Shown here piece by piece: positions 1-60,411 of a DNA stretch of 60,411 bases (positions are counted from its first letter, which is position 1; every line of letters begins with the position of its first letter). Location: positions 1 to 60,411 of the forward strand of contig CAZNEH010000004.1 of NCBI GenBank assembly GCA_964572175.1. The letters are read 5' to 3'. This DNA comes from an uncultured Gammaproteobacteria bacterium. GTDB lineage: Bacteria; Patescibacteriota; Patescibacteriia; UBA9570; CAZNEH01. A model generated the notes under the pieces. The model saw nothing but the letters and a program-made list of their open reading frames with translations, had not been told where the DNA came from and did no database searches. Made by a program: the position numbers and the translations under genes.

Positions 1-487
1 TTATGTAGCTGGTCAAAGCAATAGCACTTTAAACGGAGTTATTTATAAATCAGCTGATGGAGGAGAGAATTGGGACAAGTATTATACTGGCTTAATCCAA
101 GAAAGTTTTTACACCATGCTTTTCGACGGATTACTATGGGGTAATGACCGCGGACTTTTCGAAGGAAAAACTAGAGCTTCTTTAGCCGCTAGCGTTACTA
201 AATATAAAGTTAAGCAAGGAAATAAATCTACTTTTAAAGTCACCTTAAAAGATAAGGTTACCGGAGAAAAGTTAGCTAATAGAAATATTAAATTCTATAA
301 AAAAGTAGGCAAGAACGGAACTTACAAGTTGTACAAAACCAAAAAGACTAATGATAACGGGGTAACTAAAATTAAAGTAGCTATTAATAAAGTAACTAGG
401 TTTAAGGCTAAGTGGGTTCCTGGAGGAAATTCAGCTGAAGAATTTTACAAAGTCACTTCAAAAATTAGAAGAGTACGCCTAAAATAA
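1..487 (+). CDS. 5'-truncated secreted/surface protein with an Asp-box (BNR) repeat and a Lys-rich C-terminal Ig-like domain
   Basis: Frame is open from base 2: YVAGQSNSTLNGVIYKSADGGENW (SxDGGxxW Asp-box), continuing into ORF 116..487. Confidence 0.7.
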   Translation, partial: YVAGQSNSTLNGVIYKSADGGENWDKYYTGLIQESFYTMLFDGLLWGNDRGLFEGKTRASLAASVTKYKVKQGNKSTFKVTLKDKVTGEKLANRNIKFYKKVGKNGTYKLYKTKKTNDNGVTKIKVAINKVTRFKAKWVPGGNSAEEFYKVTSKIRRVRLK

Positions 488-500
488 AGCTCTAAAATAT

Positions 501-530
501 AAAAACACCTGGACTAACCGGGTGTTTTTT
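501..530 (+). terminator. Intrinsic terminator (possibly bidirectional)
   Basis: aaaaacacctgg-actaa-ccgggtgtttttt hairpin with T-run. Confidence 0.7.
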
Positions 531-565
531 GTTATGATAAATAAACAAAATTAATATTATTTATC

Positions 566-1288
566 ATGATTATTTCCCACAAACACAAGTTTATTTTCAC
601 CAAACCTAGAAAAGTAGCTGGCACCAGCGTTGAGGTTGCTTTGTCTAAATATTGCGGTGAAGACGACATTATTACTGAAAACGTTTCTTCTAAAGACATT
701 GACGAAACTAGCTATACAGATTACGCTCGCAATCACGAAGGCTATTTCAATCATATGCGGGCTGGTCGAATCAAAGAAAACATAGGGGATAAGATCTGGG
801 ATGAATACTTTGTTTTTACTATTGTTCGAAATCCTTGGGACATGCTAGTGTCTCGTTACTTTTGGAACATAAAAAATGCCACTCCTCGCAAAAGCCCTCT
901 TCAAGTATTGGGTGAAATAATTAAAAACCCATTAAACAAAGATTTATATGGAAAACTAATTAATTCTTTCCGCCGTAGAGAACTAAAACCAGGTGACGAC
1001 TTTAAAACATTTTGTTATAAAAAATTACCCCCAAATATTTCCAATACTAAATATTATTTCGACAAAAACGACAAGCCTTATAATAATTTTGTTATTCGTT
1101 ACGAAAATTTAGACCAAGACTACAAAACAGTTTGCGAAAAGATCGGCCTTCCTTACGAGCCTCTTCCATCTCTAAAAACCAAGACCAGAAAGAAAAGAGA
1201 TTACAAAGAAATGTATGATGACGAGCTTAGGGATTGGGTAGCTAAGAAATTTTCTAAAGAAATTGACCACTTTGGATATAAATTTTAA
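566..1288 (+). CDS. Sulfotransferase family 2 protein
   Basis: N-terminal 'IISHKHKFIF...KVAGTS' PAPS loop, 'FTIVRNPWD', 'IRYENL'. Confidence 0.8.
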   Translation: MIISHKHKFIFTKPRKVAGTSVEVALSKYCGEDDIITENVSSKDIDETSYTDYARNHEGYFNHMRAGRIKENIGDKIWDEYFVFTIVRNPWDMLVSRYFWNIKNATPRKSPLQVLGEIIKNPLNKDLYGKLINSFRRRELKPGDDFKTFCYKKLPPNISNTKYYFDKNDKPYNNFVIRYENLDQDYKTVCEKIGLPYEPLPSLKTKTRKKRDYKEMYDDELRDWVAKKFSKEIDHFGYKF

Positions 1289-1297
1289 AGCCAAATT

Positions 1298-1330
1298 AAA
1301 AAGACCCCAGCTTAGGCCGAGGTCTTTTTA
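1298..1330. terminator. Bidirectional terminator between convergent genes
   Basis: aaaaagacc...ggtcttttt inverted repeat. Confidence 0.65.
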
Positions 1331-1332
1331 AT

Positions 1333-2472
1333 TTATTTAGTGAATTGCATTAGAACACGGCTGCTGTTTAGTTTGCTGCCGCTGCTTTTAGTATACTTGG
1401 CTTTGTAGTAGTAATTTCCTTTTTTCTTTGGAACAAACTTGTGGTAAAAGTATCCGTTTTTGTTAGTAGTTACTTTTTTTACTAAGTTATACTTTGTTCC
1501 AGTCTTCTTTTTTCTATAAATTCTAACAGTTTGATTATTTTTACTATTCTTTAACCAGCCGTATATTTTAGCAGTTTTTCCCCTTTTTAAACTAGATTTT
1601 TTAGGAGTAAAACTAATAGGCAGTTTTTGTTTAGCTACTATGCTTTTAGTCACAGAAGTTGTCTTGCTGATTCCGCTAGTAGTAGTGTTTCCAGCTGTAA
1701 AAACAACATCAATTTCAATTAAAGCTCCGCCCTCGTCAGTTTCAGTAATAGAGGCAAAAACTTGGTCATCATCCATAAACACCGCCATGTCAGATGGGGT
1801 TAAGTCAATTCCTTCGTAATAGCTTAAAAGCTCAATTAAGGCCGGTGGAATGTAAAAATGAACAAATCCAGAAGTTCCAGATGCTCCAGTTAAAGTAAAG
1901 CCAAAAGCTGGGTTACCTGGAGCAGGGGGAACTAGCTCGTTTTCCATTACTGTAGAAGCTAAATAACTTCCAGCCATTTGTGATGGTGGGCCATCCTCGC
2001 CCTCGGCTACCGCAAATTCTATATTTATCCCAAAGGCTGGAACTTTAGTTCCGTCCTCGTCATAAAAAGGTCTTTTTATAAAAGGAATAGTTAAAGTTCC
2101 TTCTTCAGTAGTACTGTCGTAGCTATAAGACCATGAATTATCATAGTCAACATCACCGCCCATAACAAATACCATTACTGGTCCCTCCTCAGCATCGTCG
2201 CCAGTAATTGTAAATGTAACTTCATACTCAGTTCCACGAGATATTTTTTGGCAATTCTCCCAATCAGCTCCATCACACAGAATAAAGAAGTTTTCACCTT
2301 CAGCTCCTTCTGCCTCATCGCCTTTTTCTTGCTCCATAGCACTTGATGTGATATCGGTTAAGCCATTTGAATCAGTCAAGGTGACTGTGTTTGCCGCTCT
2401 AGCTGAAAACGGCACTAGAACGATTGCAAAAGCACTTAAAGCAATTGCCATCCCCATAAATTTTTTTAACAT
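1333..2472 (-). CDS. Secreted protein: acidic N-terminal domain plus Lys-rich C-terminal Ig-like domain
   Basis: Signal peptide (AxA site), D/E-rich body, basic tail resembling the C-terminus of gene 1..487. Confidence 0.65.
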   Translation of the reverse strand: MLKKFMGMAIALSAFAIVLVPFSARAANTVTLTDSNGLTDITSSAMEQEKGDEAEGAEGENFFILCDGADWENCQKISRGTEYEVTFTITGDDAEEGPVMVFVMGGDVDYDNSWSYSYDSTTEEGTLTIPFIKRPFYDEDGTKVPAFGINIEFAVAEGEDGPPSQMAGSYLASTVMENELVPPAPGNPAFGFTLTGASGTSGFVHFYIPPALIELLSYYEGIDLTPSDMAVFMDDDQVFASITETDEGGALIEIDVVFTAGNTTTSGISKTTSVTKSIVAKQKLPISFTPKKSSLKRGKTAKIYGWLKNSKNNQTVRIYRKKKTGTKYNLVKKVTTNKNGYFYHKFVPKKKGNYYYKAKYTKSSGSKLNSSRVLMQFTK

Positions 2473-2579
2473 AGCATTTTTGTTAATTTTTAAACTATAA
2501 ATATATTATAACACGCTAACTAGCTTAAAACCAAGTTTTTTGGTATTATTAAAGTAATAAATAATTAATTTATATCCGT

Positions 2580-2888
2580 ATGATTAAATTAGTTCCTCAA
2601 AAAAAATTAGGCCGCTGGACAGCTGGTTTATTTGGCGCTTCTATTTTAGCCGGGTTAATTTTTTATGCTTTTATTGCCTCTGGAGAAAGAGGGGGCATGG
2701 AATTTTTTGACAACCTTAAACTAGCCCTGGCTGGCTTAACTTGCGCTGGTTTAGCCATCGCCGGATTCTTTACTGGCCTAACCGCCATGATCAAAGAAAA
2801 AGACAGATCAGTCTTAACTATCCTGGCCACTTTAATCGGATTTTTAATGTTGCTTTGGGTGGGTGCTGAAATTATTTTTCCTCACTAA
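2580..2888 (+). CDS. Small three-TM membrane protein
   Basis: Three hydrophobic segments. Confidence 0.6.
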   Translation: MIKLVPQKKLGRWTAGLFGASILAGLIFYAFIASGERGGMEFFDNLKLALAGLTCAGLAIAGFFTGLTAMIKEKDRSVLTILATLIGFLMLLWVGAEIIFPH

Positions 2889-2893
2889 AAAAG

Positions 2894-4021
2894 ATGAACG
2901 TCCTATTTTTTATTTTAAGCCTCACTGTTTATTTTGGAATTCACGGATTTTTATATTTTTCTACTCTTTATTTCTTCCCTGTAACCGATCAATTGCAGAC
3001 TCTAATTTTAATTATTTATATCGCGCTATCTTTAAGTTTTATAATTTCTTTAATTTTATCTCGTTTTACAGATTTTTTTATAGTTAAGGCTTTGTACGTG
3101 GTTTCTGCTTTTTGGATGGGCTTAGCAGTCTTTTTATTTTTAATTTCCATTCCTGCCTGGGCCTTAGTTTTAATTATTCCTTCAGCTAAATTTATTATCG
3201 GTTTAACTGCATTTATTTTATCTTTAGTAATTTCTATTTATGGAGTTTATGGTGGATTACATTCTGTAGTTAAAAATATAGAAGTTAAAATAAAAAATTT
3301 ACCTACAGCCTGGCAAGGGAAGACAGTGGCTCATATTTCAGATTTGCATTTAGGAGATATTAATAGCGTTGTTTATGCTCGTCGGATTGTTAAACAGATT
3401 AATAAAATAAATCCTAAAGCTGTATTTATTACCGGTGATTTATTCGATGGTATTGGCAGTGATTTTTCTTTATACCTAGAAACTTTAAATAAGTTAGAGT
3501 GTCAAAATATTTATTATATTTTTGGTAATCACGAAATTTACTTAGGCAAAGAAAAATTAAAACAAGCTTTTAAAGATTCTAAAATAAAAATATTAGACAA
3601 TCAATTAGTTGAATTAGAAGATTTGCAAATTATTGGCCTCACTTATCCAAAATATAATTTTAATTTTGATAATTATCAGCCAGATAAAACAGTTATTTTA
3701 TTAAATCATGAGCCTGTTGGCTTAACCACTGAAAAAATTGATAAAAGCTCTTTAGAATGGCGTAGTTATTTTTCTCCTAATACAGATTTTTCTTTACAAA
3801 AAGAAAAGAAAATAAATTTACAGCTTTCTGGACACACTCACCAAGGCCAGTTTTTTCCTTTTGATTATTTAACCCAAAAAATATTTAAAGGCTATCATTA
3901 TGGCCTTTTCACTGAGGGTGATTTTAATTTATATGTTTCTTCTGGCGCCGGTACCTGGGGGCCACCCTTTAGAATTGCCAGTAAATCAGAGATTGTAGCT
4001 ATTACTTTAAAAATGGTATAA
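2894..4021 (+). CDS. Membrane-anchored metallophosphoesterase (YkuE-like)
   Basis: N-terminal TMs; SDLH, GD, GNHE, HEP, GHTH calcineurin-like motifs. Confidence 0.85.
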   Translation: MNVLFFILSLTVYFGIHGFLYFSTLYFFPVTDQLQTLILIIYIALSLSFIISLILSRFTDFFIVKALYVVSAFWMGLAVFLFLISIPAWALVLIIPSAKFIIGLTAFILSLVISIYGVYGGLHSVVKNIEVKIKNLPTAWQGKTVAHISDLHLGDINSVVYARRIVKQINKINPKAVFITGDLFDGIGSDFSLYLETLNKLECQNIYYIFGNHEIYLGKEKLKQAFKDSKIKILDNQLVELEDLQIIGLTYPKYNFNFDNYQPDKTVILLNHEPVGLTTEKIDKSSLEWRSYFSPNTDFSLQKEKKINLQLSGHTHQGQFFPFDYLTQKIFKGYHYGLFTEGDFNLYVSSGAGTWGPPFRIASKSEIVAITLKMV

Positions 4022-4044
4022 TACAAACAATTAATAAAAAAAAT

Positions 4045-4998
4045 ATGAAAAACAAAATTTTACTAGTTTTCCTAGCTGTTTCCTTTATTTTTACGGCCGC
4101 AGCTATTATTCCTGCTCCCGTTCAAGCTAAACCAGTTACCCAGGTAAAGTTGAAAAACCTAGACAGAAGCACTCGTTATCCCAAGAAAATTCAACTAACT
4201 TGGAAAAAGAATACCACTAATAAGAAAATCAATTTCCAACAAGTTAGAGTTTTAAAGAAAAAAGCTAATGGAAAATACAAAAAAATCAAAAGAGTTAAAA
4301 CCAAAAAAAACGTTAGAAAAAAATTAGTCACTAAATTAAGTTACGAAACCACTTATTATTTTAGAGGCAGGCATTGTCGAACAAAAACAAAGTGTGGCCC
4401 TTGGTCTAGCCGAGTTAAAGGTAAGACCAAAGTGAACCCAGACGCCGACGACGGTGATGACGATGCTGAAGATGGTGACGGCGACGGAGATGATGGAGAC
4501 GACGCTGATCCTGACCCTAGTCCAGATCCCGACCCAGATCCAACTCCAGCCCCAGAATTTACTATCTCCACCACTGCTTTTACTGACGGCGGAAACATTC
4601 CTGCAGCTTACACTTGCGATGGAGCCAACATTAGCCCAGGTCTAAGCTGGGAAAACGCTCCTGATGGAACTCAAAGTTTTGTTTTAATTGTTCGCGACAT
4701 CGACGCTCCTGGTGGAGACTTCTTTCACTGGGGAATTAAAGATATTTCTTCTAGCTCAACTGGTTTTGATGAAGATACCGCCGTTGCTGACGGTACTGAA
4801 GTAACTAATGATTTTTCAGAAGCTGATTGGGGAGGTCCTTGTCCACCAATTGCAGACGGAGCTCATACTTATCAATTTGAAATCTATGCGTTAAGCGTTC
4901 TTTCTATTTCCGGAAGCACGGTCTCTGAAATAGAAACTAATATGTCTTCTGATATTCTAGATTCAGATTATATTACCGGTGAATACGATCGTAATTAA
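4045..4998 (+). CDS. Secreted basic FN3-like domain + acidic linker + YbhB/YbcL (PEBP) domain
   Basis: Signal peptide; C-terminal 'YTCDGANISP.L.W', 'DIDAP', 'HW', 'GGPCPP', 'HTYQF' PEBP motifs. Confidence 0.8.
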   Translation: MKNKILLVFLAVSFIFTAAAIIPAPVQAKPVTQVKLKNLDRSTRYPKKIQLTWKKNTTNKKINFQQVRVLKKKANGKYKKIKRVKTKKNVRKKLVTKLSYETTYYFRGRHCRTKTKCGPWSSRVKGKTKVNPDADDGDDDAEDGDGDGDDGDDADPDPSPDPDPDPTPAPEFTISTTAFTDGGNIPAAYTCDGANISPGLSWENAPDGTQSFVLIVRDIDAPGGDFFHWGIKDISSSSTGFDEDTAVADGTEVTNDFSEADWGGPCPPIADGAHTYQFEIYALSVLSISGSTVSEIETNMSSDILDSDYITGEYDRN

Positions 4999-5009
4999 TA
5001 GCTAAATAT

Positions 5010-5915
5010 ATGAAAAAATTAATTTACATTGTAATTCTAATTGCTTTACTGGGTGTTATCGGTTGGTTTGCCTATGATAAATATTATTCCCCAGAAGAAG
5101 ACATTAATACCAACACTGTGGTAAATGAAAACTTAAATGCTATTCCTGAAGTAGACTTATTAACTTACACTAGTCAAAATGGATTTTCTTTTGACTATCC
5201 AACCGGCCACACTGTTAATGAAGTAACTGATCCAACCGTAGCCGGTGGCTATGTAGTTCATATTGTTCCTTATAATGTTCCTTTTCCAGCTATGCAGGTT
5301 ACTATTGGCCCAGTAGATACAACCTTTGCTTTATGGGAAGGAAAAGAATGGGAGTATTTTGATTATGTAAAAGATAGTTTTACCAGAGAAGAAACAAAAA
5401 AATATTCCGAGCTTACTCATGACGAAGCCATGGATTATATTTTAATGCCTTCTCAAAACGCGGTTATTGCCATGCGCGACAAAGACGCTGAAGATTTGAA
5501 CGAATTAATTCACCCAGAAAAAGGTTTGCGCTTTTCTCCTTACGCCTATGTAGACATTAATAATAATTTAGTTTTTAATGATCTAGATTTTACTTCAGAG
5601 AAAAAATATACTTGGGGTAATTACGATGGCAAAGGAGACGAGATCAGTCTTACCTTAAGCGAATACTGGGATCAGTTTGTTTACGACAAAGGATTTACTC
5701 ATGCTCAAAAAATTAGAAACAATGAAGTTGTGGGCACTGGAAATACCACTAACAATGTCTTTGAAGCTTATGACCAGGCTATTACAGTAGAGTATTACTA
5801 TCCTGGTACCAGCGAATACGACCAGATGGACTGGGCTAGCTTAATTATAAGTTTTGAAAAATATGAAGACGAGTGGTACTTAGTTGGAGTTACTCATAAT
5901 CAATGGACAATTTAA
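5010..5915 (+). CDS. Membrane-anchored extracytoplasmic hypothetical protein
   Basis: N-terminal TM anchor, 301-aa ORF in operon. Confidence 0.6.
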   Translation: MKKLIYIVILIALLGVIGWFAYDKYYSPEEDINTNTVVNENLNAIPEVDLLTYTSQNGFSFDYPTGHTVNEVTDPTVAGGYVVHIVPYNVPFPAMQVTIGPVDTTFALWEGKEWEYFDYVKDSFTREETKKYSELTHDEAMDYILMPSQNAVIAMRDKDAEDLNELIHPEKGLRFSPYAYVDINNNLVFNDLDFTSEKKYTWGNYDGKGDEISLTLSEYWDQFVYDKGFTHAQKIRNNEVVGTGNTTNNVFEAYDQAITVEYYYPGTSEYDQMDWASLIISFEKYEDEWYLVGVTHNQWTI

Positions 5916-5927
5916 TTTAAATCATAT

Positions 5928-6788
5928 ATGAACAACATTATTGAGGTAAAAGATCTCAAAAAACACTTTGGCAAGGTCAAAGCTGTAGACGGGATCTCGT
6001 TAGAAGTTCCAAAGGGGGAAATATTCGGGTTTTTAGGTCCAAACGGGGCTGGAAAAACCACCACTATTCGTTGTCTTATGAATTTTATTAATTCTACTGA
6101 AGGAGAAATTAAAATTCTAGGTAAACACAACGTTGATATCCGACATAAAATCGGCTACTTGTCTGGCCAAGTGCAGCTTTATGAAAAATGGACTGGTCAA
6201 ATGCATATCGACTTTTTAAGCCGCCTAAATGGCGATAAAAATATTGCCGCCAAGATAGCTAAACGCTTAGATTTTGATCCTCAAATGAAGACCAAAAAAC
6301 TTTCTTCTGGAAATCGGCAAAAGCTAGGTTTAATTTTAACTCTCATGCACGAACCAGAAGTTTTAATCATGGACGAACCCACTAATGCTTTAGACCCATT
6401 GCTTCAAAATGAGGTTTATAAAATGTTAGAAGAGGCTCAAGAGCGGGGAGCAACCACTTTTATGTCTTCTCATAACTTAAACGAAGTCGAACGTGTTTGC
6501 GATAGAGTTGGAGTTATTAAAAAGGGAAAAATAGTCGCCAAAGAAAGCGTTACTCATTTAAAAGAGAAAAAACTTTATTCTATTCGGGCTAACTTTAAGG
6601 AGATTATTGATCCTAAGGTTTTTGAAGCTGATGGAGTAAAAATTAAAGGTCAAACTGGCCACTCCGTAGAAATGAGCTTTAAGGGCGACATTAATAAATT
6701 CATTAATCATTTACAAGAATTTTCTTTAATTGATATTGAAATAGGTAGAGCCTCGCTAGAAGACATCTTTTTAGAATTTTACGAATAA
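5928..6788 (+). CDS. ABC-2 type transporter ATP-binding protein
   Basis: Walker A GPNGAGKTT, LSSG signature, Walker B IMDEP, SSH. Confidence 0.9.
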   Translation: MNNIIEVKDLKKHFGKVKAVDGISLEVPKGEIFGFLGPNGAGKTTTIRCLMNFINSTEGEIKILGKHNVDIRHKIGYLSGQVQLYEKWTGQMHIDFLSRLNGDKNIAAKIAKRLDFDPQMKTKKLSSGNRQKLGLILTLMHEPEVLIMDEPTNALDPLLQNEVYKMLEEAQERGATTFMSSHNLNEVERVCDRVGVIKKGKIVAKESVTHLKEKKLYSIRANFKEIIDPKVFEADGVKIKGQTGHSVEMSFKGDINKFINHLQEFSLIDIEIGRASLEDIFLEFYE

Positions 6789-6792
6789 ATAT

Positions 6793-7596
6793 ATGTTTAA
6801 TATCATTTGGCGATCATTAAAAGATCGAAAAATTTCCTTGGCTGTTTATGCCGCAGCTTCATCTTTATTTACTTGGATGTACATTGCCATGTATCCGTCC
6901 ATTTTAAAAGACGCCGCAACTTTTGAACAAGCTTTTGCTAATTACCCAACCGAGCTTTTTGAAGCTTTTGGCATTGAAGAGCTTTCTTTTGACACCATTG
7001 AAAAATTTTTAGCCTTAGAGCACTATAGTATTGTTTTTCCAATCATGCTTTTATTCCTTATGCTTTCTTTTGCCGGATCAGCTTTAGCCGGAGAAGTAGA
7101 CAAAGGAACTATTGAGCATATTTTAGCTAAACCTGTTTCTCGGTTAAAATTATTTTTCTCTCGTTACATCTCCGGACTCGTTACCCTTGCTACTTTTACT
7201 GGAATCTCTGTATTTATTGCTATTCCCTTGGCCATGCTTCATGACATTGATTATGTTGTAGAAGGATATGTTTACATCTTTTTACTAAGTATGTTATTTG
7301 GTTGGGCTGTCTTTAGTATCGGCTACATGTTTTCTGCCTTATTCTCAGACAAAGGAAGAGTATACATGTTTTCTGGTGGATTATTCTTATTAATGTATGT
7401 AGCTAATGTGGCCTCTGCTTTAATGGAAAAATTAGAAAACGTGCAATATCTTTCCTTCTTCTATTACTATGATTATAACAATGCCTTACAAGACGCAACT
7501 ATAGATTGGCTGCCCGCTGTTGTCTTTGCTGGAACTGCCATAATCTGTACCACTATTGGCGCAATCTATTATCATAAGCGAGATATCGCCGTATAA
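6793..7596 (+). CDS. ABC-2 type permease
   Basis: Multi-TM, 'GEVDKGTIE..LAKPVSR' motif, adjacent to ATPase. Confidence 0.85.
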   Translation: MFNIIWRSLKDRKISLAVYAAASSLFTWMYIAMYPSILKDAATFEQAFANYPTELFEAFGIEELSFDTIEKFLALEHYSIVFPIMLLFLMLSFAGSALAGEVDKGTIEHILAKPVSRLKLFFSRYISGLVTLATFTGISVFIAIPLAMLHDIDYVVEGYVYIFLLSMLFGWAVFSIGYMFSALFSDKGRVYMFSGGLFLLMYVANVASALMEKLENVQYLSFFYYYDYNNALQDATIDWLPAVVFAGTAIICTTIGAIYYHKRDIAV

Positions 7597-7600
7597 AAAT

Positions 7601-7912
7601 ATGAAAAAACCATACTTAATTGGGTTATTCCAATCATTGGGTGTAATTATTTATTGTGCCTTGTTAGCTTTGTTTTTTACAGCCATGGATTCTATCATGA
7701 CTAGCCAAGAGCAAGTTGTAGTCATGGCTATTATGTTAGTCATTTTTGTGTTCTCTGCCGCTGTTACTGGGCTAGCTGTCTTTGGTTATCCTGCTTATTT
7801 AGTTTTTAACAAAAAAGTAAAGCCTGCGTTACAAGTTCTAGGCTTTACTTTCTTATACTTCTTAGCCGCAATAATTATTACGGTTTTGATCTTAACTTGC
7901 TTGTCAGTCTAA
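7601..7912 (+). CDS. Small membrane protein
   Basis: ATG at 7601 (MKKPY) just after the permease stop; three TMs. Confidence 0.6.
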   Translation: MKKPYLIGLFQSLGVIIYCALLALFFTAMDSIMTSQEQVVVMAIMLVIFVFSAAVTGLAVFGYPAYLVFNKKVKPALQVLGFTFLYFLAAIIITVLILTCLSV

Positions 7913-8283
7913 GCCTTCCAAAGTCCGTGTAAGTTACAATAAGCTCTAATAACAGCCTTGTCGCTTATTTTACAAAGCATTACTTCTGGCCTGTCTCCAG
8001 GTTTTAGGTATTTTCTAATTACTTTTCCTTCAAAAATTTCTTCTACCCATTCAATGTAATGTTCTTCTGTCATTGGATGGTCTACTTCGCCAATTTTTAC
8101 TAATAACTTACCATCTTTTTCTTCTACCACAGGAACGTGTTTTTCTACAGCGGCGTCAACTGTATTTTCTTTTTGTAAATTCATTGGTTGGCCGCAGCAG
8201 ACTAATTCGCCAACTCCGGTGTGTAACACTTCTACTATATTCCCACACACTTCACACTTATATACTTCGTTTAATTTTGTCAT
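7909..8283 (-). CDS. dfx: Desulfoferrodoxin / superoxide reductase
   Basis: CEVCGN...CCG site, EKHVP, HPM..EHYIEW, CNLHGLW; start MTKLN at 8283. Confidence 0.9.
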   Translation of the reverse strand: MTKLNEVYKCEVCGNIVEVLHTGVGELVCCGQPMNLQKENTVDAAVEKHVPVVEEKDGKLLVKIGEVDHPMTEEHYIEWVEEIFEGKVIRKYLKPGDRPEVMLCKISDKAVIRAYCNLHGLWKA

Positions 8284-8284
8284 A

Positions 8285-8857
8285 TTAGTACTCTTCACAT
8301 TTTAATTGATAATATTTTTGTGGGTGTTTGCAAGAAGGGCATTCTTCAGGCGGTTGTTGACCCACGTGCGTATAACCACATTCTCGGCAAACCCATGTTT
8401 TTTCTTCATCTTTCTTAAATAAGGTCCCAGCTTCTAATTGGGCTAATAGCTTAGCGTATCTTTCTTCGTGGTGTTTTTCTGCCACTGCAATAGCTCGAAG
8501 TTGTTTAGCTACTTCTGGAAGACCTTCTTCATCGGCAGTATCTGCAAAACCAGGGTACATACTAGTGTGTTCGTAATTCTCACCAGCAATCGCTGCTTTT
8601 AAGTTTTCTTCAATAGTTCCCATTACAGTCGGTACCGGAGCTTCAGGCACGGTAATAGTTTCACCTGGTTTTAATTCTTGAATCATTTTCATTAGTTGCC
8701 AGGCATGTTCTTTTTCTTGTTCGGCAGTTTCCATGAATATAGCTGCGATTTGATCATAGTCTTCTTTACCAGCTAATTTACTATAAAAGTGATAGCGGTT
8801 TCGGGCTTGGCTCTCGCCAATAAAAGCAGCTCCTAAATTTTTTAATGTTTTTTCCAT
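8285..8857 (-). CDS. rbr: Rubrerythrin
   Basis: GESQARNRY, ExxH pairs, C-terminal CRECGY...CPSC rubredoxin site. Confidence 0.9.
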
Positions 8858-8903
8858 AAATTAGAAAATTAATTATTAACTATTCTTATTATAACATATT
8901 TTT

Positions 8904-9959
8904 TTATCTTAAAATATAAGCAGAAGAAGGACCCTTGCCTATTTGTTTGATTATTTTTATATCCTTAAGTTTTTTTAAGTATAACTGAGCGCTTCTTTTA
9001 GAACAGTTTAAAACATCCACTACATCGCTACTAGTAATTTTTCCCATTTGATCAAGCCATTCTAAAATTTTTAACTGATCAGGATCTAAATATATTTGAG
9101 ACTCTATCTTATCATCAACTTTTTTAAATTCTAAAGAAAAAACTTTATTTCTAACTTGGCTGATTTCTGCTTCAAATCCTTCTACAAAATATTCTAACCA
9201 AGGATTAAAATCAACTTTTCTTTGTTCGTATTTTTTACCTAAATTTATAGCTTCATAATAAGCCGGACGATTTTTATTGTAGTAATCTTCTAAAGCAAAT
9301 AAGTGCCTAAAGTCATAGTCTCTTTTATAGAGAATTAAAGTAGCTAAAGCTCTCGCTGTTCTGCCATTTCCATCAGCAAAAGGATGAATGGCAGCTATTT
9401 CTTGATGGGCTATTCCCGCCATTAACACAGGACTCATTTTTTCTTTATTGCTTTGTTGAATCCATTTTATTAAATTTTGGCAAAGTTTTGGAATTTTTTT
9501 TGGTTTAGGACCCGTATAAACAATCTCCTGCGGTCGGCCAATCCGTCGCCTAACCACATGGACCATACCTTTACGATAGGCTCCAGATTGTTCTTTAGGT
9601 AAAGTTTTGGCTGTTACTAGTCTATGAATTTTTAATAAAACTTTTTCATTTATAACTTGTTTTTTTTGAACCACTTCCTCAATATAGCGCAAGGCTTTTA
9701 AATAATTTTGTACTTCATAGACATCACGCAGGGGAGCATCAACTTTTTGCTTACCTAAAACAGCCTCTACTTGTCTTAGGCTTAAAACATTACCTTCTAT
9801 TTGAGTAGAATTATGAGTCATTCTAATCAAGGCTTGGCGCTTAAGTTTTAATTCATTTTGCGGTAAAAGCTTAGCTTGGTCAATTGTTGCTCTAGCTTCA
9901 GAAATTAGACTCAAAAAATAGAGAATTTTATTATTTATTTGGTATTTTGGATTAAACAT
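8904..9959 (-). CDS. Fic family protein with C-terminal HTH
   Basis: HPFADGNGRTAR Fic motif, STQIEGN motif; likely start MFNPKY at 9959. Confidence 0.9.
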   Translation of the reverse strand: MFNPKYQINNKILYFLSLISEARATIDQAKLLPQNELKLKRQALIRMTHNSTQIEGNVLSLRQVEAVLGKQKVDAPLRDVYEVQNYLKALRYIEEVVQKKQVINEKVLLKIHRLVTAKTLPKEQSGAYRKGMVHVVRRRIGRPQEIVYTGPKPKKIPKLCQNLIKWIQQSNKEKMSPVLMAGIAHQEIAAIHPFADGNGRTARALATLILYKRDYDFRHLFALEDYYNKNRPAYYEAINLGKKYEQRKVDFNPWLEYFVEGFEAEISQVRNKVFSLEFKKVDDKIESQIYLDPDQLKILEWLDQMGKITSSDVVDVLNCSKRSAQLYLKKLKDIKIIKQIGKGPSSAYILR

Positions 9960-9988
9960 ATCTACTTTAATAATAGCATAAAATAAAT

Positions 9989-10009
9989 AATCGCGCAATA
10001 ATCGCGCAA
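9989..10009 (+). repeat. 21-bp direct repeat, left copy (AATCGCGCAATAATCGCGCAA)
   Basis: Identical copy at 11590-11610; a third ATCGCGCA unit at 10013-10020. Confidence 0.8.
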
Positions 10010-10027
10010 AATATCGCGCAATTAAAT

Positions 10028-10097
10028 AAAAAAAGCCCTCTTCCGCAGTTTACCTCGCCACAGCTTTAGCGGCGGCGGGTTCCCCGACGGAAGAGGT
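10028..10097 (-). terminator. GC-rich terminator hairpin of the 10119-10457 gene
   Basis: cctcttccg...cggaagagg stem followed by a T-run on the minus strand. Confidence 0.65.
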
Positions 10098-10118
10098 TGT
10101 TGGTTCTTGTTCTCCGAC

Positions 10119-10457
10119 TCAGATGAGCCAGCGAACGAACCGGACCAGCAGGTGCCAGGCGGTCCAGGTCTCTTCGTGCGAGATCCAGTAGGTGATGGCG
10201 CCGAGAACCAGCGAGGCGACGAAGGTGTAGAGGGGGATGTTTTCCCCGATGTTGTCGAGGAAGGCGCGCTTCAGGACTTGTCGCAGGGAGGGCCTAGCCT
10301 CCTTACGCAAGAAGGAGTAGGAGCTGCTGAAGTCGAGGAGCAGTCCGAGGCCAGAGAGGCAGAAGAGGATCAGAGAGATGACCCAGATCGTAGCCCCGCC
10401 GCAGAGCAGGAGTTCCTTGAGGTAGGGCCAGCAGAACAGGAAGGCATCAGTGAGCAT
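10119..10457 (-). CDS. GC-rich small membrane protein, unknown function
   Basis: ATG at 10457 preceded by GGAGG; C-ending codons; two hydrophobic segments; promoter TTGACT-17-TAAGGT on the minus strand near 10492-10520. Confidence 0.6.
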   Translation of the reverse strand: MLTDAFLFCWPYLKELLLCGGATIWVISLILFCLSGLGLLLDFSSSYSFLRKEARPSLRQVLKRAFLDNIGENIPLYTFVASLVLGAITYWISHEETWTAWHLLVRFVRWLI

Positions 10458-10602
10458 GGGGTTTTTCCTCCCCCGGTTGAAGTTCACTTAAACCTTATAA
10501 TTATTAACCTTTCTAGTCAAGGTGATTACCCTTGACATTTTAGATATTTTATGACAAAGTAGGCTCACCCCCCCCCCACTGCCCTCAGAAAGGAGGCACC
10601 TG

Positions 10603-11508
10603 ATGACTATGTCCCGTCCCCCCTCGCAGAGCGACGAGCACTTCGAGTACCAGATCTACGGGGATCACCACGAGGCCACACACTGCATCGTGTTCCTGCA
10701 CGGTACCCTGCTCAGCAGCTTCGGCATGTTCACGGGCCGGCAGATCAGCCAGCTCATCGCCATGGCCGAGCGAGACCTGGGCCACAAGGTCTGCATCCTG
10801 GCCTTCACCAGGCCCGGGTACGGCCACCCCGAGATCGAGAACACCACCGTCGACTTCGGGTTCATGGCTCGCCGCTACGCCGACAAGATCCGCAAGCTGG
10901 GGTTTACCCCCCTGGCCGTGATCGGTCACTCCGGTGGCTCCCTGACGGCTCACTACCTGGCCCTCCGGCTTCACCAGAGCTACCCGGACATCCGTCTGGT
11001 CCAGATCGCCCCCACCTGCGCCAACGACGTCCTCAAGTACCACCAGTTCCAGGGCAAGCTCAAGTTCCAGTGGATCCGCGACCTCTTCAGCAAGTGGCCG
11101 CTCCTGCCCCGCCTGCTGTCCTGGTCCATCGGCCAGCTCAACAAGCGCTCGGCCAAGACCCAGTTCGAGACTTGGGCTCAAGGCGCTGACGAGTGGATGC
11201 TGAGCGATCCGGAGATGCGCGGTGGTCTGTCCGAGTCCATCCAGCGCTCGGCCAGTAACTCCCGCTGCGGCTGCGGCTTCCACCTGGACTACGAGGTCTT
11301 CGTCTCCCGGTGGCGCACCATGAAGCCCTTCCAGAACTCCCTGCTCCTGGGCTTCAGCGAGGACACCATTGTGCCCCCGGACATGGTTCGCTGCCTGGCC
11401 GACGAGGTCGAAGGTCGCTACCAGATCATGGACGGCGGCCACTTCGACGCCTGGCACCCCGAGAGCATGACCTGGACCACGGTCCTCGAGTTCTGCCTCG
11501 ACCAGTAG
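10603..11508 (+). CDS. GC-rich alpha/beta hydrolase
   Basis: FLHG, GHSGG nucleophile elbow, 'EDTIVP' acid, GGH His; strong SD AGAAAGGAGG. Confidence 0.8.
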   Translation: MTMSRPPSQSDEHFEYQIYGDHHEATHCIVFLHGTLLSSFGMFTGRQISQLIAMAERDLGHKVCILAFTRPGYGHPEIENTTVDFGFMARRYADKIRKLGFTPLAVIGHSGGSLTAHYLALRLHQSYPDIRLVQIAPTCANDVLKYHQFQGKLKFQWIRDLFSKWPLLPRLLSWSIGQLNKRSAKTQFETWAQGADEWMLSDPEMRGGLSESIQRSASNSRCGCGFHLDYEVFVSRWRTMKPFQNSLLLGFSEDTIVPPDMVRCLADEVEGRYQIMDGGHFDAWHPESMTWTTVLEFCLDQ

Positions 11509-11521
11509 GGTGCTGGTCCAC

Positions 11522-11579
11522 AACGACTCGCTGCGCGCGCACCACCCACGGTGCCGCGTAGCCAGTCGTTCTTTTTTTT
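11522..11579 (+). terminator. GC-rich bulged hairpin + T8, related to the cassette 3' hairpins
   Basis: aacgact-c-gctgcg...cgtagc-c-agtcgtt with internal CGCGCGCACC, followed by T-run. Confidence 0.7.
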
Positions 11580-11589
11580 GCTATAAAAA

Positions 11590-11610
11590 AATCGCGCAAT
11601 AATCGCGCAA
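11590..11610 (+). repeat. 21-bp direct repeat, right copy
   Basis: Identical to 9989-10009. Confidence 0.8.
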
Positions 11611-11626
11611 CCCATCCCGCAAAGAA

Positions 11627-12577
11627 TTATTGCATGTCAAAAGTTTTTTGATCTGAACTCACTAATAAATGCCCATGAGAACATTTATGTTTTTTACTAA
11701 AGAGATCTTTTTTTATAGAAATTTGTTCCAAAGTTTCTTTACGAGTGTTTCCCAAAACAACCTGATCCTTGCTTTCCACACATGGAGTAACATCACCATT
11801 AGAAAAAATATTTAGTTGTCCAGTAAAAGCAAAGCACTCTAAAGTTTTTGAGTGTTTTTTTAAAGTTACTTCCTCAGCTAGTTTACAAATTTTATAATTA
11901 TTTTCTTCATTCACAGTAGAAGCAGGAGTAGATAGTTTAATTTTTATTTGATTCCCATATTTTTCTATCATTTCCTTAGTCTTTATAAGAAGTTTCTTAT
12001 AAGCCTCTTCATTAAACTCATATTTTTCTCTCATCTCATCTTTTTTTCCTCGACCCAAAGCTTTAAAAGTTCCAAATCGAATAGTTTCAATTCCCAAGTC
12101 AATGGCAATCGTAATTATTTCCTCCATAAAATCAATATTATTTTTAGTCAAAGTAGTTCTAATTTTTACATTTACTCCTGCTTTTTGATAAGTCTTTAAA
12201 TTAGGAATAATATTTTTATATTGCGCATGCTTAGGGCGAGCAAAATTATCCAAAGAAAACATAACACTGTCAATATTTTTTTCTCTTAAAACTTTAAATT
12301 TTTCATTATAAGGAATAGTCCCATTAGTGATAATGGTCATATTTTCCAAAGTTTTAAACTCATTTAAAATTAGCGGTAAATCCAATCTCAAAAAAGGTTC
12401 ACCACCTTCGATGTGAATATCTTTGTAATCAATTTTATTTAGTTGTTGTACCACCTCAATCATTTCGTCTGTATTCAGCTCGTCTGGTAGAACATTACCA
12501 CTATCTGCTAAACAATGCTCACAGCCCAAGTTGCACTTTTCCGTAATAATTAGATGGATTAATTTATATTTTTTCAT
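11627..12577 (-). CDS. Radical SAM protein with SPASM/twitch-like C-terminus
   Basis: CNLGCEHC (CxxxCxxC), GGEPF, C-terminal C...GDVTPC...LGN. Confidence 0.85.
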   Translation of the reverse strand: MKKYKLIHLIITEKCNLGCEHCLADSGNVLPDELNTDEMIEVVQQLNKIDYKDIHIEGGEPFLRLDLPLILNEFKTLENMTIITNGTIPYNEKFKVLREKNIDSVMFSLDNFARPKHAQYKNIIPNLKTYQKAGVNVKIRTTLTKNNIDFMEEIITIAIDLGIETIRFGTFKALGRGKKDEMREKYEFNEEAYKKLLIKTKEMIEKYGNQIKIKLSTPASTVNEENNYKICKLAEEVTLKKHSKTLECFAFTGQLNIFSNGDVTPCVESKDQVVLGNTRKETLEQISIKKDLFSKKHKCSHGHLLVSSDQKTFDMQ

Positions 12578-12634
12578 ATTAGAGTAATCTTGGCATATTT
12601 TTTAAATAAAATCAAGGTATGCTATAATAAACCC

Positions 12635-13294
12635 ATGATTCAATTCAAAAACGCCTCAAAAAAATACCAATTAGGCGGAGAAACAATCCATGCCTTAAAC
12701 AATGTTTCTTTAGAAATAAAAAAAGGCTCTTTTACGGCTATCATGGGCCCATCTGGCTCTGGTAAATCAACCTTTTTAAACATGATCGGTGGTCTAGATC
12801 GTCCAGACAAAGGCCAGATTATTATTGAAGACATAGATTTACACAAACTAAGAGACAAAAAATTAGCCAACTATCGAAATGAAAAAGTTGGTTTTATTTT
12901 TCAAAGTTTTAATTTACAATCAATTTATTCTGCCTTAGAAAATGTAATGCTGCCAATGTATTTTTCTAAAAATAAAAAACAGCGCCAGAAAAAAGCTGAA
13001 GACATTTTAAAATTAGTTGGCTTATCTAAAAGAATTAAAAACAAGCCTGGGCAATTATCAGGCGGAGAGCAACAGCGCGTCGCCGTAGCCAGGGCCTTAG
13101 TTAATAACCCAGAAATTTTACTAGCAGACGAACCCACTGGAAATCTAGACTCCAAAAACGGCAAAGCTATCATGAAGCTACTAACTGATTTAAACAAACA
13201 AAAACAAATTACCATAGTAATGGTTACTCATGATCCAGAAATGGCTAAATACGCCGACCGGATTATAAGAATTAAAGATGGACAAATCCGATGA
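12635..13294 (+). CDS. MacB/LolD-type ABC ATP-binding protein
   Basis: GPSGSGKST, LSGGEQQRVA, LADEPTGNLD; ATG 6 nt after TATAAT. Confidence 0.9.
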   Translation: MIQFKNASKKYQLGGETIHALNNVSLEIKKGSFTAIMGPSGSGKSTFLNMIGGLDRPDKGQIIIEDIDLHKLRDKKLANYRNEKVGFIFQSFNLQSIYSALENVMLPMYFSKNKKQRQKKAEDILKLVGLSKRIKNKPGQLSGGEQQRVAVARALVNNPEILLADEPTGNLDSKNGKAIMKLLTDLNKQKQITIVMVTHDPEMAKYADRIIRIKDGQIR

Positions 13295-14673
13295 GTATAT
13301 TAGACGCTTTAAAAATAGCTTTTAAAAATCTGTGGCGCCGCAAGCTGCGGACTACTCTTACTATTTTTGCTGTTTCAGTTGGGGTAACTGCCGTAGTCTC
13401 TCTCGTGGCCATTGCTTTGGGCGCGCAAAACGCTTTTATTGGCCAGATTGAATCCATTGGCATGCTTTCTCGAGTTACCGTTGTTGGCATGGCTGATATC
13501 GAAGAAGTGAGTCTTTTTGACGGCATGAATTATGCTGAAGACGACCCAGATGCTACTACCTTAGACGACGCCATGATCGAAGAATTAAAAAACATTAATA
13601 ATGTCACAGCTGTTTTCCCAGATATTGATGTCTGGTCTTATAGTAACTTATTTTTTGAACACAACGGCGAGGCTAAAAGGGCCAGTCCTCACTTAACCAG
13701 CACTCCAGTTACGCCTAATCCAGACGATCAAGTTACCTTAGCTGCCGGCCGTCACTTTACTAGTAATTCTGAAAAAAATGTTATTATTTTAGGAAATACT
13801 TATGTTGAAGCTTTTGGTTTTACCCCAGAAGAAATAATTGGCCAAGAAGTAACTCTTCGTTCTCATGAAGGAAGCTTTGGAATTAACGATGAGCTTCCAG
13901 ATCCTTTTACTAGTGATGCCGATGATTGGAAAAATCATCGCAGCCAAGTCACGGCTACTATTATCGGAGTCACTACCATGGGTCCAGCTGAAAGCAATGC
14001 CTATATTTCCATTGATTGGGCTAAAGACTTAATGAAGCGCAAAGAATATGAATGGCCAGAAGAAGAGGATTATCAAGCCGAGCCTAAAGAAGTGATAGTT
14101 GATGAATTAGAAGACAGGGGATACAGTACTTTATCTGTTTACGTAAACAATTCAGACAATGTTGAACAAGCCTCTTTAGATATTGAAGAAAAATACGTAG
14201 TTAGTGCTATTACCATGGAAGATCTTTTAGCTGAGATTATGAATCTATTTACTATTATCGAGGTAGTCTTGGGCATTATTGGTTCTATTTCTTTAGGCGT
14301 AGCCGCTATTGGTATTGTAAACACCATGGTTATGTCTATTTACGAACGTACTCGAGAAATCGGAGTTATGAAAGCCGTGGGTGCTTCCAAGTCTGCTATT
14401 AGAAAAATGTTTACTATCGAAGCATCTCTAATAGGTCTTCTAGGCGGAGCCATTGGTTTAGGAATGGGTTATGCGCTTACTATCGGCGCTAATTACGCGG
14501 CTAATTATTTCATGTCCCAAGAAAGCATTCCTTTAACCAATATAATAGAACTTCCTCTTTATCTAACTTTAGGCGTTATTGCCTTTTCTACAATCATCGG
14601 TACCTTAGCTGGGCTGTACCCTGCTTGGCGGGCTGCCAGACTAGATCCAATTAAAGCATTACATAGCGAGTAG
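13291..14673 (+). CDS. MacB/FtsX-type ABC permease
   Basis: 'RKLRTTLT' N-terminus, periplasmic domain, 'ERTREIGVMKAVGA', 'PAWRAARLDP'. Confidence 0.9.
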   Translation: MSILDALKIAFKNLWRRKLRTTLTIFAVSVGVTAVVSLVAIALGAQNAFIGQIESIGMLSRVTVVGMADIEEVSLFDGMNYAEDDPDATTLDDAMIEELKNINNVTAVFPDIDVWSYSNLFFEHNGEAKRASPHLTSTPVTPNPDDQVTLAAGRHFTSNSEKNVIILGNTYVEAFGFTPEEIIGQEVTLRSHEGSFGINDELPDPFTSDADDWKNHRSQVTATIIGVTTMGPAESNAYISIDWAKDLMKRKEYEWPEEEDYQAEPKEVIVDELEDRGYSTLSVYVNNSDNVEQASLDIEEKYVVSAITMEDLLAEIMNLFTIIEVVLGIIGSISLGVAAIGIVNTMVMSIYERTREIGVMKAVGASKSAIRKMFTIEASLIGLLGGAIGLGMGYALTIGANYAANYFMSQESIPLTNIIELPLYLTLGVIAFSTIIGTLAGLYPAWRAARLDPIKALHSE

Positions 14674-14736
14674 GGTATTAGTTGACAAGTTTTAATATTC
14701 ATGATAATATAAACTTGTAAACAAATTAATTATATT

Positions 14737-15763
14737 ATGGATATTAAAGACCTTATTTTAAAGATTATAAACAAGAAAGGGCAAGTTAGCACTGCGGAAA
14801 TAGTTAAAAAGACTAGTTTTTCCAAAGCTTATATAAATCGCTTCTTTAAAGAACTTCAAGAAGAAGGAAAAATTGTTTTAATTGGTCAAACTAATAAAGC
14901 TCATTATGTTAAAGCTGATAAAAACAGCCTTTTAAAAGCCAAGAGAAAAATAAAGAGATTTAATAAAAGAGTAGATAATAAAAATTTATCAGAAGATTTA
15001 ATTTTAAAAGAGCTAAAACAAAAAACAGGAATCCTTTTAGATGTGCCTGATAATGTAGTTACTATATTTGGATACGCTTTTAGTGAAATTTTAAACAATG
15101 CTATTGATCATTCCCAGTCTAAAAAAATTAATATTCAAGCAGTTAATCATAAAGATGTTCTACGTTTTGACATTATTGATTATGGAATTGGAATTTTTGA
15201 TAAAATTAAAAATAAAAAAAAAGTTAAATAATAATTTAGAAGCAATTCAAGAATTATTAAAAGGAAAACAAACAACTGACCCCAAAAGACACTCTGGAGA
15301 AGGTATATTTTTCACCTCAAAAGCAGCTGATAGTCTAACCATTGTTAGCTCAGAGAATAAAATTATTTTTAATAATTTAATTGAGGATGTTTTTATTTAT
15401 GATCAAAAAAGATTTAAAGGAACCAAGGTTTCTTTTTCTATTTCTTTAAAAAGCCCAAGGCAGCTAGAAGATATTTTTAAGCAGTATACTAATAATTCTT
15501 TTGAATTTTCTAAAACTAAAGTAATTATTAAATTATATAAAATAGATACCGACTATTTATCTAGATCTCAGGCCAGAAGAGTAGTTAGCGGATTAGTAAA
15601 ATTTAAAAATATTATTCTTGATTTTAAAAACGTAAAAACAGTTGGCCAAGCCTTTGCTGATGAAATTTTTAGAGTTTGGCAGTCAAATCATCCTCAGATA
15701 AAAATTACCACTGAAAATACAAATAAAAACATAGATTTTATGATTAATAGGGCTTCGCAATAA
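14737..15763 (+). pseudogene. HTH + histidine-kinase-like ATPase + STAS-like (DUF4325) protein split by a frameshift in an A9 run
   Basis: ORF 14737..15231 (EILNNAIDH, DYGIG) continues in +1 frame in ORF 15098..15763 (GEGIFF, SRSQARR, GQAFADEIFR); removing one A at 15214-15222 fuses them. Confidence 0.75.
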
Positions 15764-15764
15764 T

Positions 15765-16523
15765 ATGAAACTAATCTCTTGGAACGTTAACGGCCTCAGG
15801 GCGGCTGAAAAAAAAGGATTCATCGATTGGGTTTTACATGAAAGTCCAGATATTTTGTGTTTACAAGAAACCAAGGCTCATGCCTCGCAGCTTTCTGAAG
15901 AACTATTAAACTTAGACGACTATCATGTTTATTTTTCCCAGCCCGAAAAAAAGGGTTACAGCGGCGTTGCCTTATATACTCGTCAAGAACCTAAGAGCGT
16001 TGGTTTTGATTTTGGTTATTCCAAGTACGATAAAGAGGGCAGAGTTATCATGGCTGACTATGGCAAATTTTTATTATTTAACATTTACTTTCCTAATGGC
16101 GGAGCTTCTGACGAGCGCCTTAAATATAAATTAAATTTTTATGATTATTTCTTAAAGTATTTGCAAAAATTTAAAAATAAAAAAATTATTATTTGCGGAG
16201 ACTATAACACTGCTCATCACGAGATAGACCTAGCCAGGCCAAAGCCAAACTTAGACAACTCTGGATTCATGCCCATTGAACGAAAGCGCTTAGACAAACT
16301 CGAAGCCATGGGCTTTTTAGACACTTTTAGAATGTTTAATACTAAAGGCGAAAATTATAGCTATTGGGACATGAAGACCAGGGCCCGAGACCGTAATGTT
16401 GGCTGGCGCATAGATTATTTTTGGGCTTCAAAAAATTTAAAGCCTCAAATTAAAAAAGCCTCAATCATGCCCGATGTTTTAGGTTCTGATCATTGCCCAG
16501 TCACCTTAGAAATTTTGCTGTAG
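15765..16523 (+). CDS. xth: Exodeoxyribonuclease III
   Basis: SWNVNGLRA, LQETK, GYSGVA, GDYN, GWRIDY, SDHCP. Confidence 0.95.
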   Translation: MKLISWNVNGLRAAEKKGFIDWVLHESPDILCLQETKAHASQLSEELLNLDDYHVYFSQPEKKGYSGVALYTRQEPKSVGFDFGYSKYDKEGRVIMADYGKFLLFNIYFPNGGASDERLKYKLNFYDYFLKYLQKFKNKKIIICGDYNTAHHEIDLARPKPNLDNSGFMPIERKRLDKLEAMGFLDTFRMFNTKGENYSYWDMKTRARDRNVGWRIDYFWASKNLKPQIKKASIMPDVLGSDHCPVTLEILL

Positions 16524-16664
16524 CCACATAATCGCTCCAATAACAACCATAGCGATTATACAGCCAATAAAAATGTAAGTCTTTATTGTCGGTTCTGTAG
16601 ATACCGGCTTTTTTTGCGCGTACTTTTTTTCTACCGCTCTTTTAACTGGGTTAATAGTTACCAT
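16506..16664 (-). CDS. 52-aa single-TM protein (below ORF-track cutoff)
   Basis: MVTINPVKRAVEKKYAQKKPVSTEPTIKTYIFIGCIIAMVVIGAIMWLQQNF; starts immediately after the DJ-1 stop. Confidence 0.5.
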   Translation of the reverse strand: MVTINPVKRAVEKKYAQKKPVSTEPTIKTYIFIGCIIAMVVIGAIMWLQQNF

Positions 16665-16665
16665 A

Positions 16666-17172
16666 TCATTTTAAAGCATTTAAAACTGTTAATCCAAATT
16701 CAGAGGCAGCACTTGGACCATTACCAGTAATTAGTAAACCATCTTTAGTTACTGCCGCTCCAGTATACTGAGCTTTGTGTTTTTTTAAGTGTGCTTCCGC
16801 TCCATCCCAAGAAGTGGCTTCTTTGTCTTCTAATAATCCCGCGTTAGCTAAAATTTTAGGAGCTACGCAAATCGCACCAGTAATTTTACCTGCCTCATAA
16901 AAATCTTTAGCTAGTTTCACAAATTTTTCGTTATCCACCAAATCTACCATTCCTTGGCCACCTACAAATATCACCCCATCAAAATCTTCCACTTTAACAT
17001 CATCAACTACTAAATCTATTTTAGCTTCACCACCTAAAAACCCTTGGGCCATTCCTGGCCCCAAAGAAGCAGTTTTTACCTCTACGCCGCCCTCTGTAAG
17101 CACCATTTTAGGGGTGTTATACTCTATGTCTTGATAGTCTTTTGGGGCTATCACCATTAGTATCATTTTCAT
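16666..17172 (-). CDS. DJ-1/PfpI family protein
   Basis: E18-type Glu, GGQG, AICVAP nucleophile, ITGNGP. Confidence 0.9.
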   Translation of the reverse strand: MKMILMVIAPKDYQDIEYNTPKMVLTEGGVEVKTASLGPGMAQGFLGGEAKIDLVVDDVKVEDFDGVIFVGGQGMVDLVDNEKFVKLAKDFYEAGKITGAICVAPKILANAGLLEDKEATSWDGAEAHLKKHKAQYTGAAVTKDGLLITGNGPSAASEFGLTVLNALK

Positions 17173-17211
17173 GTATATATTATAGCATATTATGCTTTTC
17201 CACAGCTACCC

Positions 17212-17239
17212 TTGACAAATATTAAAAAACTGGTAAGAT
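17212..17239 (+). promoter_or_regulatory. Sigma70-type promoter for the sRNA candidate
   Basis: TTGACA-16-TAAGAT with extended -10 TG. Confidence 0.6.
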
Positions 17240-17245
17240 TGGCTA

Positions 17246-17505
17246 AACTCAGAAAGGAGTTTTGGTGGCCGTCCTTTTAAATATTATAAAGATATAGAAA
17301 GTCTCTGGCGAGAACACATTACTATGACTTCCCCTCCTTGGTCATAAATGTCTGTTCCTTGCCAGCGGCTTTCTGCACCTTTAAATTTACCTGCCGTAGT
17401 AGGCAGGAAAAGCACCCACCATCTCATTTGTATGGAACAAGGATAACGACTCCTCCTTAGTTATTCTTTCCTTCATGCAAATGGGGTAGTGGGTGTTTTA
17501 TTTTT
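17246..17505 (+). ncRNA. Candidate structured sRNA with two CCUCCUU (anti-SD) apical loops
   Basis: Long hairpins 17296-17374 and 17409-17499 with many G-U pairs on the + strand, short hairpin 17390-17407, 3' U-tract, upstream promoter, no credible ORF. Confidence 0.6.
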
Positions 17506-18007
17506 CCCGAATTAATTCGTCTTTAATAGTTTCTACTGCTTCCCCGAGCATTTTTTTTACTTTAGCCCTCTCTAAGAGAGAGAACCTATTTAAAACAAAT
17601 TTAGAAGTATCTTTAATATTTTTCTTAGCAATCCCTAACTTAACTCGATTAAACTCCTCAGTTCCTAAATGCTGAATAATAGACTTAATTCCGTTATGTC
17701 CGCCGCTACCGCCCTGTGGTTTTACTTTGATCTTACCTAGCTCCATATCTTTATCATCATGAACCACCCAAACATCGCTTGGGTCTATTTTATAATATTG
17801 GCAGATTTTAGACACTGCTCGGCCACTTTCGTTCATAAAAGTAGTTGGCTTAGCAAACATAGCGCTGCCCTCTCTAGTAATTTCAGCTTCTAGCTTTTTT
17901 TCCAAAGAAAACTCACTAGTCATCTCATCTAAGACCATAAAGCCTAGATTATGCCTGGTTTTTTTGTATTCTTCACCTGGATTTCCCAGGCCTATAATTA
18001 ATTTCAT
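17498..18007 (-). CDS. pth: Peptidyl-tRNA hydrolase
   Basis: GLGNPG..Y..TRHNLG, FMNESG, VVHDD, GGHNG. Confidence 0.95.
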   Translation of the reverse strand: MKLIIGLGNPGEEYKKTRHNLGFMVLDEMTSEFSLEKKLEAEITREGSAMFAKPTTFMNESGRAVSKICQYYKIDPSDVWVVHDDKDMELGKIKVKPQGGSGGHNGIKSIIQHLGTEEFNRVKLGIAKKNIKDTSKFVLNRFSLLERAKVKKMLGEAVETIKDELIREK

Positions 18008-18032
18008 ATTTTATGGTGAGTTTATCGAACCA

Positions 18033-19406
18033 TTATTTTTCTACGATTAGCTTAATCGGCGTTCCTTTAAAGTCATATTTTTGTCTAAACATTTTTTCAA
18101 TAATTTTTACCAACGAAGGAGCTACCATCTTAGGATTTTTAGAATGAATATAAAAAGTCGGTGGTTTAGTATCTATTTGTTCAAAGCGTCCTAGTTTCAG
18201 AGGTTTTTTTTGTTGACCATGAGTAATGGTTTGTTTTTGCTTAGGTTTATATTTATTAAAGAAATGTTCTCTTAGATCAGCTATTTCTTCTTCTGGAATT
18301 TCTCGTTCTTGATTTTCTTTAACTTTTAAAGCTAGGTCTAAAACTTTTTTCACTCTTTGCTTCGTTTTAGCAGAAGTCATTATAATCGGGGCCCAAGTAG
18401 CAAAGGGTAGGGAAGTGTAAAAATATTTTTCATATTTTTTAATCGTGGCTGCATCTTTTTCTGGAATTAAGTCCCATTTATTTAAGACCAAAATTAAACT
18501 CTTGCCCTCATCTACTATGGTTTGAACTATTGCTTTATCTTGAGCATTAATCCTTTTGTGCACTTCTAAAACTAGTAAAACAATATCTGCTTCTCGAATA
18601 GCATTTATTGTAGAGCCAACTCCTTCTTTTTCAATCTTAGCTAAAAATCTTTTTCCTTCGCCTTTCCATTTTCCAACTCGAGCCTTTCTTCTTAGTCCAG
18701 CGGTATCAATTAAAACAAATAAGTCTTTGCCATATTGAAACTCAACATCATTAATGTCTCGAGTGGTATGGGCAATCTCACTAACTACTACGCGTTCTTC
18801 ACCAATAATTGCATTTAACAAAGAAGACTTACCAACATTCGGTTGACCAATGATTGCGATCTTAGTAGACTCCTTTTCCTCGTCCGCTAATTTTTGCTTT
18901 GGTAAAAGATCAGTAATCACATCCAATAAATCACCAGTTCCCAGGCCGTTTAACCCAGAACAAATTTGGGAGTGTTTAAATTTTAATTTATGAACATCAG
19001 CATCAACTTTATGCTGGTCTTTTAAGGAATCAATTTTATTAATCGCTAAAACTACCGGCTTTTTTAATTCTAATAAATTTTTAGCAATTTCTTTGTCTTG
19101 TGGAAGCAGGTCCATCTTTCCGTCCATAACAAAAATAACTACGCTAGCTTGTTGTAAAGCTATTTGAATCTGCTTTTTAATATTTTGTTCTAATTCTGGT
19201 TCATCAAAAATATCTAGCCCCCCAGTATCAATAAGTTCGAACTCTTTATTTTGCCAAGCTACCTTTGCAAAGTTACGATCTCTAGTGGTTCCGGCCAAAT
19301 CAGAAACAATCGCTTTTTTAGTTTCTGCTAAACGATTAAATAATGTTGATTTTCCGACATTTGTCCTCCCACAAATGACGACTCGAGGTAATTTTTTAGA
19401 GGACAT
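18033..19406 (-). CDS. der: Ribosome biogenesis GTPase Der (EngA)
   Basis: Two G domains: GRTNVGKST/DTGG/NKID and GQPNVGKSS/DTAG/NKWD. Confidence 0.95.
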   Translation of the reverse strand: MSSKKLPRVVICGRTNVGKSTLFNRLAETKKAIVSDLAGTTRDRNFAKVAWQNKEFELIDTGGLDIFDEPELEQNIKKQIQIALQQASVVIFVMDGKMDLLPQDKEIAKNLLELKKPVVLAINKIDSLKDQHKVDADVHKLKFKHSQICSGLNGLGTGDLLDVITDLLPKQKLADEEKESTKIAIIGQPNVGKSSLLNAIIGEERVVVSEIAHTTRDINDVEFQYGKDLFVLIDTAGLRRKARVGKWKGEGKRFLAKIEKEGVGSTINAIREADIVLLVLEVHKRINAQDKAIVQTIVDEGKSLILVLNKWDLIPEKDAATIKKYEKYFYTSLPFATWAPIIMTSAKTKQRVKKVLDLALKVKENQEREIPEEEIADLREHFFNKYKPKQKQTITHGQQKKPLKLGRFEQIDTKPPTFYIHSKNPKMVAPSLVKIIEKMFRQKYDFKGTPIKLIVEK

Positions 19407-20826
19407 AAGTATCTGGTGAGTTATCTTTTTCTATTGTTTGAACTTCGTCGCTATATTCTTCTTCGATTTCTTCTTCACTTACTTCTGTGTAATCAGCTCC
19501 AATAATAATTAAGAAATCAGCTCCTGATTCAGTTAAGCCATCAGCTTCTTCTTTAGACTTAAATTCAAAGTCGCTAAATAATTCTTGCAGCTTAGTTAAA
19601 GTTTCTGGTTTTTGGCCGTCTGATAAATCGTAAATATAAGTTTTGGCTTCTTCTTGGTTTAAGGCATTTCCAATAGACGAGACTTTCAAATCTTTTCCTC
19701 GAAGCTCTTCTGCAGTCTTGGCCGCTAAACCATTTTTATTAGTTCCATTTTGAACTTCTAAACTTGCTTCTTCTTTAGTGATCTCTACAGTTTCAAAAAC
19801 ATTTTTAGACATATTTTGAATTTCTGTAAAATTATATTCACCGGCATTAGGAATTAACACATAAGCCCCGGTGTCAGCAATTTTAGAGTAGAGAAGTCCG
19901 CTAGCTCCATTATCAATAACTTTGCTAATAATACTTTCTTTATCCATTTCCCCAGACATCTTAGCTCCTTGCACCATTTCCCAAACCTCGGCATTAGTTT
20001 TTAAATGATCACTTAAACTGCCCAAGATATTATTTAAAGTCATTGGATTCAAGAGAGTAGAACTGGAAAACATTTTATCTTTAAAAGATTCAATAACTTT
20101 TTGCTGCCTTTGGCTGCGGGCAAAGTCAGAGCCTTCGCCATTGTTGCCATGCCTAGATCGAGAGAATTGCAACGCTGTTTCACCGTCCATATGGGTCCAG
20201 CCTTTAGTAAATTGAATAGTTTGATAACCATAATTATAATCTGGGTACTCGTAGTCTGTGAATCCGTTTTCTACATAAATATCTAAACCGCCCATATCAT
20301 CAATAATTTTTCTAAATCCTTCAAAGTCTAGCCAAACATAATAATTCATGTCCAAGCCAGTCACTTCAGTAATTTTTTCTAGCACTAAATCCATTCCTCC
20401 AAGTTCATAAGCATAGTTAATCTTGCGTCCTTCCCAGTAGTCAGGATTATTATCATCATAAACCTTTACTACTAAATCACGAGGTATAGAAATAAAAGAC
20501 ATTTCATTCGTGCTGGGCTTGTAACTAGCTACCATAATAGTGTCAGTTAAAGTCCCACCAGGATGGTTTAATCCGCCCAAGCCTAAAAGCAAGACATTGA
20601 TTCGGTCTTCTTCTTGGCCCTTTAATGGCTTTTCTTGATTAACATATTTAATCTGGCTAAAAATAGAAGTGTTTTCTTCGCTATCAGAAATCTTATTAGT
20701 CGCTCCGCTAACTCTTTGATAAACAAATCCAAAGCCTAGGACTAATAAAAAAATCCCTCCCAATAATATCCATTTTTTCCACGAGAAGGTTTTCTCTGCT
20801 TGTGGCCCAATTAAGTCTTGATTCAT
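19396..20826 (-). CDS. LCP (LytR-CpsA-Psr) family protein with LytR C-terminal domain
   Basis: TDTIM, SIPRD, SDFARSQRQQ; C-terminal 'VQNGT..GLA...IIIGAD'. Confidence 0.9.
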   Translation of the reverse strand: MNQDLIGPQAEKTFSWKKWILLGGIFLLVLGFGFVYQRVSGATNKISDSEENTSIFSQIKYVNQEKPLKGQEEDRINVLLLGLGGLNHPGGTLTDTIMVASYKPSTNEMSFISIPRDLVVKVYDDNNPDYWEGRKINYAYELGGMDLVLEKITEVTGLDMNYYVWLDFEGFRKIIDDMGGLDIYVENGFTDYEYPDYNYGYQTIQFTKGWTHMDGETALQFSRSRHGNNGEGSDFARSQRQQKVIESFKDKMFSSSTLLNPMTLNNILGSLSDHLKTNAEVWEMVQGAKMSGEMDKESIISKVIDNGASGLLYSKIADTGAYVLIPNAGEYNFTEIQNMSKNVFETVEITKEEASLEVQNGTNKNGLAAKTAEELRGKDLKVSSIGNALNQEEAKTYIYDLSDGQKPETLTKLQELFSDFEFKSKEEADGLTESGADFLIIIGADYTEVSEEEIEEEYSDEVQTIEKDNSPDTYVL

Positions 20827-20880
20827 GCTTTGATTATAGGATAAATTGATTTTTTCGTCAATTTTTACTATAATACGGTT

Positions 20881-23754
20881 ATGGAAGGATCAATTGAATT
20901 AAAACAAGGCTCAGTATCAGAAGCAGAAAAAGCAAAATCAGAAATAGACTCTTATTTTGCTGAGTTATTATTATCTGAGCAATACCAAGAAGGAAGCGTT
21001 TTTGATTTATCTAGACAAGTAGAAGATCACCTTCGTCAAATAGCAGAAAAAAATAAAATTAATCTATCTCAAGTAGTTGAGATTTTTTTTGATAATTTAA
21101 TTACAGAATTTAAAAAATATCCCGAAGCTCCATCTCATCTAAGCGCTTTAAGAGAAAATTTATTTTCCGTGTCTCCTAACTTGAGTAATCTTTTGCCAGC
21201 AGATAAAATGATTAGAATAGGCGCTAAAATGACTAGGGCTCCAGAACTACAAAGATCACTAGGAAGTACAATTAACGGAGAATTGGCTTATGAGATGTCT
21301 TATTTAAGAAGAGAACATGTTGAGCAATTAACAGAGCAATTAGCCGAAGCCGCTTCTCACGATTCTTTAGGGGAAGTAGTAGATCAATTAGATTACTTGT
21401 TTAATATTGCGGCCCAGGCTGCTGCTCAAGGAAGTTGGGCCGAGGCTGGAGCTGATAATAGCCAACAATTTTTAGAAGCTGTAGCTACTGCTCGACCAGA
21501 GCCATTAGTTCAACTAATTGCTCAAGCCTATTTAGAAAGATCAGATCAAGAAATTAGAGACCCCTCTAGTTCAGTTTTAGAATACCGTGGCGATCCTGGA
21601 AGCGCTAGAATAAGAGTTTTTACTCCAGAATGGCAAGAAGAAGGCAGAGAATTAAGAGCTAGTTTAAATTTTTATCCACCTCTAAATAATAGTGATCAGG
21701 TTAGATATGTCGCCCCTGGAATAATCGGAATTTTTGATCACGCCGGAGCATTAAGAGGAATATCAGAGATTAATAAAGAAGATATTCCTGAACAAACAGA
21801 AGTTTCAGAACAAGTTATTGATCAGGCTAGAGACTTTGCTCAAAGATTAGTCGGTGATGCTAATTATTTATTTGCTGCTCTGCGTTTAACTAGGCAGTGT
21901 GACTCAGGAATTATAACTAGATTAAACCAGGAAATTCCAGGGGACTGGGAAGAAAATTATCAGATAATAGAGCAATTTAAAGAATTGCAAGCCCAAGCCA
22001 GACAAGAACAAAGCCAAATTCAATTAGCTGCTGAAGAAGCTAATCAACAAGCTAGTATTGATTTAATTAATAATTTTGGAAATGATCAAGCTAAAGAATT
22101 GTTAGCTCAAGGCTATATCGAACAAGCTTTTAACTTAACTGAAAGACTAGCTCCTCCAGAAGAAGTTATGAAATTAAGGCAATTTCACAGCGATTCATTT
22201 AGACAAGCCGAAGAAAAAATAACAACTACTAGACAAAGAATAATAAATGATAACCAGGAATTATTAGATAGAGTTAATGAAATACATCAAGACCTTTATG
22301 AACAGAGACATAAATTACAAGAAGTCATCAATGCGGCGGCTGATGAAGCAGGGGCTAGAAGGCAAGAAAAACTTCCCCAAGCAGAAGTGACTCCTTTACC
22401 AAAAGTTATTTCTAGCTCTAAACACAATCCATATACTCATGATCCATTACAAGACACTGCTTTATTATTAAATAATTTATACAGCCCTGATATCCAAAGA
22501 ATAGTCCAAGAAGATTTAGGCTTAAGCATTAGAGAAATTTCTTTTAGATCTCAGATTCAACTTTTACAATTTTTAGCCCGTGGAGACCAGGGTTCTTTTT
22601 ATCAGTTTGGTCAAGCCTATCAAAGAGAGGGGATTAATCAGGCCGATCTAATGAGTTCTTTCTTTGCCTTGTCTCAAGACCCAGAAATAGGCCGACAAAT
22701 TTTAGATTTTGCTGAAGCTGCCGAACCTGACGAAGTAAATATAGTCTTAGCTCGTTATAACGAAATAACCAAGCACGTAGATTCTTTAGAGTCAGAGGTA
22801 GGCGAGTTTTTTAGAGAAAAAGGAAGAGAAGTAGACACTCGTCGAGTAGTTCAAGAATTAGTTAAAAGAGCTAATCGAGTTTTACTTACAGCGATAGAAA
22901 CAGGTGATTATGAGGCTTTAGAACAAATCAATGCCGATGTGGTTGCCTTTGCTTCATTATGTCGAGTCACTTTAAAAGAAGGTCAAGACATAGCTTTGGG
23001 AGACATCGCTGGTTTTGACCGCCAAGTAGTTAGCACTGCCTTTTTATCTCAAGAACAAAAACAGCAAATGTTAGAAATTGCTAAAAGAAACTATGCTCGT
23101 TTTCCAGAAGTGTGGCAAGAGTTAGAAAAAATATTAGAAGAAGCTCAAGATGATTATTATATTTTAGTAAAAACTATAGATGACCAGCAAGTAGTGGCTG
23201 CTTTTGCTAGAGCCTATCATTTAGATGGTCAGCGGGTCTATTTAGGATCATTAAATGTAAATCAAGATTTGCGCGGCTCTGGAATAGGGGAAAACTTTTT
23301 ACAAGAGACCATTGCCCAACTAGCTGAAGAAAAAACAGTGGTCGCCGTAGTACGATCTGGCGTACAAGCTGGTACTAATTATATAGAAGAACAAGGCTTT
23401 ATCGGAGTAGGGTACCATGAAGACGTTAAAACCAAAAATCATAATGGTTTAATAGATATTGAAACTACTAGAGAAGAATCTCTTCTTGGTCAACGCTCCA
23501 AAGAAGATCTGATTACTGACCAGCAAGAAAATTTTCCTGGCAACCCTTTAGATCATCTAGGCCAAGATTATATTTTAGCTAGATTTAATACTGCTACTCA
23601 ACTAGAAGTCATTGCCCAAGTAAATCAAGAGTTATTAAATAATCAGGGTTATCGTTTAATCAGATATTTTAGCTTAGACCCCAAGGGGGAAGAGAGATTA
23701 TACGGTTTTGAAAAGAAAGTTCAATCTCAAACCGAGGCTGTAGCGGCTGCTTAA
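20881..23754 (+). CDS. Large helical protein with a C-terminal GNAT-like domain
   Basis: 957-aa ORF; 'LNVNQDLRGSGIG' acetyl-CoA motif A. Confidence 0.55.
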   Translation: MEGSIELKQGSVSEAEKAKSEIDSYFAELLLSEQYQEGSVFDLSRQVEDHLRQIAEKNKINLSQVVEIFFDNLITEFKKYPEAPSHLSALRENLFSVSPNLSNLLPADKMIRIGAKMTRAPELQRSLGSTINGELAYEMSYLRREHVEQLTEQLAEAASHDSLGEVVDQLDYLFNIAAQAAAQGSWAEAGADNSQQFLEAVATARPEPLVQLIAQAYLERSDQEIRDPSSSVLEYRGDPGSARIRVFTPEWQEEGRELRASLNFYPPLNNSDQVRYVAPGIIGIFDHAGALRGISEINKEDIPEQTEVSEQVIDQARDFAQRLVGDANYLFAALRLTRQCDSGIITRLNQEIPGDWEENYQIIEQFKELQAQARQEQSQIQLAAEEANQQASIDLINNFGNDQAKELLAQGYIEQAFNLTERLAPPEEVMKLRQFHSDSFRQAEEKITTTRQRIINDNQELLDRVNEIHQDLYEQRHKLQEVINAAADEAGARRQEKLPQAEVTPLPKVISSSKHNPYTHDPLQDTALLLNNLYSPDIQRIVQEDLGLSIREISFRSQIQLLQFLARGDQGSFYQFGQAYQREGINQADLMSSFFALSQDPEIGRQILDFAEAAEPDEVNIVLARYNEITKHVDSLESEVGEFFREKGREVDTRRVVQELVKRANRVLLTAIETGDYEALEQINADVVAFASLCRVTLKEGQDIALGDIAGFDRQVVSTAFLSQEQKQQMLEIAKRNYARFPEVWQELEKILEEAQDDYYILVKTIDDQQVVAAFARAYHLDGQRVYLGSLNVNQDLRGSGIGENFLQETIAQLAEEKTVVAVVRSGVQAGTNYIEEQGFIGVGYHEDVKTKNHNGLIDIETTREESLLGQRSKEDLITDQQENFPGNPLDHLGQDYILARFNTATQLEVIAQVNQELLNNQGYRLIRYFSLDPKGEERLYGFEKKVQSQTEAVAAA

Positions 23755-24497
23755 AGAGTTTGCCAAATATATTCAAATATAGATCTATGAAATCTAGCTA
23801 CTTGTGGATGTTGAATATGAAAGGCCATTAAAGAATCTTTTTCCGCCACTAAATATAAAGCTTTGTCATCATAAATTTCTACCGCATTATCAAACGGATA
23901 CTTTTTACTATCTATAAATTTAACTTCAGTAAATTCTGGATTAACATTTTTAGCATGTTCCCTAGATACAGGGTTATCGACCATGATCATTTTCTTTTTA
24001 ATTCCCTTTCTAATTCTAGCTTTTACATATTTTTCATTAATCTCCTTTACATACTGGTCTACATTAGCGCTATTTACAAAAGTGTAAATTATTTCCTCAG
24101 TATTTAGAGAGTCATGCAAGGCTTTAGCATAAGATTCCTCTCCTTCATAAAAGGTAATTCCTGGCTTATTATTAGCTAAATTATAATCAGAAGTTAATTG
24201 TTTTAAATTAGCTTGAATAGTCTTTTTGGCTTGTTCTAGGTCTTTTTGTCTTTGTTCTACATATTCAGCTAATTTAGAAGGATGTTCTACCCTAAAATGG
24301 GCGATTTTGCCTTTATCATATTGTTCTACAAGCCCCTTTTTCACTAAATCAGCTAGTTTATTATACACATTACCCCTTTTTAAAGGGGTTTCTTTAATTA
24401 TGGCTCCTGCAGAACATTCACCATGTTCTAGCAAATATTCATAGATTAAGACCTCGTCTTGGTCTAGATCCGCTTGTTTTAGGATATCGCTATACAT
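23751..24497 (-). CDS. TrmB-family HTH transcriptional regulator
   Basis: 'E..IY..LL..G...AG.I.....RGNVY..L..L..KGLV' wHTH plus PLD-like C-terminal domain. Confidence 0.85.
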   Translation of the reverse strand: MYSDILKQADLDQDEVLIYEYLLEHGECSAGAIIKETPLKRGNVYNKLADLVKKGLVEQYDKGKIAHFRVEHPSKLAEYVEQRQKDLEQAKKTIQANLKQLTSDYNLANNKPGITFYEGEESYAKALHDSLNTEEIIYTFVNSANVDQYVKEINEKYVKARIRKGIKKKMIMVDNPVSREHAKNVNPEFTEVKFIDSKKYPFDNAVEIYDDKALYLVAEKDSLMAFHIQHPQVARFHRSIFEYIWQTL

Positions 24498-24707
24498 ATT
24501 AATAGGGGATTAATGTTTATTTCTACCTTAATTGTATCTTATTAATATGTATTTGTCAAGGAAATTTGACAAATAAGCCTATATTTTATCCACAATCATC
24601 TAAAATTATAATCATTATAAAACATAATAAAGACAATATAAGCCTAAATAATAACTCCCAAAATAGCCCTTTTTTGACTTAAATTAGCCAATATTTATCA
24701 CAACCTA

Positions 24708-24736
24708 TTGACAAAATATGAAACCTATGATAAGAT
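24708..24736 (+). promoter_or_regulatory. Sigma70 promoter upstream of the long structured leader and cassette array
   Basis: TTGACA-17-TAAGAT with extended -10 TG. Confidence 0.7.
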
Positions 24737-24742
24737 GTCTCG

Positions 24743-25450
24743 TCAAGATGAAACGCAAAGAGAAACTGGAGAAAAGCACACGAACATTACAACCTAGTAA
24801 GAGAGAGCCCAGACACTGATCCTGGGTAAACAAAAGATCAGTAGAACACGCATGTCTCTCTCGTTAACCCTTCGATACGATTTTCCTAAGGAAAATCACT
24901 CAGGGTGAAACAGTTATAGAGATATGCGTGTTCTTTTATAAAAAGGAGTTGATTAATAGAGAAGTAAACCAGAAGTAAAAGTAGAGAGATTACTTCCCTA
25001 GAAATTAAATCCTAGATTACTCTGGAATACCCAAGCCTCCTTATATAAGGCGGAACGGTAAACAACGAGTTAATCAAACGATGATTAGCAAATGAGGTTG
25101 AGAACAGTAAAACGTTTTCCCTCGCAACTACCAAAAGGTGGTTTGAGCAATCAATAGTGCACAGCTAAGTCAACTTCGGTTGACCTGGCTGGCGAGGTTC
25201 TAGGAGCGCTTGCCTAGGACTTCACCAGCCGGTTCCAGTAAATAAACGAAAGGCTACTATTCTAAATACTTCTTAAAGAGCAGGTCCAAGGTGTTGGACT
25301 AAAAGAAGGAACAGAGTAGAGGACATTGACAACTTAGTTCTCCCTAAGCTCATAACTAGATTATGTGTTTAGGGAGCATCACGAGAGACTACGGCTAAAC
25401 GCGCGTTCATCTGGGTTGTCCAGGTGCGTTCGTAAAGCAGAGTCTTTCGT
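24743..25450 (+). ncRNA. Candidate ~700-nt highly structured noncoding RNA or 5' leader
   Basis: Successive hairpins, e.g. 24843-24934, cUUCGg-capped 25162-25191, 25187-25230, 25339-25376, 25381-25450; G-U pairs favour + strand; no ORF >=60 aa in the track before 25365. Confidence 0.6.
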
Positions 25451-25470
25451 TATGTATCATGGAGTCATTT

Positions 25471-25818
25471 ATGACCAAGCTCATCAACCTGACCCCCCAC
25501 GCCCTCACCCTCCGTGCCGTCGATGGCACGGACACCACCATCGCCCCCTCGGGGACGGTGGCCCGGGTCTCCATGACCCCGGGAGTCAAGACCGAGGTCG
25601 AGGGGGTCCCGGTCCCGGTGTGGACCGCGGACGAGGTGGGGGAGGTCACCGGCCTCCCCGCCCCGCAGGAAGGCACCTTCTACATCGTCTCCGGCTTCGT
25701 CGGGTCGGCCTGCAAGGGCCGCTCCGACATCCTCGTCCCGGGCACCGGCCCCAAGGACGGGGCCGTCCGCAACGACCGCGGCCACATCCAGGCCGTGACC
25801 CGCCTCAAGCGGGTCTAG
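25471..25818 (+). CDS. GC-rich cassette A: NLTPH-motif protein, putative Crn4-like ring nuclease
   Basis: MTKLINLTPH...ARV...GLPAPQEGTFYIVS...R.D...P...R...G pattern, which I recall for the Crn4 family; GGAG SD. Confidence 0.6.
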   Translation: MTKLINLTPHALTLRAVDGTDTTIAPSGTVARVSMTPGVKTEVEGVPVPVWTADEVGEVTGLPAPQEGTFYIVSGFVGSACKGRSDILVPGTGPKDGAVRNDRGHIQAVTRLKRV

Positions 25819-25831
25819 ACGGTCACCCCTC

Positions 25832-26140
25832 CCCAGTCATGAGGCAACTGGGAATTCGGAGGACACCTCGCCTCACCCCTGGGAGCACGCGCACCGCACA
25901 CCGCGTGTCGCTCCCATCCTTTTTTCCGCTCAGTATTTCTGCGAAAAATAAACATAGCGCAGCCAAATAGTGAGCGTAAATAAGGATTCTCACATCCTGA
26001 CCAGTAAAGGCCCTATCCACCCTTTGTGGATGCGCGTTCTTCCCAGAGCGCAGAGTGGAGCCACACTGACTGGTAAAAAATCTTGACCCCCCACGGGTCC
26101 CGGGTTCATGAGCCTTTACTCTCGAAAGGAGCAAATCATG
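25832..26140 (+). repeat. Divergent copy of the inter-cassette structured module
   Basis: Pseudoknot 25832-25875, GGGAGC..GCTCCC hairpin 25881-25915, hairpin 25916-25987, multibranch motif 26000-26074, SD GAAAGGAG. Confidence 0.8.
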
Positions 26141-26503
26141 TCCAAGTCCAACAGCGTCCCCACCGCCGCCGAGGAGGCCAAAAGCCTCTTCGAAGAGACG
26201 CTCCCCACCCTCCCCACCACCATCAAGAACGGGGTCGAGCGCCCCGTCTTCCAGTTCGAGGAGTTGAAGGAGGACGGGTCCGTTTGGGTCCACTCCGGAG
26301 CGGATGGCGTCCCCCCCCGAAAGATCGGTTCCATCGGGGAGCCGATCGAGGAGATCATCCCCGACAAGATGATCTCCTCCCTGATCTTGGAGGATGGCGG
26401 GGCCGGGGGGCTCCCCTCCGAACCACAAAAGTACCGGACCTCCGTGGCCCGGCAGCTCCGCCGGGAGCTGGCCGAGAAACTCCTCGCCATGTGCGAGGAG
26501 TAG
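26138..26503 (+). CDS. GC-rich cassette B: acidic hypothetical protein
   Basis: GAAAGGAGCAAATC-ATG start; C-ending codons; MSKS N-terminus. Confidence 0.7.
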   Translation: MSKSNSVPTAAEEAKSLFEETLPTLPTTIKNGVERPVFQFEELKEDGSVWVHSGADGVPPRKIGSIGEPIEEIIPDKMISSLILEDGGAGGLPSEPQKYRTSVARQLRRELAEKLLAMCEE

Positions 26504-26504
26504 T

Positions 26505-26796
26505 GCCTAGTCCAGGCCTAAGACACGTCTGGTGAAAAAAACAACTGTCTTCAGACGGGAGCCCGCGCATCGCACACCGCGCCGGTTCCCATCCTTTTTT
26601 ATTTTCATCATCCAGCATGGTGAACATAAATAAGGATTCTCACATCCTAAACCAGTAAAGGCCCTATCTCACACCTCGCGAGATGAGCGTTTCCTAGAAA
26701 CGCAGAGTGGAGCTACACTGACTGGTTAAAAATTAGACCCCCTCGTGGGTCCCGGGTCATGATCCCGGTTACTCTTTGAAAGGAGATATCATGTCC
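26505..26796 (+). repeat. ~290-bp inter-cassette direct repeat, copy 1
   Basis: Near-identical to 27027-27317, with differences only in the first ~40 nt. Confidence 0.95.
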
Positions 26797-27024
26797 CAAT
26801 CCATCGCCACGTCCCCCCGCCCCCAGTCCACCCCCGTCCGGTGCGCGCAGTGCGTGCATTGGGTTGAGAAGATGGGGGGCTTCGGCCTCTCCGTCTCCGC
26901 CAAGGAGAAGGGATTGAAGTTTTGCCTCGGCCAAAGGGCCGAGGCCTTCACTATGGGGATGGAGGACGCCTGCGTCCTCACCCCGCCAGACCACTTCTGC
27001 GCCCTGGCAAAAAAGAAGGAGTAA
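26791..27024 (+). CDS. GC-rich cassette C: small Cys-rich protein (77 aa)
   Basis: GAAAGGAGATATC-ATG; CAQCVHW...C...C...C. Confidence 0.65.
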   Translation: MSQSIATSPRPQSTPVRCAQCVHWVEKMGGFGLSVSAKEKGLKFCLGQRAEAFTMGMEDACVLTPPDHFCALAKKKE

Positions 27025-27026
27025 GC

Positions 27027-27317
27027 GCCTAGTCCAGACCTAAGACACGTCTGGCGAAACAAAAACTGTCTTCAGACGGGAGCCCGCGCATCGCACACCG
27101 CGCCGGTTCCCATCCTTTTTTATTTTCATCATCCAGCATGGTGAACATAAATAAGGATTCTCACATCCTAAACCAGTAAAGGCCCTATCTCACACCTCGC
27201 GAGATGAGCGTTTCCTAGAAACGCAGAGTGGAGCTACACTGACTGGTTAAAAATTAGACCCCCTCGTGGGTCCCGGGTCATGATCCCGGTTACTCTTTGA
27301 AAGGAGATATCATGTCC
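27027..27317 (+). repeat. ~290-bp inter-cassette direct repeat, copy 2
   Basis: Near-identical to 26505-26796. Confidence 0.95.
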
Positions 27318-27686
27318 AAGTCCATCAACACCGCCGCCCTCGCCTCCCTTCTCGCCCCCTGGTTCGCCAGCGGCGAGGACGAGGATATCCCGACCGGATG
27401 GGAGGTCGAGGGGGCTTACGAAGAGCCCCATCGCGTCCCCCGTGTCCACGGGGAGGTGGACGGAAACCGGATCTACTGCGTAGATCCGGAGGACCACTGC
27501 CCCTTCTGGCTGGTCTGGGGGGGACCGGGAGAAATCCCGGAAAACCTGTTCCACAACGACACCGCCCTCGAGGAGCGCCACGAAAAGCTCCTCGAAATCG
27601 GCAATGCCCTCGGGGGATGGCGAGAGTGCGAGGGGTGTGGAGAGTGTGTCTCAGTGGGGGAGGTATGCCCCCATTGCGGACAATAG
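27312..27686 (+). CDS. GC-rich cassette D: acidic protein with C-terminal zinc ribbon
   Basis: GAAAGGAGATATC-ATG; CEGC...CPHC at the C-terminus. Confidence 0.7.
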   Translation: MSKSINTAALASLLAPWFASGEDEDIPTGWEVEGAYEEPHRVPRVHGEVDGNRIYCVDPEDHCPFWLVWGGPGEIPENLFHNDTALEERHEKLLEIGNALGGWRECEGCGECVSVGEVCPHCGQ

Positions 27687-27697
27687 GCGCACCCAGC

Positions 27698-27830
27698 CCA
27701 GACCTGAGCATGTCTGGACACAAACAAACAACTGTTCACCTGGAAGCGTGCGCCTTGCACCGGCCGCGCTTCCATCCTTTTTTCTTTCCATTACTCTTTC
27801 TCTCTCTAGAGTAGTGGAGGGAAAAAAGAG
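27698..27830 (+). terminator. 3' module of the last cassette: pseudoknot + GC hairpin + U-tract hairpin
   Basis: ccagac/gtctgg stem, loop tgagca pairs tgttca; tggaagcg...cgcttcca then T-run; ccattactct/agagtagtgg. Confidence 0.7.
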
Positions 27831-27888
27831 GAGAACTAAGTTGATTTAAGGCAAAAAATATGCTATACTTAATAAGTAAAATAAAAAA

Positions 27889-29007
27889 ATGACACAAATA
27901 AGATATTTTGAACAAAGTGGGGGATACTACCCTATTTTTATTACTAAAGACTCTGGAGAAGAATTAAGAATTGGAGCAGCCTCAAATTATTGGGGAAGCG
28001 TAACTCTAAGAAAAGAGTTTGACCAATTAAACCCCCAAGAGCAGCAAGAGGTTATTAGACAAATAAAAGAAAAAGTTATTACCCCGGAACAATGCGCCGA
28101 GATCAATTGGCAGAAAACAGAAAAAGATTCAAACATTACAGATTTACGACAAGATTTAACCATTTTAAAAACGTCTGGAACAACCCTAGAGCATAGTTCT
28201 AACGTATATGATAGGCACGCAACATCCGGATATTCCCCGGATGAACGACGCGGCCCAGTGTCTTACACTAAGCAAGTACGTGTCCATAAGTTGTTAATTA
28301 AAGATAAGAAATTAGAGACTATTGGAAGTTTTCGCTTTTATGGATCTCCGGATAATCTGGAAGAAGTTAAGCAAGGATTATTAAGTGAAAAAGAAGCTAC
28401 ATTAAAAATGCTGCTGTCGCAAAGAGAGAAAGTTACAAACCCTTCCTTAGATCCTAGGATTCATGAAGACTTATCTCCGGAAGAATGGAGTCAAAGATAT
28501 AAAGAACGTTTTGATGCTTTATTTCAAGAGGCACTTTCTCGATGGGAGGCCGAAGATCAAGCAGCTAGAGGAGAGCAGGAATTAAAAATACAAGAATATC
28601 AGAATGCGGTTGAAGTATTAAAGGAACTGGTGCTACAAGCAGAGGAAAAAAAAGAGGAAATAAAAAAGAAAGCTCATTTTACCGATCATCCTCAATTTCC
28701 TTATACTGATTTTCGTTCTTTGGACATGATTATATTTTTTATAGATAGAATTAAAAAATATTTAGCTGATTGTGATCAGGCCATCCTTGAAGCTGAAAAA
28801 AAGGAAAAAGAGCTGGAGCCGGAACCAGAACTTCCTTCTTCTGAGCCGAATGAGCCCGTAGAGCCAGATCCCGAACCTGAGCCTAAAACTTATCAGCCTC
28901 CTAAAGAAGCGCTTAGCTTTAACGCTCTGCAAGCTGCTTTTGGCGGAGCCGCTAAGATGGACAGAAAACCCAGGAAGAAAAGAGGTAAGAAAAATCGTAG
29001 AAGATAA
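27889..29007 (+). CDS. Hypothetical charged/coiled-coil protein with Pro-Glu linker and basic tail
   Basis: 372-aa ORF with AT-rich codons; TATACT upstream. Confidence 0.6.
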   Translation: MTQIRYFEQSGGYYPIFITKDSGEELRIGAASNYWGSVTLRKEFDQLNPQEQQEVIRQIKEKVITPEQCAEINWQKTEKDSNITDLRQDLTILKTSGTTLEHSSNVYDRHATSGYSPDERRGPVSYTKQVRVHKLLIKDKKLETIGSFRFYGSPDNLEEVKQGLLSEKEATLKMLLSQREKVTNPSLDPRIHEDLSPEEWSQRYKERFDALFQEALSRWEAEDQAARGEQELKIQEYQNAVEVLKELVLQAEEKKEEIKKKAHFTDHPQFPYTDFRSLDMIIFFIDRIKKYLADCDQAILEAEKKEKELEPEPELPSSEPNEPVEPDPEPEPKTYQPPKEALSFNALQAAFGGAAKMDRKPRKKRGKKNRRR

Positions 29008-29016
29008 TTTATAATT

Positions 29017-30594
29017 ATGAACGAACCATCATTTAAACCAGGCCCTGTTTTAGAACAGCAACCTAAATTAGACATATCTCTAACCGCAGAAGAAGAGGCT
29101 ATTTTAAATAATTGGCCGGAGCGCCCGGAGTTAACTCCTCGGCAAATTATTCATAAAACTCAAGACCGTGAACAAACCTGCGGACAGGCAGTTTTTAATC
29201 TCGATCCTCGTTGGCAGGAAGTAAAAGTAAAGTATGATTTTGAAAACCCAGAAGACTTAGATTATTTTGCTGATGATCATGTTCGAGGGATCAATAATAA
29301 TTTTTGGCGAGCCGATGGACGACGTAAAGCCGGTCGTGATGATCGGAATTTATTATTAGAATTAGACGACGCTCAACAAGCAGAGCGTCAAAGATTAGAA
29401 AGATTATTTAGAAAAAGATTAACAGAAATTAGAAGAATTAGAGCCAGGGTCTTTGCTGAACATCAGCCTCCTTGTCCGACCGAAGCTGTTTTTAAATTAA
29501 TTAAAGGAGGACAATATTTTGAATATAACGATTTTGAAGAACCCTCTCCATTTAGCCATGTAAGCTCGGGATATGGTAATAAACGTGTTAGAGTTTCTAC
29601 TTCAGCATACTATGGTTATGTTGCCGGAAAAGAAGTGTTATCTGAACAAGAAATAGTTTATTTCCCAAAAGATGAAACCGATAAGCTCGGAGACTTAGAG
29701 ACTTCTCTTGAAGAAAGAGAGAAAATAGTCGCCGCCGCTAAAAAGGCAATCCAGAGCGAAGAGGTGCAAGCTCAAGTAGCTGCTTTAGCTAGGAATTCTG
29801 ATTTTAGGCAGGCTGCAGAAGCAAAAATAAAAATACAGCAAAAGCGTTATCATGATTTTTTAAACCACCCAGTTATTAGAAGAATTCACGATGCTGAGAA
29901 GCAGGCTCAGGCTAATTTAGATCAATTTGAAAAAGTAAAAATCTCTGTAAAAGTTAAACTTCATAAAGAAGGTCAAGCAATATCTCCTGAACAATCTGTG
30001 TTACAGGCTAGCCCCGTGCGGCCAGAAAAAATGGATCGTTGCTATCAAGTTCCATCTAGTGAAATAACCATCTCTCCAGCAATTAAAAAATTATTAGATT
30101 CAGTTCCAGAGACTCCTCCTTCCGCTCCTCCAAAACCAGAAAAACCTAAGCAACCAGAAATTACTCCCGAACAAAGACAAGAGATGGAAGAGTTGTATGA
30201 TTTAATTCAAGAAATCGCTCCAGTATACCAGCCAAGAGTAGACAAAGTAACAGATAAACGGACTAAAAGCCAGTTAAATACTCTTTTAAGCGGAGTAGCT
30301 AACGCTGCTTATGATTTAAGAGATCCTCAAGAATATAATCCAAATAAATTAAGAGGATTAAGGCAGAACATAGCTCAGCTAGACAAAAAATTAAGATTCC
30401 CAGAAAATTGGCTTGAATTATATCAAAATCTTAAAAAAACAATGGCTGAAAATGAAGATTTAAGAAGTTATTTTAACCAAGAAGAAGCTATTCAAAAATT
30501 TATTAACCACTGCTTACAAGAAATTTTAGCCAAAAGGCTAACTATTATTAACGAGGATAATCTATTAGAAATACTTGATTCTTACGAATTTTAA
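29017..30594 (+). CDS. Hypothetical helical protein
   Basis: 525-aa ORF in operon with the previous gene. Confidence 0.6.
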   Translation: MNEPSFKPGPVLEQQPKLDISLTAEEEAILNNWPERPELTPRQIIHKTQDREQTCGQAVFNLDPRWQEVKVKYDFENPEDLDYFADDHVRGINNNFWRADGRRKAGRDDRNLLLELDDAQQAERQRLERLFRKRLTEIRRIRARVFAEHQPPCPTEAVFKLIKGGQYFEYNDFEEPSPFSHVSSGYGNKRVRVSTSAYYGYVAGKEVLSEQEIVYFPKDETDKLGDLETSLEEREKIVAAAKKAIQSEEVQAQVAALARNSDFRQAAEAKIKIQQKRYHDFLNHPVIRRIHDAEKQAQANLDQFEKVKISVKVKLHKEGQAISPEQSVLQASPVRPEKMDRCYQVPSSEITISPAIKKLLDSVPETPPSAPPKPEKPKQPEITPEQRQEMEELYDLIQEIAPVYQPRVDKVTDKRTKSQLNTLLSGVANAAYDLRDPQEYNPNKLRGLRQNIAQLDKKLRFPENWLELYQNLKKTMAENEDLRSYFNQEEAIQKFINHCLQEILAKRLTIINEDNLLEILDSYEF

Positions 30595-30633
30595 ATTTTT
30601 TACCCAATATTAGCCAAAATACAACAAGCACCC

Positions 30634-31593
30634 CGTAAATTAGTCAAGACCTTTGCACCACTTCCAGTGGTGTTTGGTAGTTTATTCCCATGTGTAATCT
30701 TTCAGTATTGTAATAATGCAAATACTCATTTATCTTCCTGTTTAACCAGGGAGTATTATTCTTGTATTTAATAATTTCATCTCTCATCTCTTCTTGAATA
30801 GTTCTATTAAATCTTTCAACATGAGCATTGTCGTTAGGTTTTCTCACTCTAGAATGTCTATGCTTTATTCCAATGGGCTCAACCATAGAGGTGAAATATT
30901 TTGAGAACTCAGGGCCATTATCAGATTGAATACATCTAAAGTTAAAAGGAGTGTTTTTCCTAGCTTCTTTAAACGCTTGTAAAGAAGAATAAGTATTCAC
31001 TCTATTCATGGCTTTAGCCTGGGCCCACCTGGAATGACAATCTATTAAAGTAAAGATATAAACATTGTTTTTATTACTTTTTGGTATGTGAATAGTATCT
31101 AGTTGTCCTAAGTCCCCAGGTTTAGCTATTTTAGGACGCTTTATGTTTTGATGATACTTTTTCCAAGGAGAACGCTTTTTAATTAAACCATATTTGTCTA
31201 AGGTTCTTTTAACTGTAGAAAGACTTACTTTAATTCCTTCTCTTTTAAGTTGAGCGTGAACTATTTGAGCACATCTATTTCTTTTTAATCTTACTTCTAA
31301 TATTCTTTTTATTATTTTCTCATCTGTAGCTCGAGGGGATGTTTTGGGCCTAGAAGATAAAGTTGGAATTTCATAAATTGTGCAAGTAGATGGAGACTTC
31401 TGCAACCAACGTACCACACTAGAATGAGATACTCCAAAGTGTCTAGCTACTTTTCTAGTGCTCCAACCTTTATTTTTAACTAACATAACTGCTTTTGCCC
31501 TGACCTTGGGCAAATAGGGATTTGTTGTATATGGCATATGATTTATCATACCTTAAAATAGGTTAGGTGGTGCAAAGGTATTGAACCATTACG
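30634..31593 (-). mobile_element. IS481-family insertion sequence, 960 bp, 6-bp TSD GCACCC
   Basis: Imperfect terminal IRs (cgtaa..tcaagacctttgcaccac / gtggtgcaaaggtattga..ttacg); GCACCC at 30628-30633 and 31594-31599. Confidence 0.85.
30644..31537 (-). CDS. IS481-family DDE transposase
   Basis: HTH N-terminus; QLDT, QSDNGPEF, NAHVERFNRT, YNTERLH; likely start MPYTTNP. Confidence 0.9.
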   Translation of the reverse strand: MPYTTNPYLPKVRAKAVMLVKNKGWSTRKVARHFGVSHSSVVRWLQKSPSTCTIYEIPTLSSRPKTSPRATDEKIIKRILEVRLKRNRCAQIVHAQLKREGIKVSLSTVKRTLDKYGLIKKRSPWKKYHQNIKRPKIAKPGDLGQLDTIHIPKSNKNNVYIFTLIDCHSRWAQAKAMNRVNTYSSLQAFKEARKNTPFNFRCIQSDNGPEFSKYFTSMVEPIGIKHRHSRVRKPNDNAHVERFNRTIQEEMRDEIIKYKNNTPWLNRKINEYLHYYNTERLHMGINYQTPLEVVQRS

Positions 31594-31599
31594 GCACCC

Positions 31600-31628
31600 T
31601 TGACAAAAGCTTATTTTTGTGCTAGGAT
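31600..31628 (+). promoter_or_regulatory. Sigma70 promoter for cassettes E-F
   Basis: TTGACA-17-TAGGAT with extended -10 TG. Confidence 0.7.
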
Positions 31629-31673
31629 GTTTAGTCAGTTTCACCTGTTCTTTCCCCCAAAAAACCAAGGCCC

Positions 31674-31710
31674 CATGAGCCTGCAACTTAGAAAGGAGCA
31701 AATCATGTCC
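31674..31710 (+). repeat. 37-bp translation-start repeat (CATGAGCCTGCAACTTAGAAAGGAGCAAATCATGTCC)
   Basis: Identical at 32827-32863; related at 26107-26143. Confidence 0.9.
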
Positions 31711-32688
31711 CAGTCCACCTCCATCGCCACCATCATCGTCACCCACGGCGGTGAGTTCCACGCCGACGACGTGTTCTCCGGAGCAGTGCTCTCGGCCCTG
31801 GCCCCCGAGGCCGAGGTCGTCCGCACCCGCGACGAAGAGTGCTTGTCCTCGGCCACCTCCGAGAACGGCCCCATCGTCTTCGACGTCGGCGGCGACTACG
31901 ATGCCACCCTGCGCAACTTCGACCACCACCAGGAAGATGGAGCCGGCACCCGCCCCAACGGCGTGCCCTACTCCAGCTTCGGCCTCATCTGGCAGTACTA
32001 CGGCCGCCTGTACCTGGTCAAGGTACTGGGTAGCGAGCTCAACCTCGACTACAGCGACCTCCACAAGATGGTCGACGAAGACTTGGTCCAGGGCATCGAC
32101 AGCATCGACACCGGTGCGGTCGTCAACCCGTACTTCCAGCCCCAGATCAAGGACAACGAGGTTTCGGTCGACGTGTCCACGGTCTCCAAGGCCGTGTTCG
32201 CCATGAACCCCCAGCCCTTGCTCGGCGACCAGGACTACGACTCCGAGTACCTCCAGGCCGTGGCCGTGGCCCAGTCCCTCCTCCAGGGTGTGGTCAAGGC
32301 CTGCGCCGCCAAGCTGCTCGGCAAGACCCTCATTAAGTCCGGCCGCCGCTTCACCGACCGCATCGTGGTCGTCGAGGAGAACGTCCCCGAATGGTGGAAG
32401 ATCGTCTCCGACCCGGACAGCGGCTTCTCCGAGGCGCTCTACTACCTCGAGCCGGACCAGTCCACCCCCGGCGCCTGGATGATCTGGTTGGTCCGGAAGA
32501 CCCCCGACACCTTCGAGGGCCGCAAGTCCCTGCCCGCCGCCTGGGCCGGCAAGCGGGGTGGGGAACTGGACCAGATCACCGGCCTCACCGGCTGCGTCTT
32601 CGTCCACCCCGGCCGCTTCGTTGGCGGGGCCAAGGACCTGGACACGGCCATCGCCATGGCCAAGCTGGCCATCGAGATCGAGGACTAG
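31705..32688 (+). CDS. GC-rich cassette E: MYG1-family (UPF0160) exonuclease/phosphoesterase
   Basis: THGGEFHADDV, VRTRD, DVGG, FDHHQ, SSFGLIW, FVH motifs. Confidence 0.9.
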   Translation: MSQSTSIATIIVTHGGEFHADDVFSGAVLSALAPEAEVVRTRDEECLSSATSENGPIVFDVGGDYDATLRNFDHHQEDGAGTRPNGVPYSSFGLIWQYYGRLYLVKVLGSELNLDYSDLHKMVDEDLVQGIDSIDTGAVVNPYFQPQIKDNEVSVDVSTVSKAVFAMNPQPLLGDQDYDSEYLQAVAVAQSLLQGVVKACAAKLLGKTLIKSGRRFTDRIVVVEENVPEWWKIVSDPDSGFSEALYYLEPDQSTPGAWMIWLVRKTPDTFEGRKSLPAAWAGKRGGELDQITGLTGCVFVHPGRFVGGAKDLDTAIAMAKLAIEIED

Positions 32689-32715
32689 CATCTGAGCCCG
32701 ACAGGATCGGGCTCC

Positions 32716-32810
32716 GGGAGCCGCGCGCACCGTGCCTCACGTACACCGCGTGCCGCTCCCATCCTTTTTCCCCTTCATTATTCTAAAAAATAGTGAATGG
32801 AAAAGAGGAT
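32716..32810 (+). terminator. Cassette GC hairpin plus U-tract-sequestering hairpin
   Basis: GGGAGCCGCGCG...CGCGTGCCGCTCCC ATCCTTTTTCC ... GGAAAAGAGGAT. Confidence 0.7.
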
Positions 32811-32857
32811 TTCCCCTCAAGGCTTTCATGAGCCTGCAACTTAGAAAGGAGCAAATC

Positions 32858-33193
32858 ATGTCCGTCAACCGTTACTTCAATACCGCCCTCGGCCTTAGCA
32901 TGCTTCCGGACGGCGAGTTCTCCGTCCAGACCATTACCCCCGAGGCCGCCGCGGCTTGGCTGCTGGAAGGTCACCAGAACGTGGCCAACCCCAACCACAG
33001 CAACTCCCTGCAGGCCATCACCCAGAAGATCGACGTCGACATGCGCGACGCCAAGGGCGGCCGCATCACCCTCGAGCCGGGCGATCAGTGCTTGGTGGCC
33101 CAGATCGGCGGGATTCCCCGCGAGACGCGGGAGTTCACAGACGAGGAGATCGCCGCGGCCACCTTCACCTTCCGGCTGGTGACCGTCAAGTAG
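32858..33193 (+). CDS. GC-rich cassette F: divergent DUF1874 (AcrIII-1/Crn2 ring nuclease-like) protein
   Basis: By-eye colinear match to STIV B116-type proteins: NTALGLSML, NPNHSNS (His), RITLEPGDQCLV, PRETREFTDEEI, FTFRLV; 111 aa. Confidence 0.65.
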   Translation: MSVNRYFNTALGLSMLPDGEFSVQTITPEAAAAWLLEGHQNVANPNHSNSLQAITQKIDVDMRDAKGGRITLEPGDQCLVAQIGGIPRETREFTDEEIAAATFTFRLVTVK

Positions 33194-33220
33194 TCACCGC
33201 CTCCGCACCTTCTTCCCTCC

Positions 33221-33265
33221 GGGAGCCGCGCGCAACACCCCGCGCGCCGCTCCCTCTTTTTATTT
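33221..33265 (+). terminator. Cassette GC hairpin terminator
   Basis: GGGAGCCGCGCG...CGCGCGCCGCTCCC + T-rich tail. Confidence 0.75.
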
Positions 33266-33321
33266 ACCTCGAGCTTAGTCGAGAGGTTTGCAAAAACTTT
33301 TTTTTGTGTTATAATAGGTCC

Positions 33322-33915
33322 ATGCCAATCAAAAAAATAGACGCTAAACTAAGGTCTACGCCTTATATTTCCTTTATTTGGGAAGTTACTAAGGTAGTAG
33401 TCATTTCTTTAGCTATTATCATTCCGATTAGATACTATCTAATCCAACCCTTTTACGTTCGCGGCGCCTCTATGGAGCCGAATTTTTATGATTACGAATA
33501 TTTAATTATTAATGAAATTGACTATCGTTTTAACTCTCCGGAAAGAGGGGACGTAGTTGTTCTTCACGATCCTCGTGATTCATCTCAGTATTTTATTAAA
33601 CGCATTATTGGTCTTCCTGGTGAAGACGTGGAAATCAAAGATGGTGAGGTAATTATTTATAACGACGAAAATCCAAGCGGTATTACCCTGGAAGAAGGGG
33701 AGTATCTTTCAGATTACGTAGACACTCGCGGTCCGCAAAAAATCTGGCAAATGGATGAAGACGAATATTTTTTAATGGGCGACAATCGTGATGCTAGCTT
33801 AGACTCTCGTGTTTTTGGAGAAGTCCATAAAGAAGAATTTATTGGCCGTGCCTGGCTCCGCGCTTGGCCTGTTACTCGTGCGACTAGCTTCGAAGATATT
33901 AATTATAATTTATAA
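33322..33915 (+). CDS. lepB: Signal peptidase I
   Basis: GASMEP Ser, IKRIIGLPG Lys, MGDNR..SLDSR; ATG 6 nt after TATAAT. Confidence 0.92.
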   Translation: MPIKKIDAKLRSTPYISFIWEVTKVVVISLAIIIPIRYYLIQPFYVRGASMEPNFYDYEYLIINEIDYRFNSPERGDVVVLHDPRDSSQYFIKRIIGLPGEDVEIKDGEVIIYNDENPSGITLEEGEYLSDYVDTRGPQKIWQMDEDEYFLMGDNRDASLDSRVFGEVHKEEFIGRAWLRAWPVTRATSFEDINYNL

Positions 33916-33920
33916 CTTAT

Positions 33921-35297
33921 ATGCCTAGACCAAAGAAAAAAACAACCACTGCTAAGCCTAAAAAAACAGAAGAAAAAAAATCTTCTCCTAAAAAAAATAT
34001 CCAACTTCTTAAAGGAATGAAAGATATTATGCCTCAAGAGCAGGCTTACTGGAACATGATCCGTAAAAAAGTAGAAGAATTTGCTAGAATTTATGGCTTT
34101 GAACGCTTAGACACCCCTGTTTTAGAGCAAACTTCTTTATTTGTTAAAGGAACTGGTAAGCACACTGATATCGTAGAAAAAGAAATGTTTTCTTTTGAAG
34201 ACCAAGGCGGAGAAAAAGTTAGTTTACGCCCAGAGTTTACCCCTGGTTTTTCTAGGGCCTATATCGAACACGGCATGCTTAATCAACCTCAACCAGTAAA
34301 ACTATTCACCATTGGTCCAGTTTTTAGACACGATAAGCCTCAGGCCGGTCGCTACCGACAATTTTACCAAATGAACTTTGAAATTATTGGCAGTCACCAA
34401 CCAGTAGTTGATGCTGAGTTATTATCTTTACAATATTTCTTATTCAAAGAAATTGGCTTAAATGTTTCCTTGCAAATCAACAGTGTTGGTTGTCCAGATT
34501 GTCGACCTCAATACAAGCAACTTCTACAAGATTATTATCGCAACAAAAAAAGAAATCTTTGTGAAAACTGTAAAAAACGTTACACCAAAAATCCGTTAAG
34601 ACTTTTAGATTGTAAAGAAGAAGTGTGCCAAGAACTAGCTCAAGACGCTCCTCAAATCGTCGACCATCTTTGCGAAGATTGTCGCGAACACTTTGTAAAA
34701 GTCTTAGAACACCTAGATACTTCCGACATTCCTTATACTTTAAATGCTAAAATCGTTAGAGGTCTTGATTATTATTCTAAAACTGCTTGGGAAATATATC
34801 CTATTATTAAAGGAGAAGAAAAGAAAACCTCTCAAGGTGCAGTTTCCGGAGGCGGGCGCTATGATGGCTTAATCGAACAATATGGAGGCAGAGAAGAAAC
34901 CGGAGCCTGTGGATTTGCCGCTGGTATTGAACGATTAATCTTAGCCTTAAAAGACGAAGGAATTAAACCACCAGAAGCAGAACCAGTAGATGTCTTTTTA
35001 GCTCAGCTAGGTGAAACTGCTCGTAAAAAATCTTTACAGCTTTTAGAAGATTTACGCCAAAAAGGATTTCAAGTTCGCTCCAACTTAACTAAAGAAAGCT
35101 TAAGTAGTCAGTTATCTTTAGCTAATAAGCTAGGGGCTCGCATTACTTTGATCTTAGGTCAAAAAGAAATGATTGATAACACTATTTTACTTCGAGACAT
35201 GGAATCCGGAGCTCAAGAAATTATAGACTTAAATAAAATTGAAAAAGAACTTACCAAAAGATTAGCTAGTATCAAAAAAGAAGAAGAGACAAAATAA
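33921..35297 (+). CDS. hisS: Histidine--tRNA ligase
   Basis: KGMKD, LRPEFT, FRHDKPQAGRYRQF, VRGLDYY, GGGRYDGL. Confidence 0.97.
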   Translation: MPRPKKKTTTAKPKKTEEKKSSPKKNIQLLKGMKDIMPQEQAYWNMIRKKVEEFARIYGFERLDTPVLEQTSLFVKGTGKHTDIVEKEMFSFEDQGGEKVSLRPEFTPGFSRAYIEHGMLNQPQPVKLFTIGPVFRHDKPQAGRYRQFYQMNFEIIGSHQPVVDAELLSLQYFLFKEIGLNVSLQINSVGCPDCRPQYKQLLQDYYRNKKRNLCENCKKRYTKNPLRLLDCKEEVCQELAQDAPQIVDHLCEDCREHFVKVLEHLDTSDIPYTLNAKIVRGLDYYSKTAWEIYPIIKGEEKKTSQGAVSGGGRYDGLIEQYGGREETGACGFAAGIERLILALKDEGIKPPEAEPVDVFLAQLGETARKKSLQLLEDLRQKGFQVRSNLTKESLSSQLSLANKLGARITLILGQKEMIDNTILLRDMESGAQEIIDLNKIEKELTKRLASIKKEEETK

Positions 35298-35638
35298 TGG
35301 ATTGCCTGTTTTGTAAAATAATAAACAAAGAAATTCCTTCAGATATTGTTTTTGAGGACGACCAGTTAATAGTTATTAAAGACATCGAACCTAAAGCACC
35401 TCTGCACCTCTTATTAATTCCTAAAAAACACATCTCTTCTCTTAATGACATTACAGAAGAGGACAAAAATATAATTTCTGCCATAGCTTTTAAAGCCAAA
35501 GAACTGGCTAAAGAATTTGGAGTGGCCGAGTCTGGCTACAAGCTTGTAAATAATTGCGGACCAGATGGCGGGCAAACAGTTTTCCATCTTCACTTCCATC
35601 TTTTGGGTGGGGAAAAATTAAATAGATTTCCCGTTTGA
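35297..35638 (+). CDS. HIT family nucleotide-binding protein
   Basis: CLFC, GQTVFHLHFHLLGG. Confidence 0.92.
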   Translation: MDCLFCKIINKEIPSDIVFEDDQLIVIKDIEPKAPLHLLLIPKKHISSLNDITEEDKNIISAIAFKAKELAKEFGVAESGYKLVNNCGPDGGQTVFHLHFHLLGGEKLNRFPV

Positions 35639-35679
35639 CATTAAAACTGGGAAGTGTTATAGTAATAGCATCATTGAAA

Positions 35680-35785
35680 ACTCTTCGATACAATTTTTCC
35701 TTCGGAAAAATCACTCAGAGTATTTACGATGATTGTTAAACCTTGAGTGATCCTGAGTAGCCCGCAAGGGCATATCGAAGGATCG
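35680..35785. repeat. Pair of REP-like elements (CTTCGATA...ACTCAG family) in the rpsU leader
   Basis: cttcgatacaatttttccttcggaaaaatcactcag and inverted ctgagtagcccgcaagggcatatcgaag; related copy at 24870-24903. Confidence 0.6.
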
Positions 35786-35840
35786 TACCGAAAGGTTAAC
35801 CTAAATAATTAATCTTTTACCTAGAAAGGAAGGTGACTTA

Positions 35841-36128
35841 ATGGTAATTGAAGCAAAGAAAAAAGACAACGAATCTAACGAAAGTTTAATCCGTCGCTTT
35901 ACTAATAAGCTTAGAGGCAGCGGTGTTTTAATTCAGGCTAAAAAAACTCAGTTTTACGAAAAGCCAAAGAATAAATCTCTTGTTAGAAAAGACGCTATTA
36001 GACGAAAAAAGACTAAGGATCACTACGATTATCTTAGAAAAATCGGAAAAATAGACGAAAATGAAGGCCGCTATGGCCGTCGACGTCGTGGACAGAAAGG
36101 ACCAAAAATTCCTAAACCAAAATTATAA
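35841..36128 (+). CDS. rpsU: 30S ribosomal protein bS21 (CPR-type)
   Basis: 'E..E.LIRRF...G......K..FYEKP' pattern; precedes yqeY as in the rpsU-yqeY operon. Confidence 0.75.
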   Translation: MVIEAKKKDNESNESLIRRFTNKLRGSGVLIQAKKTQFYEKPKNKSLVRKDAIRRKKTKDHYDYLRKIGKIDENEGRYGRRRRGQKGPKIPKPKL

Positions 36129-36562
36129 TGTCTTTAAATGACAATTTAAGACAAGATTTAACCCAGGCTTTAAAAGCTAAAGATGCTCAAAAAGCTCAGG
36201 TTTTACGTTCCGTAATCACTTCTATTAAAAACGCTGAGATTGACAGTAAAAAAGCTTTAGAAGACAAAGACATTCTTAGTGTATTAAAGAAAGAGGCTAA
36301 GAAACGTCAAGATTCTATTGAAGCTTTTACAAAAGGTGGTCGCCCAGAATTAGCGGCTACAGAAAAAGAAGAATTAGAAATAATACAAGTTTATTTACCA
36401 GCCCAGTTATCAGAGGATCAAGTCAGAGAAAAAGTTAAGGCTATTATTAGCCAAGCTGACACTACTGACTTCGGTCCTTTAATGGGTCGGGTTATGGCCG
36501 AGCTTAAAGATGAAGCCGATGGTAAACTTGTCCAAGCTATCGTTAAAGAAGAATTAAAATAA
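36128..36562 (+). CDS. GatB/YqeY domain protein
   Basis: KEAKKRQDSIEAF..GGR.EL, YLPAQLS, GPLMGRVM. Confidence 0.9.
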   Translation: MSLNDNLRQDLTQALKAKDAQKAQVLRSVITSIKNAEIDSKKALEDKDILSVLKKEAKKRQDSIEAFTKGGRPELAATEKEELEIIQVYLPAQLSEDQVREKVKAIISQADTTDFGPLMGRVMAELKDEADGKLVQAIVKEELK

Positions 36563-36601
36563 AAAGTAAGGATAACCCTAGGGTTGTCCGTAAATAAAAA
36601 T

Positions 36602-39600
36602 ATGAAAATCTGGAGGAAGATATTTTTCGTAATAATCGCTTTTTTTAGTCTGGGCTTATTAAGTCCAGCTTATGCTCAATTTGGAGAAGAACTTGGAGAG
36701 AATATCGAGCTAGGAAATACTAGTCCTTTAGATTTAGCTATTAATATTATTAATTGGGCTTTAGGTATTTTAGCCCTAGTCGCTGTAGTTATTATTTTAT
36801 ACGGCGGATTTGTTTGGCTTACTTCTGCTGGAAATGAAGAGCGCCTTGCCCAAGCCAAGAGAATTTTAAGAAATGGGGTTATTGGTCTAGTTATTATTTT
36901 ATCTGCTTGGGGCATTACCTATTATGTCCTCAACACTTTATTAGATTTAACTGGCGGTGAAGTTACAACTACTACTGGCGGAGGTCCAGGTGACGGAGTT
37001 GGTGGAACCAGCAATTTTTATATTACAGCCGTTGATCCTAACGACGCTGAAGAAGACGTTAGTCTTTGTCATATTATTCAGGTTTTCTTTAACCTAGAAG
37101 TAGTTGAATCTACTGTTACTACCGACAATTTCTGTGTTTACCCAGAAGGGTCCACTTGCGAAGATGGAGTCACTGGTGATTTTGCCTTTCCAGAAAGTGG
37201 TCAAGGATTTGTTTTTTACCCAGACGAAGATTATTTAGCTAGTACGGTTTATCATGTTGAGTTAACTACTGATATCCAGGGTGTTGATGAAGATTTAGTT
37301 GCTTATGCTCTAGGATATACTGACCCTTACTTAGATTTTAGTTTCACCACTGGCACAGAAACAGACACCGTTCCTCCTTATGTAGATGTTACTGATTTTA
37401 CCCCAATTCCAGCTGATGGAGACGACGATGCCTGTTTAAATACAGTTATTAAGGTTACTTTTTCTGAAAGTTTAGACTCTGCCTCTTTAAACGATGAAAA
37501 CGTCTGGCTTTATAATGGTTCTACTCCTTCAGACGAGTTAGACGTTCAATATATTGCCACCATGAATAGAGGGGGGTCAACTGCGGATACTCTTTATACT
37601 TATCCCGAAACAACTTTAACTGCTTTTACAGATTATGGTTTATCTTTATATAGTGGAGACGCTGATGGTGTGGGCGCAATTAAAGATACTTGCGGTAATC
37701 CTTTAGATGGCGATTACGATGGTACTGCTGAAGGCTCTACCGAAGATGACTTTATTGATCCTGCTGACGCTGCGGCTACTATTAATGGAGATTGGGTCTA
37801 TCCTTGGAATTTTACCACTGGAGAAAATGCTAGTTGTGTACCCGTAATAGATAGCTTCACTCCTTCTTCTGGTTATTATAATGATTCAGTTACTATTTCT
37901 GGTTTATATCTAGACCAATATACAGATATTAATTTTCATAATGGAATTTCCGCGGCTACGACTAGCTGTTTTGATGCTGATTATCAAGTAACTAGCGGGT
38001 GTATTGTAGACGATTCTTCAGACGAGACTTTAATTGTTCAAACTCCAGTCGCTTCTCAAACCGGGCAGCTTTCTGTCGAGGGCCCAGATGGAACTGGAAC
38101 CTCTGCTTCTGATTATACTGTTAGCAGTCCTTATGTTTCTCGCTTATCTCCATCTACTGGTCCAGTTGCCCAGTCTGTAAGTATTAAAGGGGTTAACTTT
38201 GGAGATTATGACCCAACTGTAGAAGGGTCTACTCGAGGAACTGTTTACTTTAGAGATTTTGTTAGCGGCACCGATTTAGTAGCTGACTTTCCTTGTGATG
38301 ACGGTTGGGACGATACTCAAATCATTGTCACTGTTCCAGAGGGCGTTGATCTTTTAGGAGATTTAAATGTGCAAGTAGTTACCTCTGATAGTTATTATAG
38401 TAATTATCGAGATTTTACTTATGAAGATGGCACTCCTGGTCCCACTCTTTGTGAAATAAATCCATCTTGTTCTGAGGATGGAAATGAAAATATTTATTTA
38501 TCTGGAGTAGGACTTAGTGATGCTCAGGGCTATTCTTATTTTTATAACTATAGCTTAGATACGTCTGCCGAGGCTAATATCTCTGCTTGGGACTCTGCGA
38601 CTGGCGACATTACTTTAACTAGCGCTCCTTCCGCATACATTAGTACCTTAGGAGAATTTAATGTCGTTACTCAAAATAATGACGGCTCAGAATCTAATGG
38701 TCTGGACTTTGAAATGCCTTGTACTGATGCGCCTAATGTTGTTCAAACTAGTTCTTGCCGTCCAGACGAAGATGCTTTCCCACTTCCTAATCCTTATTTA
38801 AACGAAGATGAAGCCTGTCGAAACTCCGCCGTGATTGTTGGTTTTGACCAGGCTATGAATGAAGATACTTTTACCTCTGACAACATTGCTATTTACAAAT
38901 GTTCTTCAGACGAAAGTTACGACAGCACTACTTGTGATACTACTAATTTATTAACCACCAGTTTAATTGATGAGGATTATGTTACCTCTGGTGATTACGA
39001 TGGATTTAAAATAGAAAATTTTGGTTTTGAGGCCAGCTATTGGTATCAAGTCAATTTAAGTACCAATGTTTTAGCCGATACTGGTGTAGGCTTAACTTCT
39101 GATTATTCTTGGCAATTTAGAATTCGTGAACTAGATGAAGATTGCGAGGCTGATTATGTAAACCTATCTCAAAGTCATCGCGACTTTAATACTTTCGACC
39201 AATTAAGTTTTGATACTAGTGATTATACTTCTTGGCAAGATTTTGCCGCCTCTCCTTATACTGTCGAGTGTATTGTCTTAAATAGTGGGGCAACTTCTTG
39301 GGTAATCTCTGATGCTGAAGATACTGACACAGCCACTACTAATGAAATAGTTTCTTTTAACAACGATCTTACTTTAAGTGCTTCCGAGACCACCTCTAAC
39401 GGAGACAATAATATTTACATGATGGGAGACACCGACGATGTTAATGAAGGAAGTATTTATTTACGAGCTACAGTTGATGGCGGGGCTTATGATACTGCTC
39501 CGGTTAGTGTGGATTTTGGTTATTGCGAGACTACCGCTGCTTGTGAATCTATTTGTCCTGGCTCAACTTGTGACCTGGAAGCCCATAAATGTTTACCAGT

Positions 39601-42600
39601 TGTTAATAGAGTTTCCCCAGATGACGGAGGAGAAGGAAGCTGTGTTACTATTTCCGGTTGTTTCTTTGGAAATGAACAAGGCGATGGAGAAGTTTATTTA
39701 AACGATTCTAACGAATTTAGTTATCCAGTTAATCCAAATTGTGATTCTTGGGAAGACGAGCAGATCGTAGCTAAAGTTCCTAACCTGGCTACCGGAGAAT
39801 ATACTTTAACAGTTCATTCTGCTTATGGAGTAGATACTGCTTCTGGCACTGCTTTCGAAGTTAATGAAGAAGAAAGACCTTGTCTATGTTCTGCCGAGCC
39901 TAATCAAGGTGAAGAAGGTGGAGACGTTATATTATATGGAGAAGATTTTGGTTTATATACCGAAGGAACTTCTGCGGTAAGTTTTTACTCTCCTTCTAGC
40001 AGGGTATCAGCTACTATTGACGATGATGAAGCCGGGCTACCAGACTGGCAAGATGATGCTATTGATACTTCTATTCCCGCTGGATCAACCACTGGCTTAG
40101 CGGAAGATGGGAACGACGGAGTTTACATGGTTGATTCCAATGGAACCGCTAGTAATCCTCTTGATTTTTCTGTAACTTGTAATCAAAATTCTGATTGTGG
40201 AACTGGTTGTTGTAACGAGGGAGTTTGTTCTGATACTTCAGTTTGTAATGCTTGTTATGATCAACAAGATTGTACTGATGAATATGCTGGTTGCTATGGA
40301 GATTGTGTAGAAGGAACTTGCGAGCCTTATATCGCTTCTGTTTCTCCAGATGCTGGAGACACTGGTCAGCCAGTAACTCTTTCAGGTTGTTATTTTGGTG
40401 AACCAGGGACTGTTTCTTTTGATGAAGACGAGGCTGGTCTTCTATGCGGCAGCTCTTGGTCTAATATTGAAATAATTGCTGAAACTCCAGATAGTGCTAA
40501 TTGGGGCTCTGATTCATTGGCTAATGTTTCTTTAACTAATGATGGGGCTCTAACTAGTAATAGCATTGAATTTGATTTAGATAATTCTTGTACTGGCTAT
40601 GCCTACCCAATTTTATGTGAATTATATGATGATAATACTAACAATCCTTACGGACCATATGAAGGAGATTTATGGTTTGAAGGAGAAAATTTTGCAGACT
40701 TAGATGAGCAATATTGTTTATGTTCAAATACAGATTCAGATGAAACTTGTTCTGTAGCCGTTGGTAACGATACTTGTAGCGGAGATAATACTTGTACTTT
40801 AGACGCAGTTTGTACCGAAAACAGAGAAGACTATGATAGTACTACTGAAACTTGTGCTTGTTATAATGATGCGGAAGAATTAGTTTGTGCTGTGGTTGAA
40901 GACGAGTCTAGCTGTGATTATGAATTTGAATGTGAAATGACCTCTAATTGTGAAACCGATTCTGATACTTATCAAAGCGTGGGTGGATATATAGATTATC
41001 CTGGTTCAGGATTATTCTCTGATACTGATTATGCCGCTGCTTATTTAGGCCGAGGGCCAACACAATTAGATACTCAGGTTCCAGCTTATGACTCTGGAGC
41101 TACTTCTGGAGATGTTTATGTTGGTACCCAAGACACAGACAGTGGACAATCTTGTAATTCAAATGGTTTAAATTTTGATATTACTTGTTCTAGTTGTAGT
41201 GATGTTCCAGATGGACAGCATTGTGACCTTTCTTATGGCGAAGGAGAGTATGGCCGAGCTACATCACTAGCCAGTGGTTATTGCCAAGATTATCCAGATT
41301 CTTGTTGTGGGAGTACTGGTTGTGTAATTGATGAAACAACTAGTCTAGGAACCTGTACCGAGCGTCCATCTATTGTCTCTGTAGCTCCAGCGGATAGCGC
41401 TACAGATATTTGTTTAAATGCCGCAGTCAGTGTAACCTTTTCTGAATACATGACTTATTCTGGTAATATTGGAGCAAGCGAACATATTAATTTGAAAGTC
41501 GGTGGTATTAGTGGAGCTGAGGTTGATACCGTGGTCACTACCACAGACGACACTACTTTTACTCTAACCATGGCTGATGGTTCTGCTTTAAGTGGGAACA
41601 CTACTTATTATATAGAAGTGATTAGCAGTCCTAGCGACGAAACTGGTATGGTTAGTACTGATTCTGGTTTAGCCGTAGATCAAGAACGAACTTATTATAC
41701 TTCTTTTACCACTGCTAACACTGCTGACGCTTGTCCTATTGATGTGGTTGAAATCGAAGCTACCTCTTCCACTTTCTCAGACGCTGGATATATTTTAAAT
41801 TATGAAGGTGAAACCCAAAACTTAAAAGCAGTTGCTTATTCAGACGATGACGATACTTGTATTTGTCAATCTGGAGTGGAAAGCTGTGAAGTAGCTCTTG
41901 GGGATGAAGAATGTTACTTTGATGATGGTACTGCTTGTGAATTAACAGATGGTCATTGTAATATCTCCTCTAGTACTTATGATGATAATAAAGAAGAGTT
42001 AAGATCAATTGAAGATTATTATTCTTGGGTCTGGTCTTGGTCTCCAGATTATAACGAGACCCCAGCCTCAGACGCGGATTGTGATATTTCTGGAATTTAC
42101 ACTTCAGCCGAAGGGTACGACGCTACCGACGAAACTCAAACTGTAATCGCTGGCTCTACTGAAGGAGACATGTCTATTACCGCTACTGCCACCGCATCTT
42201 ATGGATGGGGTCCAGATTCTGTAGACGGACATGAAACTATTTATGTGGACTTTTGCCCCGACGGATATTCTTGGTCATATTATGACTCTAAATACAGACT
42301 TAGATTAAAATACTGTCGTAGCGATGAAGGGGATAGCGACACTGCTTTACCAGCCTTACAAGAAGAGCCCACCGTAATCGAAGTTGGCTCAGACGCAATG
42401 TACGAATTATTATTTACTTTCGAGTCTGATTCTGGAAACGAAGACGCTATTGGTTTAAGAGTTTACCCAAACAATATTGAAGACACCAACACTACTCATA
42501 TCGATGCTGTTTCTCCAGAGTTATGGTATCAAACTTTCTTTGAGTCAGAAGACAGTGTTTCTACAACCACGATTGATGGATGGCCAGCAGCTCAGGTTGG

Positions 42601-43237
42601 ACGCTCCACTTACATTGCTGCTGCTAATCAGTATCGTGGCAACATCTATCCAAATATTTACTTACTATCCTATAGTCAAGACGCTTCTGCTGATACTCAA
42701 AGTGTCGTTAGCGAGATTTTAAATAATATTAAAATTTCCACCAACGTAGACAGTGCTTGTGGTGGAGACGACTCTGATAAGCAAGACTTAATCCGCGACA
42801 CCGAACGCCTTACTGAAATCGGAACCATGGCTTATTACCTTGGTCAATACTACGATACTAATTCTAGTTTCCCAGCCTTAACTACTGGTTCTTATATCCA
42901 GGGAATGTCTACCTCTAAATGGCCTTCTTGGCAAGCAACCCTAGCTAATGATCTGGGATATGCCTCACCAGAAGATCCTTATAATACTTTTGATGACGAT
43001 TCTTGTACTTCTGATCTTTACGAAACCGACACTTGTTGGAATGATACGGATAAGACATTTAGCGGAGTAGGTGATTATTATCTTTATATTTCTGATGGCT
43101 CTACTTATGATTTATACGCTAACTTAGAATATACTGATGGAAATTGGGATAGCACGGTTTCAGACCCATGTACCAGTCCCTCTACTTGTGATAGTTTTAA
43201 TTATCAATTAAATTCTTCAACATATGAAGCCTTATAA
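36602..43237 (+). CDS. Giant acidic surface protein: VirB2/TrbC-like pilin N-terminus, Ig-like and IPT/TIG repeats, Cys-rich segments
   Basis: 'YGGFVWLTSAGNEE...AKRIL..GVIGLVII'; repeated 'P.I..(V)SP..G..G..VTI.G..FG' and 'W....I...VP'; ATG at 36602. Confidence 0.75.
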   Translation: MKIWRKIFFVIIAFFSLGLLSPAYAQFGEELGENIELGNTSPLDLAINIINWALGILALVAVVIILYGGFVWLTSAGNEERLAQAKRILRNGVIGLVIILSAWGITYYVLNTLLDLTGGEVTTTTGGGPGDGVGGTSNFYITAVDPNDAEEDVSLCHIIQVFFNLEVVESTVTTDNFCVYPEGSTCEDGVTGDFAFPESGQGFVFYPDEDYLASTVYHVELTTDIQGVDEDLVAYALGYTDPYLDFSFTTGTETDTVPPYVDVTDFTPIPADGDDDACLNTVIKVTFSESLDSASLNDENVWLYNGSTPSDELDVQYIATMNRGGSTADTLYTYPETTLTAFTDYGLSLYSGDADGVGAIKDTCGNPLDGDYDGTAEGSTEDDFIDPADAAATINGDWVYPWNFTTGENASCVPVIDSFTPSSGYYNDSVTISGLYLDQYTDINFHNGISAATTSCFDADYQVTSGCIVDDSSDETLIVQTPVASQTGQLSVEGPDGTGTSASDYTVSSPYVSRLSPSTGPVAQSVSIKGVNFGDYDPTVEGSTRGTVYFRDFVSGTDLVADFPCDDGWDDTQIIVTVPEGVDLLGDLNVQVVTSDSYYSNYRDFTYEDGTPGPTLCEINPSCSEDGNENIYLSGVGLSDAQGYSYFYNYSLDTSAEANISAWDSATGDITLTSAPSAYISTLGEFNVVTQNNDGSESNGLDFEMPCTDAPNVVQTSSCRPDEDAFPLPNPYLNEDEACRNSAVIVGFDQAMNEDTFTSDNIAIYKCSSDESYDSTTCDTTNLLTTSLIDEDYVTSGDYDGFKIENFGFEASYWYQVNLSTNVLADTGVGLTSDYSWQFRIRELDEDCEADYVNLSQSHRDFNTFDQLSFDTSDYTSWQDFAASPYTVECIVLNSGATSWVISDAEDTDTATTNEIVSFNNDLTLSASETTSNGDNNIYMMGDTDDVNEGSIYLRATVDGGAYDTAPVSVDFGYCETTAACESICPGSTCDLEAHKCLPVVNRVSPDDGGEGSCVTISGCFFGNEQGDGEVYLNDSNEFSYPVNPNCDSWEDEQIVAKVPNLATGEYTLTVHSAYGVDTASGTAFEVNEEERPCLCSAEPNQGEEGGDVILYGEDFGLYTEGTSAVSFYSPSSRVSATIDDDEAGLPDWQDDAIDTSIPAGSTTGLAEDGNDGVYMVDSNGTASNPLDFSVTCNQNSDCGTGCCNEGVCSDTSVCNACYDQQDCTDEYAGCYGDCVEGTCEPYIASVSPDAGDTGQPVTLSGCYFGEPGTVSFDEDEAGLLCGSSWSNIEIIAETPDSANWGSDSLANVSLTNDGALTSNSIEFDLDNSCTGYAYPILCELYDDNTNNPYGPYEGDLWFEGENFADLDEQYCLCSNTDSDETCSVAVGNDTCSGDNTCTLDAVCTENREDYDSTTETCACYNDAEELVCAVVEDESSCDYEFECEMTSNCETDSDTYQSVGGYIDYPGSGLFSDTDYAAAYLGRGPTQLDTQVPAYDSGATSGDVYVGTQDTDSGQSCNSNGLNFDITCSSCSDVPDGQHCDLSYGEGEYGRATSLASGYCQDYPDSCCGSTGCVIDETTSLGTCTERPSIVSVAPADSATDICLNAAVSVTFSEYMTYSGNIGASEHINLKVGGISGAEVDTVVTTTDDTTFTLTMADGSALSGNTTYYIEVISSPSDETGMVSTDSGLAVDQERTYYTSFTTANTADACPIDVVEIEATSSTFSDAGYILNYEGETQNLKAVAYSDDDDTCICQSGVESCEVALGDEECYFDDGTACELTDGHCNISSSTYDDNKEELRSIEDYYSWVWSWSPDYNETPASDADCDISGIYTSAEGYDATDETQTVIAGSTEGDMSITATATASYGWGPDSVDGHETIYVDFCPDGYSWSYYDSKYRLRLKYCRSDEGDSDTALPALQEEPTVIEVGSDAMYELLFTFESDSGNEDAIGLRVYPNNIEDTNTTHIDAVSPELWYQTFFESEDSVSTTTIDGWPAAQVGRSTYIAAANQYRGNIYPNIYLLSYSQDASADTQSVVSEILNNIKISTNVDSACGGDDSDKQDLIRDTERLTEIGTMAYYLGQYYDTNSSFPALTTGSYIQGMSTSKWPSWQATLANDLGYASPEDPYNTFDDDSCTSDLYETDTCWNDTDKTFSGVGDYYLYISDGSTYDLYANLEYTDGNWDSTVSDPCTSPSTCDSFNYQLNSSTYEAL

Positions 43238-43865
43238 TCCACAATTAGAACCAGAGGTAGAAGATATCTTTGATCAAGGTGGTCCTGCCCCAGTAACTCC
43301 TACTCCTCCTGCTCCACAACCTCGTCCCATGCCCCAACCACAGCCACAGCCACAGCCAGTGGAGACTCCTCCAGAGCCAGAATATGAATATCGTGAGCGT
43401 TTTTACCAAACCACCTCTGGTAAAATAGCCAGTGTTGTTATAATTATTCTAGTTTTAGCTATAGTAACCACTATTCTATATAAATACACTCCAGTATTTG
43501 ATTTCTTAAATCAAGAAGAAGTAGCCGAAGAAGTAAATACCAATACCCCAGAAGTAAATTTAAATACCACTCCTATAGAATATCCTTTAATAGATAATAC
43601 CTCTCCAGAAGAAGACTCAGACGGAGACGGATTAACAGATATTAGTGAAACTAATGAATATAAAACAGATCCTAATAAAATTGACACAGATAGCGATGGT
43701 CTTACAGATAGGGAGGAGGTAAAAGTTTATCTTACTGATCCTTTAGACGCCGACACCGATGGAGATGGCTATTCAGATGGCGTCGAAGTGTCTAGATTTT
43801 TTAATCCTTTAGGAACTGGAAAATTACTAAACCTTAACAAAGCAATAAACGAATTAAATGAATAA
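43224..43865 (+). CDS. Pro-rich TM protein with DxDxDG calcium-binding repeats
   Basis: DSDGDGLTD, DTDSDGLTD, DTDGDGYSDG. Confidence 0.75.
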   Translation: MKPYNPQLEPEVEDIFDQGGPAPVTPTPPAPQPRPMPQPQPQPQPVETPPEPEYEYRERFYQTTSGKIASVVIIILVLAIVTTILYKYTPVFDFLNQEEVAEEVNTNTPEVNLNTTPIEYPLIDNTSPEEDSDGDGLTDISETNEYKTDPNKIDTDSDGLTDREEVKVYLTDPLDADTDGDGYSDGVEVSRFFNPLGTGKLLNLNKAINELNE

Positions 43866-44895
43866 CCAAGATCCCAACATTCACACCATGCCAGAAAAAT
43901 TTATGCCTGGAGATGGTAAGCAAGCCCCTCAACAAACTTCTCCCAAACCAAGCGGCAAGCTTAAAAGATTTTTACCTTTAATTATAATTATTATTTTATT
44001 AGTAATCATTATTGGCGGTGTTTCTTTTTACTTATTTTTTACCTTACAAGATCAACAATCAGATCCAGTCACTATTCCAGTAAATGAAAATACTAATGTC
44101 GTAGTTGTTAATGAGAATGAAAATACCAATGAAAACGAAAATGTCAATACCAACGAAAATGTCAACGTTAATACAAATACTAATCTAAACACAAATACTA
44201 ATACTAACGCTAATTTAAATCTAAATTTACCAACTCAAATTAAAGAATCTGCTGACTCTGATAAAGATCTTTTAACTAATAAAGAAGAAGAGGTTTTAGA
44301 TACAGATGTTAATAGCCCAGACACAGACAGCGACGGTTATATTGATGGCCAAGAGCTTTTAGCAGGCTACAACCCCCTAGGAGCCGGTTCTTTAAGCGAG
44401 GCTGAAAGTATTTTAACTCTTTATCAAAACACCGCTTTTCCATACGAAGTTCTTTACCCTTCTGTTTGGAATGTTGACTCCCTAGATCAAGAGCAGCGAA
44501 CAGTTTTATTTACTTCTGACACTGGTGAGTTTATGGAAATTACAGTTAGTGATAACCCAGAATCACAAACTCCTAGTAAGTGGTACACAGAATTATACCC
44601 AGATGTAAAAGCTAAGAACTTGACCAAGGTAAACACTTTAGATGAGTCTCTAAGCGGTATTAAGAGTCTTCAGGGATACACTATTTACTACTCTGATGAT
44701 AATTATATTTATTCTATCACTTATAACTTTGGCACCAAAACAGAAATTAACTTTAACAATATCTTTGAAATGATGTACTTGAATTTTGCCATTAACCCAG
44801 ATTTCGAACCAGTTACTGAAGAAATTGATACCAATACAAACGAAAATACAAATACAAACACCAATCTTAACCAAAATACTAACTACGCTTTATAA
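43858..44895 (+). CDS. TM protein with Asn-rich linker and DxDxDG repeats
   Basis: NTN/NEN repeats; DSDKDLL, DTDSDGYIDG. Confidence 0.7.
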   Translation: MNNQDPNIHTMPEKFMPGDGKQAPQQTSPKPSGKLKRFLPLIIIIILLVIIIGGVSFYLFFTLQDQQSDPVTIPVNENTNVVVVNENENTNENENVNTNENVNVNTNTNLNTNTNTNANLNLNLPTQIKESADSDKDLLTNKEEEVLDTDVNSPDTDSDGYIDGQELLAGYNPLGAGSLSEAESILTLYQNTAFPYEVLYPSVWNVDSLDQEQRTVLFTSDTGEFMEITVSDNPESQTPSKWYTELYPDVKAKNLTKVNTLDESLSGIKSLQGYTIYYSDDNYIYSITYNFGTKTEINFNNIFEMMYLNFAINPDFEPVTEEIDTNTNENTNTNTNLNQNTNYAL

Positions 44896-45266
44896 TGAAA
44901 ATAGAGGTTAATAAAAAAGTAAAATCTCCTTTATCTGAGAAAAAAATAGTTGCCATTCTGAAAAAAGCAATGAAAAACAAAAAATGGGAGGTTTCTTTAG
45001 GGGTGGTTGGTCCAGCAGCTATAAAAAAATTCAATCAATCATACAGAAAGAAAAATAAATCTACCGACGTGTTGTCATTTAAGTACGAGTCTTATCAAGG
45101 AGAAATAGTTATTTGCCCTAGTTATGTGAATCATGATAAACAAAAAATGGCTCGAATGATTATCCACGGAGCTTTACATCTCCAGGGATACGATCATAAG
45201 ACTAGGACAGGGGAGGAGAAAATGCGTAAACAAGAAGATAAAATACTAAACCATGTTAAATTTTAA
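44895..45266 (+). CDS. ybeY: rRNA maturation RNase YbeY
   Basis: TDVLSF, HGALHLQGYDH. Confidence 0.92.
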   Translation: MKIEVNKKVKSPLSEKKIVAILKKAMKNKKWEVSLGVVGPAAIKKFNQSYRKKNKSTDVLSFKYESYQGEIVICPSYVNHDKQKMARMIIHGALHLQGYDHKTRTGEEKMRKQEDKILNHVKF

Positions 45267-45618
45267 AAAATTACTCAACAGTTTCAAGTTTGCCTTAAAA
45301 GGAGTGCGCTATGTTTTTAAAAATGAACAAAATTTTAGAATCCAGATCTTTATTGGGATCCTAGTCTTAATCTTTATGATTTTACTACCTGTAGAAAACT
45401 GGCAAATCATTACTCTTTTACTCATGATCACCATGGTTTTGGTTCTAGAAATCATTAATACTATCTTTGAAAAAATCGTTGATTTATTAAAACCCAGGCT
45501 TCATAGCTATGTTGAAGTTATTAAAGACATGATGTCTGCGGCCGTGTTAATGGCCTCTTTAGTCGCTTCTATTATTGGATTGTTGATATTTGTTCCTTAT
45601 ATACTGGATTTATTTTGA
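45253..45618 (+). CDS. dgkA: Diacylglycerol/undecaprenol kinase
   Basis: SFKFA..G, E.NFRI, EIINT.FE..VD, KDM. Confidence 0.88.
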   Translation: MLNFKKLLNSFKFALKGVRYVFKNEQNFRIQIFIGILVLIFMILLPVENWQIITLLLMITMVLVLEIINTIFEKIVDLLKPRLHSYVEVIKDMMSAAVLMASLVASIIGLLIFVPYILDLF

Positions 45619-45640
45619 TTTATAATATATAATATTACAT

Positions 45641-46882
45641 ATGGCAAAAGAAGAAATAATTGCTGGGTTAGACATTGGTTCTACTACTATCAGAGTAGCT
45701 GTTGGGCAAGTTAGCCCTCAAGACGGAAGTGTTCATATTATTGGCGCTGCCGAACAACCCTCAGAAGGAATATCAAAAGGAGAAATTACCAGTATTGAAG
45801 ATGCTGTTTCTTCGATTTCTGCTGCTTTAGAAAAAGCTGAACGAATGACTGGCGTACCTATTGAGCAAGCTTTAGTTAGTATTAACGGGGCCCATGTTAT
45901 TTCCCAGGAAAGCCACGGCGTAGTTGCTGTAGCTAAAGCCGATGGAGAAGTTAAAGAAGATGATGTTGAAAGAGTAATCGAAGCCGCTCAAACTGTAGCC
46001 ACTCCTCCAAATTACGAAATTTTACATGTTATTCCTCGTAGCTTTACTGTCGATAACCAAAAGGGGATTAAAGACCCTGTGGGCATGACCGGAATTAAAT
46101 TAGAAGTAGATGCCCAGATTATTTTAGGCTTATCCTCTCAAATTAAGAATTTAACTAAGTGTATTTATCGCACTGGCGTAGATATTGAAGATTTAGTAGT
46201 CAATGCTTTAGCTGCCTCTGAAAGCGTTTTAACTAAGCGTCAAAAGGATCTAGGCGTTGCTTTAATCAATATGGGCGGTTTAACCACTAGTTTAATGGTT
46301 TTTGAAGAAGGCGATGTTATGCATACTAAGATTTTTCCTATTGGCTCTGATTACTTAACTTACGATATTGGTTATGCTTTACATGTGCCTGTAGAAGTAG
46401 CTGAAAAAGTAAAAATAGAACACGGAACAGCCTTACCAGACGAGGTTTCTAAAAAAGAACAAATAGATGTTTCTCAAATAGACGAACGAGAAAATATTAC
46501 CACTTCTAAAAAAGAATTATCAGAAATTATCCATGCTCGATTAGAAGAAATTTTCGAAATGGTTAATCAAGAACTTAAAGAAATTGGCCGCAGCGCTCAA
46601 CTTCCAGCCGGCGTAGTACTTACTGGAGGTGGATCAAAACTTCCTGGGGTAGTAGATGTGGCTAAGCAAAATTTCCACCTTTCTGCTTCAGTGGGATATC
46701 CTAAAGAATTAGTAACCGCAATAGACAAAATTAATGACCCAGTTTTCTCTACTGCCATCGGATTGGTTTTATGGGGAGCTGGTCTAGCTAGTAAGCAAGG
46801 CGGCATCTCTTTGGCTAAGTTTTCTAGCGTCGGAGAAGTGACTGATAAGATGAAGGGTTGGTTCAAAGGCTTGATGCCATAG
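45641..46882 (+). CDS. ftsA: Cell division protein FtsA
   Basis: GLDIGS, AEKVK, VVLTGGGSKL; directly upstream of ftsZ. Confidence 0.95.
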   Translation: MAKEEIIAGLDIGSTTIRVAVGQVSPQDGSVHIIGAAEQPSEGISKGEITSIEDAVSSISAALEKAERMTGVPIEQALVSINGAHVISQESHGVVAVAKADGEVKEDDVERVIEAAQTVATPPNYEILHVIPRSFTVDNQKGIKDPVGMTGIKLEVDAQIILGLSSQIKNLTKCIYRTGVDIEDLVVNALAASESVLTKRQKDLGVALINMGGLTTSLMVFEEGDVMHTKIFPIGSDYLTYDIGYALHVPVEVAEKVKIEHGTALPDEVSKKEQIDVSQIDERENITTSKKELSEIIHARLEEIFEMVNQELKEIGRSAQLPAGVVLTGGGSKLPGVVDVAKQNFHLSASVGYPKELVTAIDKINDPVFSTAIGLVLWGAGLASKQGGISLAKFSSVGEVTDKMKGWFKGLMP

Positions 46883-46897
46883 CGGCAATGTTGTAGT

Positions 46898-46931
46898 AAA
46901 AAAATAATCCCGCAAAGCGGGATATTTTTTT
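46898..46931 (+). terminator. Intrinsic terminator after ftsA
   Basis: atcccgc-aaa-gcgggat + T-run. Confidence 0.7.
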
Positions 46932-47051
46932 ACCTGAACACCAATTTTATTCAACAATACTTGACTTATCTGGAGAATAGTTTAAAATAGTAAAGTAATC
47001 AAAACTTCTCAAAAACATTAATAAATCGCTTATATATTGCGAACAAAAATT

Positions 47052-48278
47052 ATGAACAAACAAAGCAAAAAAGGAAAGCACACGGAAGTAAAGCCTGATA
47101 TAGAGACTTTTGCTAAAATTAAGGTCTTAGGAGTAGGGGGATCAGGAAATTCAGCGGTTAATAGAATGATCGATGCTGGATTAAAAGGAGTGGAATTCAT
47201 CGGAGTAAACACCGACTCTCAAGCATTGCATCATTGTCCTGCTTCTCAAAGAATCCATATTGGTAAAACCACTACTCGTGGTCTTGGAGCTGGTATGGAC
47301 CCAGACGTTGGTCTTAAGGCGGCTGAAGAAAGCCAAGAAGAAATCATGGAGCACCTTAAAGGATCAGACATGGTTTTTATTACTTGTGGTCTTGGTGGTG
47401 GAACTGGTTCAGGTGCCGGTCCCTTAATCGCTCAACTTGCTCGGGAAGCTGGAGCTTTAACCGTAGCTGTGGTTACTAAGCCATTTGCTTTTGAAGGAGA
47501 GCAACGAAAACAAATTGCTGATAACGCTTTAGCTAATTTAACTGAACAAGTCGATACTATCATCACTGTTCCTAACGATCGCTTATTACAAATTATTGAC
47601 AAGAAGACAAGTTTAATCGATGCCTTTAAAACCGTAGACGAAGTTTTACACCAAGGTGTTCAAGGCATCTCTAATTTGATTACTGTCCCTGGTTTAATCA
47701 ACGTTGACTTTGCAGATGTAAAATCTGTGATGGAAAATGCTGGTTCTGCTTTAATGGGAATTGGTCAAGCTGCTGGTGAAAATAGAGCTGTTGAAGCGGC
47801 TAAAGCAGCTATCGACAGTCCTTTACTAGAAATGGCTATTGATGGAGCCAAGGGAATCCTATTTACTATTGCTGGTAGCTCAAACTTAGGAATGTACGAA
47901 GTTAACGAAGCTGCCCGAGTAATTACTGAAAATGCTGACCCTCAAGCTAAAATTATATTTGGTTCTGTAGTTGACGAAGCTTTAGACGATCAAATCAAAG
48001 TAACTGTTATTGCTACCGGATTCGGTGGAAGCGGTCGCCCAACTAAAAAAGTAAAAGCTGCCGCAACTAGTCCATTTGGCGTAGTTACTCCTGAAGCAGC
48101 TAGAGAAGAAGCAGATGATAAAGATACTTTTTCTACTGGTTCTTCCTTTACGGCTAAAGATTTAGGGCAATCCTCTAAGCCTGCTGCTCCGGCAAATAAT
48201 GCTCCAGCTAAAGAAGAGGCTAACGCTGATGAAGAAGATTTAGAAATTCCTGCTTTCATTCGTAAGAAAATGATGTAA
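47052..48278 (+). CDS. ftsZ: Cell division protein FtsZ
   Basis: GVGGSG, GGGTGSG, NVDFAD, C-terminal LEIPAFIR. Confidence 0.97.
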
Positions 48279-48292
48279 GCTTATATTTATTC

Positions 48293-48320
48293 AAGACCCT
48301 GGCTATCCAGGGTCTTTTTT
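48293..48320 (+). terminator. Intrinsic terminator after ftsZ
   Basis: aagaccctgg-ctat-ccagggtctt + T-run. Confidence 0.8.
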
Positions 48321-48356
48321 GTTATAATAAAGACGTTATAATTAAAAATAAAAAAC

Positions 48357-50414
48357 ATGAAAAAATTATCAATTTTAATGGCCATAGCAGTTTTTGGTTT
48401 TGTTTTACCATTAACAGCATTTGCCTCAGTAGTTAATTTTAATTCCTCTCTTTACGCTGAAGTTAATGGCGATGAGGAAGGCGGTGAAATGGGGTCGCGA
48501 GACTTGGTAGTCGGTGATTTTAACGGAGACGGAAGAGATGATTTCGCCATTGATTCCGGAAATACTGGGAGTAGTGTTACCTTAGGAACCACCGTTCATA
48601 TAGTTCAAGGAAAGAAAGCTGATATTTCTGATGGAAAAATTGGATCTACGGATCGTTATAGCATTACCATAACTGACGATTATGATTTTATATTTCAAAA
48701 AGCAGCCGGAGACTTAAATGGAGACGGGTATGATGATTTAGCGGTTTATGCTTATAGTTATGGAAACAGCAAAATGCATATTTTTTATGGATCATCTAGC
48801 CTTCCAACTAGCAATGTTGCCGTCACCTCTTCAGATATTACTATCGGAATTAATGATACAATGAATAATATAACCTTTGGAGACCTGGATGGAGACGGTA
48901 AAGACGAAGTATTGGTTAATGATTTTTTCTATGATACAGATGATGATTTAGATACTCCTTATTTAGGAAAGATATATGGTTTTTCTGATGATACCTTAAA
49001 TAATGCCACTTCTACAGTTCCTCTAAGTAGCGCAGATTTTACAATTACTGGAGCTAGAGCCCAGGGAAATTCTCCTGATCTTGGTAAAGTTATGCGAATA
49101 AGAGATATTGATGATGATGGAAAAAATGATATTTTGATCGGAGCTCCTGATTATAATGAAGAAGGACACGAAGAAGCTGGAAAAGAAGTGGACCCAAGAG
49201 AGGGAATTAGAATGGGAGCAGTTTATGTAATTTATGGAGATAATACCCTTTTAACTGGAGACTCAGACATAGATGACATCACTGATGCAAGGTTTACCGG
49301 TGATTCAATGGCTAAGTCTCAATACAATCATCCCGATGATGAGTATGCGGATTATTATTTAAAATGGTTATATTATGGTGATCAAATGGGCTCAGACATC
49401 TTAACCGGTGATTTAAACGGAGATAATAAAACAGATCTTATTATTGGCTCTCTTTATCGCTGGGATTTTGGTGAATACACCGGAGGGCTTTATGTAGTTT
49501 ATGGAACTGGCTCTAAATTAAGTGGAGACCAGCCGATTAAAACAACTTATGATGTATTAATCCAACCATCTTCTGGGCATGCTTCTAATATTGGAGAATA
49601 TGGCTGGACTGGTGTAGGAGACGTTAATAATGACGGAGTAGATGATATTTTATTTAATGGTTTTGAAACTTCTTCCGGAGATAGATATCCAGGGTTAATT
49701 TATGGAGGTAAAAACCATAATGCATTAACTGGTCAGGTTGGGGCTGATTCTGCAGACATGATTTATAAATTTAATGACGATACTTTTAATAGCACCTTAT
49801 TAGATTTAGACGGAGATAATAAGTTAGATTTTATTTTCTCTTCTGGAAATTATGATGATTACAAGACTAATGCCGGTAAGATGTTTATCGGGTATAATAA
49901 TTCCGAATTAGTAGGGCCTAGAGTTACCGCAGGACTGGATGGTAAGATTAGAATTAGAAATTATAATGGAAAGATTACTAAAAAGAAAGTATTTAATAAA
50001 AAATATTCAGGTCGAGCTAAAGTAGTTCCGCATAATAATAGTTATATTATTTTACATCAAAAGGGTAGGCGTTTAGCAGTGGTAGACGATGAATTTGAGG
50101 TGGTGGCCAATCAAAGCATTTCTAGCGTTAGCTGGAAATATGGGAATGTACAAGTATTTGATTTAAAAGATAACGATACCTTGGATATTATTGCTACTAA
50201 AAAAAGAGCTACAAATAATAGAGTTAGAACCCAGACTTTCAGATGGAATGGTGCTAAAGATAAATTAATTAAAAGATCAGGTTATACTATTCATAAGCCA
50301 GCAGCCAAAGTAAAGCAAACCAGAGTTAGAAAAGGAAAAGTTATTGTACGTGATAGCAGTAGAGATGAGCTAAAAGAGTATGATGTTTTGGAATCTGGTA
50401 AATTAAAACCATAG
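48357..50414 (+). CDS. Secreted FG-GAP (integrin-alpha-like beta-propeller) protein with basic C-terminal domain
   Basis: Repeated GD(F/L)NGDG.DD motifs, IGAP. Confidence 0.85.
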   Translation: MKKLSILMAIAVFGFVLPLTAFASVVNFNSSLYAEVNGDEEGGEMGSRDLVVGDFNGDGRDDFAIDSGNTGSSVTLGTTVHIVQGKKADISDGKIGSTDRYSITITDDYDFIFQKAAGDLNGDGYDDLAVYAYSYGNSKMHIFYGSSSLPTSNVAVTSSDITIGINDTMNNITFGDLDGDGKDEVLVNDFFYDTDDDLDTPYLGKIYGFSDDTLNNATSTVPLSSADFTITGARAQGNSPDLGKVMRIRDIDDDGKNDILIGAPDYNEEGHEEAGKEVDPREGIRMGAVYVIYGDNTLLTGDSDIDDITDARFTGDSMAKSQYNHPDDEYADYYLKWLYYGDQMGSDILTGDLNGDNKTDLIIGSLYRWDFGEYTGGLYVVYGTGSKLSGDQPIKTTYDVLIQPSSGHASNIGEYGWTGVGDVNNDGVDDILFNGFETSSGDRYPGLIYGGKNHNALTGQVGADSADMIYKFNDDTFNSTLLDLDGDNKLDFIFSSGNYDDYKTNAGKMFIGYNNSELVGPRVTAGLDGKIRIRNYNGKITKKKVFNKKYSGRAKVVPHNNSYIILHQKGRRLAVVDDEFEVVANQSISSVSWKYGNVQVFDLKDNDTLDIIATKKRATNNRVRTQTFRWNGAKDKLIKRSGYTIHKPAAKVKQTRVRKGKVIVRDSSRDELKEYDVLESGKLKP

Positions 50415-50430
50415 ATAAATAATTAAAAAT

Positions 50431-52536
50431 ATGTTTAAAAAAGTATTTTATTGCTTGGCTATAGGATTTTTTGTATTTCCTTTATTAAGTCAAGCTTCCA
50501 CAGAAATAGACTTAAGTGAATTTCAATTTAAAATGATTGGAGAAGAAGAGGGAGACCAGGCCGGAAGTGCAGTTTCCTCAGCCGGAGATGTAAATGGAGA
50601 TGGTTATGATGATATTTTAGTTGGAGCGCCATATCAAAATCTAGCCATTGAGACAGATGATGCTGGAGCTACTTACTTAATATACGGAGGAACTTCTTTA
50701 GATGCTTCTATAGATCTTAGTGAGGCTGATGTAAAATTTAATGGAGAAGCAATTAATGATTATACTGGAAAATCAATCTCTTCTGCCGGAGATGTAAATG
50801 GAGATGGTTATGATGATATTTTAATCGACTCAATGACTCAAAATTCTAATGGTATGGATTCAGGGGCCGCTTATTTAATATATGGCTCCACTTCATTAGA
50901 TAGTTCAATAGACTTAGGTGATGCTGATGTTAAAATTATTGGTGAAGAGGCTGAAGATTATGCTGGTCGCTCTGTTTCCTCAGCCGGAGATGTAAATGGA
51001 GATGGTTATGATGATATTTTAGTTGGAGCTAATGGACAGGATATAGGGGGTAGTGGTACAGGATCTGCCTACATAATATATGGCTCTACTTCTCTAGCTA
51101 GCTCTATAGACTTGGGAGATGCTGATGTTAAATTAATTGGTGAAACAAGCGGTGATTACGCCGGTCTACCCATTTCCTCTGCTGGAGATGTTAATAATGA
51201 CGGCTATGATGATATTTTAATTAGCGCTGCCAATCAAGACGCTGGAGGATCTAATTCAGGGGCTATTTATTTGATATATGGTTCCACTAGCTTGGCTAGT
51301 TCTATAAATCTTAGTGATGCTGATGTTAAATTAATTGGAGAAGAAGCTAGCGATGATGCTGGTAACTCTGTTTCTTCTGCTGGAGACGTTAATAATGATG
51401 GATATGACGACATTTTAATCGGTGCTCCTAGTCAAAATGCTGGAGAAAATCTTAATGGCGCTGCTTATTTAATATATGGCTCTACTTCTTTAGATAGTTC
51501 TATAGACCTAGGAGATGCTGATGTTAAATTAATTGGTGAAGCCTATTTAGATTCAGCTGGTTTTGCTGTTTCCTCTGCTGGAGACGTAGATAATGACGGC
51601 TATGATGATATTTTAATTTATGCCTTCGATGATGCCGGAGGATCTAATGCTGGGGCTACTTATCTTATCTATGGTGCCAACTCTTTTTCCCCTACTATTA
51701 ATTTAGGAGTCGATTCTTTAGCAGTTAGGCCTATTTTAAAATTTATTGGAGAAGAAGCTAGTGATCTTTCTATTAATTCTGAAAATATTTCCTCTGCTGG
51801 AGATGTTAATAATGACGGCTATGATGATATTTTAATTGGTGCCATGGGGCAAAGTGAAGGAGGGTTTACTGCTGGAGCAGCTTATTTAGGATATCTTAAT
51901 ATTGACGAAGATGGAGATGGAATTACTAGCTCAGAGGGTTTAATCCCTGGCGATGATCCAGATGACACCGTTGCTCAAAATTCTAGTTATTACAACATAG
52001 ATCCTTTTGGAAACGCTGATTTAATAAGTCGAATAAGAGGAGGATATAATGGTAATATAATAGTCACTTATGCTGACGATACTAAATATACTTTTAATAT
52101 TTTTAATATAGTTTCAGACAAAAAAACAAAGATTGAATTATATAGAAATAGCGGTTATTGTATTACTGCTCAATCTAGAGGTAAGAAAATAGCCTTAGTA
52201 AATTGTTTAAACGGACAACTTTTAAAAAAGAAGGTCATAGCTAAAAATATCCAAGAAAATGTTAATTCTCAAATATTAAAATTAAGAAATAGATATTTTC
52301 TTGTTAATACTCTTAAAACAAGGACTAATAAGGCAAAAGTGGTTATCACTAGAATATTAATTAACCAAGAAAAATTTGGCATCCAAGATTCGACCAAGGT
52401 TTTTAAGGCTAAGAATTTAAAAGTCAGCAAAACCAAGGAAGGAAAAAATAATATTTTACAAATCAGGACTAACAAAAGAATAATTAGAAAATATTTAGTT
52501 ACTAAAAAATATAATTTAAAGAAAAAAATTAATTAA
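50431..52536 (+). CDS. Secreted FG-GAP repeat protein with basic C-terminal domain
   Basis: Seven near-identical SSAGDV(N/D)(G/N)DGYDDIL repeats. Confidence 0.9.
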   Translation: MFKKVFYCLAIGFFVFPLLSQASTEIDLSEFQFKMIGEEEGDQAGSAVSSAGDVNGDGYDDILVGAPYQNLAIETDDAGATYLIYGGTSLDASIDLSEADVKFNGEAINDYTGKSISSAGDVNGDGYDDILIDSMTQNSNGMDSGAAYLIYGSTSLDSSIDLGDADVKIIGEEAEDYAGRSVSSAGDVNGDGYDDILVGANGQDIGGSGTGSAYIIYGSTSLASSIDLGDADVKLIGETSGDYAGLPISSAGDVNNDGYDDILISAANQDAGGSNSGAIYLIYGSTSLASSINLSDADVKLIGEEASDDAGNSVSSAGDVNNDGYDDILIGAPSQNAGENLNGAAYLIYGSTSLDSSIDLGDADVKLIGEAYLDSAGFAVSSAGDVDNDGYDDILIYAFDDAGGSNAGATYLIYGANSFSPTINLGVDSLAVRPILKFIGEEASDLSINSENISSAGDVNNDGYDDILIGAMGQSEGGFTAGAAYLGYLNIDEDGDGITSSEGLIPGDDPDDTVAQNSSYYNIDPFGNADLISRIRGGYNGNIIVTYADDTKYTFNIFNIVSDKKTKIELYRNSGYCITAQSRGKKIALVNCLNGQLLKKKVIAKNIQENVNSQILKLRNRYFLVNTLKTRTNKAKVVITRILINQEKFGIQDSTKVFKAKNLKVSKTKEGKNNILQIRTNKRIIRKYLVTKKYNLKKKIN

Positions 52537-52547
52537 AAATAAAAACT

Positions 52548-54065
52548 ATGCTCAAAAAACTTCTAAGCACCGGGTTCTTATTTCTAGGAATTTTCCTATT
52601 AATGGGGCCTGCCCAAGCCAAAGACATTAGCGGCACCTTATTAACTGGAGATTTTCCTGGAGTTAAGGATGATATTAAAAGCGTTCTTCATTATGATGGC
52701 TCTGCCTTAGTTGCTTATCCTGATGAAGACGATACTGGGGTAGTGGTCTATGGCAAATTAACCGCTTCTGATGGTGGAGATTGGCTTAATGCTACGACTA
52801 TGACTAATGACGAGGTTTCTGGAGCTGAGTCTTATGTAATCAGAGATTTACAAATCGAAGCTTATAAAGGAAACCCCTCTGAGCATGTAGATAATTACGT
52901 AGCTTGGATAGCTGAATATTATGACTCTGATGGTGTTTTTATCACTGAAATAGCCCATCTTTATCAAATTGACTCTGGTTTTTATCTTGATGACATGACT
53001 CTTAATCCCCATGCTCTTCATCTAGAAAGATTTGATGCCCCTGTAACCAATGATCCTATAATGATTAATGATTTACTCACTGTTGAAAATCAAGGAGATA
53101 TTGATTTTGAAATTGGTGATGCTGGAGAAAGCTCAATTTCAATAAAATTAATCAATCAAGAACAAGTAATCTTAGGAAGAGAGATTCCTCAGGATGATTG
53201 GGAAGAATATGAACCTAAGCCAATTACTAATTTAACAGAAGATATGGTCAACATTGGTGATAATTTGTTTTATTTTGTTGATCAGCAAGAAGATGAATTC
53301 GAATTATTTAATTGGGCTGATGGATATTCCTCAACTGCTGAAAGCATAGCAACTATAGAGGGGGAATATTTGGGAAGTTATAAAGTAGGAAATAACATTT
53401 ACGCTGTTTATCACAGAGACAATGATGCTTATTTAGCTACCTTAGAAAATGATCATGGTGTTTGGAGTACAAGTGAACAACGAGTATTCTCTAACATCGG
53501 AGATATTAGAAAAGGCGAAGTGCATTTTAATGATTATGGTTCCGGTCAGGTAATAGTTGTCTTTAAAGCAGTAAAAAATAGTAAAAAACATTTACATGTT
53601 GCTGTCCAAAAAAGCTCTGGTTGGGTAAAGGAGCAAAATATCTTTGCTAAACCCAGTTCTCTTTATTTACCAAAGATTCAAGCTTTTGAAAATGGTCAGG
53701 TAAATCTATTATGGAAATGGGGAAGTAAATTATATAGTAGTACCTATAATGCTGGTGACACTAGTTGGTCTACCCCAGTTAAAAAAAGCCGCACTTATGC
53801 CGGTCGAATCTGGAAATTTCTTTATTCTAAAGATCCTGAATACTACAACAATAAAACTATCGAATGGTTTACCTCTCCTAGTAAAAAATATTACGTTTTA
53901 CGTAACTGGGATATTGCCGATGCTTTATCTGGATCAGCTCTCTCTCGTTTAAAAAAGAACTTTAACATGGTTGCCCACGAGTCTTTAAACGATTATCACT
54001 TGTTTGTCTTTAGAAACGGAGACAAGCTTAGAGCCGCAGCCCAAGAACAGGCAAATATCTTCTAA
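52548..54065 (+). CDS. Secreted hypothetical protein (acidic N-half, basic C-half)
   Basis: Signal peptide AQA-K; 505 aa. Confidence 0.6.
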   Translation: MLKKLLSTGFLFLGIFLLMGPAQAKDISGTLLTGDFPGVKDDIKSVLHYDGSALVAYPDEDDTGVVVYGKLTASDGGDWLNATTMTNDEVSGAESYVIRDLQIEAYKGNPSEHVDNYVAWIAEYYDSDGVFITEIAHLYQIDSGFYLDDMTLNPHALHLERFDAPVTNDPIMINDLLTVENQGDIDFEIGDAGESSISIKLINQEQVILGREIPQDDWEEYEPKPITNLTEDMVNIGDNLFYFVDQQEDEFELFNWADGYSSTAESIATIEGEYLGSYKVGNNIYAVYHRDNDAYLATLENDHGVWSTSEQRVFSNIGDIRKGEVHFNDYGSGQVIVVFKAVKNSKKHLHVAVQKSSGWVKEQNIFAKPSSLYLPKIQAFENGQVNLLWKWGSKLYSSTYNAGDTSWSTPVKKSRTYAGRIWKFLYSKDPEYYNNKTIEWFTSPSKKYYVLRNWDIADALSGSALSRLKKNFNMVAHESLNDYHLFVFRNGDKLRAAAQEQANIF

Positions 54066-54112
54066 CTTATCCACAAGTTTTCCAGGATCCCCTAACATTA
54101 GGGGATTTTGTT

Positions 54113-54161
54113 TTACCAGATATTGTGCTATAATAAGTTTACACACCACAATATGTAGTGT
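54113..54161 (+). promoter_or_regulatory. Tandem NrdR boxes around the -10 of the nrdR-nrdD operon
   Basis: ttaCcAgATaTtGtgc (54113-54128) and ccaCaAtATgTaGtgt (54146-54161) fit acaCwAtATaTwGtgt; DnaA box TTATCCACA at 54067-54075. Confidence 0.7.
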
Positions 54162-54211
54162 TTAACAAAATAACTAATTTGCCTACAGCTTGTCGTTAGG
54201 TAAAAAAGTAT

Positions 54212-54700
54212 ATGATTTGCCCGGCTTGTCACAACCAAGACACAAAAGTCGTCGATTCTCGGGCCCTAGAGGAGGGAATTACGATTAGAAGACGAAGAGA
54301 GTGCGAAAAGTGCACCTTTCGTTTTTCTACAGTAGAGGAAGTAGAAATCCTTAATCTTAGTGTTGTTAAAAATGATGGGGAAGAAGAACCTTATGATAAA
54401 GAAAAGCTAGCCAAGGGAATTCAAAGAGCTTTAGAAAAAAGATCTGTAACCCCAGAGAGGTTTAAGCGAATCATTAATAGTATTGAAAGAGATATTCAAA
54501 TCAAGGCTAAACAAGATAAGATCACCAGTCAACAAATTGGTGAGATCATTATGAAGCATCTAAAAAAGGCTGATAAAGTTGCCTATATTAGATTTGCCTC
54601 TGTTTATCATGATTTTGAAGATTTAGATACTTTTAAAAAGGAGTTAAATAAATTATTAAATAAAAAGAAATGCCCGCCAAAAAGAAAAGCAAAAAAGTAA
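54212..54700 (+). CDS. nrdR: Transcriptional repressor NrdR
   Basis: CPAC...DSR...IRRRRECEKC..RFST; ATP cone; AYIRFASVY. Confidence 0.95.
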   Translation: MICPACHNQDTKVVDSRALEEGITIRRRRECEKCTFRFSTVEEVEILNLSVVKNDGEEEPYDKEKLAKGIQRALEKRSVTPERFKRIINSIERDIQIKAKQDKITSQQIGEIIMKHLKKADKVAYIRFASVYHDFEDLDTFKKELNKLLNKKKCPPKRKAKK

Positions 54701-56784
54701 GCAAAGCAACTAAAAAGAAGCAAAGCCTTACTCGGATCAAAAAAAGAGACGGAAGTTTAAAGAAATTCGATCCAGATAAAATAACAGTCGCTGTTTTTAA
54801 GGCCACTCAAGCTATTGGCGAAGAAGATCTTAAAGTAGCTCGTAAAGTTACTGAAAAAGTGGTCAAATATTTAGACAAAGTTTACGACGGACACACTGTT
54901 CCTACTGTAGAAGAAGTTCAAAATTCAGTGGAAAAAATATTAATTGAAGAAGACTTAGTAAAAGTTGCTAAATCTTATATCTTATATCGTGAACAACGCA
55001 CTAAATTAAGAGGAATTACCGATACTACTACTAATTTCAAAGAATTAGTTGAAAACTATATTGGTCAAGGAGACTGGAGAGTTAAAGAAAACAGTAACAT
55101 GAGCTTTTCCTTACAAGGATTAAACAACTATGTTTCCTCTGCAATTTCTTCTAAGTACTGGCTTTATACTATTTATCCAGCTGAAATTCGTGACGCTCAT
55201 TTAAATGCTGATATGCACATCCATGATCTAGGATTATTATCAGTTTATTGCTGTGGCTGGGACTTAAAAGACATTCTAATGTATGGTTTTAAAGGAGCAG
55301 CTCATAAAATTTCTAGTAAACCACCTAAACATTTTAGAAGTGCTTTAGGGCAATTAGTAAATTTCTTTTACACTTTACAAGGAGAGGCTGCTGGAGCTCA
55401 AGCCTTAGCTAACTTCGACACTTATTTAGCCCCATTTATTCATTATGATAAGCTTACTTACGAAGATGTTAAGCAAGCTTTACAAGAATTTGTTTTCAAC
55501 ATGAATGTGCCGACTAGAGTTGGCTTCCAAACTCCTTTCACTAACATTACTATGGATGTTAAGCCAACAAAAATGGTTGGAGACGAAGCTGTTATCATCG
55601 GCGGTAAACCAAAGCCAAGGAAATACAAAGAGTTCCAAAAGGAAATGGACATGATTAACCGCGCTTTTGCCGAAGTCATGCTTGAAGGAGACGCTACTGG
55701 TAGAGTATTTACTTTCCCAATTCCTACTTACAATATTACTAAGAAATTTGACTGGGACAACAAGGCTTTAGAAAAAATGTGGGAAATGACCGCTAAATAC
55801 GGAGTTCCTTATTTCTCTAACTTTGTAAATTCAGACATGGACCCAGACGATGCTCGTTCTATGTGCTGTAGATTGCGCCTAGATAATAGAGAGCTTAGGA
55901 AGAGGGGCGGAGGCTTATTTGCGGCCAACCCTTTAACTGGTTCTATCGGTGTAGTTACTATCAATTTACCTCGTTTAGGCTATTTAGCTAAGAATAAAAA
56001 AGATCTTTACAAGCGTTTAGACAACATGATGAACCTAGCTCGTCAAAGCCTAGACATTAAGCGTGATATCTTAGAAGAGTTTACCGAGCAAGGTCTTTAT
56101 CCGTACAGTAAGTATTATTTACGCGGAGTTAAAGAAAGAATGGGCACCTATTGGAAAAATCACTTTAACACCATTGGAATCCATGGAATGAACGAGTGTT
56201 TAATCAACTTCATGGGTAAAAACATTCTAAGTAAAGAAGGCCATGAAATGGCTTTAGATATCATGGAATATATGAGAGCTAGAATGATAGAGTTCCAAAA
56301 AGAATCTAACAACCTTTACAACCTAGAAGCTACCCCAGCTGAAGGAACTAGTTATCGATTTGCTAAAAAAGATAAAGAAGATCACCCAGACTTAATCTGT
56401 GCTAACGAAGATAATTATCAACATAGCGGAGCTGATCCATATTATACCAACTCTACTCATTTACCAGTTGGTTATACCGACGATCTATTCGACGCTTTAG
56501 ATTTACAAGATCCTTTACAGACTTTATATACTGGTGGAACTGTATTACATGGGTTTGTCGGAGAGCAATTAGATCCAGCCGCTTGTAAAAAACTAGTTAA
56601 AACAATTTCAGATAAATATTCTCTACCATACTATTCTATTACCCCTACATTCTCTGTTTGTCCAAAGCATGGTTACTTAGCTGGAGAACATTTCTATTGT
56701 CCTAAGTGTGACGAAGAAATTGGTTATAAAGAACCAACTAAGAAGAATATCAAAAATCCAGTCAAACATTACAACCTATCATAA
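54670..56784 (+). CDS. nrdD: Anaerobic (class III) ribonucleoside-triphosphate reductase, large part lacking the glycyl-radical tail
   Basis: N-terminal ATP cone, HIHDL, YCCGW, SMCCRL, EATPAE, CPKH...CPKC. Confidence 0.92.
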   Translation: MPAKKKSKKVSKATKKKQSLTRIKKRDGSLKKFDPDKITVAVFKATQAIGEEDLKVARKVTEKVVKYLDKVYDGHTVPTVEEVQNSVEKILIEEDLVKVAKSYILYREQRTKLRGITDTTTNFKELVENYIGQGDWRVKENSNMSFSLQGLNNYVSSAISSKYWLYTIYPAEIRDAHLNADMHIHDLGLLSVYCCGWDLKDILMYGFKGAAHKISSKPPKHFRSALGQLVNFFYTLQGEAAGAQALANFDTYLAPFIHYDKLTYEDVKQALQEFVFNMNVPTRVGFQTPFTNITMDVKPTKMVGDEAVIIGGKPKPRKYKEFQKEMDMINRAFAEVMLEGDATGRVFTFPIPTYNITKKFDWDNKALEKMWEMTAKYGVPYFSNFVNSDMDPDDARSMCCRLRLDNRELRKRGGGLFAANPLTGSIGVVTINLPRLGYLAKNKKDLYKRLDNMMNLARQSLDIKRDILEEFTEQGLYPYSKYYLRGVKERMGTYWKNHFNTIGIHGMNECLINFMGKNILSKEGHEMALDIMEYMRARMIEFQKESNNLYNLEATPAEGTSYRFAKKDKEDHPDLICANEDNYQHSGADPYYTNSTHLPVGYTDDLFDALDLQDPLQTLYTGGTVLHGFVGEQLDPAACKKLVKTISDKYSLPYYSITPTFSVCPKHGYLAGEHFYCPKCDEEIGYKEPTKKNIKNPVKHYNLS

Positions 56785-56819
56785 ATTTATATAACTTAAA
56801 AAACTAAAAGAAAAATCAT

Positions 56820-56981
56820 ATGGAGGACAAAAATCTTCAAGACCAAAGACAAAAATGCGACGTTTACTCTAGAGTAGTCGGATTCCTAACCCCGGTTCAA
56901 CAATGGAACACCGGTAAACGGGCTGAATTCTTTGATCGTGAAACCTACGACCAAACACCTGGTTGTGGTTGCGGTCAATAA
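56820..56981 (+). CDS. Stand-alone 53-aa NrdD glycyl-radical domain
   Basis: MEDKNLQDQRQKCDVYSRVVGFLTPVQQWNTGKRAEFFDR...; YSRVVG radical loop. Confidence 0.8.
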   Translation: MEDKNLQDQRQKCDVYSRVVGFLTPVQQWNTGKRAEFFDRETYDQTPGCGCGQ

Positions 56982-56984
56982 AAT

Positions 56985-57677
56985 ATGATCATCTCCGGAT
57001 TACAAAAAACTAGTTTTATTGATTATCCGGAAAAAACATCTGCCATCATCTTTACTCGGGGTTGTAACTTTCGTTGCAAGTACTGCCACAACCCCGAGCT
57101 GGTAGATCCAGATAAGTATTTTCCGGAAATCGCAGAATCAGAGATTCTGTCTTTTTTACGTAAACGTCAAGGAGTATTAGACGGAGTAGTTATTACTGGT
57201 GGCGAGCCCACTATCTATAAGGATCTTCCAGAATTTATAAACAAAATTAGAGACCTAGATCTATTAGTTAAGTTAGACACTAACGGCATGAATTTCAAAA
57301 TGCTAGAAGATTTAACTAAACAGGGAAAAATAGACTATGTCGCCATGGACATTAAACACTCTCTAGATAAATATTCTGATATTACAGGAGTTATTTCTGA
57401 TGATATTGCCAAAAGTATAAAATTTTTACTAGCCAATAATATTCCTTATGAATTCCGTACCACTATTTTACCTAAATTTTTCAAGAAACAAGACTTTCAT
57501 GAGATTGGCAGATTAATTCAAGGGGCTAAAAAATACTACTTACAACAATTTAGACCACAAAAAACTTTAGACCTTAGCTTGTCCGAAGCTAAAAGCTTTA
57601 CTACTCAAGAAATAGAGGAATTTAAAGAGATTATGGACGAATATGTTGATGATTGTGAAATACGTGGTATAATATAA
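56985..57677 (+). CDS. nrdG: Anaerobic RNR activating radical SAM enzyme
   Basis: GCNFRCKYCHN, TGGEP, KLDTNG, YEFRTT. Confidence 0.9.
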   Translation: MIISGLQKTSFIDYPEKTSAIIFTRGCNFRCKYCHNPELVDPDKYFPEIAESEILSFLRKRQGVLDGVVITGGEPTIYKDLPEFINKIRDLDLLVKLDTNGMNFKMLEDLTKQGKIDYVAMDIKHSLDKYSDITGVISDDIAKSIKFLLANNIPYEFRTTILPKFFKKQDFHEIGRLIQGAKKYYLQQFRPQKTLDLSLSEAKSFTTQEIEEFKEIMDEYVDDCEIRGII

Positions 57678-57679
57678 TT

Positions 57680-58243
57680 ATGATTATTCATCCAAAACCA
57701 GGAAAACAATATAACCCTCGAAAGAATTTAGGATTAATTCACGTATATACAGGTGAGGGCAAGGGTAAAAGTACCGCTGCTTTAGGATTGGCGGCTAGGG
57801 CTTTGGGCCATGGCCACAAGGTTTTAGTTGTTCAATTTTTAAAAGCAGACAAAGATTTAGGAGAGTATAAATTTTATCAAGACGTCCCCAATATCGAGTT
57901 AATTCAGTTTGGAAACCCAGATTTAGTAAATCCAGAAAACCCTTCAGACATGGATGTTTACTTAGCTGGGAAAGCCATGGAATATTTACGGCAGCAAATG
58001 ATAAAAGATCGTCCAGATTTATTAATTTTAGACGAAGTTAATCCAGCCGCCCACTACAAGGCCTTAGATTTACATGATCTAGTTAGCTTTTTAGAAAATA
58101 AGCACCAAGAAACCGAAGTTGTTCTCACTGGCCGTAAAGCCCCTAAAGAATTAATCGATCTAGCCCATCTAGTCACAGACATGGAGATGGCTAAACATTA
58201 TTATCATCGCCGCAATCCTGCGCGCCATGGAATAGAATTTTAA
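57680..58243 (+). CDS. Cob(I)alamin adenosyltransferase (CobA/CobO/BtuR family)
   Basis: VYTGEGKGKSTAA, QFLK, ILDE, LTGR. Confidence 0.88.
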   Translation: MIIHPKPGKQYNPRKNLGLIHVYTGEGKGKSTAALGLAARALGHGHKVLVVQFLKADKDLGEYKFYQDVPNIELIQFGNPDLVNPENPSDMDVYLAGKAMEYLRQQMIKDRPDLLILDEVNPAAHYKALDLHDLVSFLENKHQETEVVLTGRKAPKELIDLAHLVTDMEMAKHYYHRRNPARHGIEF

Positions 58244-58255
58244 TTAATAATTAAT

Positions 58256-58283
58256 GTAAAGACGAGGCATGCCTCGTCTCAAC
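58256..58283. repeat. REP-like palindrome (GTAGAGACG...CGTCTCTAC class)
   Basis: gtaaagacgaggcatgcctcgtctcaac. Confidence 0.6.
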
Positions 58284-58287
58284 AAAT

Positions 58288-58455
58288 ATGATCAAAGTAG
58301 ATCACGAATTATGTACTGGTTGCGGAACATGCGTAGCTTTATGTCCAAGTTGCTTTAAGCTTGGTGATCAAGGAAAAGCAGAAGTAATCGGTGAAGCTGA
58401 TTGCGCTACCCAAGCTGCTGAGAGCTGCCCTGAAGGCGCAATCACTATTGAGTAG
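58288..58455 (+). CDS. Ferredoxin (55 aa)
   Basis: CTGCGTCVALCP...AAESCPEGAI. Confidence 0.88.
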   Translation: MIKVDHELCTGCGTCVALCPSCFKLGDQGKAEVIGEADCATQAAESCPEGAITIE

Positions 58456-58458
58456 ATT

Positions 58459-59559
58459 ATGACCACATTAAAAGCCATTATTATAGGCTTTATTTTTGGT
58501 ATCCTGGGAGGAGCTGTTATTAGCGTATCTAGTCTAGTGGTTTATCATTTTTATTTTCAAGATTCAGATACGTTAAATACTACTCAGAATCTAACAGTTC
58601 AAGAAGACTCTGCAGCTGAACAAGCAACTACCAAAGCTAGTCCCTCAGTAGTCAGTATTGTTATTTCTAAAGATTTGGGCAGTTATTATAAAAATTATTC
58701 TTCTTATCAAGAGGTTGGCGGAGGAACTGGTTTTATTATTTCAGAAGATGGTCTTATTTTAACTAATCGCCATGTTGTTACTGATCAACAGGCAGACTAC
58801 ACCGTAGTTATGTCCGACGACACCACTTACGACGCTGAAGTGTTGTCCCGCGACCCAGTTAACGACTTAGCTATCTTAAAAATAAACGCCGAAGAGTTAG
58901 AAGTTATCGAACTAGGGGATTCTAGTGATCTTAGTGCTGGTCAAACTGTTATTGCTATTGGTAATAGCTTAGCTGAGTACCAAAATACCGTCACCAAAGG
59001 CATAATTTCCGGCTTAGCGCGTGATTTAGGTGGTAACCTGACTAATCTTATTCAAACTGATGCTTCTATTAACCAGGGTAATTCTGGCGGCCCATTAATT
59101 AACTTGTCTGGTCAAGTAATCGGTATTAACGTAGCTATCGACCGGACAGAATTAGCCGAGGGAATTGGTTTCGCTATTCCTATAGACGATGCTAAATCTG
59201 CTATTGCCAGTGTTCAAAAATATGGCCGTATTATCCGCCCCATGCTTGGTATTCGCTATATTCCTTTAACTGAAGAAATCGCTGCAGAAAATAGCCTTGA
59301 TTATAGCTACGGAGCTTTAATTATCCGAGGTTCTAATCCTAATCAATTAGCTGTTATTCCTGGATCACCAGCCGACAAGGCCGGGTTAGTAGAAAACGAT
59401 ATTATTTTAGAAGTTGATTCTACTAAAATAGACGAAGACAATAATTTATCTACAATCATAAATAAAAAAACAGTGGGTGACACTGTAACATTAAAGATTT
59501 ATCATGATGGTGAAGAGCAAGAGGTTACCGCCGAGCTTACTGAGATGAATTCAGATTAA
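58459..59559 (+). CDS. HtrA/DegP-like serine protease with PDZ domain
   Basis: LTNRHVV, DLA, INQGNSGGPL, PDZ 'GSPADKAGL'. Confidence 0.92.
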   Translation: MTTLKAIIIGFIFGILGGAVISVSSLVVYHFYFQDSDTLNTTQNLTVQEDSAAEQATTKASPSVVSIVISKDLGSYYKNYSSYQEVGGGTGFIISEDGLILTNRHVVTDQQADYTVVMSDDTTYDAEVLSRDPVNDLAILKINAEELEVIELGDSSDLSAGQTVIAIGNSLAEYQNTVTKGIISGLARDLGGNLTNLIQTDASINQGNSGGPLINLSGQVIGINVAIDRTELAEGIGFAIPIDDAKSAIASVQKYGRIIRPMLGIRYIPLTEEIAAENSLDYSYGALIIRGSNPNQLAVIPGSPADKAGLVENDIILEVDSTKIDEDNNLSTIINKKTVGDTVTLKIYHDGEEQEVTAELTEMNSD

Positions 59560-60062
59560 ATTTTATATAAATAAATACTTACTTCTTTCTTATTTGGCTT
59601 GTCTTGTGTTACTGGCTGCCAGTCTTTAAATTCAAAAGCATAAGAAATAATTTTAGTTCCTGGTTTTAATTCTTTGATTAACTTAGCTTTTAATTTTTTA
59701 GCTATTTTTTCTGGCATTCCAAAAACAAAAATCACATCTGCGGTAGACAAATCTTCTTTATATAAATTTTTTAGTTTTATTATTTTATTCCTAGATCTTA
59801 ATTTAGAATATAAATATAATAAGGGATTAATCTCTAGTCCAATAGCTGTAATATTATCAGGAATAGATCTTATTAGCCTTCCATCTCCACATCCTAGTTC
59901 ATAAAAAACTTGGCCTGGTTTTAAATTTGCTAGCCTTAAAACTCTTTTAATATCTCGCTTTCTTAAAGGTACCCAAGGTGCTAAAGAAAGCCCGCCTAAA
60001 ACAAAGGCTGCTGAAATTATCAGCAGCCCAAAGATTGTTAAAACTAATGGTGAAGGGATCAT
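59556..60062 (-). CDS. Membrane-anchored class I SAM methyltransferase
   Basis: APWVP, ELGCGDGR, LEIN. Confidence 0.85.
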   Translation of the reverse strand: MIPSPLVLTIFGLLIISAAFVLGGLSLAPWVPLRKRDIKRVLRLANLKPGQVFYELGCGDGRLIRSIPDNITAIGLEINPLLYLYSKLRSRNKIIKLKNLYKEDLSTADVIFVFGMPEKIAKKLKAKLIKELKPGTKIISYAFEFKDWQPVTQDKPNKKEVSIYLYKI

Positions 60063-60411
60063 CTATTCACAAGAAGCATCGCCAGTACTAGCAGAAGCAG
60101 CACCTAAAGTTGTGCTACATGCTTCCGGAGCATTAATAAAAGCAGAACAAATTCCTGTTTTATAATCTTCTGGAGCTCGTCCACCACTATACAGAGAATC
60201 ATTAATTACTAAAGCAGGGGATCCAGAAATATCATATTTTTCATTAAGCTCTACCTCAGTAGCTAGTAAGCTTAAAGCATCATTTTGTTCACAAGTTTTT
60301 ACACTAGTCGCATTAACTCCAGTAGTTGCGGCTACACCTTCCCAGCAAGTATCTACATCATTATAAGTACAAGTCTTATTAATCGCATCTACAAAATCCC
60401 AGTATTTATCT
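60063..60411 (-). CDS. 5'-truncated thioredoxin/DsbA-fold protein (C-terminal part)
   Basis: Open frame DKYWDFV...KYDISGSPALVIND...DASCE*. Confidence 0.55.
   Translation of the reverse strand, partial: DKYWDFVDAINKTCTYNDVDTCWEGVAATTGVNATSVKTCEQNDALSLLATEVELNEKYDISGSPALVINDSLYSGGRAPEDYKTGICSAFINAPEACSTTLGAASASTGDASCE

Follow-up and report, generated by a model that had tools for sequence, protein, structure and literature searches.

A Crn4-family ring-nuclease homologue, most likely of phage origin, in a Patescibacteria chromosome with no evident source of its substrate

The stretch of DNA analyzed here (the window, 60,411 nt) belongs to an AT-rich Patescibacteria (CPR) chromosome of 1.08 Mb, assembled in 51 contigs and 98.32% complete. 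Within the window lies an array of GC-rich units that carry a common terminator module, the first of which we call cassette A (Table 1). Its coding sequence has a GC content of 72% and a GC3 of 0.95, against 37.8% GC for the genome, and encodes 115 residues (P0001) that run without an internal stop to a TAG codon.

Table 1. Cassette A and associated features of the window
Feature	Positions	Strand	Basis
Putative transcription regulator gene of the TrmB family, oriented away from cassette A	23751..24497	-	ORF; similarity to the neighbor at locus L009
Sigma-70-like promoter candidate (TTGACA, 17 nt, TAAGAT, TG before the -10)	24708..24736	+	Consensus match
Leader of cassette A, no convincing ORF, no known RNA family	24737..25460	+	
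Shine-Dalgarno-like GGAG, 6 nt before the ATG	25461..25464	+	Sequence reading
Cassette A CDS, Crn4-family ring-nuclease homologue P0001 (115 aa)	25471..25818	+	Translation, homology, fold, composition
Intrinsic-terminator-like hairpin and T6, cassette A	25880..25925	+	Fold, repeat families D6 and D7, module comparison
Cassette B, 121-aa ORF, no detected family	26138..26503	+	Shares the 5' RBS module and 3' terminator module
Cassette C, 77-aa ORF, no detected family	26791..27024	+	Same 5' and 3' modules as B
Cassette D, 124-aa ORF, no detected family	27312..27686	+	Same 5' and 3' modules as B
Cassette E, MYG1/UPF0160-family (PF03690), phosphoesterase-type	31705..32688	+	Pfam E 1.2e-61, 209.5 bits; 5' and 3' modules
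Cassette F, 111-aa DUF1874/AcrIII-1/Crn2-fold protein	32858..33193	+	Homologues, profile, fold

We favor the ATG at 25471 over an upstream ATG at 25459 because a homologue, P0015, opens with the same residues (MTKLINLTPH) as P0001. The motifs that a first-pass annotation had picked out (INLTPH, ARV, GLPxPxxG..YIVS, RxD, and R..G) are all present in this intact frame: I5-N6-L7-T8-P9-H10 at the N terminus, then A31-R32-V33, G61-L62-P63-A64-P65-Q66-E67-G68 and Y71-I72-V73-S74 in the middle part, and R84-S85-D86 and R100...G104 toward the C terminus. Downstream, the terminator consists of a 13-bp hairpin (25880-25916) and a T6 run (25920-25925), and its sequence module recurs in the terminators of all five units from B to F. 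On the 5' side, cassette A lacks the module common to B through F and has a leader of about 725 nt instead.

ORFs contained entirely in this leader reach at most 42 aa, and it includes a 17-nt inverted repeat (24843-24859 and 24918-24934). At the gathering score, Rfam had 0 matches in the whole window, an E-value scan of positions 24400-28000 returned only chance-level names of eukaryotic miRNAs and lncRNAs, and a tRNA search found no tRNAs in the window. Positions 24498-25480 gave no alignment beyond chance with positions 7005-8010, the equivalent region, of L009, a locus that also carries a Crn4-like gene. Only one promoter-like site precedes the cassette A ORF on the plus strand, the candidate in Table 1; it matches 10 of 12 consensus positions and is separated from the start codon by about 735 nt, and its use is suggested by that match.

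TrmB-type neighbors recur beside Crn4-like genes in the window, L009, and a further locus, L016. The window protein is 27% identical to its L009 counterpart (E 5e-25), and Pfam TrmB is matched by the equivalent neighbors in L009 and L016. A shared ancestral slot with L009 was considered and dropped, given this degree of identity and the unrelated large upstream proteins. An independent assembly of sequencing run X1 (possibly the source sample) includes one contig that spans positions 23500-26572 with zero differences, so the junction between AT-rich and GC-rich DNA is not a binning artifact. A sequence look-up among runs returned X1 as the sole carrier, with no RNA run among the carriers.

Cassettes B, C, and D matched no family in Pfam, NCBIfam, or PHROGs, and atlas look-ups yielded no usable match for B and only leads below 0.9 for D, in which paired C-terminal cysteines were seen by eye. 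Cassette E lies directly upstream of cassette F, which has 53 homologues, many with precomputed PF08960 assignments; its own match to PF08960 (E 0.0011, 19.5 bits, under the cutoff of 26) covers profile positions 12-100 of 101, and its profile matches among structures are 2j85 (0.02), 2x4i (0.035), and 6scf (0.45). The model of the cassette F product (pLDDT 94.3) retrieves 6scf (7.2e-6) and the Csx1-Crn2 structure 8y7f (1e-4) in Foldseek, with TM scores of 0.75/0.72 for 2j85 and 0.73/0.80 for 2x4i, and the GH motif of 2j85 and 2x4i has its His at the position of the invariant His47 of cassette F. According to the AcrIII-1 paper, the His at this position is catalytic. By its modeled fold, cassette F is a second ring-nuclease-like gene, structurally unrelated to cassette A, which agrees with the earlier proposal that two such genes of different architecture share the cassette format. 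AcrIII-1 (Crn2; DUF1874; 6scf, 2x4i, and 2j85), a small, dimeric, His-dependent cA4 ring nuclease and viral anti-CRISPR, is the functional analogue of cassette A with an unrelated fold; published AcrIII-1 is cA4 specific, whereas the range of Crn4 is broad.

The units of the window resemble phage morons and PeSL-type cassettes, which are likewise small, foreign-looking genes with their own terminator placed between resident genes, and 5' and 3' modules recur between units. Unlike phage morons, however, the window units sit in a bacterial chromosome, and whereas PeSL-type cassettes have their own promoter adjacent, cassette A has the terminator and a sole promoter candidate at the distance given above.

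Crn4 enzymes destroy cyclic oligoadenylate (cOA) immune alarm signals, and sequence searches at several levels support the assignment of P0001 to this family, reported late in 2025 (Chi et al., Nat Commun 2025; PMC12830947, excerpts). Alone, P0001 matches Crn4b (PDB 9r7b) among solved structures at an E value of 8.3e-6 (phmmer). A profile of 29 family sequences matches Crn4b 9r7b at 8.9e-12, Crn4a 9sma at 4.8e-9, and the Crn4a-H15A structure 9qs9 at 1.7e-7, in each case over nearly the full length, and the next match beyond the Crn4 entries stands at 0.76. Pfam and NCBIfam had no match for P0001, and the two PHROGs matches (phrog_21731, 2.4e-21; phrog_30542, 9.9e-18) are both of unknown function. 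A word-index search recovered 674 related proteins at E ≤ 1e-3, and an exhaustive search recovered 4,746 cluster representatives at that threshold (878 at E ≤ 1e-10). The motifs noted at first pass go beyond chance, in that they recur in this large set of relatives and coincide with invariant columns of the 29-sequence alignment: N6, L7, T8, P9, H10, A31, R32, V33, V73, S74, R84, and D86, to which are added P90-G91-T92-G93-P94, D96, G97, R100, and G104. All 25 of the 25 family-invariant positions are intact in P0001. Fused domains were uninformative, with 17 longer relatives (165-356 aa) giving a single weak double-zinc-ribbon match in Pfam.

The predicted structure leads to the same family. 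The AF2 model of P0001 (pLDDT 96.5, pTM 0.83) has 9r7b as its best Foldseek match (E 1.1e-8, TM 0.77/0.78, rmsd 2.5); seven matches reach E ≤ 1e-3, every one a Crn4 chain, and the one after them has an E value of 2.3. Realignment with VIA-align against Crn4 chains gave Z scores of 12.9 for Crn4b (rmsd 2.6 Å over 109 aligned residues), 12.4 for Crn4a, and 11.6, and none of the other chains among 230 realigned reached a Z of 2. The resemblance to Crn4, proposed in the first-pass annotation, is therefore borne out by profile and structure alike, each of which finds Crn4 alone among solved structures at E ≤ 1e-3. The Crn4 fold, with paired beta strands, one short helix, and an extended beta-hairpin arm, is reported to be unlike other solved folds (PMC12830947, excerpts).

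For P0001, a Crn4-like, arm-exchanged homodimer with a composite active site is predicted. The modeled homodimer scores 0.78 against 0.00 for the best of three controls. In calibration, 20 of 30 structures solved as same-chain pairs and 1 of 23 solved as monomers reach that mark; these counts are approximate for P0001, whose prediction used our own alignment. At least 97% of contacts agree between prediction runs, the pLDDT of the partner is at least 91, and the predicted interface places arm residues 43-54 against residues 109-115 and 14-16 of the partner. Because Crn4 dimers have already been solved, this result may reflect likeness to them.

In Crn4a, T13, H15, and R112 are the residues shown or named as essential; H15A and R112A abolish activity, the catalytic residues are contributed by separate subunits, and activity persists in EDTA (PMC12830947, excerpts). 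In the family profile alignment, T8, H10, and R100 of P0001 align with T13, H15, and R112, and R100 falls on the "vRD" arginine of both Crn4a (R112) and Crn4b (R103), whereas the single-sequence phmmer alignment had put K95, not R100, at the position of the catalytic Arg. Directly before this Arg, the branch of P0001 has a 5-residue insertion (PGTGPxDG). The Ser-Arg pair that contacts the ligand (S91 and R92 in Crn4a, kept in Crn4b) is halved in P0001, in which the equivalent of S91 is the invariant S74 and that of R92 is G75; at the R92-equivalent position, 28 of the 29 sequences in the alignment have Ala or Gly and the remaining one has Ser. Crn4a R92 makes its contacts through the main chain and by stacking of its guanidinium on an adenine, and it lies outside the three residues that the paper names as conserved in all Crn4 members (PMC12830947). 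P0001 is thus a clear Crn4 relative in an uncharacterized branch with an insertion beside the catalytic Arg, and the substrate range of this branch may differ because of that insertion and the missing R92 equivalent.

Crn4b is the nearer of the two characterized groups: it is 31-33% identical to P0001, shares its fold, and has in common with it the N-terminal NLTPH with the catalytic His, the "VS" strand, RxD, and the catalytic Arg. Both lack the region of about 10 residues that marks Crn4a, P0001 being similarly small, and both have relatives on phages and plasmids (for Crn4b, PMC12830947, excerpts). They differ in the insertion, which is absent from Crn4b, in the Arg of the Crn4b VSR, which the P0001 branch replaces with Gly or Ala (one Ser), and in setting, since the P0001 gene is chromosomal in a CPR bacterium whose genome has no detected Can2 or type III locus; moreover, the activity of Crn4b is published, whereas that of P0001 is presumed from likeness. 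Crn4a of Actinomyces procaprae (9sma and 9qs9) belongs to the same family, with an identity of just 23-25%. Its S91, like the three essential residues, is kept in P0001, but its hairpin arm is longer, its stacking R92 has no counterpart, and its gene adjoins Csm6-2 and CorA in type III-D loci.

Relatives of P0001 occur in 22 phage records, 8 plasmid records, 61 IMG/VR loci, and 24 genome loci, 10 of which are titled as CPR lineages. The closest in IMG/VR are 68, 65, and 64% identical and lie on contigs of 139, 266, and 145 kb, respectively, with flanks of 59-68% GC. Phylogenetic analysis places cassette A in a supported clade (98/83) with five viral rows, one from Saccharibacteria, and one from an unclassified 1-Mb MAG. 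Comparable GC-rich Crn4-like copies exist in other CPR genomes, and the high GC content of cassette A need not imply recent import. The link of the family to type III CRISPR, noted in the first-pass annotation, held for a minority of homologues: CRISPR-related genes were found in 3 of 18 neighborhoods scanned, namely, RT-Cas1 and RAMP at L025, Cas6 at L020, and Cas_VVA1548 at L012. With so few, most of the family lacks the association that defined Crn4. Published phage and plasmid homologues of Crn4b also lack association with a type III locus, in a set that comprised 22 CRISPR-linked and about 21 phage or plasmid genes from complete genomes and curated collections (PMC12830947, excerpts).

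Cassette A itself is not associated with a type III CRISPR locus that encodes a cOA-activated effector, either as part of it or as a neighbor, and the islands of the window hold nothing CRISPR-like. Across the 98.32%-complete genome, we found no match to Csm1/Cas10, RAMP, or SMODS (CD-NTase), no CRISPR array with a simple repeat finder, and no Card1-type nuclease, a weak blank in that the Card1 control matched once, below the cutoff, and that CARF families were covered by this one model only; a SAVED search was likewise blank but uninformative, as its control matched in no genome. The genome encodes one GGDEF protein (340 aa; domain match at C3:57597-58082), which was considered as a cOA synthase and set aside, being an ordinary GGDEF with no CARF-type neighbor by eye. 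If cassette A encodes a ring nuclease, its substrate has no evident source in this genome, in which these searches found no cOA synthase.

The pattern extends to the phylum. Among 401 sampled Patescibacteria genomes, Crn4-like genes occur in 9, DUF1874-like genes in 8, and RAMP genes in 9; one or the other ring-nuclease type is carried by 16, and just 1 of these 16 has RAMP genes. That genome, G192, is the one case in the sample of a Crn4-like gene together with RAMP genes, and G000 is the one case of Crn4-like together with DUF1874-like genes; DUF1874-like and RAMP genes co-occur in none of the 401. The first-pass annotation took a pair of unrelated ring-nuclease-like genes to point to selection for anti-signaling cargo, a reading that stays conjectural with no cOA source visible in this genome and both types present in just one of the 401. 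None of five further CPR genomes with a Crn4-like gene exceeded the Csm1 cutoff; weak Csm1 matches in G032, G033, and G036 were not counted as Cas10, being confined to the initial ~150 positions of the profile and scoring under the cutoff. No P0001 homologue was found in any of the 31 additional genomes from its order, a pattern that fits acquisition in this lineage and equally fits loss elsewhere.

The coding RNA of cassette A, like that of most relatives, is far more strongly folded than permutations of its synonymous codons. This excess structure was rejected as a specific feature of Crn4-like genes, as segments beside the gene show just as much structure in several CPR loci.

Taken as a whole, we read cassette A as a Crn4-family ring nuclease, most likely a phage-derived piece of anti-signaling cargo captured in a CPR chromosome, a reading to which we give a probability of roughly 0.6. 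The analysis establishes the family and fold of the product, its conserved catalytic residues, a predicted dimer, the orphan setting, and the phage and CPR relatives; enzymatic activity, substrate, expression, and present use to the cell are inferred, with the mechanism drawn by analogy with Crn4a and Crn4b. The product would be a homodimeric, metal-independent phosphodiesterase whose two subunits swap the beta-hairpin arm and so enclose a cOA (cA3, cA4, or perhaps cA6). Catalysis would pair His10 from one subunit, as general acid, with Arg100 from its partner, which would grip the scissile phosphate, and cleavage of the ring would leave linear products ending in a 2',3'-cyclic phosphate. Its origin would be a phage-type anti-signaling gene (anti-type III CRISPR or anti-CBASS) taken into the chromosome as cargo, a history we consider most likely because the nearest relatives reside on high-GC phage contigs and in CPR genomes.

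The same fold and chemistry could instead serve another substrate (linear oligoadenylates, nanoRNAs, cyclic dinucleotides, or imported cyclic oligonucleotides) in nucleotide salvage or homeostasis of a bacterium reliant on scavenging, rather than in interference with immunity. This we consider unlikely, although it would accommodate a branch that carries an insertion beside the catalytic Arg and no R92 equivalent, a genome with no visible source of cOA, and a neighboring island in which a MYG1/UPF0160 phosphoesterase-type gene immediately precedes one of the DUF1874 type. Crn4a itself is broad in specificity and also cuts a 12-nt polyA RNA, but that cleavage is slow and of a relevance doubted by its authors, and cAAG was left uncut (PMC12830947, excerpts). 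The closest relatives of P0001, moreover, are phage genes, and a salvage function would not predict a gene that is present in 9 of 401 genomes of the phylum and absent from the other 31 of the order.

It is more doubtful that cassette A is a housekeeping ring nuclease that resets an unrecognized endogenous system, encoded in the ~2% of the genome that the assembly lacks or by a cyclase or effector family outside those searched. CRISPR arrays and other repeats are often missing from assemblies, and this one is in 51 contigs; the SAVED control matched nowhere, CARF was covered by one model, and RAMP genes do accompany the Crn4-like gene in one of the nine Patescibacteria genomes that carry it, G192. 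Cellular Crn4 also acts in this manner in type III-D loci (PMC12830947, excerpts). Against it, however, a genome that is 98.32% complete has no match to Cas10/Csm1, RAMP, or SMODS, nothing CRISPR-like accompanies the islands of the window, and RAMP is absent from eight of the nine Crn4-like-bearing and all eight of the DUF1874-like-bearing sampled genomes. We assign a similarly small likelihood to cassette A being an inert passenger, i.e., a recently captured phage gene with no current function that is too young to have decayed. A GC3 of 0.95 in a genome of 37.8% GC, the lack of a homologue in the rest of the order, the nearest relatives from phages, and the lack of a visible substrate source would all suit such a passenger, but all 25 family-invariant positions are intact, a ribosome-binding site is present, the terminator is of the same module as those of its neighbors, and comparable GC-rich copies occur in other CPR genomes. 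Identity to every relative found is also at most 68%, so that no recent donor is in view.

Least probable, and in our estimation quite remote, is that an ultrasmall, mobile-element-like episymbiont keeps two unrelated cOA-degrading enzymes as working tools, RNase-proof messages included. The enzymes would then quench a cOA alarm met in or leaking from host cells or arising during the bacterium's own phage infections, the MYG1-type enzyme could clear oligonucleotides, and the GC-rich, unusually base-paired messages might withstand the collateral RNases, specific for single strands, that this signaling activates. The intact genes, a genome without visible cOA production, and the strongly folding coding RNA are compatible with this scenario.

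Relatives of Crn4 are far more numerous than described, given the thousands of cluster representatives recovered here, which are mostly outside CRISPR loci, and the loop insertion beside the catalytic Arg could shift the substrate range of the branch that carries it. If active, P0001 would be a compact new reagent (115 aa) with which to remove cOA signals. A full-text search of a literature collection found no paper joining ring nucleases with Patescibacteria or the candidate phyla radiation. Within the Patescibacteria, genes for ring nucleases of two unrelated folds lie almost entirely in genomes that lack type III machinery, which raises the question of what role cOA-degrading enzymes have in cells that make no cOA.

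Sequence, profile and structure comparisons support the protein of cassette A (window 25471-25818) as a new member of the known Crn4 family, ring nucleases that degrade cyclic oligoadenylate (cOA) signals. The motifs from which the first-pass annotation had proposed this family are all found in the translation where it had placed them, and they are exactly the invariant columns of a 29-member alignment; they are no chance pattern. Relatives are numerous: a word-index search returned 674 at E ≤ 1e-3 (the best 69 to 73% identical), none with an informative name, and an exhaustive search returned 4,746 cluster representatives at the same threshold, 878 of them at E ≤ 1e-10. Neither Pfam nor NCBIfam has a model matching the protein, and PHROGs places it with two families of unknown function. 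Among all solved structures, the only credible sequence matches are three Crn4 entries: the single sequence matches 9r7b (Crn4b) at E 8.3e-6, and the family profile matches 9r7b at 8.9e-12, 9sma (Crn4a) at 4.8e-9 and 9qs9 (Crn4a H15A) at 1.7e-7, with the next profile match at 0.76. For the AlphaFold model (pLDDT 96.5, pTM 0.83), all seven Foldseek matches at E ≤ 1e-3 are Crn4 chains (best E 1.1e-8, TM 0.77/0.78, rmsd 2.5 Å, 31% identity; next match E 2.3), and upon re-alignment of Foldseek's best 230 chains, the Crn4 entries scored Z 12.9 (rmsd 2.6 Å over 109 residues), 12.4 and 11.6, while no non-Crn4 chain reached Z 2. With sequence, profile and Foldseek matches all Crn4, the proposed assignment is borne out.

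The Crn4 paper lists T13, H15 and R112 as residues kept by every member, reports loss of activity in H15A and in R112A, and describes an arm-exchanged dimer in which H15 and R112 come from different subunits (PMC12830947). In the profile alignment, T8 and H10 of cassette A, both invariant, pair with T13 and H15, and R100, likewise invariant, pairs with the catalytic Arg of Crn4a and with that of Crn4b. The predicted cassette A homodimer scored 0.78, versus 0.00 for the best of three controls, with at least 97% contact agreement between runs and a partner pLDDT of at least 91; its interface sets arm residues 43 to 54 against partner residues 109 to 115 and 14 to 16. Among proteins solved as one-chain pairs, 20 of 30 reached the mark used, as did 1 of 23 single-chain structures, counts that are only rough because the alignment used was our own, and since solved Crn4 dimers exist, the result indicates likeness and is not independent proof. 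Compared with both Crn4a and Crn4b, five residues (consensus PGTGPxDG) are inserted immediately in front of the catalytic Arg in the cassette A branch. The position after the conserved Ser is Gly in cassette A (of the 29 aligned members, 28 have Ala or Gly there and one has Ser), whereas its Crn4a equivalent is R92, whose guanidinium is stacked on adenine and which is kept in Crn4b (PMC12830947). Because translated relatives from the fetched loci form a continuum of loop types, with the Arg kept in all, we file the protein in the Crn4 family, on a branch that may differ in substrate range.

Genome contigs yielded 24 loci encoding a relative, 10 of them titled as CPR lineages, and the best three (61 to 63% identical) come from two MAGs of Saccharibacteria and an unclassified MAG of 1 Mb; no homologue turned up in the order's other 31 genomes. 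INPHARED contributed 22 records (32 to 41% identity) and PLSDB 8, in line with the 11 phages and 10 plasmids counted in the Crn4 paper (PMC12830947). IMG/VR added 61 loci, the closest of which (68, 65 and 64% identity) lie on contigs measuring 139, 266 and 145 kb, with flanks of 59 to 68% GC. A tree of 76 rows (from 91 matched loci, after removal of identical duplicates and of rows in which under 86 query residues were matched) places cassette A in a supported clade (98/83) of eight rows, including five viral, one from Saccharibacteria and one from the unclassified MAG. CPR sequences occur in at least five separate places, interleaved with viral ones, a scatter that points to the gene having passed more than once between phages and CPR genomes, in a direction that the tree does not give.

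As to whether homologues neighbour CRISPR loci, a Pfam scan of 217 ORFs around 18 of the genome-contig loci found CRISPR-related neighbours at three (RT-Cas1 and RAMP at L025, Cas6 at L020, Cas_VVA1548 at L012). Prophage or integrase marks also appear at three of the 18 (L018, L022 and L027). The 83 ORFs around eight viral loci include endolysin, thymidylate kinase, ArdA, orphan methyltransferases and UvrD helicase, with no cas genes among them. In a supported, mostly CPR clade, the Crn4-like gene is followed by a DEAD/Helicase_C protein of about 1,000 residues (L012, 8001-13799; L013, 7884-11987), which may form a conserved module with it. At L012, a protein matching Cas_VVA1548 (E 4e-20), which we take to be Csx16, also lies 3' of the Crn4-like gene. 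Csx16 is described as a cA4 ring nuclease (PMC12409355).

The genome holding the window (G000; 1,075,507 bases, 51 contigs, 37.8% GC, 98.32% complete) contains no CRISPR array detectable by a simple repeat finder, no match to Csm1/Cas10, RAMP, SMODS/CD-NTase or Card1-type nuclease, and one GGDEF protein, an ordinary one. It likely has no cOA source, an absence that is likely and not proven because the SAVED search had no working control and CARF families were narrowly covered. Of 401 evenly sampled Patescibacteria genomes, 9 carry Crn4-like genes, 8 carry DUF1874-like genes and 9 carry RAMP genes; Crn4-like and RAMP genes coincide only in G192, DUF1874-like and RAMP genes in none, and both ring-nuclease types only in G000. 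None of five further CPR genomes, reached through the loci, has Csm1 over the cut-off.

The window, at about 36% GC, has three islands of 56 to 66% GC; cassette A itself is 72% GC, with a GC3 of 0.95. All units, cassette A included, have a common terminator module, and cassettes B to F have a common 5' module ending in an AAAGGAG-type RBS, with an ATGTCC start. Cassette A is the exception on the 5' side: the stretch of about 725 nt before it has no ORF longer than 42 aa wholly inside, gave no match to Rfam and does not resemble the corresponding part of a related locus. An independent-assembly contig from sequencing run X1, possibly the source sample, is identical over 23500-26572, linking the AT-rich backbone to cassette A and to most of cassette B.

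Features of the window and TrmB-family regulators near Crn4-like genes
Feature	Position	Strand	Remarks
GC-rich island 1	about 10000-11650		alpha/beta hydrolase
TrmB-family regulator, window	23751-24497	-	
Promoter-like site	24708-24736	+	candidate; only such + strand site upstream of cassette A ORF
17-nt inverted repeat	24843-24859 / 24918-24934		
38-nt leader piece	24867-24904		between the repeat arms
GC-rich island 2	about 25350-27850		four units, cassettes A-D (B 26138-26503, C 26791-27024, D 27312-27686)
GGAG		+	6 nt 5' of cassette A ATG
Cassette A ORF	25471-25818	+	115 codons, TAG stop, open frame
Terminator-like 13-bp hairpin, then T6 run	25880-25916	+	62 nt 3' of cassette A stop
301-aa ORF	30644-31549	-	abuts low end of island 3
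GC-rich island 3	about 31600-33350		cassettes E and F
Cassette E	31705-32688	+	MYG1/UPF0160 family, PF03690 E 1.2e-61
Cassette F	32858-33193	+	
TrmB-family regulator, L009	6204-7004	-	
TrmB-family regulator, L016	811-1602	+	

The 38-nt leader piece is a short dispersed repeat, with a 97% identical copy elsewhere in the genome (C14:25773-25810) and weaker ones at C4:35679-35721 and C17:17825-17870; a second X1 contig matches just this piece. The 301-aa ORF resembles, by eye, an integrase-core (rve-type) IS transposase. At three CPR loci, a TrmB-family regulator is found 1 to 1.5 kb upstream of the Crn4-like gene, with only 27% identity between the proteins of the window and L009; either chance, in genomes rich in TrmB, or a regulatory pairing could account for this. 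Genome-wide, there are 88 high-GC stretches (300-nt windows, ≥55% GC), some of which may be rRNA, and 209 ORFs of at least 50 aa with GC ≥55% and GC3 ≥0.70, opposite-strand shadow frames included.

The coding RNA of cassette A has an MFE of -188.2 kcal/mol, versus -161.7 (sd 6.45) in dinucleotide shuffles (z about -4.1 to -4.2; 0 of 100 as good), and a z of -5.4 against synonymous-codon permutations, which preserve protein and codon usage (0 of 40 as good). Dinucleotide z values of -2.5 or lower occur in 17 of 24 Crn4-like genes (8/9 and 9/15 in two sets) and in 7 of 27 equally long flank segments; the gene of phage L035 reaches -7.3, and -6.5 against synonymous-codon permutations. Folding beats both controls in cassettes A to D and most Crn4-like relatives (L007-L009, L013-L021, L035-L042, L066), and no excess is seen in cassettes E and F or the island-1 gene. 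Because cassettes B to D and several CPR flanks are as structured as cassette A, RNA structure is enriched in Crn4-like genes and not specific to them. GC content of Crn4-like genes exceeds that of the flanks at 28 of 28 viral and 23 of 24 genome loci examined (among L007-L030 and L035-L085), also in phages of 34 to 45% GC; where the host is most AT-rich, GC3 drops to 0.25 to 0.39, so a high GC3 is not imposed by the protein.

Cassette F falls under the cut-off for Pfam STIV_B116-like/DUF1874 (19.5 bits against 26). Its membership in that family follows from its 53 relatives, many so named in precomputed annotation; from weak full-length profile matches to STIV B116 (0.02), SIRV1 ORF114 (0.035) and an AcrIII-1 entry (0.45); from a model (pLDDT 94.3) matching 6scf (7.2e-6), 2j85 (TM 0.75), 2x4i (TM 0.73/0.80) and the Crn2 domain of Csx1-Crn2; and from the invariant His47, which lines up with the GH-motif His. 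The earlier proposal that two ring-nuclease-like genes of unrelated structure share one cassette format is thus upheld, with Crn4 in cassette A and the DUF1874 fold in cassette F. The MYG1/UPF0160-family gene, in this format too, immediately precedes the DUF1874-type gene, and a two-step breakdown, ring opening and then clearance of the linear product, is conceivable. A DUF1874-like match in another Patescibacteria genome (G347:C17:6300-6632, minus strand) has one in-frame TAG.

The most likely role of cassette A rests on family membership, fold, catalytic residues, predicted dimer, orphan context and relatives in phages and CPR genomes: the protein would cut cyclic oligoadenylates by the Crn4 mechanism, the gene having probably derived from a phage-type anti-signalling gene and being carried, we infer, as accessory cargo. 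That the enzyme serves salvage by acting on some other small RNA or cyclic nucleotide is unlikely; the Gly at the adenine-stacking position and the probable lack of a cOA source in the genome speak for it, and the phage genes as closest relatives against it. Somewhat less probable still is membership in an unrecognised endogenous signalling system, a reading that has the RAMP genes of G192 in its favour and, against it, the lack of Csm1/Cas10, RAMP and SMODS matches in a genome 98.32% complete. An inert passenger is equally improbable, the high GC3 and the lack of homologues in the rest of the order being set against intact invariant positions and a terminator module common to the neighbouring units.

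Published ring-nuclease surveys were limited to the type III loci of complete genomes, to curated phages and to PLSDB, and full-text searches of one literature collection returned no paper pairing "ring nuclease" with "Patescibacteria" or "candidate phyla radiation." Cassette A encodes a new Crn4-family member in an orphan context, on a branch apart from the characterised enzymes, and this context merits a bench test.

Follow-up and report, generated by a model that had tools for sequence, protein, structure and literature searches.

Four small gene cassettes in the 60,411-nucleotide stretch of Patescibacteria DNA analysed here (the window) raise the question of what lies between each stop codon and the terminator behind it, and what such an element might do for genes that share no ancestry. 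A sequence-only reading had placed an H-type pseudoknot (knots A–D) in each of these intervals, and the present analysis follows that proposal from the structure of the knots to their copies in other genomes and their possible role.

Pseudoknots in the cassette array

As shown in Table 1, the array begins with a promoter-like site and continues through four cassettes, each with its own open reading frame (ORF), knot and intrinsic terminator. The strands named earlier for A–D were all located by script at the positions in the table, and the description of the linker as A-rich in B–D and not in A is correct. The hairpin of A–D has 5–6 bp, and its loop pairs with a stretch 12–17 nt downstream. 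The spacers from the stop codon to the hairpin stem (S1) are 13, 8, 9 and 11 nt in A, B, C and D, respectively; L1 measures 2, 2, 2 and 1 nt, L2 is 1 nt throughout, the linker (L3) measures 17, 13, 12 and 15 nt, and the terminator stem starts 5, 5, 5 and 3 nt after the end of S2b, the downstream strand of the loop-tail helix (S2). The four named copies are thus all present, but because B and C are near-duplicates, with 3' UTRs of 96% identity, A–D represent just three independent copies.

Table 1. Features of the cassette array, in window coordinates
Feature	Position	Strand	Description
Promoter-like site	24708..24736	+	TTGACA, 17 nt, TAAGAT; TG ahead of the second hexamer
PK0, fifth knot copy, 5' leader of the array	24808..24842	+	S1 CCCAG/CTGGG; L3 taaacaaaa; S2 ACTGATC/GATCAGT (7 bp)
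Long hairpin directly after PK0	24843..24939	+	16-bp outer stem with one G-U, structured interior; then UUUUAU
Cassette ORF A	25471..25818	+	115 aa, GC 0.71; large family of ~115-aa proteins with no assigned function
Pseudoknot A	25832..25875	+	S1 CCCAGT/ACTGGG; S2 TGAGGC/GCCTCA; L3 17 nt, not A-rich
Intrinsic terminator A	25881..25925	+	GC stem, then T6
Structured leader before ORF B	25926..26137	+	Strong Shine-Dalgarno aaaggag
Cassette ORF B	26138..26503	+	121 aa; no Pfam or PHROG match
Pseudoknot B	26512..26551	+	S1 CCAGGC/GTCTGG (one G-U); S2 AAGACA/TGTCTT; L3 tgaaaaaaacaac
Intrinsic terminator B	26557..26600	+	
Leader before ORF C	26601..26790	+	Identical to the ORF D leader
Cassette ORF C	26791..27024	+	77 aa; no family match
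Pseudoknot C	27034..27072	+	S1 CCAGAC/GTCTGG; S2 AAGACA/TGTCTT; near-duplicate of B
Intrinsic terminator C	27078..27121	+	
Leader before ORF D	27122..27311	+	
Cassette ORF D	27312..27686	+	124 aa, Cys-rich C-terminus; no family match
Pseudoknot D	27698..27738	+	S1 CCAGAC/GTCTGG; S2 TGAGCA/TGTTCA (one G-U); L3 acacaaacaaacaac
Intrinsic terminator D	27742..27783	+	

A fifth copy in the same locus, PK0, lies 72 nt downstream of the promoter-like site, with a TAG 10 nt and a TAA 7 nt upstream of it; no convincing ORF precedes it. The description of the knot as an element placed just after cassette stop codons therefore applies to A–D but does not extend to PK0, which sits in a 5' leader. The hairpin that follows PK0 has a minimum free energy (MFE) of −51.8 kcal/mol (z −6.41), and it looks like a terminator or an attenuator because it is followed by UUUUAU. 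Ahead of the array, a scan of the + strand found no sigma-70-like site besides the promoter-like one; the scan used the consensus only, and native promoters could escape it.

The ORFs between the conserved flanks are orphans, unrelated to each other. Of 712 candidate proteins, 674 fall within the family of ORF A at E ≤ 0.001, and this family includes phrog_21731 and phrog_30542. The conserved inter-cassette block extends through the terminator and the leader to the start codon. Two more cassettes of the same window, E and F, have the same type of terminator and no knot. The locus sequence is known from the source DNA sample only, and the contigs of that sample gave no variants or junctions at the locus. 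A separate GC-rich island in the window carries 44-nt direct repeats at its flanks.

With a probability that we put at about 0.9, the knots belong to a compact, previously uncatalogued family of H-type RNA pseudoknots encoded on the sense strand. In 9/9 copies (A–D, PK0 and four from other genomes), the hairpin loop can pair with a strand outside the hairpin so that the two helices cross. S1 has 5–7 bp, is GC-rich and begins invariably with two C-G pairs at its outer end; its loop has 7–9 nt, and the partner segment of the loop lies 9–17 nt downstream and forms an S2 of 5–8 bp with at most one G-U pair. Across the copies, L1 measures 0–2 nt, L2 0–1 nt and L3 9–17 nt, and by the steric rule on pseudoknot loop lengths these values are compatible with both helices at once, although one copy with L1 = 0 (G006a) would need one S2 pair to be frayed. 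In eight of the nine copies L3 is rich in A and C, the consensus being approximately (U/G)AAACAAAA(C); in pseudoknots of the luteovirus and preQ1 types, a strand of this kind lies along stem 1, in its minor groove. At L2 the copies have a, c, c, t, t, t or no base at all, and L1 is variable.

AG is found two bases ahead of S1 in 7/9 copies, a stop triplet 7–17 nt upstream of the knot in 9/9, and another hairpin 0–17 nt after it, which is a canonical intrinsic terminator in 5/9; in six of the nine, 0–5 nt separate the knot from a terminator-like hairpin that has a U-run, while in two of the other genomes (G006 and G003) the hairpin after the knot has no clear U-tract. In 8/9 copies, an ORF lies 5' of the knot and a hairpin or terminator 3' of it. 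The Rfam search that had been proposed was run, and the knots match nothing catalogued there, riboswitch models included: scans with all families gave no match at gathering score in the window and none on the elements at E ≤ 5, and at the loci in the other genomes (L103, L113 and L165) there was no match on the elements at E ≤ 1. Similarly, a full-text literature search for Patescibacteria and pseudoknot found no paper; in the candidate phyla radiation, structured RNAs have hardly been explored.

Copies in other genomes

Besides PK0, four copies were found in other genomes, one in G008, two in G006 and one in G003. The total is nine copies, eight of them independent, from four genomes and three families of one Patescibacteria order, of which 32 genomes were examined (4/32 carry the knot). 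Further homologues had been called for as a means of checking the proposal, and the five added copies all retain the complementarity between loop and tail. A covariance model built from B, C and D recovered A (E 1.9e-7) and the G008 copy (E 7.7e-6), and patterns blind to S2 recovered G006a, G006b, the G003 copy and PK0, with S2 present in 4/4. The knot is tied to GC-rich, foreign-looking accessory cassettes of this order, the puzzling, self-contained cassettes that pepper its AT-rich genomes.

The 20-kb neighbourhoods of the copies in G006, G003 and G008 held no other copy. DNA-level searches with the UTR modules gave nothing outside the contig: BLAST against their own genome returned no match beyond it, and among 61 genomes (the own genome and 60 relatives) only the own genome matched. 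The exact terminator and leader patterns had 0 matches in genome contigs and 0 in viral contigs. ORF A has relatives at 14 loci in genome contigs and 167 in metagenomes, the best 80 of the 167 being kept, and DNA similarity to them ends at the ORF A stop codon. Downstream of these relatives (best 80 of 167), a knot-like arrangement was found in 1/73 distinct regions, compared with 3/73 in the reversed control and 3.4% in shuffles; since this is not above the controls, the knot does not characterise the ORF A family. The one region concerned, at locus L087, combines a GC-rich S2 of 8 bp with a linker rich in A and C, and may be a distant relative of the knot.

Weak matches of the covariance model were rejected, being AT-rich, mostly coding and devoid of S2; they include positions 36594–36677 of the window on the minus strand and loci L104, L105, L106, L108, L111, L112, L115, L116 and L118. 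Loci L109, L110 and L117 appear in the model alignments alone and were left out of the copy count. Across 401 genomes of the class, pattern 1 had matches in 106, a figure to be read alongside a reversed-pattern control that also fires widely; the matches listed were screened by eye for S1 pairing, and the 10 best, when inspected, included 0 members. The stems were not in register in four MAFFT alignments, and the searches used no pseudoknot-only covariance model, so divergent copies such as A may be missed elsewhere.

Covariation and chance

The claim that selection acts on RNA structure is borne out by the covariation of both helices in the eight independent copies. Among their 97 pairs, 93 are Watson-Crick, four are G-U, all with the wobble on the sense strand, and none is A-C. 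S1 positions 3–6 show 3–4 pair types each, and S2 positions 1–7 show 2–5 each, position 8 being present in one copy only; this count was made in an alignment in our own structural register, which was not blind. For so few sequences, the covariation is unusually clean.

Chance pairing was estimated in several ways. When the downstream segment was shuffled 20000 times, the share of shuffles with an equal or longer loop-tail helix was 0.095 for A, 0.006 for B, 0.004 for C and 0.003 for D, and combination by Fisher's method gives a P of 8e-9 for the loop-tail helix. The genome also offers a natural control, namely 44 GC-rich cassettes with at least 25 nt between stop codon and terminator: the knot arrangement occurs in 5/44, which are A–D plus one, against a shuffle rate of 1.3%, and the single similar case among the other cassettes (1/40) is an A/T low-complexity artefact. 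ViennaRNA folds nested structures only, pseudoknots being outside its reach, and in its MFE folds S1 is preferred in some copies and S2 in others, a difference that is expected if both helices are real.

Possible roles of the knot

Of the three roles suggested at first, a nuclease roadblock and a protein tag are possible, and a small ligand sensor is unlikely. We tentatively read the knot as a structural block in cis that would act together with the next hairpin, either by protecting mRNA ends or by affecting read-through of the terminator. Its role as a stabiliser or insulator is, from the sequence, a possibility to which we give clearly less than even odds. Together, knot and hairpin would close the cassette transcript as an end module of two parts, in which the knot, as a mechanically stable block, would halt PNPase on the 3' side and RNase J on the 5' side at the cassette boundary, and would let the terminator fold independently of whichever ORF is swapped in upstream. 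The position of 8/9 copies, 3' of an ORF and ahead of a hairpin or terminator, is consistent with such a role. The genome has PNPase and RNase J genes, and RNase R/II of the RNB family was not found in it, a set of enzymes against which a stable structure should block effectively; in addition, unrelated orphan ORFs between conserved flanks fit an end module that is independent of context. However, PK0 lies near the predicted 5' end, where a block to 3'-to-5' decay would protect almost nothing, and the hairpin after the knot in G006 and G003 lacks a clear U-tract. Against PNPase, a terminator hairpin is usually enough by itself, and the knot must be dispensable for termination and basic stability because cassettes E and F have the terminator without it. 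A role against roadblocks by Rho was dropped, no Rho being found above the cut-off in the genome.

Two known systems come close to a stabiliser of this kind. Plant-virus exonuclease-resistant RNAs likewise pair an apical hairpin loop with the 3' tail, and a structural block at the margin of a 3' region is the notion common to both, but they are defined experimentally, by Xrn1 stalling and a ring fold round the 5' end, and the knots occur in bacteria with RNase J and PNPase genes in place of Xrn1. Small-gene cassettes bounded by promoter and terminator, such as phage morons and the PeSL of T4-like phages, are patchy and swap unrelated ORFs between conserved flanks as the present cassettes do; to our knowledge, a covarying pseudoknot in their 3' flank has not been described. 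If the knot is a stabiliser, it would explain in part how foreign modules work in a new host and would be a 3' end module that can be transferred; should it tune terminators instead, a new mechanism of transcription control would be at hand. Either way, it is a testable RNA of ~40 nt for which natural compensatory variants already exist.

Control of terminator read-through is a reading that we consider unlikely, yet far from negligible. Here the knot would act on the transcribing polymerase, directly or via a bound factor, and one promoter would drive a chain of terminated cassettes. PK0 lies ~70 nt past the sole promoter-like site, with a terminator-like hairpin immediately after it, 6/9 knots are within 0–5 nt of a terminator-like hairpin with a U-run, and no sigma-70-like site on the + strand precedes B, C or D, each of which follows a strong terminator; that last point is weakened by a promoter scan that could miss native promoters. 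The lambda sites nutL and nutR occupy the same two kinds of position, one past a promoter and one between a stop codon and a terminator, and whereas the nut sites work via a bound factor, HK022 put RNA acts directly on polymerase. The knot, with one copy soon after the promoter and others between stop codon and terminator, might then be a new cis-acting terminator-control RNA, a pseudoknot-based form of processive antitermination in Patescibacteria, in which polymerase, alone or with a factor, would read through each cassette terminator; we regard this specific version as rather improbable. The nut site is made of boxA and a simple boxB hairpin and put of two stem-loops, neither being a pseudoknot, and neither an N-like protein nor a boxA was identified in the present case. 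Against read-through control in general, the last cassette, D, and the single cassettes of G008 and G003 have the knot with no cassette after it; the hypervariable S2 leaves little sequence for a specific contact with polymerase or protein, and an alternative-fold switch is disfavoured because, by inspection, no segment competes with the terminator stem.

It is also rather doubtful that the knot is a protein-binding tag specific to cassette transcripts, that is, a site for a regulator, an RNA chaperone, a processing enzyme or an export machinery. The AG before S1 (7/9), the outer C-G pairs and the AAAC-containing L3 would be readable features, and the restriction to foreign-looking cassettes in 4/32 genomes of the order agrees with a tag; however, no candidate binder travels with the knot, as the flanking ORFs are unrelated orphans, and the conservation of L3 is explained equally well by tertiary contacts inside the knot. 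A bolder and speculative reading is that the knot could label GC-rich, strongly Shine-Dalgarno-dependent messages so that they are exported to a high-GC host cell or survive in one.

The remaining readings carry little weight. A signal in the DNA, be it a site of recombination or of a cassette boundary that folds when single-stranded, as integron attC does, or an array of binding sites, would suit the boundary position, the conservation of structure over sequence, the patchy cassettes and the direct repeats beside the other GC-rich island, but is very improbable: the attC core RYYYAAC occurs in 0/9 copies and GTTRRRY in 2/9, at unrelated positions, the helices cross, unlike those of attC hairpins, and the knot is not the break-point because the conserved block runs on beyond it. 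The four wobbles, all G-T on the sense strand, fit a transcript; they exclude double-stranded and antisense readings, though not sense single-stranded DNA. We give an equally low chance to a self-cleaving or processing element. In the pistol ribozyme, a hairpin loop forms a ~6-bp pseudoknot past an A-rich linker, and a stack of S1 and S2, of ~12 bp, might be taken by RNase P for a tRNA minihelix; the likeness is one of architecture only, and the inter-cistron position would suit processing. Pistol's extra helices (P2/P3, with the cleavage site) are absent, however, a CCA-like tail after S2b is not conserved, and the scans with all Rfam families, pistol among them, had no match on the elements.

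More remote still is a pseudoknot riboswitch in the manner of preQ1-I, SAM-II or guanidine-III, which would sense a small ligand and so gate the neighbouring terminator. The layout resembles that of the preQ1-I aptamer (RF00522): there too, a hairpin continues into an A-rich 3' tail whose end forms a short helix with the loop, often directly before an intrinsic terminator, and PK0 does lie in a 5' leader. Yet the riboswitch models of Rfam have no match (E ≤ 5 in the window, E ≤ 1 at the other loci). In preQ1-I, the ligand is contacted by a cytosine at the junction and by loop bases, all of them conserved; that cytosine is not kept in the knots, where the ligand-pairing junction base varies or is missing. 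With no constant unpaired base at the junction, variable L1 and L2 and no apparent pocket, the knots are unlikely to be ligand sensors. Stem 2 is much longer than in preQ1-I and, at 5–8 bp, should be stable without ligand; an antiterminator alternative is not visible. Whereas preQ1-I sits in the leader of queuosine genes, 8/9 knots lie behind genes, and these are unrelated orphans.

The lowest probability goes to a recoding stimulator, which would promote stop-codon read-through or −1 frameshifting. The knots share with luteovirus-type pseudoknots, such as the frameshift signal of beet western yellows virus, a GC-rich stem 1 of 5–7 bp, a first loop of 0–2 nt, a junction of 0–1 nt and a long loop that is rich in A and C and contains AAC/AAAC motifs, but stem 2 has ~3 bp there and 5–8 bp here, where the long loop has 9–17 nt, and the knots are found in a bacterial host, after stop codons and before a terminator. 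A stop triplet does lie ahead of every copy, yet its spacing of 7–17 nt is not constant, a slippery heptamer at 5–9 nt occurs in 0/9 copies, PK0 has no credible upstream ORF, and the read-through extensions of A, B and D stop after 5–7 codons. In the G003 copy, a G_GGA_AAG heptamer stands in the zero frame directly before the stop, 10 nt from S1.

Pairing and geometry of the knots

As listed in the table, the pseudoknots stand in four tandem plus-strand cassettes within an island at 25.4–27.8 kb of the window (GC 0.52–0.59). Each knot comprises a hairpin stem (S1) and a loop-tail helix (S2, with S2b as its downstream strand), joined by loops L1, L2 and L3, the last being the linker. Every strand that the sequence-only reading had assigned to copies A–D was located by script at exactly its assigned position, and all four copies are present; only three are independent, because B and C are 96% identical over their whole 3′ region. 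Nested minimum-energy folds select S1 in A and C, S2 in D and a competing hairpin in B, a disagreement of the kind expected when two crossing helices are both favourable.

Coordinates of features in the window and geometry of the cassette knots (last column: percentage of 20000 shuffles of the downstream segment whose loop-tail helix equals or exceeds the observed length)
Feature	Position	Strand	Description	Stop to S1 (nt)	L1 (nt)	L2 (nt)	L3 (nt)	S2b end to strong terminator stem (nt)	Shuffles (%)
Direct repeat, left	9985–10028		44 nt						
Direct repeat, right	11586–11629		44 nt						
Promoter-like site	24708–24736		sigma-70-like						
PK0	24808–24842		fifth window copy, in 5′ leader						
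ORF A	25471–25818	+	cassette ORF						
Copy A	25832–25875		pseudoknot	13	2	1	17	5	9.5
Leader of B	25926–26137								
Leader hairpin	26085–26099	−	terminator-like, T-run						
ORF B	26138–26503	+	cassette ORF						
Copy B	26512–26551		pseudoknot	8	2	1	13	5	0.6
Leader of C	26601–26790								
Leader hairpin	26735–26752	−	terminator-like, T-run						
ORF C	26791–27024	+	cassette ORF						
Copy C	27034–27072		pseudoknot	9	2	1	12	5	0.4
Leader of D	27122–27311								
Leader hairpin	27256–27273	−	terminator-like, T-run						
ORF D	27312–27686	+	cassette ORF						
Copy D	27698–27738		pseudoknot	11	1	1	15	3	0.3
Cassette E	31705–32688		MYG1/UPF0160-family protein, E 1.2e-61						
Cassette F	32858–33193		weak STIV B116-like match						

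The family now totals nine copies, of which eight are independent; they come from 4 of the order's 32 genomes, which fall in three families (f1, f3 and f4). Pairs were counted with the copies registered by their stems, in our own structural register, and some copies had been found by consensus-aware methods; on this basis the eight independent copies hold 97 pairs, of which 93 are Watson–Crick, four G-U and none A-C. The outer two pairs of S1 are C-G in every copy, positions 3–6 show three or four pair types each, and S2 positions 1–7 show two to five each, position 8 being present in one copy only. Both helices thus change letters yet pair, and the eight loop-tail helices gave a Fisher-combined probability of 8e-9 under shuffling, which bears out the earlier claim of a covarying H-type pseudoknot. 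All wobbles are coding-strand G-U, which places the structure in the sense transcript rather than in duplex DNA or antisense RNA. Loop lengths across the family (L1 0–2, L2 0–1 and L3 9–17 nt) are compatible with a classical H-type knot; in all copies but A (8/9), L3 is rich in A and C and carries an AAAC motif, and AG stands two bases upstream of S1 in 7/9.

A natural control was drawn from all GC-rich ORFs of the genome that are followed by a terminator (90 candidates), 44 of which have a stop-to-terminator gap of at least 25 nt; a hairpin whose loop pairs downstream was found in five of these, namely A–D and one A/T-run artefact, with a shuffle rate of 1.3%. The comparative sequence evidence argues strongly that a conserved sense-strand pseudoknot exists, with a probability of roughly 0.9.

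Search for further copies

Searching by DNA similarity and by exact pattern gave no match beyond the window's contig, and at the loci of ORF A relatives in genome and metagenome collections (for the metagenomes, the best 80 of 167) similarity to the window ends at the stop codon. Copies B, C and D were used to build a covariance model in which S1 and the terminator were the paired elements; it recovered A, which was absent from the model, at E 1.9e-7, and among the 32 genomes of the order gave one strong new match, in G008 (E 7.7e-6). There, behind a GC-rich orphan ORF, TAG is followed after 11 nt by S1 CCGGAG/CTCCGG, an A-rich 15-nt linker, S2 AGACA/TGTCT and, 5 nt on, the terminator. A second covariance model added a G006 copy whose S1 is CCGGTG/CACCGG and whose S2, TGGGTA/TACCTA, is wholly different; another copy, with S2 TTGCATAC/GTATGCAA, was seen behind the preceding GC-rich ORF on reading the locus.

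The order was also screened with two IUPAC patterns that fixed only the ends of S1 and some of the linker, leaving S2 free. The first matched 17 times and its reversed-pattern control 5 times; six of the 17 were known elements, and the other 11, AT-rich sequence without proper stems, were dismissed. Among the ten best candidates of this pattern in 401 genomes of the class there was no new member. The second, with 23 rows to the control's 6 matches, regained C, G008 and G006a (one of the two G006 copies) and added two elements: one in G003 (TAA, 8 nt, S1 CCCAGT/ACTGGG, S2 AGCGCAT/ATGCGCT) and PK0 (S1 CCCAG/CTGGG, S2 ACTGATC/GATCAGT), both with the linker taaacaaaa. PK0 was also found by a descriptor script. 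Loop-tail complementarity is kept in these homologues: both G006 copies, the G003 copy and PK0 carry S2, and all are retrievable by the S2-blind patterns. The 20-kb surroundings of the G006, G003 and G008 copies held no additional copy; divergent copies such as A, and the full taxonomic range, may be under-counted.

On L087, a high-GC metagenome contig, an arrangement of the same architecture lies at 2778–2816, 19 nt beyond the stop codon of a gene homologous to ORF A (CCCCT/GGGGG, 9-nt loop, linker gacacaata and a perfect 8-bp S2, GGTGCCGA/TCGGCACC). Among the 73 distinct regions that follow ORF A homologues, this one alone has such an arrangement, a frequency not above chance; it is possibly a distant relative, and if truly so would hint that the knot arrived with foreign DNA.

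Surroundings of the knots and their possible role

Every copy has a stop triplet 7–17 nt upstream and another hairpin 0–17 nt downstream. The latter is a canonical terminator after A–D and the G008 copy and has no clear U-tract after the G003 and G006 copies; directly after PK0 it is a long hairpin with a 16-bp stem and then UUUUAU, and the region 24795–24950 folds with z −6.4. RNase J and PNPase are encoded in the genome, in which no RNB-family exonuclease or Rho was found above cut-off. Tentatively, we favour the reading that the knot is a cis-acting structural block which, together with the following hairpin, would form a two-part end module: it would shield the cassette message against exonucleases and would let the terminator fold independently of whatever ORF is upstream.

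The main rival, terminator read-through control in the manner of nut/put sites, seems somewhat less likely. It would account better than a structural block for PK0, which lies 72 nt past the sole sigma-70-like site upstream of the array, and for the missing internal promoters, no such site having been found ahead of B, C or D, but it is the worse account of solitary and last-in-array copies. A ligand sensor is unlikely because the copies share no conserved pocket, have a long S2 and accompany unrelated genes, and because no model matched, the Rfam search having returned no family for any copy. The defining features of a recoding element, an attC-like recombination site and a ribozyme were also checked and were absent, the last likewise having no Rfam match. 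In G003 (L165, minus strand), a zero-frame G_GGA_AAG heptamer stands directly before TAA, 10 nt from S1 and ~10–17 nt upstream of the knot; this textbook-looking frameshift site occurs in 1/9 copies and is probably a coincidence.

The cassette island and neighbouring features

The assembly measures 1.08 Mb in 51 contigs (the window is contig C4), with GC per contig of 0.32–0.415. Short high-GC islands are scattered through it, and their ORFs have GC3 above 0.7, their own Shine–Dalgarno (SD) sequences and intrinsic terminators. Pfam and PHROG searches gave no match for ORFs B, C and D; ORF A is one of a large family of proteins about 115 aa long, 674 of 712 candidates scoring E ≤ 0.001, and neither this family nor its PHROG matches have an assigned function. 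A block of knot, terminator, leader, SD and first codons recurs between unrelated ORFs, the C and D units being 96–100% identical to each other and, in blocks, ~80–95% identical to the B unit. A near-identical SD-to-start region is seen in five cassettes (26125–26150, 26779–26800, 27300–27320, 31692–31715 and 32845–32865) whose proteins are unrelated yet all start Met-Ser (MSKS, MSQS, MSKS, MSQS and MSVN), so the conserved 5′ flank extends into coding sequence. Cassettes E and F (31705–33264) have no pseudoknot, though their terminator is closely related to the A–C type.

The leaders before ORFs B, C and D (~170–210 nt) have a common long hairpin (accagt...actggt) and end in a terminator-like hairpin immediately upstream of the SD; compensatory change is seen in their inner stems (atccac/gtggat in B, atctc/gagat in C and D). 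They may be a second structured RNA of unknown kind, in two independent versions only, and the hairpins on their minus strand might act as bidirectional terminators or be fortuitous. The stretch of ~630 nt that separates PK0 from ORF A (24843–25470) is non-coding and opens with a very stable long hairpin; it matched no Rfam family and does not resemble the other leaders. A further GC-rich island at 10.0–11.6 kb, with a gene for an alpha/beta hydrolase and an ORF on the opposite strand, is flanked by direct repeats 1601 nt apart. The repeats share 82% identity, including a perfectly matching core that contains AATCGCGCAATAATCGCGCAA, and look like the footprint of an insertion or an attachment site.

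Follow-up and report, generated by a model that had tools for sequence, protein, structure and literature searches.

Three consecutive genes on the chromosome of an ultra-small marine member of the Patescibacteria are each preceded by the same multi-branched sequence motif. Is this motif a leader RNA with a function of its own, a DNA-level site that moves the genes, or a remnant of their duplication? The window analysed here is the whole stretch of 60,411 nt from contig CAZNEH010000004.1. The contig is chromosomal, carrying ftsA, ftsZ, der, hisS, pth and nrdD, a setting that makes a packaging signal, one of the roles put forward in an earlier sequence-only reading of the locus, unlikely. The genes concerned, designated cassettes B, C and D, lie directly behind cassette A:

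25471..25818, + strand: cassette A ORF, 115 aa, Crn4b-like ring nuclease
26138..26503, + strand: cassette B ORF, 121 aa, no Pfam, PHROG or PADLOC family and no Atlas hit
26791..27024, + strand: cassette C ORF, 77 aa, Cys-rich, no Pfam, PHROG or PADLOC family
27312..27686, + strand: cassette D ORF, 124 aa, C-terminal CxxC..CxxC, no Pfam, PHROG or PADLOC family

The ORFans of cassettes B, C and D are unrelated and have no function in common, and a 5.8-billion-cluster search gave no homologue for D. These small, foreign-looking genes belong to a family of five GC-rich self-terminated cassettes (B-F) that is confined to one contig of an AT-rich genome. Cassette A encodes a Crn4-like ring nuclease, a new context for the motif; neither Cas1 nor a Csm1-type Cas10 was found in the genome. 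The only transposase in the window is an rve-type gene (30644-31549). The ORF-free stretch before cassette A scores 29.9 bits with Rfam RT-14 (E 0.074), short of the gathering score of 48.1, and is not a member. Contigs from one DNA run, probably of the source sample, agree with 24800-26572 without a single difference; the C-to-D join is spanned by no single contig of that run, in which a 254-nt contig of the C/D repeat fits two places.

Three copies of a four-way junction

The motif folds as a closing stem (P1) and three arms around a four-way junction of 75-76 nt in all, with a 9-nt junction strand. Three copies are present:

26000..26074, + strand: motif copy B, P1 of 6 bp, junction strand AAAGGCCCU, arms 1-3 (arm 1, 6 bp with a 5-nt loop; arm 2, 7 bp including one U-G pair, with a 4-nt loop)
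26651..26726, + strand: motif copy C, P1 of 6-7 bp, junction as in copy B (arm 1, 5 bp with a 9-nt loop; arm 2, 7 bp with a 3-nt loop; arm 3 present)
27172..27247, + strand: motif copy D, letter-identical to copy C, inside the 288-nt repeat 27057-27344

The positions proposed for the copies in the sequence-only reading proved exact. The 14-mer ACCAGTAAAGGCCC occurs exactly three times in the window and three times in the whole 1.08-Mb genome, and a covariance model built from C/D recovers just these three sites (110.4, 110.4 and 68.1 bits). The copies are not all independent, since C and D match letter for letter within the 288-nt direct repeat (96% identity), so that the three copies amount to just two independent sequences. 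P1 (ACCAGT/ACTGGT), the junction AAAGGCCCT, arm 1 (ATCCAC/GTGGAT versus ATCTC/GAGAT) and arm 2 (GCGTTCT/AGAGCGC versus GCGTTTC/GAAACGC) all read as they had been described. The third stem also exists, but the C of the 'cag' assigned to it is the last base of arm 2. Arm 3 can be drawn in two registers. One, AG-A-GTG/YAC-A-CT, has a GAGC loop; the other, AGTG/CACT, leaves a 6-nt loop and is preferred by RNAalifold and by MFE folds.

Pairing is kept in the arms that diverge

Divergence between copies B and C/D is uneven. In P1, the junction strand and arm 3 together, 1 of 43 positions differs, which makes the motif outside arms 1 and 2 more conserved than neighbouring leader segments (82-91% identity); from the sequence comparison, this near-invariance hints at sequence-specific recognition. 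In arms 1 and 2, aligned by hand from the outermost pair inward, 9 of 24 stem bases have changed, and the loops vary in both length and sequence. The 12 homologous pairs of these arms nevertheless hold four double compensatory changes, one U-A/U-G change and no disruption, bearing out the compensatory changes that had been claimed for them. One pair among the four double changes went from A-U to C-G, a double transversion. Arm 3 is without covariation between the two independent sequences.

When nine changes were placed at random, all 12 pairs survived in 15 of 200,000 trials; under a transitions-only null they survived in 7,495 of 200,000 (3.7%). Standard pairs fill 45 of 45 cells across the 23 modelled pairs, and 28-42% after the 3' partners are slid by one to three columns. 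A shuffle control of the pairing (58/500) is uninformative with just two independent sequences. Folds of the + strand beat shuffled sequences (-28.2 and -24.5 kcal/mol, z -2.88 and -2.66), whereas the - strand does no better than shuffles (z -1.34 and -1.16). These z-scores, and the U-G pair that copy B has in arm 2, fit an RNA in the sense of the ORFs. All of these statistics are weak: a single locus in a single metagenome-assembled genome supplies the two independent sequences.

The same data bear on a reading in which the motif has no RNA function and is a relic, a palindromic segment from a donor element that was copied during cassette duplication. Its pair-preserving changes would then reflect DNA-level templated correction in quasi-palindromes, or chance among mostly transitions, and the transitions-only result leaves room for the latter. 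Three copies in one homologous leader context, two of them from a recent 96% duplication, are also what such a history would leave. Against it stand the double transversion and the rarity with which random changes keep the pairs. In a DNA hairpin, the U-G pair would be a mismatched T-G, and the minus strand folds no better than shuffles. Moreover, neutral decay would not confine divergence mostly to the arms while holding the junction, P1 and arm 3 above the conservation of the leader. We regard a relic as a serious contender that is nonetheless rather improbable.

The motif is part of an optional leader module

The leaders and their flanks contain the following elements:

25881..25925, + strand: cassette A terminator, GGGAGC..GCTCCC stem and T-run, directly upstream of the B box
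About 26557-26600, 27078-27121, 27742-27785 and 32720-32770: members of the terminator family
25967..25998, + strand: conserved box before copy B, ATAGTGAGCGTAAATAAGGATTCTCACATCCT, containing AAGGAT
26617-26648 and 27138-27169: equivalent boxes of C and D; a diverged one precedes cassette F
26085..26099, + strand: hairpin H1 (GACCC..GGGTC) of the optional module, after an A-rich linker
26735-26752 and 27256-27273: H1 equivalents
26102..26140, + strand: core leader of cassette B, with a TCATGAGCC box, SD AAGGAG at 26126-26131 and ATG at 26138
26752..26768, + strand: hairpin CCGGGTCATGATCCCGG then TTACTCTTTG, terminator-like, just 5' of the cassette C SD
27273-27289: the same terminator-like hairpin for cassette D

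As the sequence-only reading had it, the motif belongs to the 5' leaders of B, C and D. There it forms part of an optional module of about 110 nt (four-way junction, A-rich linker and GC hairpin H1) inserted between a promoter-like box and a core leader common to the five GC-rich cassettes B-F. The hairpin of the core leader encloses the SD and the start codon, and the AAGGAG sites are usable as SDs because the 16S 3' end of the host carries CACCUCCUUU. On the minus strand, H1 reads as a terminator-like hairpin with a T-run.

Each box comes directly after the strong terminator with which the preceding cassette ends, and the motif copies begin 2-3 nt past it (boxes end at 25998, 26648 and 27169; copies start at 26000, 26651 and 27172). 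AAGGAT is identical at 5 of 6 positions to TAGGAT, the -10 of the cassette E promoter TTGACA-17-TAGGAT, and from this resemblance we infer that the conserved box is a promoter-like element. Transcription starting 6-8 nt after AAGGAT would place P1 about 4-6 nt from the 5' end. A promoter scan gave no consensus promoter upstream of B, C or D. A reading frame through box and motif was rejected as a leader peptide; it is open in B, whereas in C a stop lies at 26654-26656; a 1-nt indel occurs, and the frame has no SD.

The module is absent from leaders E and F, the box of F passing straight into the core leader, and the leader of cassette A is also without the motif. Since E and F dispense with it, the module is an add-on and not part of the cassette boundary, and the proposal that the motif gives each cassette its own 5' end fails as a general rule for A, E and F. 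That the cassette design has no need of the module, as leaders E and F show, is again compatible with a relic.

The boundary itself recalls a known type. Promoter-early stem-loop (PeSL) cassettes of T4-type phages combine a promoter with a terminator stem-loop, and PeSLs around ORFans could mediate modular shuffling (Arbiol et al. 2010, PMC2839356). As in PeSL cassettes and phage morons, a box, a core leader and a terminator are common here to unrelated ORFs. The ORFs are flanked by the terminator family and the conserved box; consensus promoters are seen just for cassette E and upstream of A (24708-24736), and not for B-D. Relative to PeSLs, the present locus differs in having an extra, optional multibranch leader RNA inside the boundary, and in residing on a bacterial chromosome instead of a phage.

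Cassettes with shared boundaries and unrelated ORFs look swappable, and an imperfect inverted repeat closes the 75-bp element between them. The motif could accordingly be read as a DNA-level site, either an attC-like or other recombination site or a mobile palindrome of the REP/MITE type that moves cassettes. Core sites of attC have the form RYYYAAC/GTTRRRY. The closing helix of C/D reads AAC...GTT, but it fits these cores only partly; copy B is without AAC/GTT ends, and neither of its ends fits. The motif is found 5' of self-terminated ORFs and not 3' of promoterless cassettes, it is no general boundary given its absence from A, E and F, and no tyrosine recombinase is present among the 57 window ORFs scanned. 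REP and MITE elements occupy many independent sites, and here the genome holds three copies in one leader context on one contig. A role in moving cassettes is extremely unlikely.

The motif matches no known RNA family

The view that the motif lies outside known families withstood comparison with Rfam 15, as none of 4227 models reached its gathering score anywhere in the window. Even at E<=10, no + strand match in 25200-27900 overlaps a copy; the lone overlap is minus-strand hairpin noise from mir-1912 (17.9 bits versus a gathering score of 72).

Three tandem cassettes that each carry, near the 5' end, a compact multi-stem fold about as large as a ribozyme or a tRNA raise the prospect of a processing element. 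Such an element would be self-cleaving or targeted by an RNase and would set a uniform 5' end, in the manner of a RiboJ-type insulator or a tRNA-like RNase P substrate. An internal A.A mismatch in arm 3, conserved in one of its registers, is consistent with this. The motif resembles tRNA in length (75-76 nt), cloverleaf topology and a 6-7-bp closing helix. Unlike tRNA, however, the motif has a connector of 9 nt versus 2, an arm 2 of 7 bp with a 3-4-nt loop, and no CCA after it; with an arm 3 loop of 4-6 nt, there is neither an anticodon loop nor a T loop. ARAGORN returned no tRNA genes, and neither a tRNA model nor any self-cleaving ribozyme family is among the Rfam matches at E<=10. The hammerhead core consists of CUGANGA...GAAA around a three-way junction, and the motif has CUGACUG in place of CUGANGA. 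Processing is, in our estimate, very unlikely.

Relatives were sought well beyond the locus. The covariance model detected no extra copy in the rest of the genome, and no copy was present in 31 other genomes of the same order, 150 genomes of the same class (best E 0.57) or 5 Crn4-bearing genomes. Across 400 genomes of the phylum, a pattern scan gave one match versus three for the reversed control pattern, and the motif was absent. Among 185,579 species genomes, four matches were obtained versus about eight expected by our own estimate, none with the arms; their R2 scores of 12.8-22.3 bits are biased upward since the sequences were pattern-selected. One viral pattern scan had no match and another a single chance match in a coding region. 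The one metagenome match, likewise attributed to chance, falls inside a glutaredoxin-like ORF of an AT-rich contig.

Searches with blastn found nothing for 25200-27900 in 50,697 phage records, nothing for 25860-27320 in 72,556 plasmids, and for the leader against 100 relatives just one 26-nt match (E 0.007). The motif was absent from seven viral loci with the SD-ATGTCC word, and protein-guided searches of viral contigs revealed no loci for cassettes B, C and D. A candidate near one of 7 Crn4 homologues in other genomes of the class (best R2 score 14.4 bits, E 0.049) was taken as noise; it lies in a 73% GC stretch within the Crn4 ORF. Listings of the literature on structured RNAs and GC-rich islands of Patescibacteria showed no such motif. 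The motif is at present a well-formed orphan with two sequences, a search seed and not yet a family. A family on one contig with no relatives in anything searched also suits a relic.

A sensor or a free-standing leader domain

We consider it somewhat better than an even chance that the motif functions in cis as a leader RNA, of whatever kind. Within this broader claim, the junction could be an aptamer or operator for a small molecule or protein that jointly sets translation or premature termination of cassettes B-D. Some riboswitch aptamers, SAM-I being an example, are built on multi-helix junctions. The motif shares with these RNAs a closing P1, variable arms, a conserved junction and a position in the 5' leader ahead of the SD. 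Variable paired arms with an invariant junction strand and arm 3 are the usual signature of a binding RNA, and one element ahead of three tandem cassettes would constitute a small regulon. The Crn4-like neighbour makes a signalling context conceivable. In C and D, the terminator-like hairpin with its U-rich tail stands between motif and SD.

Possible alternative pairings add to this case. UUACUCU, just 5' of the SD, is restricted to motif-bearing leaders, and E and F have CAACUUAG at that place. It has two possible partners, the SD and AGUAA(AGGC), which sits where P1 meets the junction; pairing with the latter spans 9 bp in B and 5 bp in C/D. In the core leader of B, GCCTTTACT (26112-26120) is complementary to AGTAAAGGC within the motif (26003-26011). 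An equilibrium model of the full B leader assigns P1 a probability of just 0.04, the competitor being the 9-bp pairing of AGUAAAGGC with GCCUUUACU; the folding ensemble gives P1 0.91 in C and 0.905 in D.

This 9-bp pairing is not kept in C/D, and the predicted accessibility of GGAG, the SD core, hardly responds to P1. With P1 forced versus blocked, it is 0.18/0.22 in B, 0.21/0.20 in C and 0.16/0.16 in D. Ensemble folding accordingly gives no support for a P1-dependent SD switch, and unchanged accessibility fits a free-standing domain better than a switch. Two related candidates were rejected as well. Arm 1 loops as anti-SD mimics (CCUUU in B, CACCUC in C) are not conserved and show no in-register pairing with the SD, and a CsrA operator, suggested by GGA in two places, the SD and the loop of arm 3, is at odds with a genome that has no CsrA gene.

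Compared with SAM-I-type riboswitches, the motif is without an Rfam match, phylogenetic spread, a coherent gene association or, in the folding ensemble, a P1-coupled platform. Known riboswitch classes are widespread, and the searches described above found this element at its own locus alone. A riboswitch fits poorly with unrelated ORFans behind the three copies and with no P1-coupled expression platform in the predicted ensemble. A regulatory sensor of any sort is, on these grounds, unlikely. A more specific version is a long shot, namely that the junction represents a new sensor class through which an immune signal, cyclic oligoadenylate for instance, would be coupled to expression of the three fast-evolving ORFan cassettes. 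Under that version B-D would be candidate anti-defence genes, a label suggested by their position, right after a Crn4-like ring nuclease, and by a genome without detected Cas1 or Csm1-type Cas10. An attack signalled by the host or by the epibiont's own cell would then make the epibiont turn counter-defence on.

Our preferred reading, held tentatively and with the admission that it may well be wrong, is that the motif is a constitutive, autonomous 5'-proximal domain predicted to stabilise or insulate cassette mRNA. The module would be transcribed as the 5'-proximal part of the B, C and D mRNAs. A compact, stable domain a few nt from the predicted 5' end might then shield a short mRNA from 5'-end-dependent decay, and it might also prevent upstream sequence from disturbing the shared core leader. 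Known 5'-terminal mRNA stabilisers include the 5' UTR hairpin of E. coli ompA and the leaders of B. subtilis aprE and ermC, all single hairpins. Like these, the motif is a stable structure near a presumed 5' end that does not depend on the following coding sequence and is portable between unrelated ORFs; unlike them, it is a four-way junction with a conserved 9-nt strand, and its 5' end is a prediction.

The case for stabilisation draws on sequence that diverges while pairing is kept in arms 1 and 2, on the + strand preference, on copies that begin just behind the conserved boxes, on a module that E and F do without, and on predicted SD accessibility that does not depend on P1. Against it, a single hairpin would be enough for a stabiliser, and a three-arm junction with an invariant 9-nt strand goes beyond what such a role demands and resembles a binding pocket. 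The near-invariance outside arms 1 and 2, the weak statistics of two sequences, the low probability of P1 in the full B leader and the want of a consensus promoter before B-D likewise count against it.

Patescibacteria genomes, this one included, are rich in GC-rich, self-contained cassettes of obscure origin and expression logic, and an add-on RNA module for such cassettes would be one piece of that logic. If the motif does stabilise or insulate mRNA, it would be a compact, naturally occurring building block for expression independent of context. As a sensor, it would represent a new regulatory RNA class linked to a possible counter-defence island.

Pair-preserving divergence of the motif

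A sequence-only reading had proposed an unrecognized multibranch RNA motif ahead of three small GC-rich genes of the contig, cassettes B, C and D, and the three copies were located exactly where it had placed them. Each forms a four-way junction with a closing helix (P1), a 9-nt junction strand and three arms.

26000-26074, plus strand: motif copy B, ahead of cassette B (26138-26503)
26651-26726, plus strand: motif copy C, ahead of cassette C (26791-27024)
27172-27247, plus strand: motif copy D, ahead of cassette D (27312-27686)

With copies C and D sharing one sequence inside a 96% direct repeat of 288 nt (26536-26823 and 27057-27344), just two versions, B and C, can be compared. In both versions every one of the 23 modelled pairs is a standard pair, and pairing fell to 28–42% when the 3' partners were slid by 1–3 columns as a control. 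Outside arms 1 and 2, B and C agree at all but 1 of 43 positions (no change in the first 18 nt, one in the last 25), and flanking leader segments are 82–91% identical. Arm 3 varies by a single C/U and can be paired in two registers. The compensatory character claimed for arms 1 and 2 held up: stem, loop sequence and loop length differ between the versions, with all pairs kept. Nine of 24 stem bases changed: four pairs differ on both sides (three by paired transitions, one by a double transversion), and one further pair is U-G in one version and U-A in the other. All 12 pairs survived nine randomly placed changes in 15 of 200,000 trials, and 7,495 of 200,000 under a transitions-only null. On the plus strand both versions are more stable than their shuffles, at -28.2 and -24.5 kcal/mol (z -2.88 and -2.66); the minus strand is unremarkable (z -1.34 and -1.16). 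The analysis confirms the motif as observed, although the statistics are weak, coming from a hand alignment of two sequences.

Candidate identities and search for relatives

Covariance-model comparison with Rfam 15 returned no family at gathering level or at E of 10 or less, leaving the motif as unrecognized as first described. A negative tRNA/tmRNA search removed both of those identities. An attC site was rejected on unfit motif ends and position, and no tyrosine recombinase was found among the 57 window ORFs scanned. The sole transposase among them is an rve-family (DDE) gene with an N-terminal HTH (30644-31549, minus strand), directly upstream of the promoter of a further cassette, E. A dispersed repeat was dismissed on finding only three copies, all in one context. 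Because the reading frame is not the same in B and C, the motif is non-coding.

Covariance models, a check the sequence-only reading had named, were built on copies C/D (R1) and on B, C and D (R2); they recovered just the three known copies in the genome itself. Neither model found the motif elsewhere in the order (31 genomes), in the class (150 genomes; best match 16.7 bits, E 0.57) or in five genomes carrying Crn4 homologues. Pattern scans that asked for no more than the junction strand and a piece of P1 or arm 3 gave chance matches only; they covered a viral collection, a metagenome collection of 241 million records, 185,579 species with a single genome each, and 400 phylum genomes. As far as these searches reach, the motif is private to one locus; its own genome and near relatives may be missing from those collections, so strain-level relatives may exist.

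Genome setting

The window is an entire contig of a 1.08-Mb genome (51 contigs, 98% complete; overall GC 37.8%). Since it carries ordinary chromosomal genes (der/engA, hisS, lepB, pth, ftsA, ftsZ, nrdD, nrdR, ybeY and a LytR-family gene), which rule out phage origin, together with a gene for a 2217-aa protein that contains a type IV secretion pilin domain, the contig is chromosome of an ultra-small bacterium. Three stretches of 55–63% GC interrupt a background of ~35%, at about 10.0-11.6, 25.3-27.8 and 31.6-33.3 kb. A sliding-window count at a threshold of at least 52% GC, RNA genes left in, gave 121 stretches genome-wide. The first island is flanked by 44-nt direct repeats with AATCGCGCAA units (9985-10028 and 11586-11629, 82% identity).

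10603-11508: alpha/beta hydrolase of the first island, plus a small ORF on the opposite strand
25471-25818, plus strand: cassette A, at the head of the array, without the motif
31705-32688, plus strand: cassette E
32858-33193, plus strand: cassette F

Leader architecture

Cassettes B, C, D, E and F have unrelated ORFs and a common core leader, consisting of TCATGAGCC, 8–14 nt, AAGGAG, 5–6 nt and ATGTCC; the rest of the genome has no leader of this family. All five ORFs start ATG TCC (Met-Ser). As the host 16S ends in CACCUCCUUU, the Shine-Dalgarno sequences (SDs) are usable. B, C, D and E share a terminator type, GGGAGC..GCTCCCATCCTTTTT, and that of F (33220-33260) is different. A box, ATAGTGA..AAATAAGGATT, follows immediately after the preceding terminator in B, C, D and F. 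It holds AAGGAT (GAGGAT in F), one base off the TAGGAT -10 of the consensus promoter of cassette E (TTGACA-17-TAGGAT). Because a simple promoter scan found no promoter upstream of B-D, we only infer promoter function for the box.

In all five leaders a UCAUGA box is able to pair with the start-codon AUCAUG, placing the SD within a hairpin. Folds of E and F predict this pairing (CAUGA with UCAUG), with the SD enclosed.

26106-26143, plus strand: UCAUGA/AUCAUG leader segment
26757-26796, plus strand: UCAUGA/AUCAUG leader segment
27278-27317, plus strand: UCAUGA/AUCAUG leader segment
31673-31710, plus strand: UCAUGA/AUCAUG leader segment
32826-32863, plus strand: UCAUGA/AUCAUG leader segment

In F the box joins the core leader directly, whereas in B, C and D ~110 nt are intercalated, in which the four-way junction is followed by an A-rich linker and then a GC hairpin of 5 bp (H1) that on the opposite strand reads as a hairpin plus T-run. 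Thus, the junction is part of an optional module, not of the general cassette boundary. From the order terminator, box, module, SD, ORF, terminator we infer transcription through the module.

In the one DNA run with this stretch, independently built contigs stop at the C/D repeat (region 26543-27344), and a 254-nt contig matches both repeat copies; none links C with D. Support for the tandem order B-C-D therefore comes from the original assembly, and the cassette content may vary among strains.

Cassette A and its neighbours

A consensus promoter (TTGACA-17-TAAGAT with TGn; 24708-24736, plus strand) precedes cassette A by ~720 nt lacking any ORF of at least 60 aa (24708-25470), with a long hairpin at about 25186-25234. 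The sole Rfam signal there is a sub-threshold RT-14 (24858-25000; 29.9 bits against a gathering threshold of 48.1). This region may act as an extended, structured leader or as an ncRNA.

Matches to PADLOC Unk_01 (E 2.9e-20) and PDB 9r7b 'Crn4b' (E 8.3e-6), with the N-terminal LINLTPH aligned and kept, identify cassette A as encoding a Crn4b-like ring nuclease. PMC12830947 equates Unk01 with Crn4, names conserved Thr, His and Arg, and proposes phage and plasmid Crn4b as anti-CRISPRs. A family search of the genome for Cas1 and Csm1-type Cas10 matched neither; cassette A may be an anti-defence gene of an epibiont. Of 400 other class genomes, 7 carry Crn4 homologues, which in the profiled loci lie within 55–70% GC stretches. 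The closest one found (49% identity; locus L034, 1-2200, minus strand, genome G658) heads a GC-rich gene run behind a TTGACA promoter set in AT-rich flank; the run includes a 164-aa ORF and a P-loop-like ORF longer than 283 aa, and the layout is like that of the A-D array. Cassette E encodes a MYG1/UPF0160 family protein (E 1.2e-61). Cassette F is weakly like STIV B116-like (E 1.1e-3) and Csx16 (E 7.8e-5) proteins, below the Pfam cut-off, and has no sequence match in PDB. Collectively, A, E and F hint at a possible cyclic-oligonucleotide theme, and a counter-defence island is conceivable. The Crn4 context underlies a reading of the junction as a sensor RNA coupling three ORFan cassettes to an immune signal, e.g. 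cyclic oligoadenylate; it has no direct bearing on the role of the motif, and we consider this coupling very improbable.

Function of the junction

A riboswitch-style idea, control of the SD by P1 formation, was tested in silico. In the B leader, AGUAAAGGC (P1/junction) can pair by complementarity with GCCUUUACU directly before the SD, and the equilibrium fold of the whole leader prefers this pairing (P1 probability 0.04). In C and D, 5 bp of the alternative pairing are left and P1 probability is 0.91. A terminator-like hairpin and U-rich tail precede the SD in these two leaders; the counterpart in B is weak. In each of the three leaders, forcing or blocking P1 leaves the predicted GGAG accessibility the same. 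Equal accessibility and the reduced alternative pairing in C and D thus indicate no conserved P1-SD switch in silico across the three leaders. An elaborate junction with an invariant strand speaks for specific binding and keeps a sensor or operator role as an unlikely alternative. The very few sequences suit a functionless relic, a doubtful but live explanation. A processing element or ribozyme, as first suggested, is decidedly improbable, and a role as a DNA site is highly improbable.

In the models the junction behaves as an autonomous domain and, given also its 5'-proximal position, we tentatively favor a constitutive role: the motif would act as a stabilizer or insulator in the leader. The motif itself is genuine, a structured leader module that is well formed but unclassified, and it is useful as a seed.
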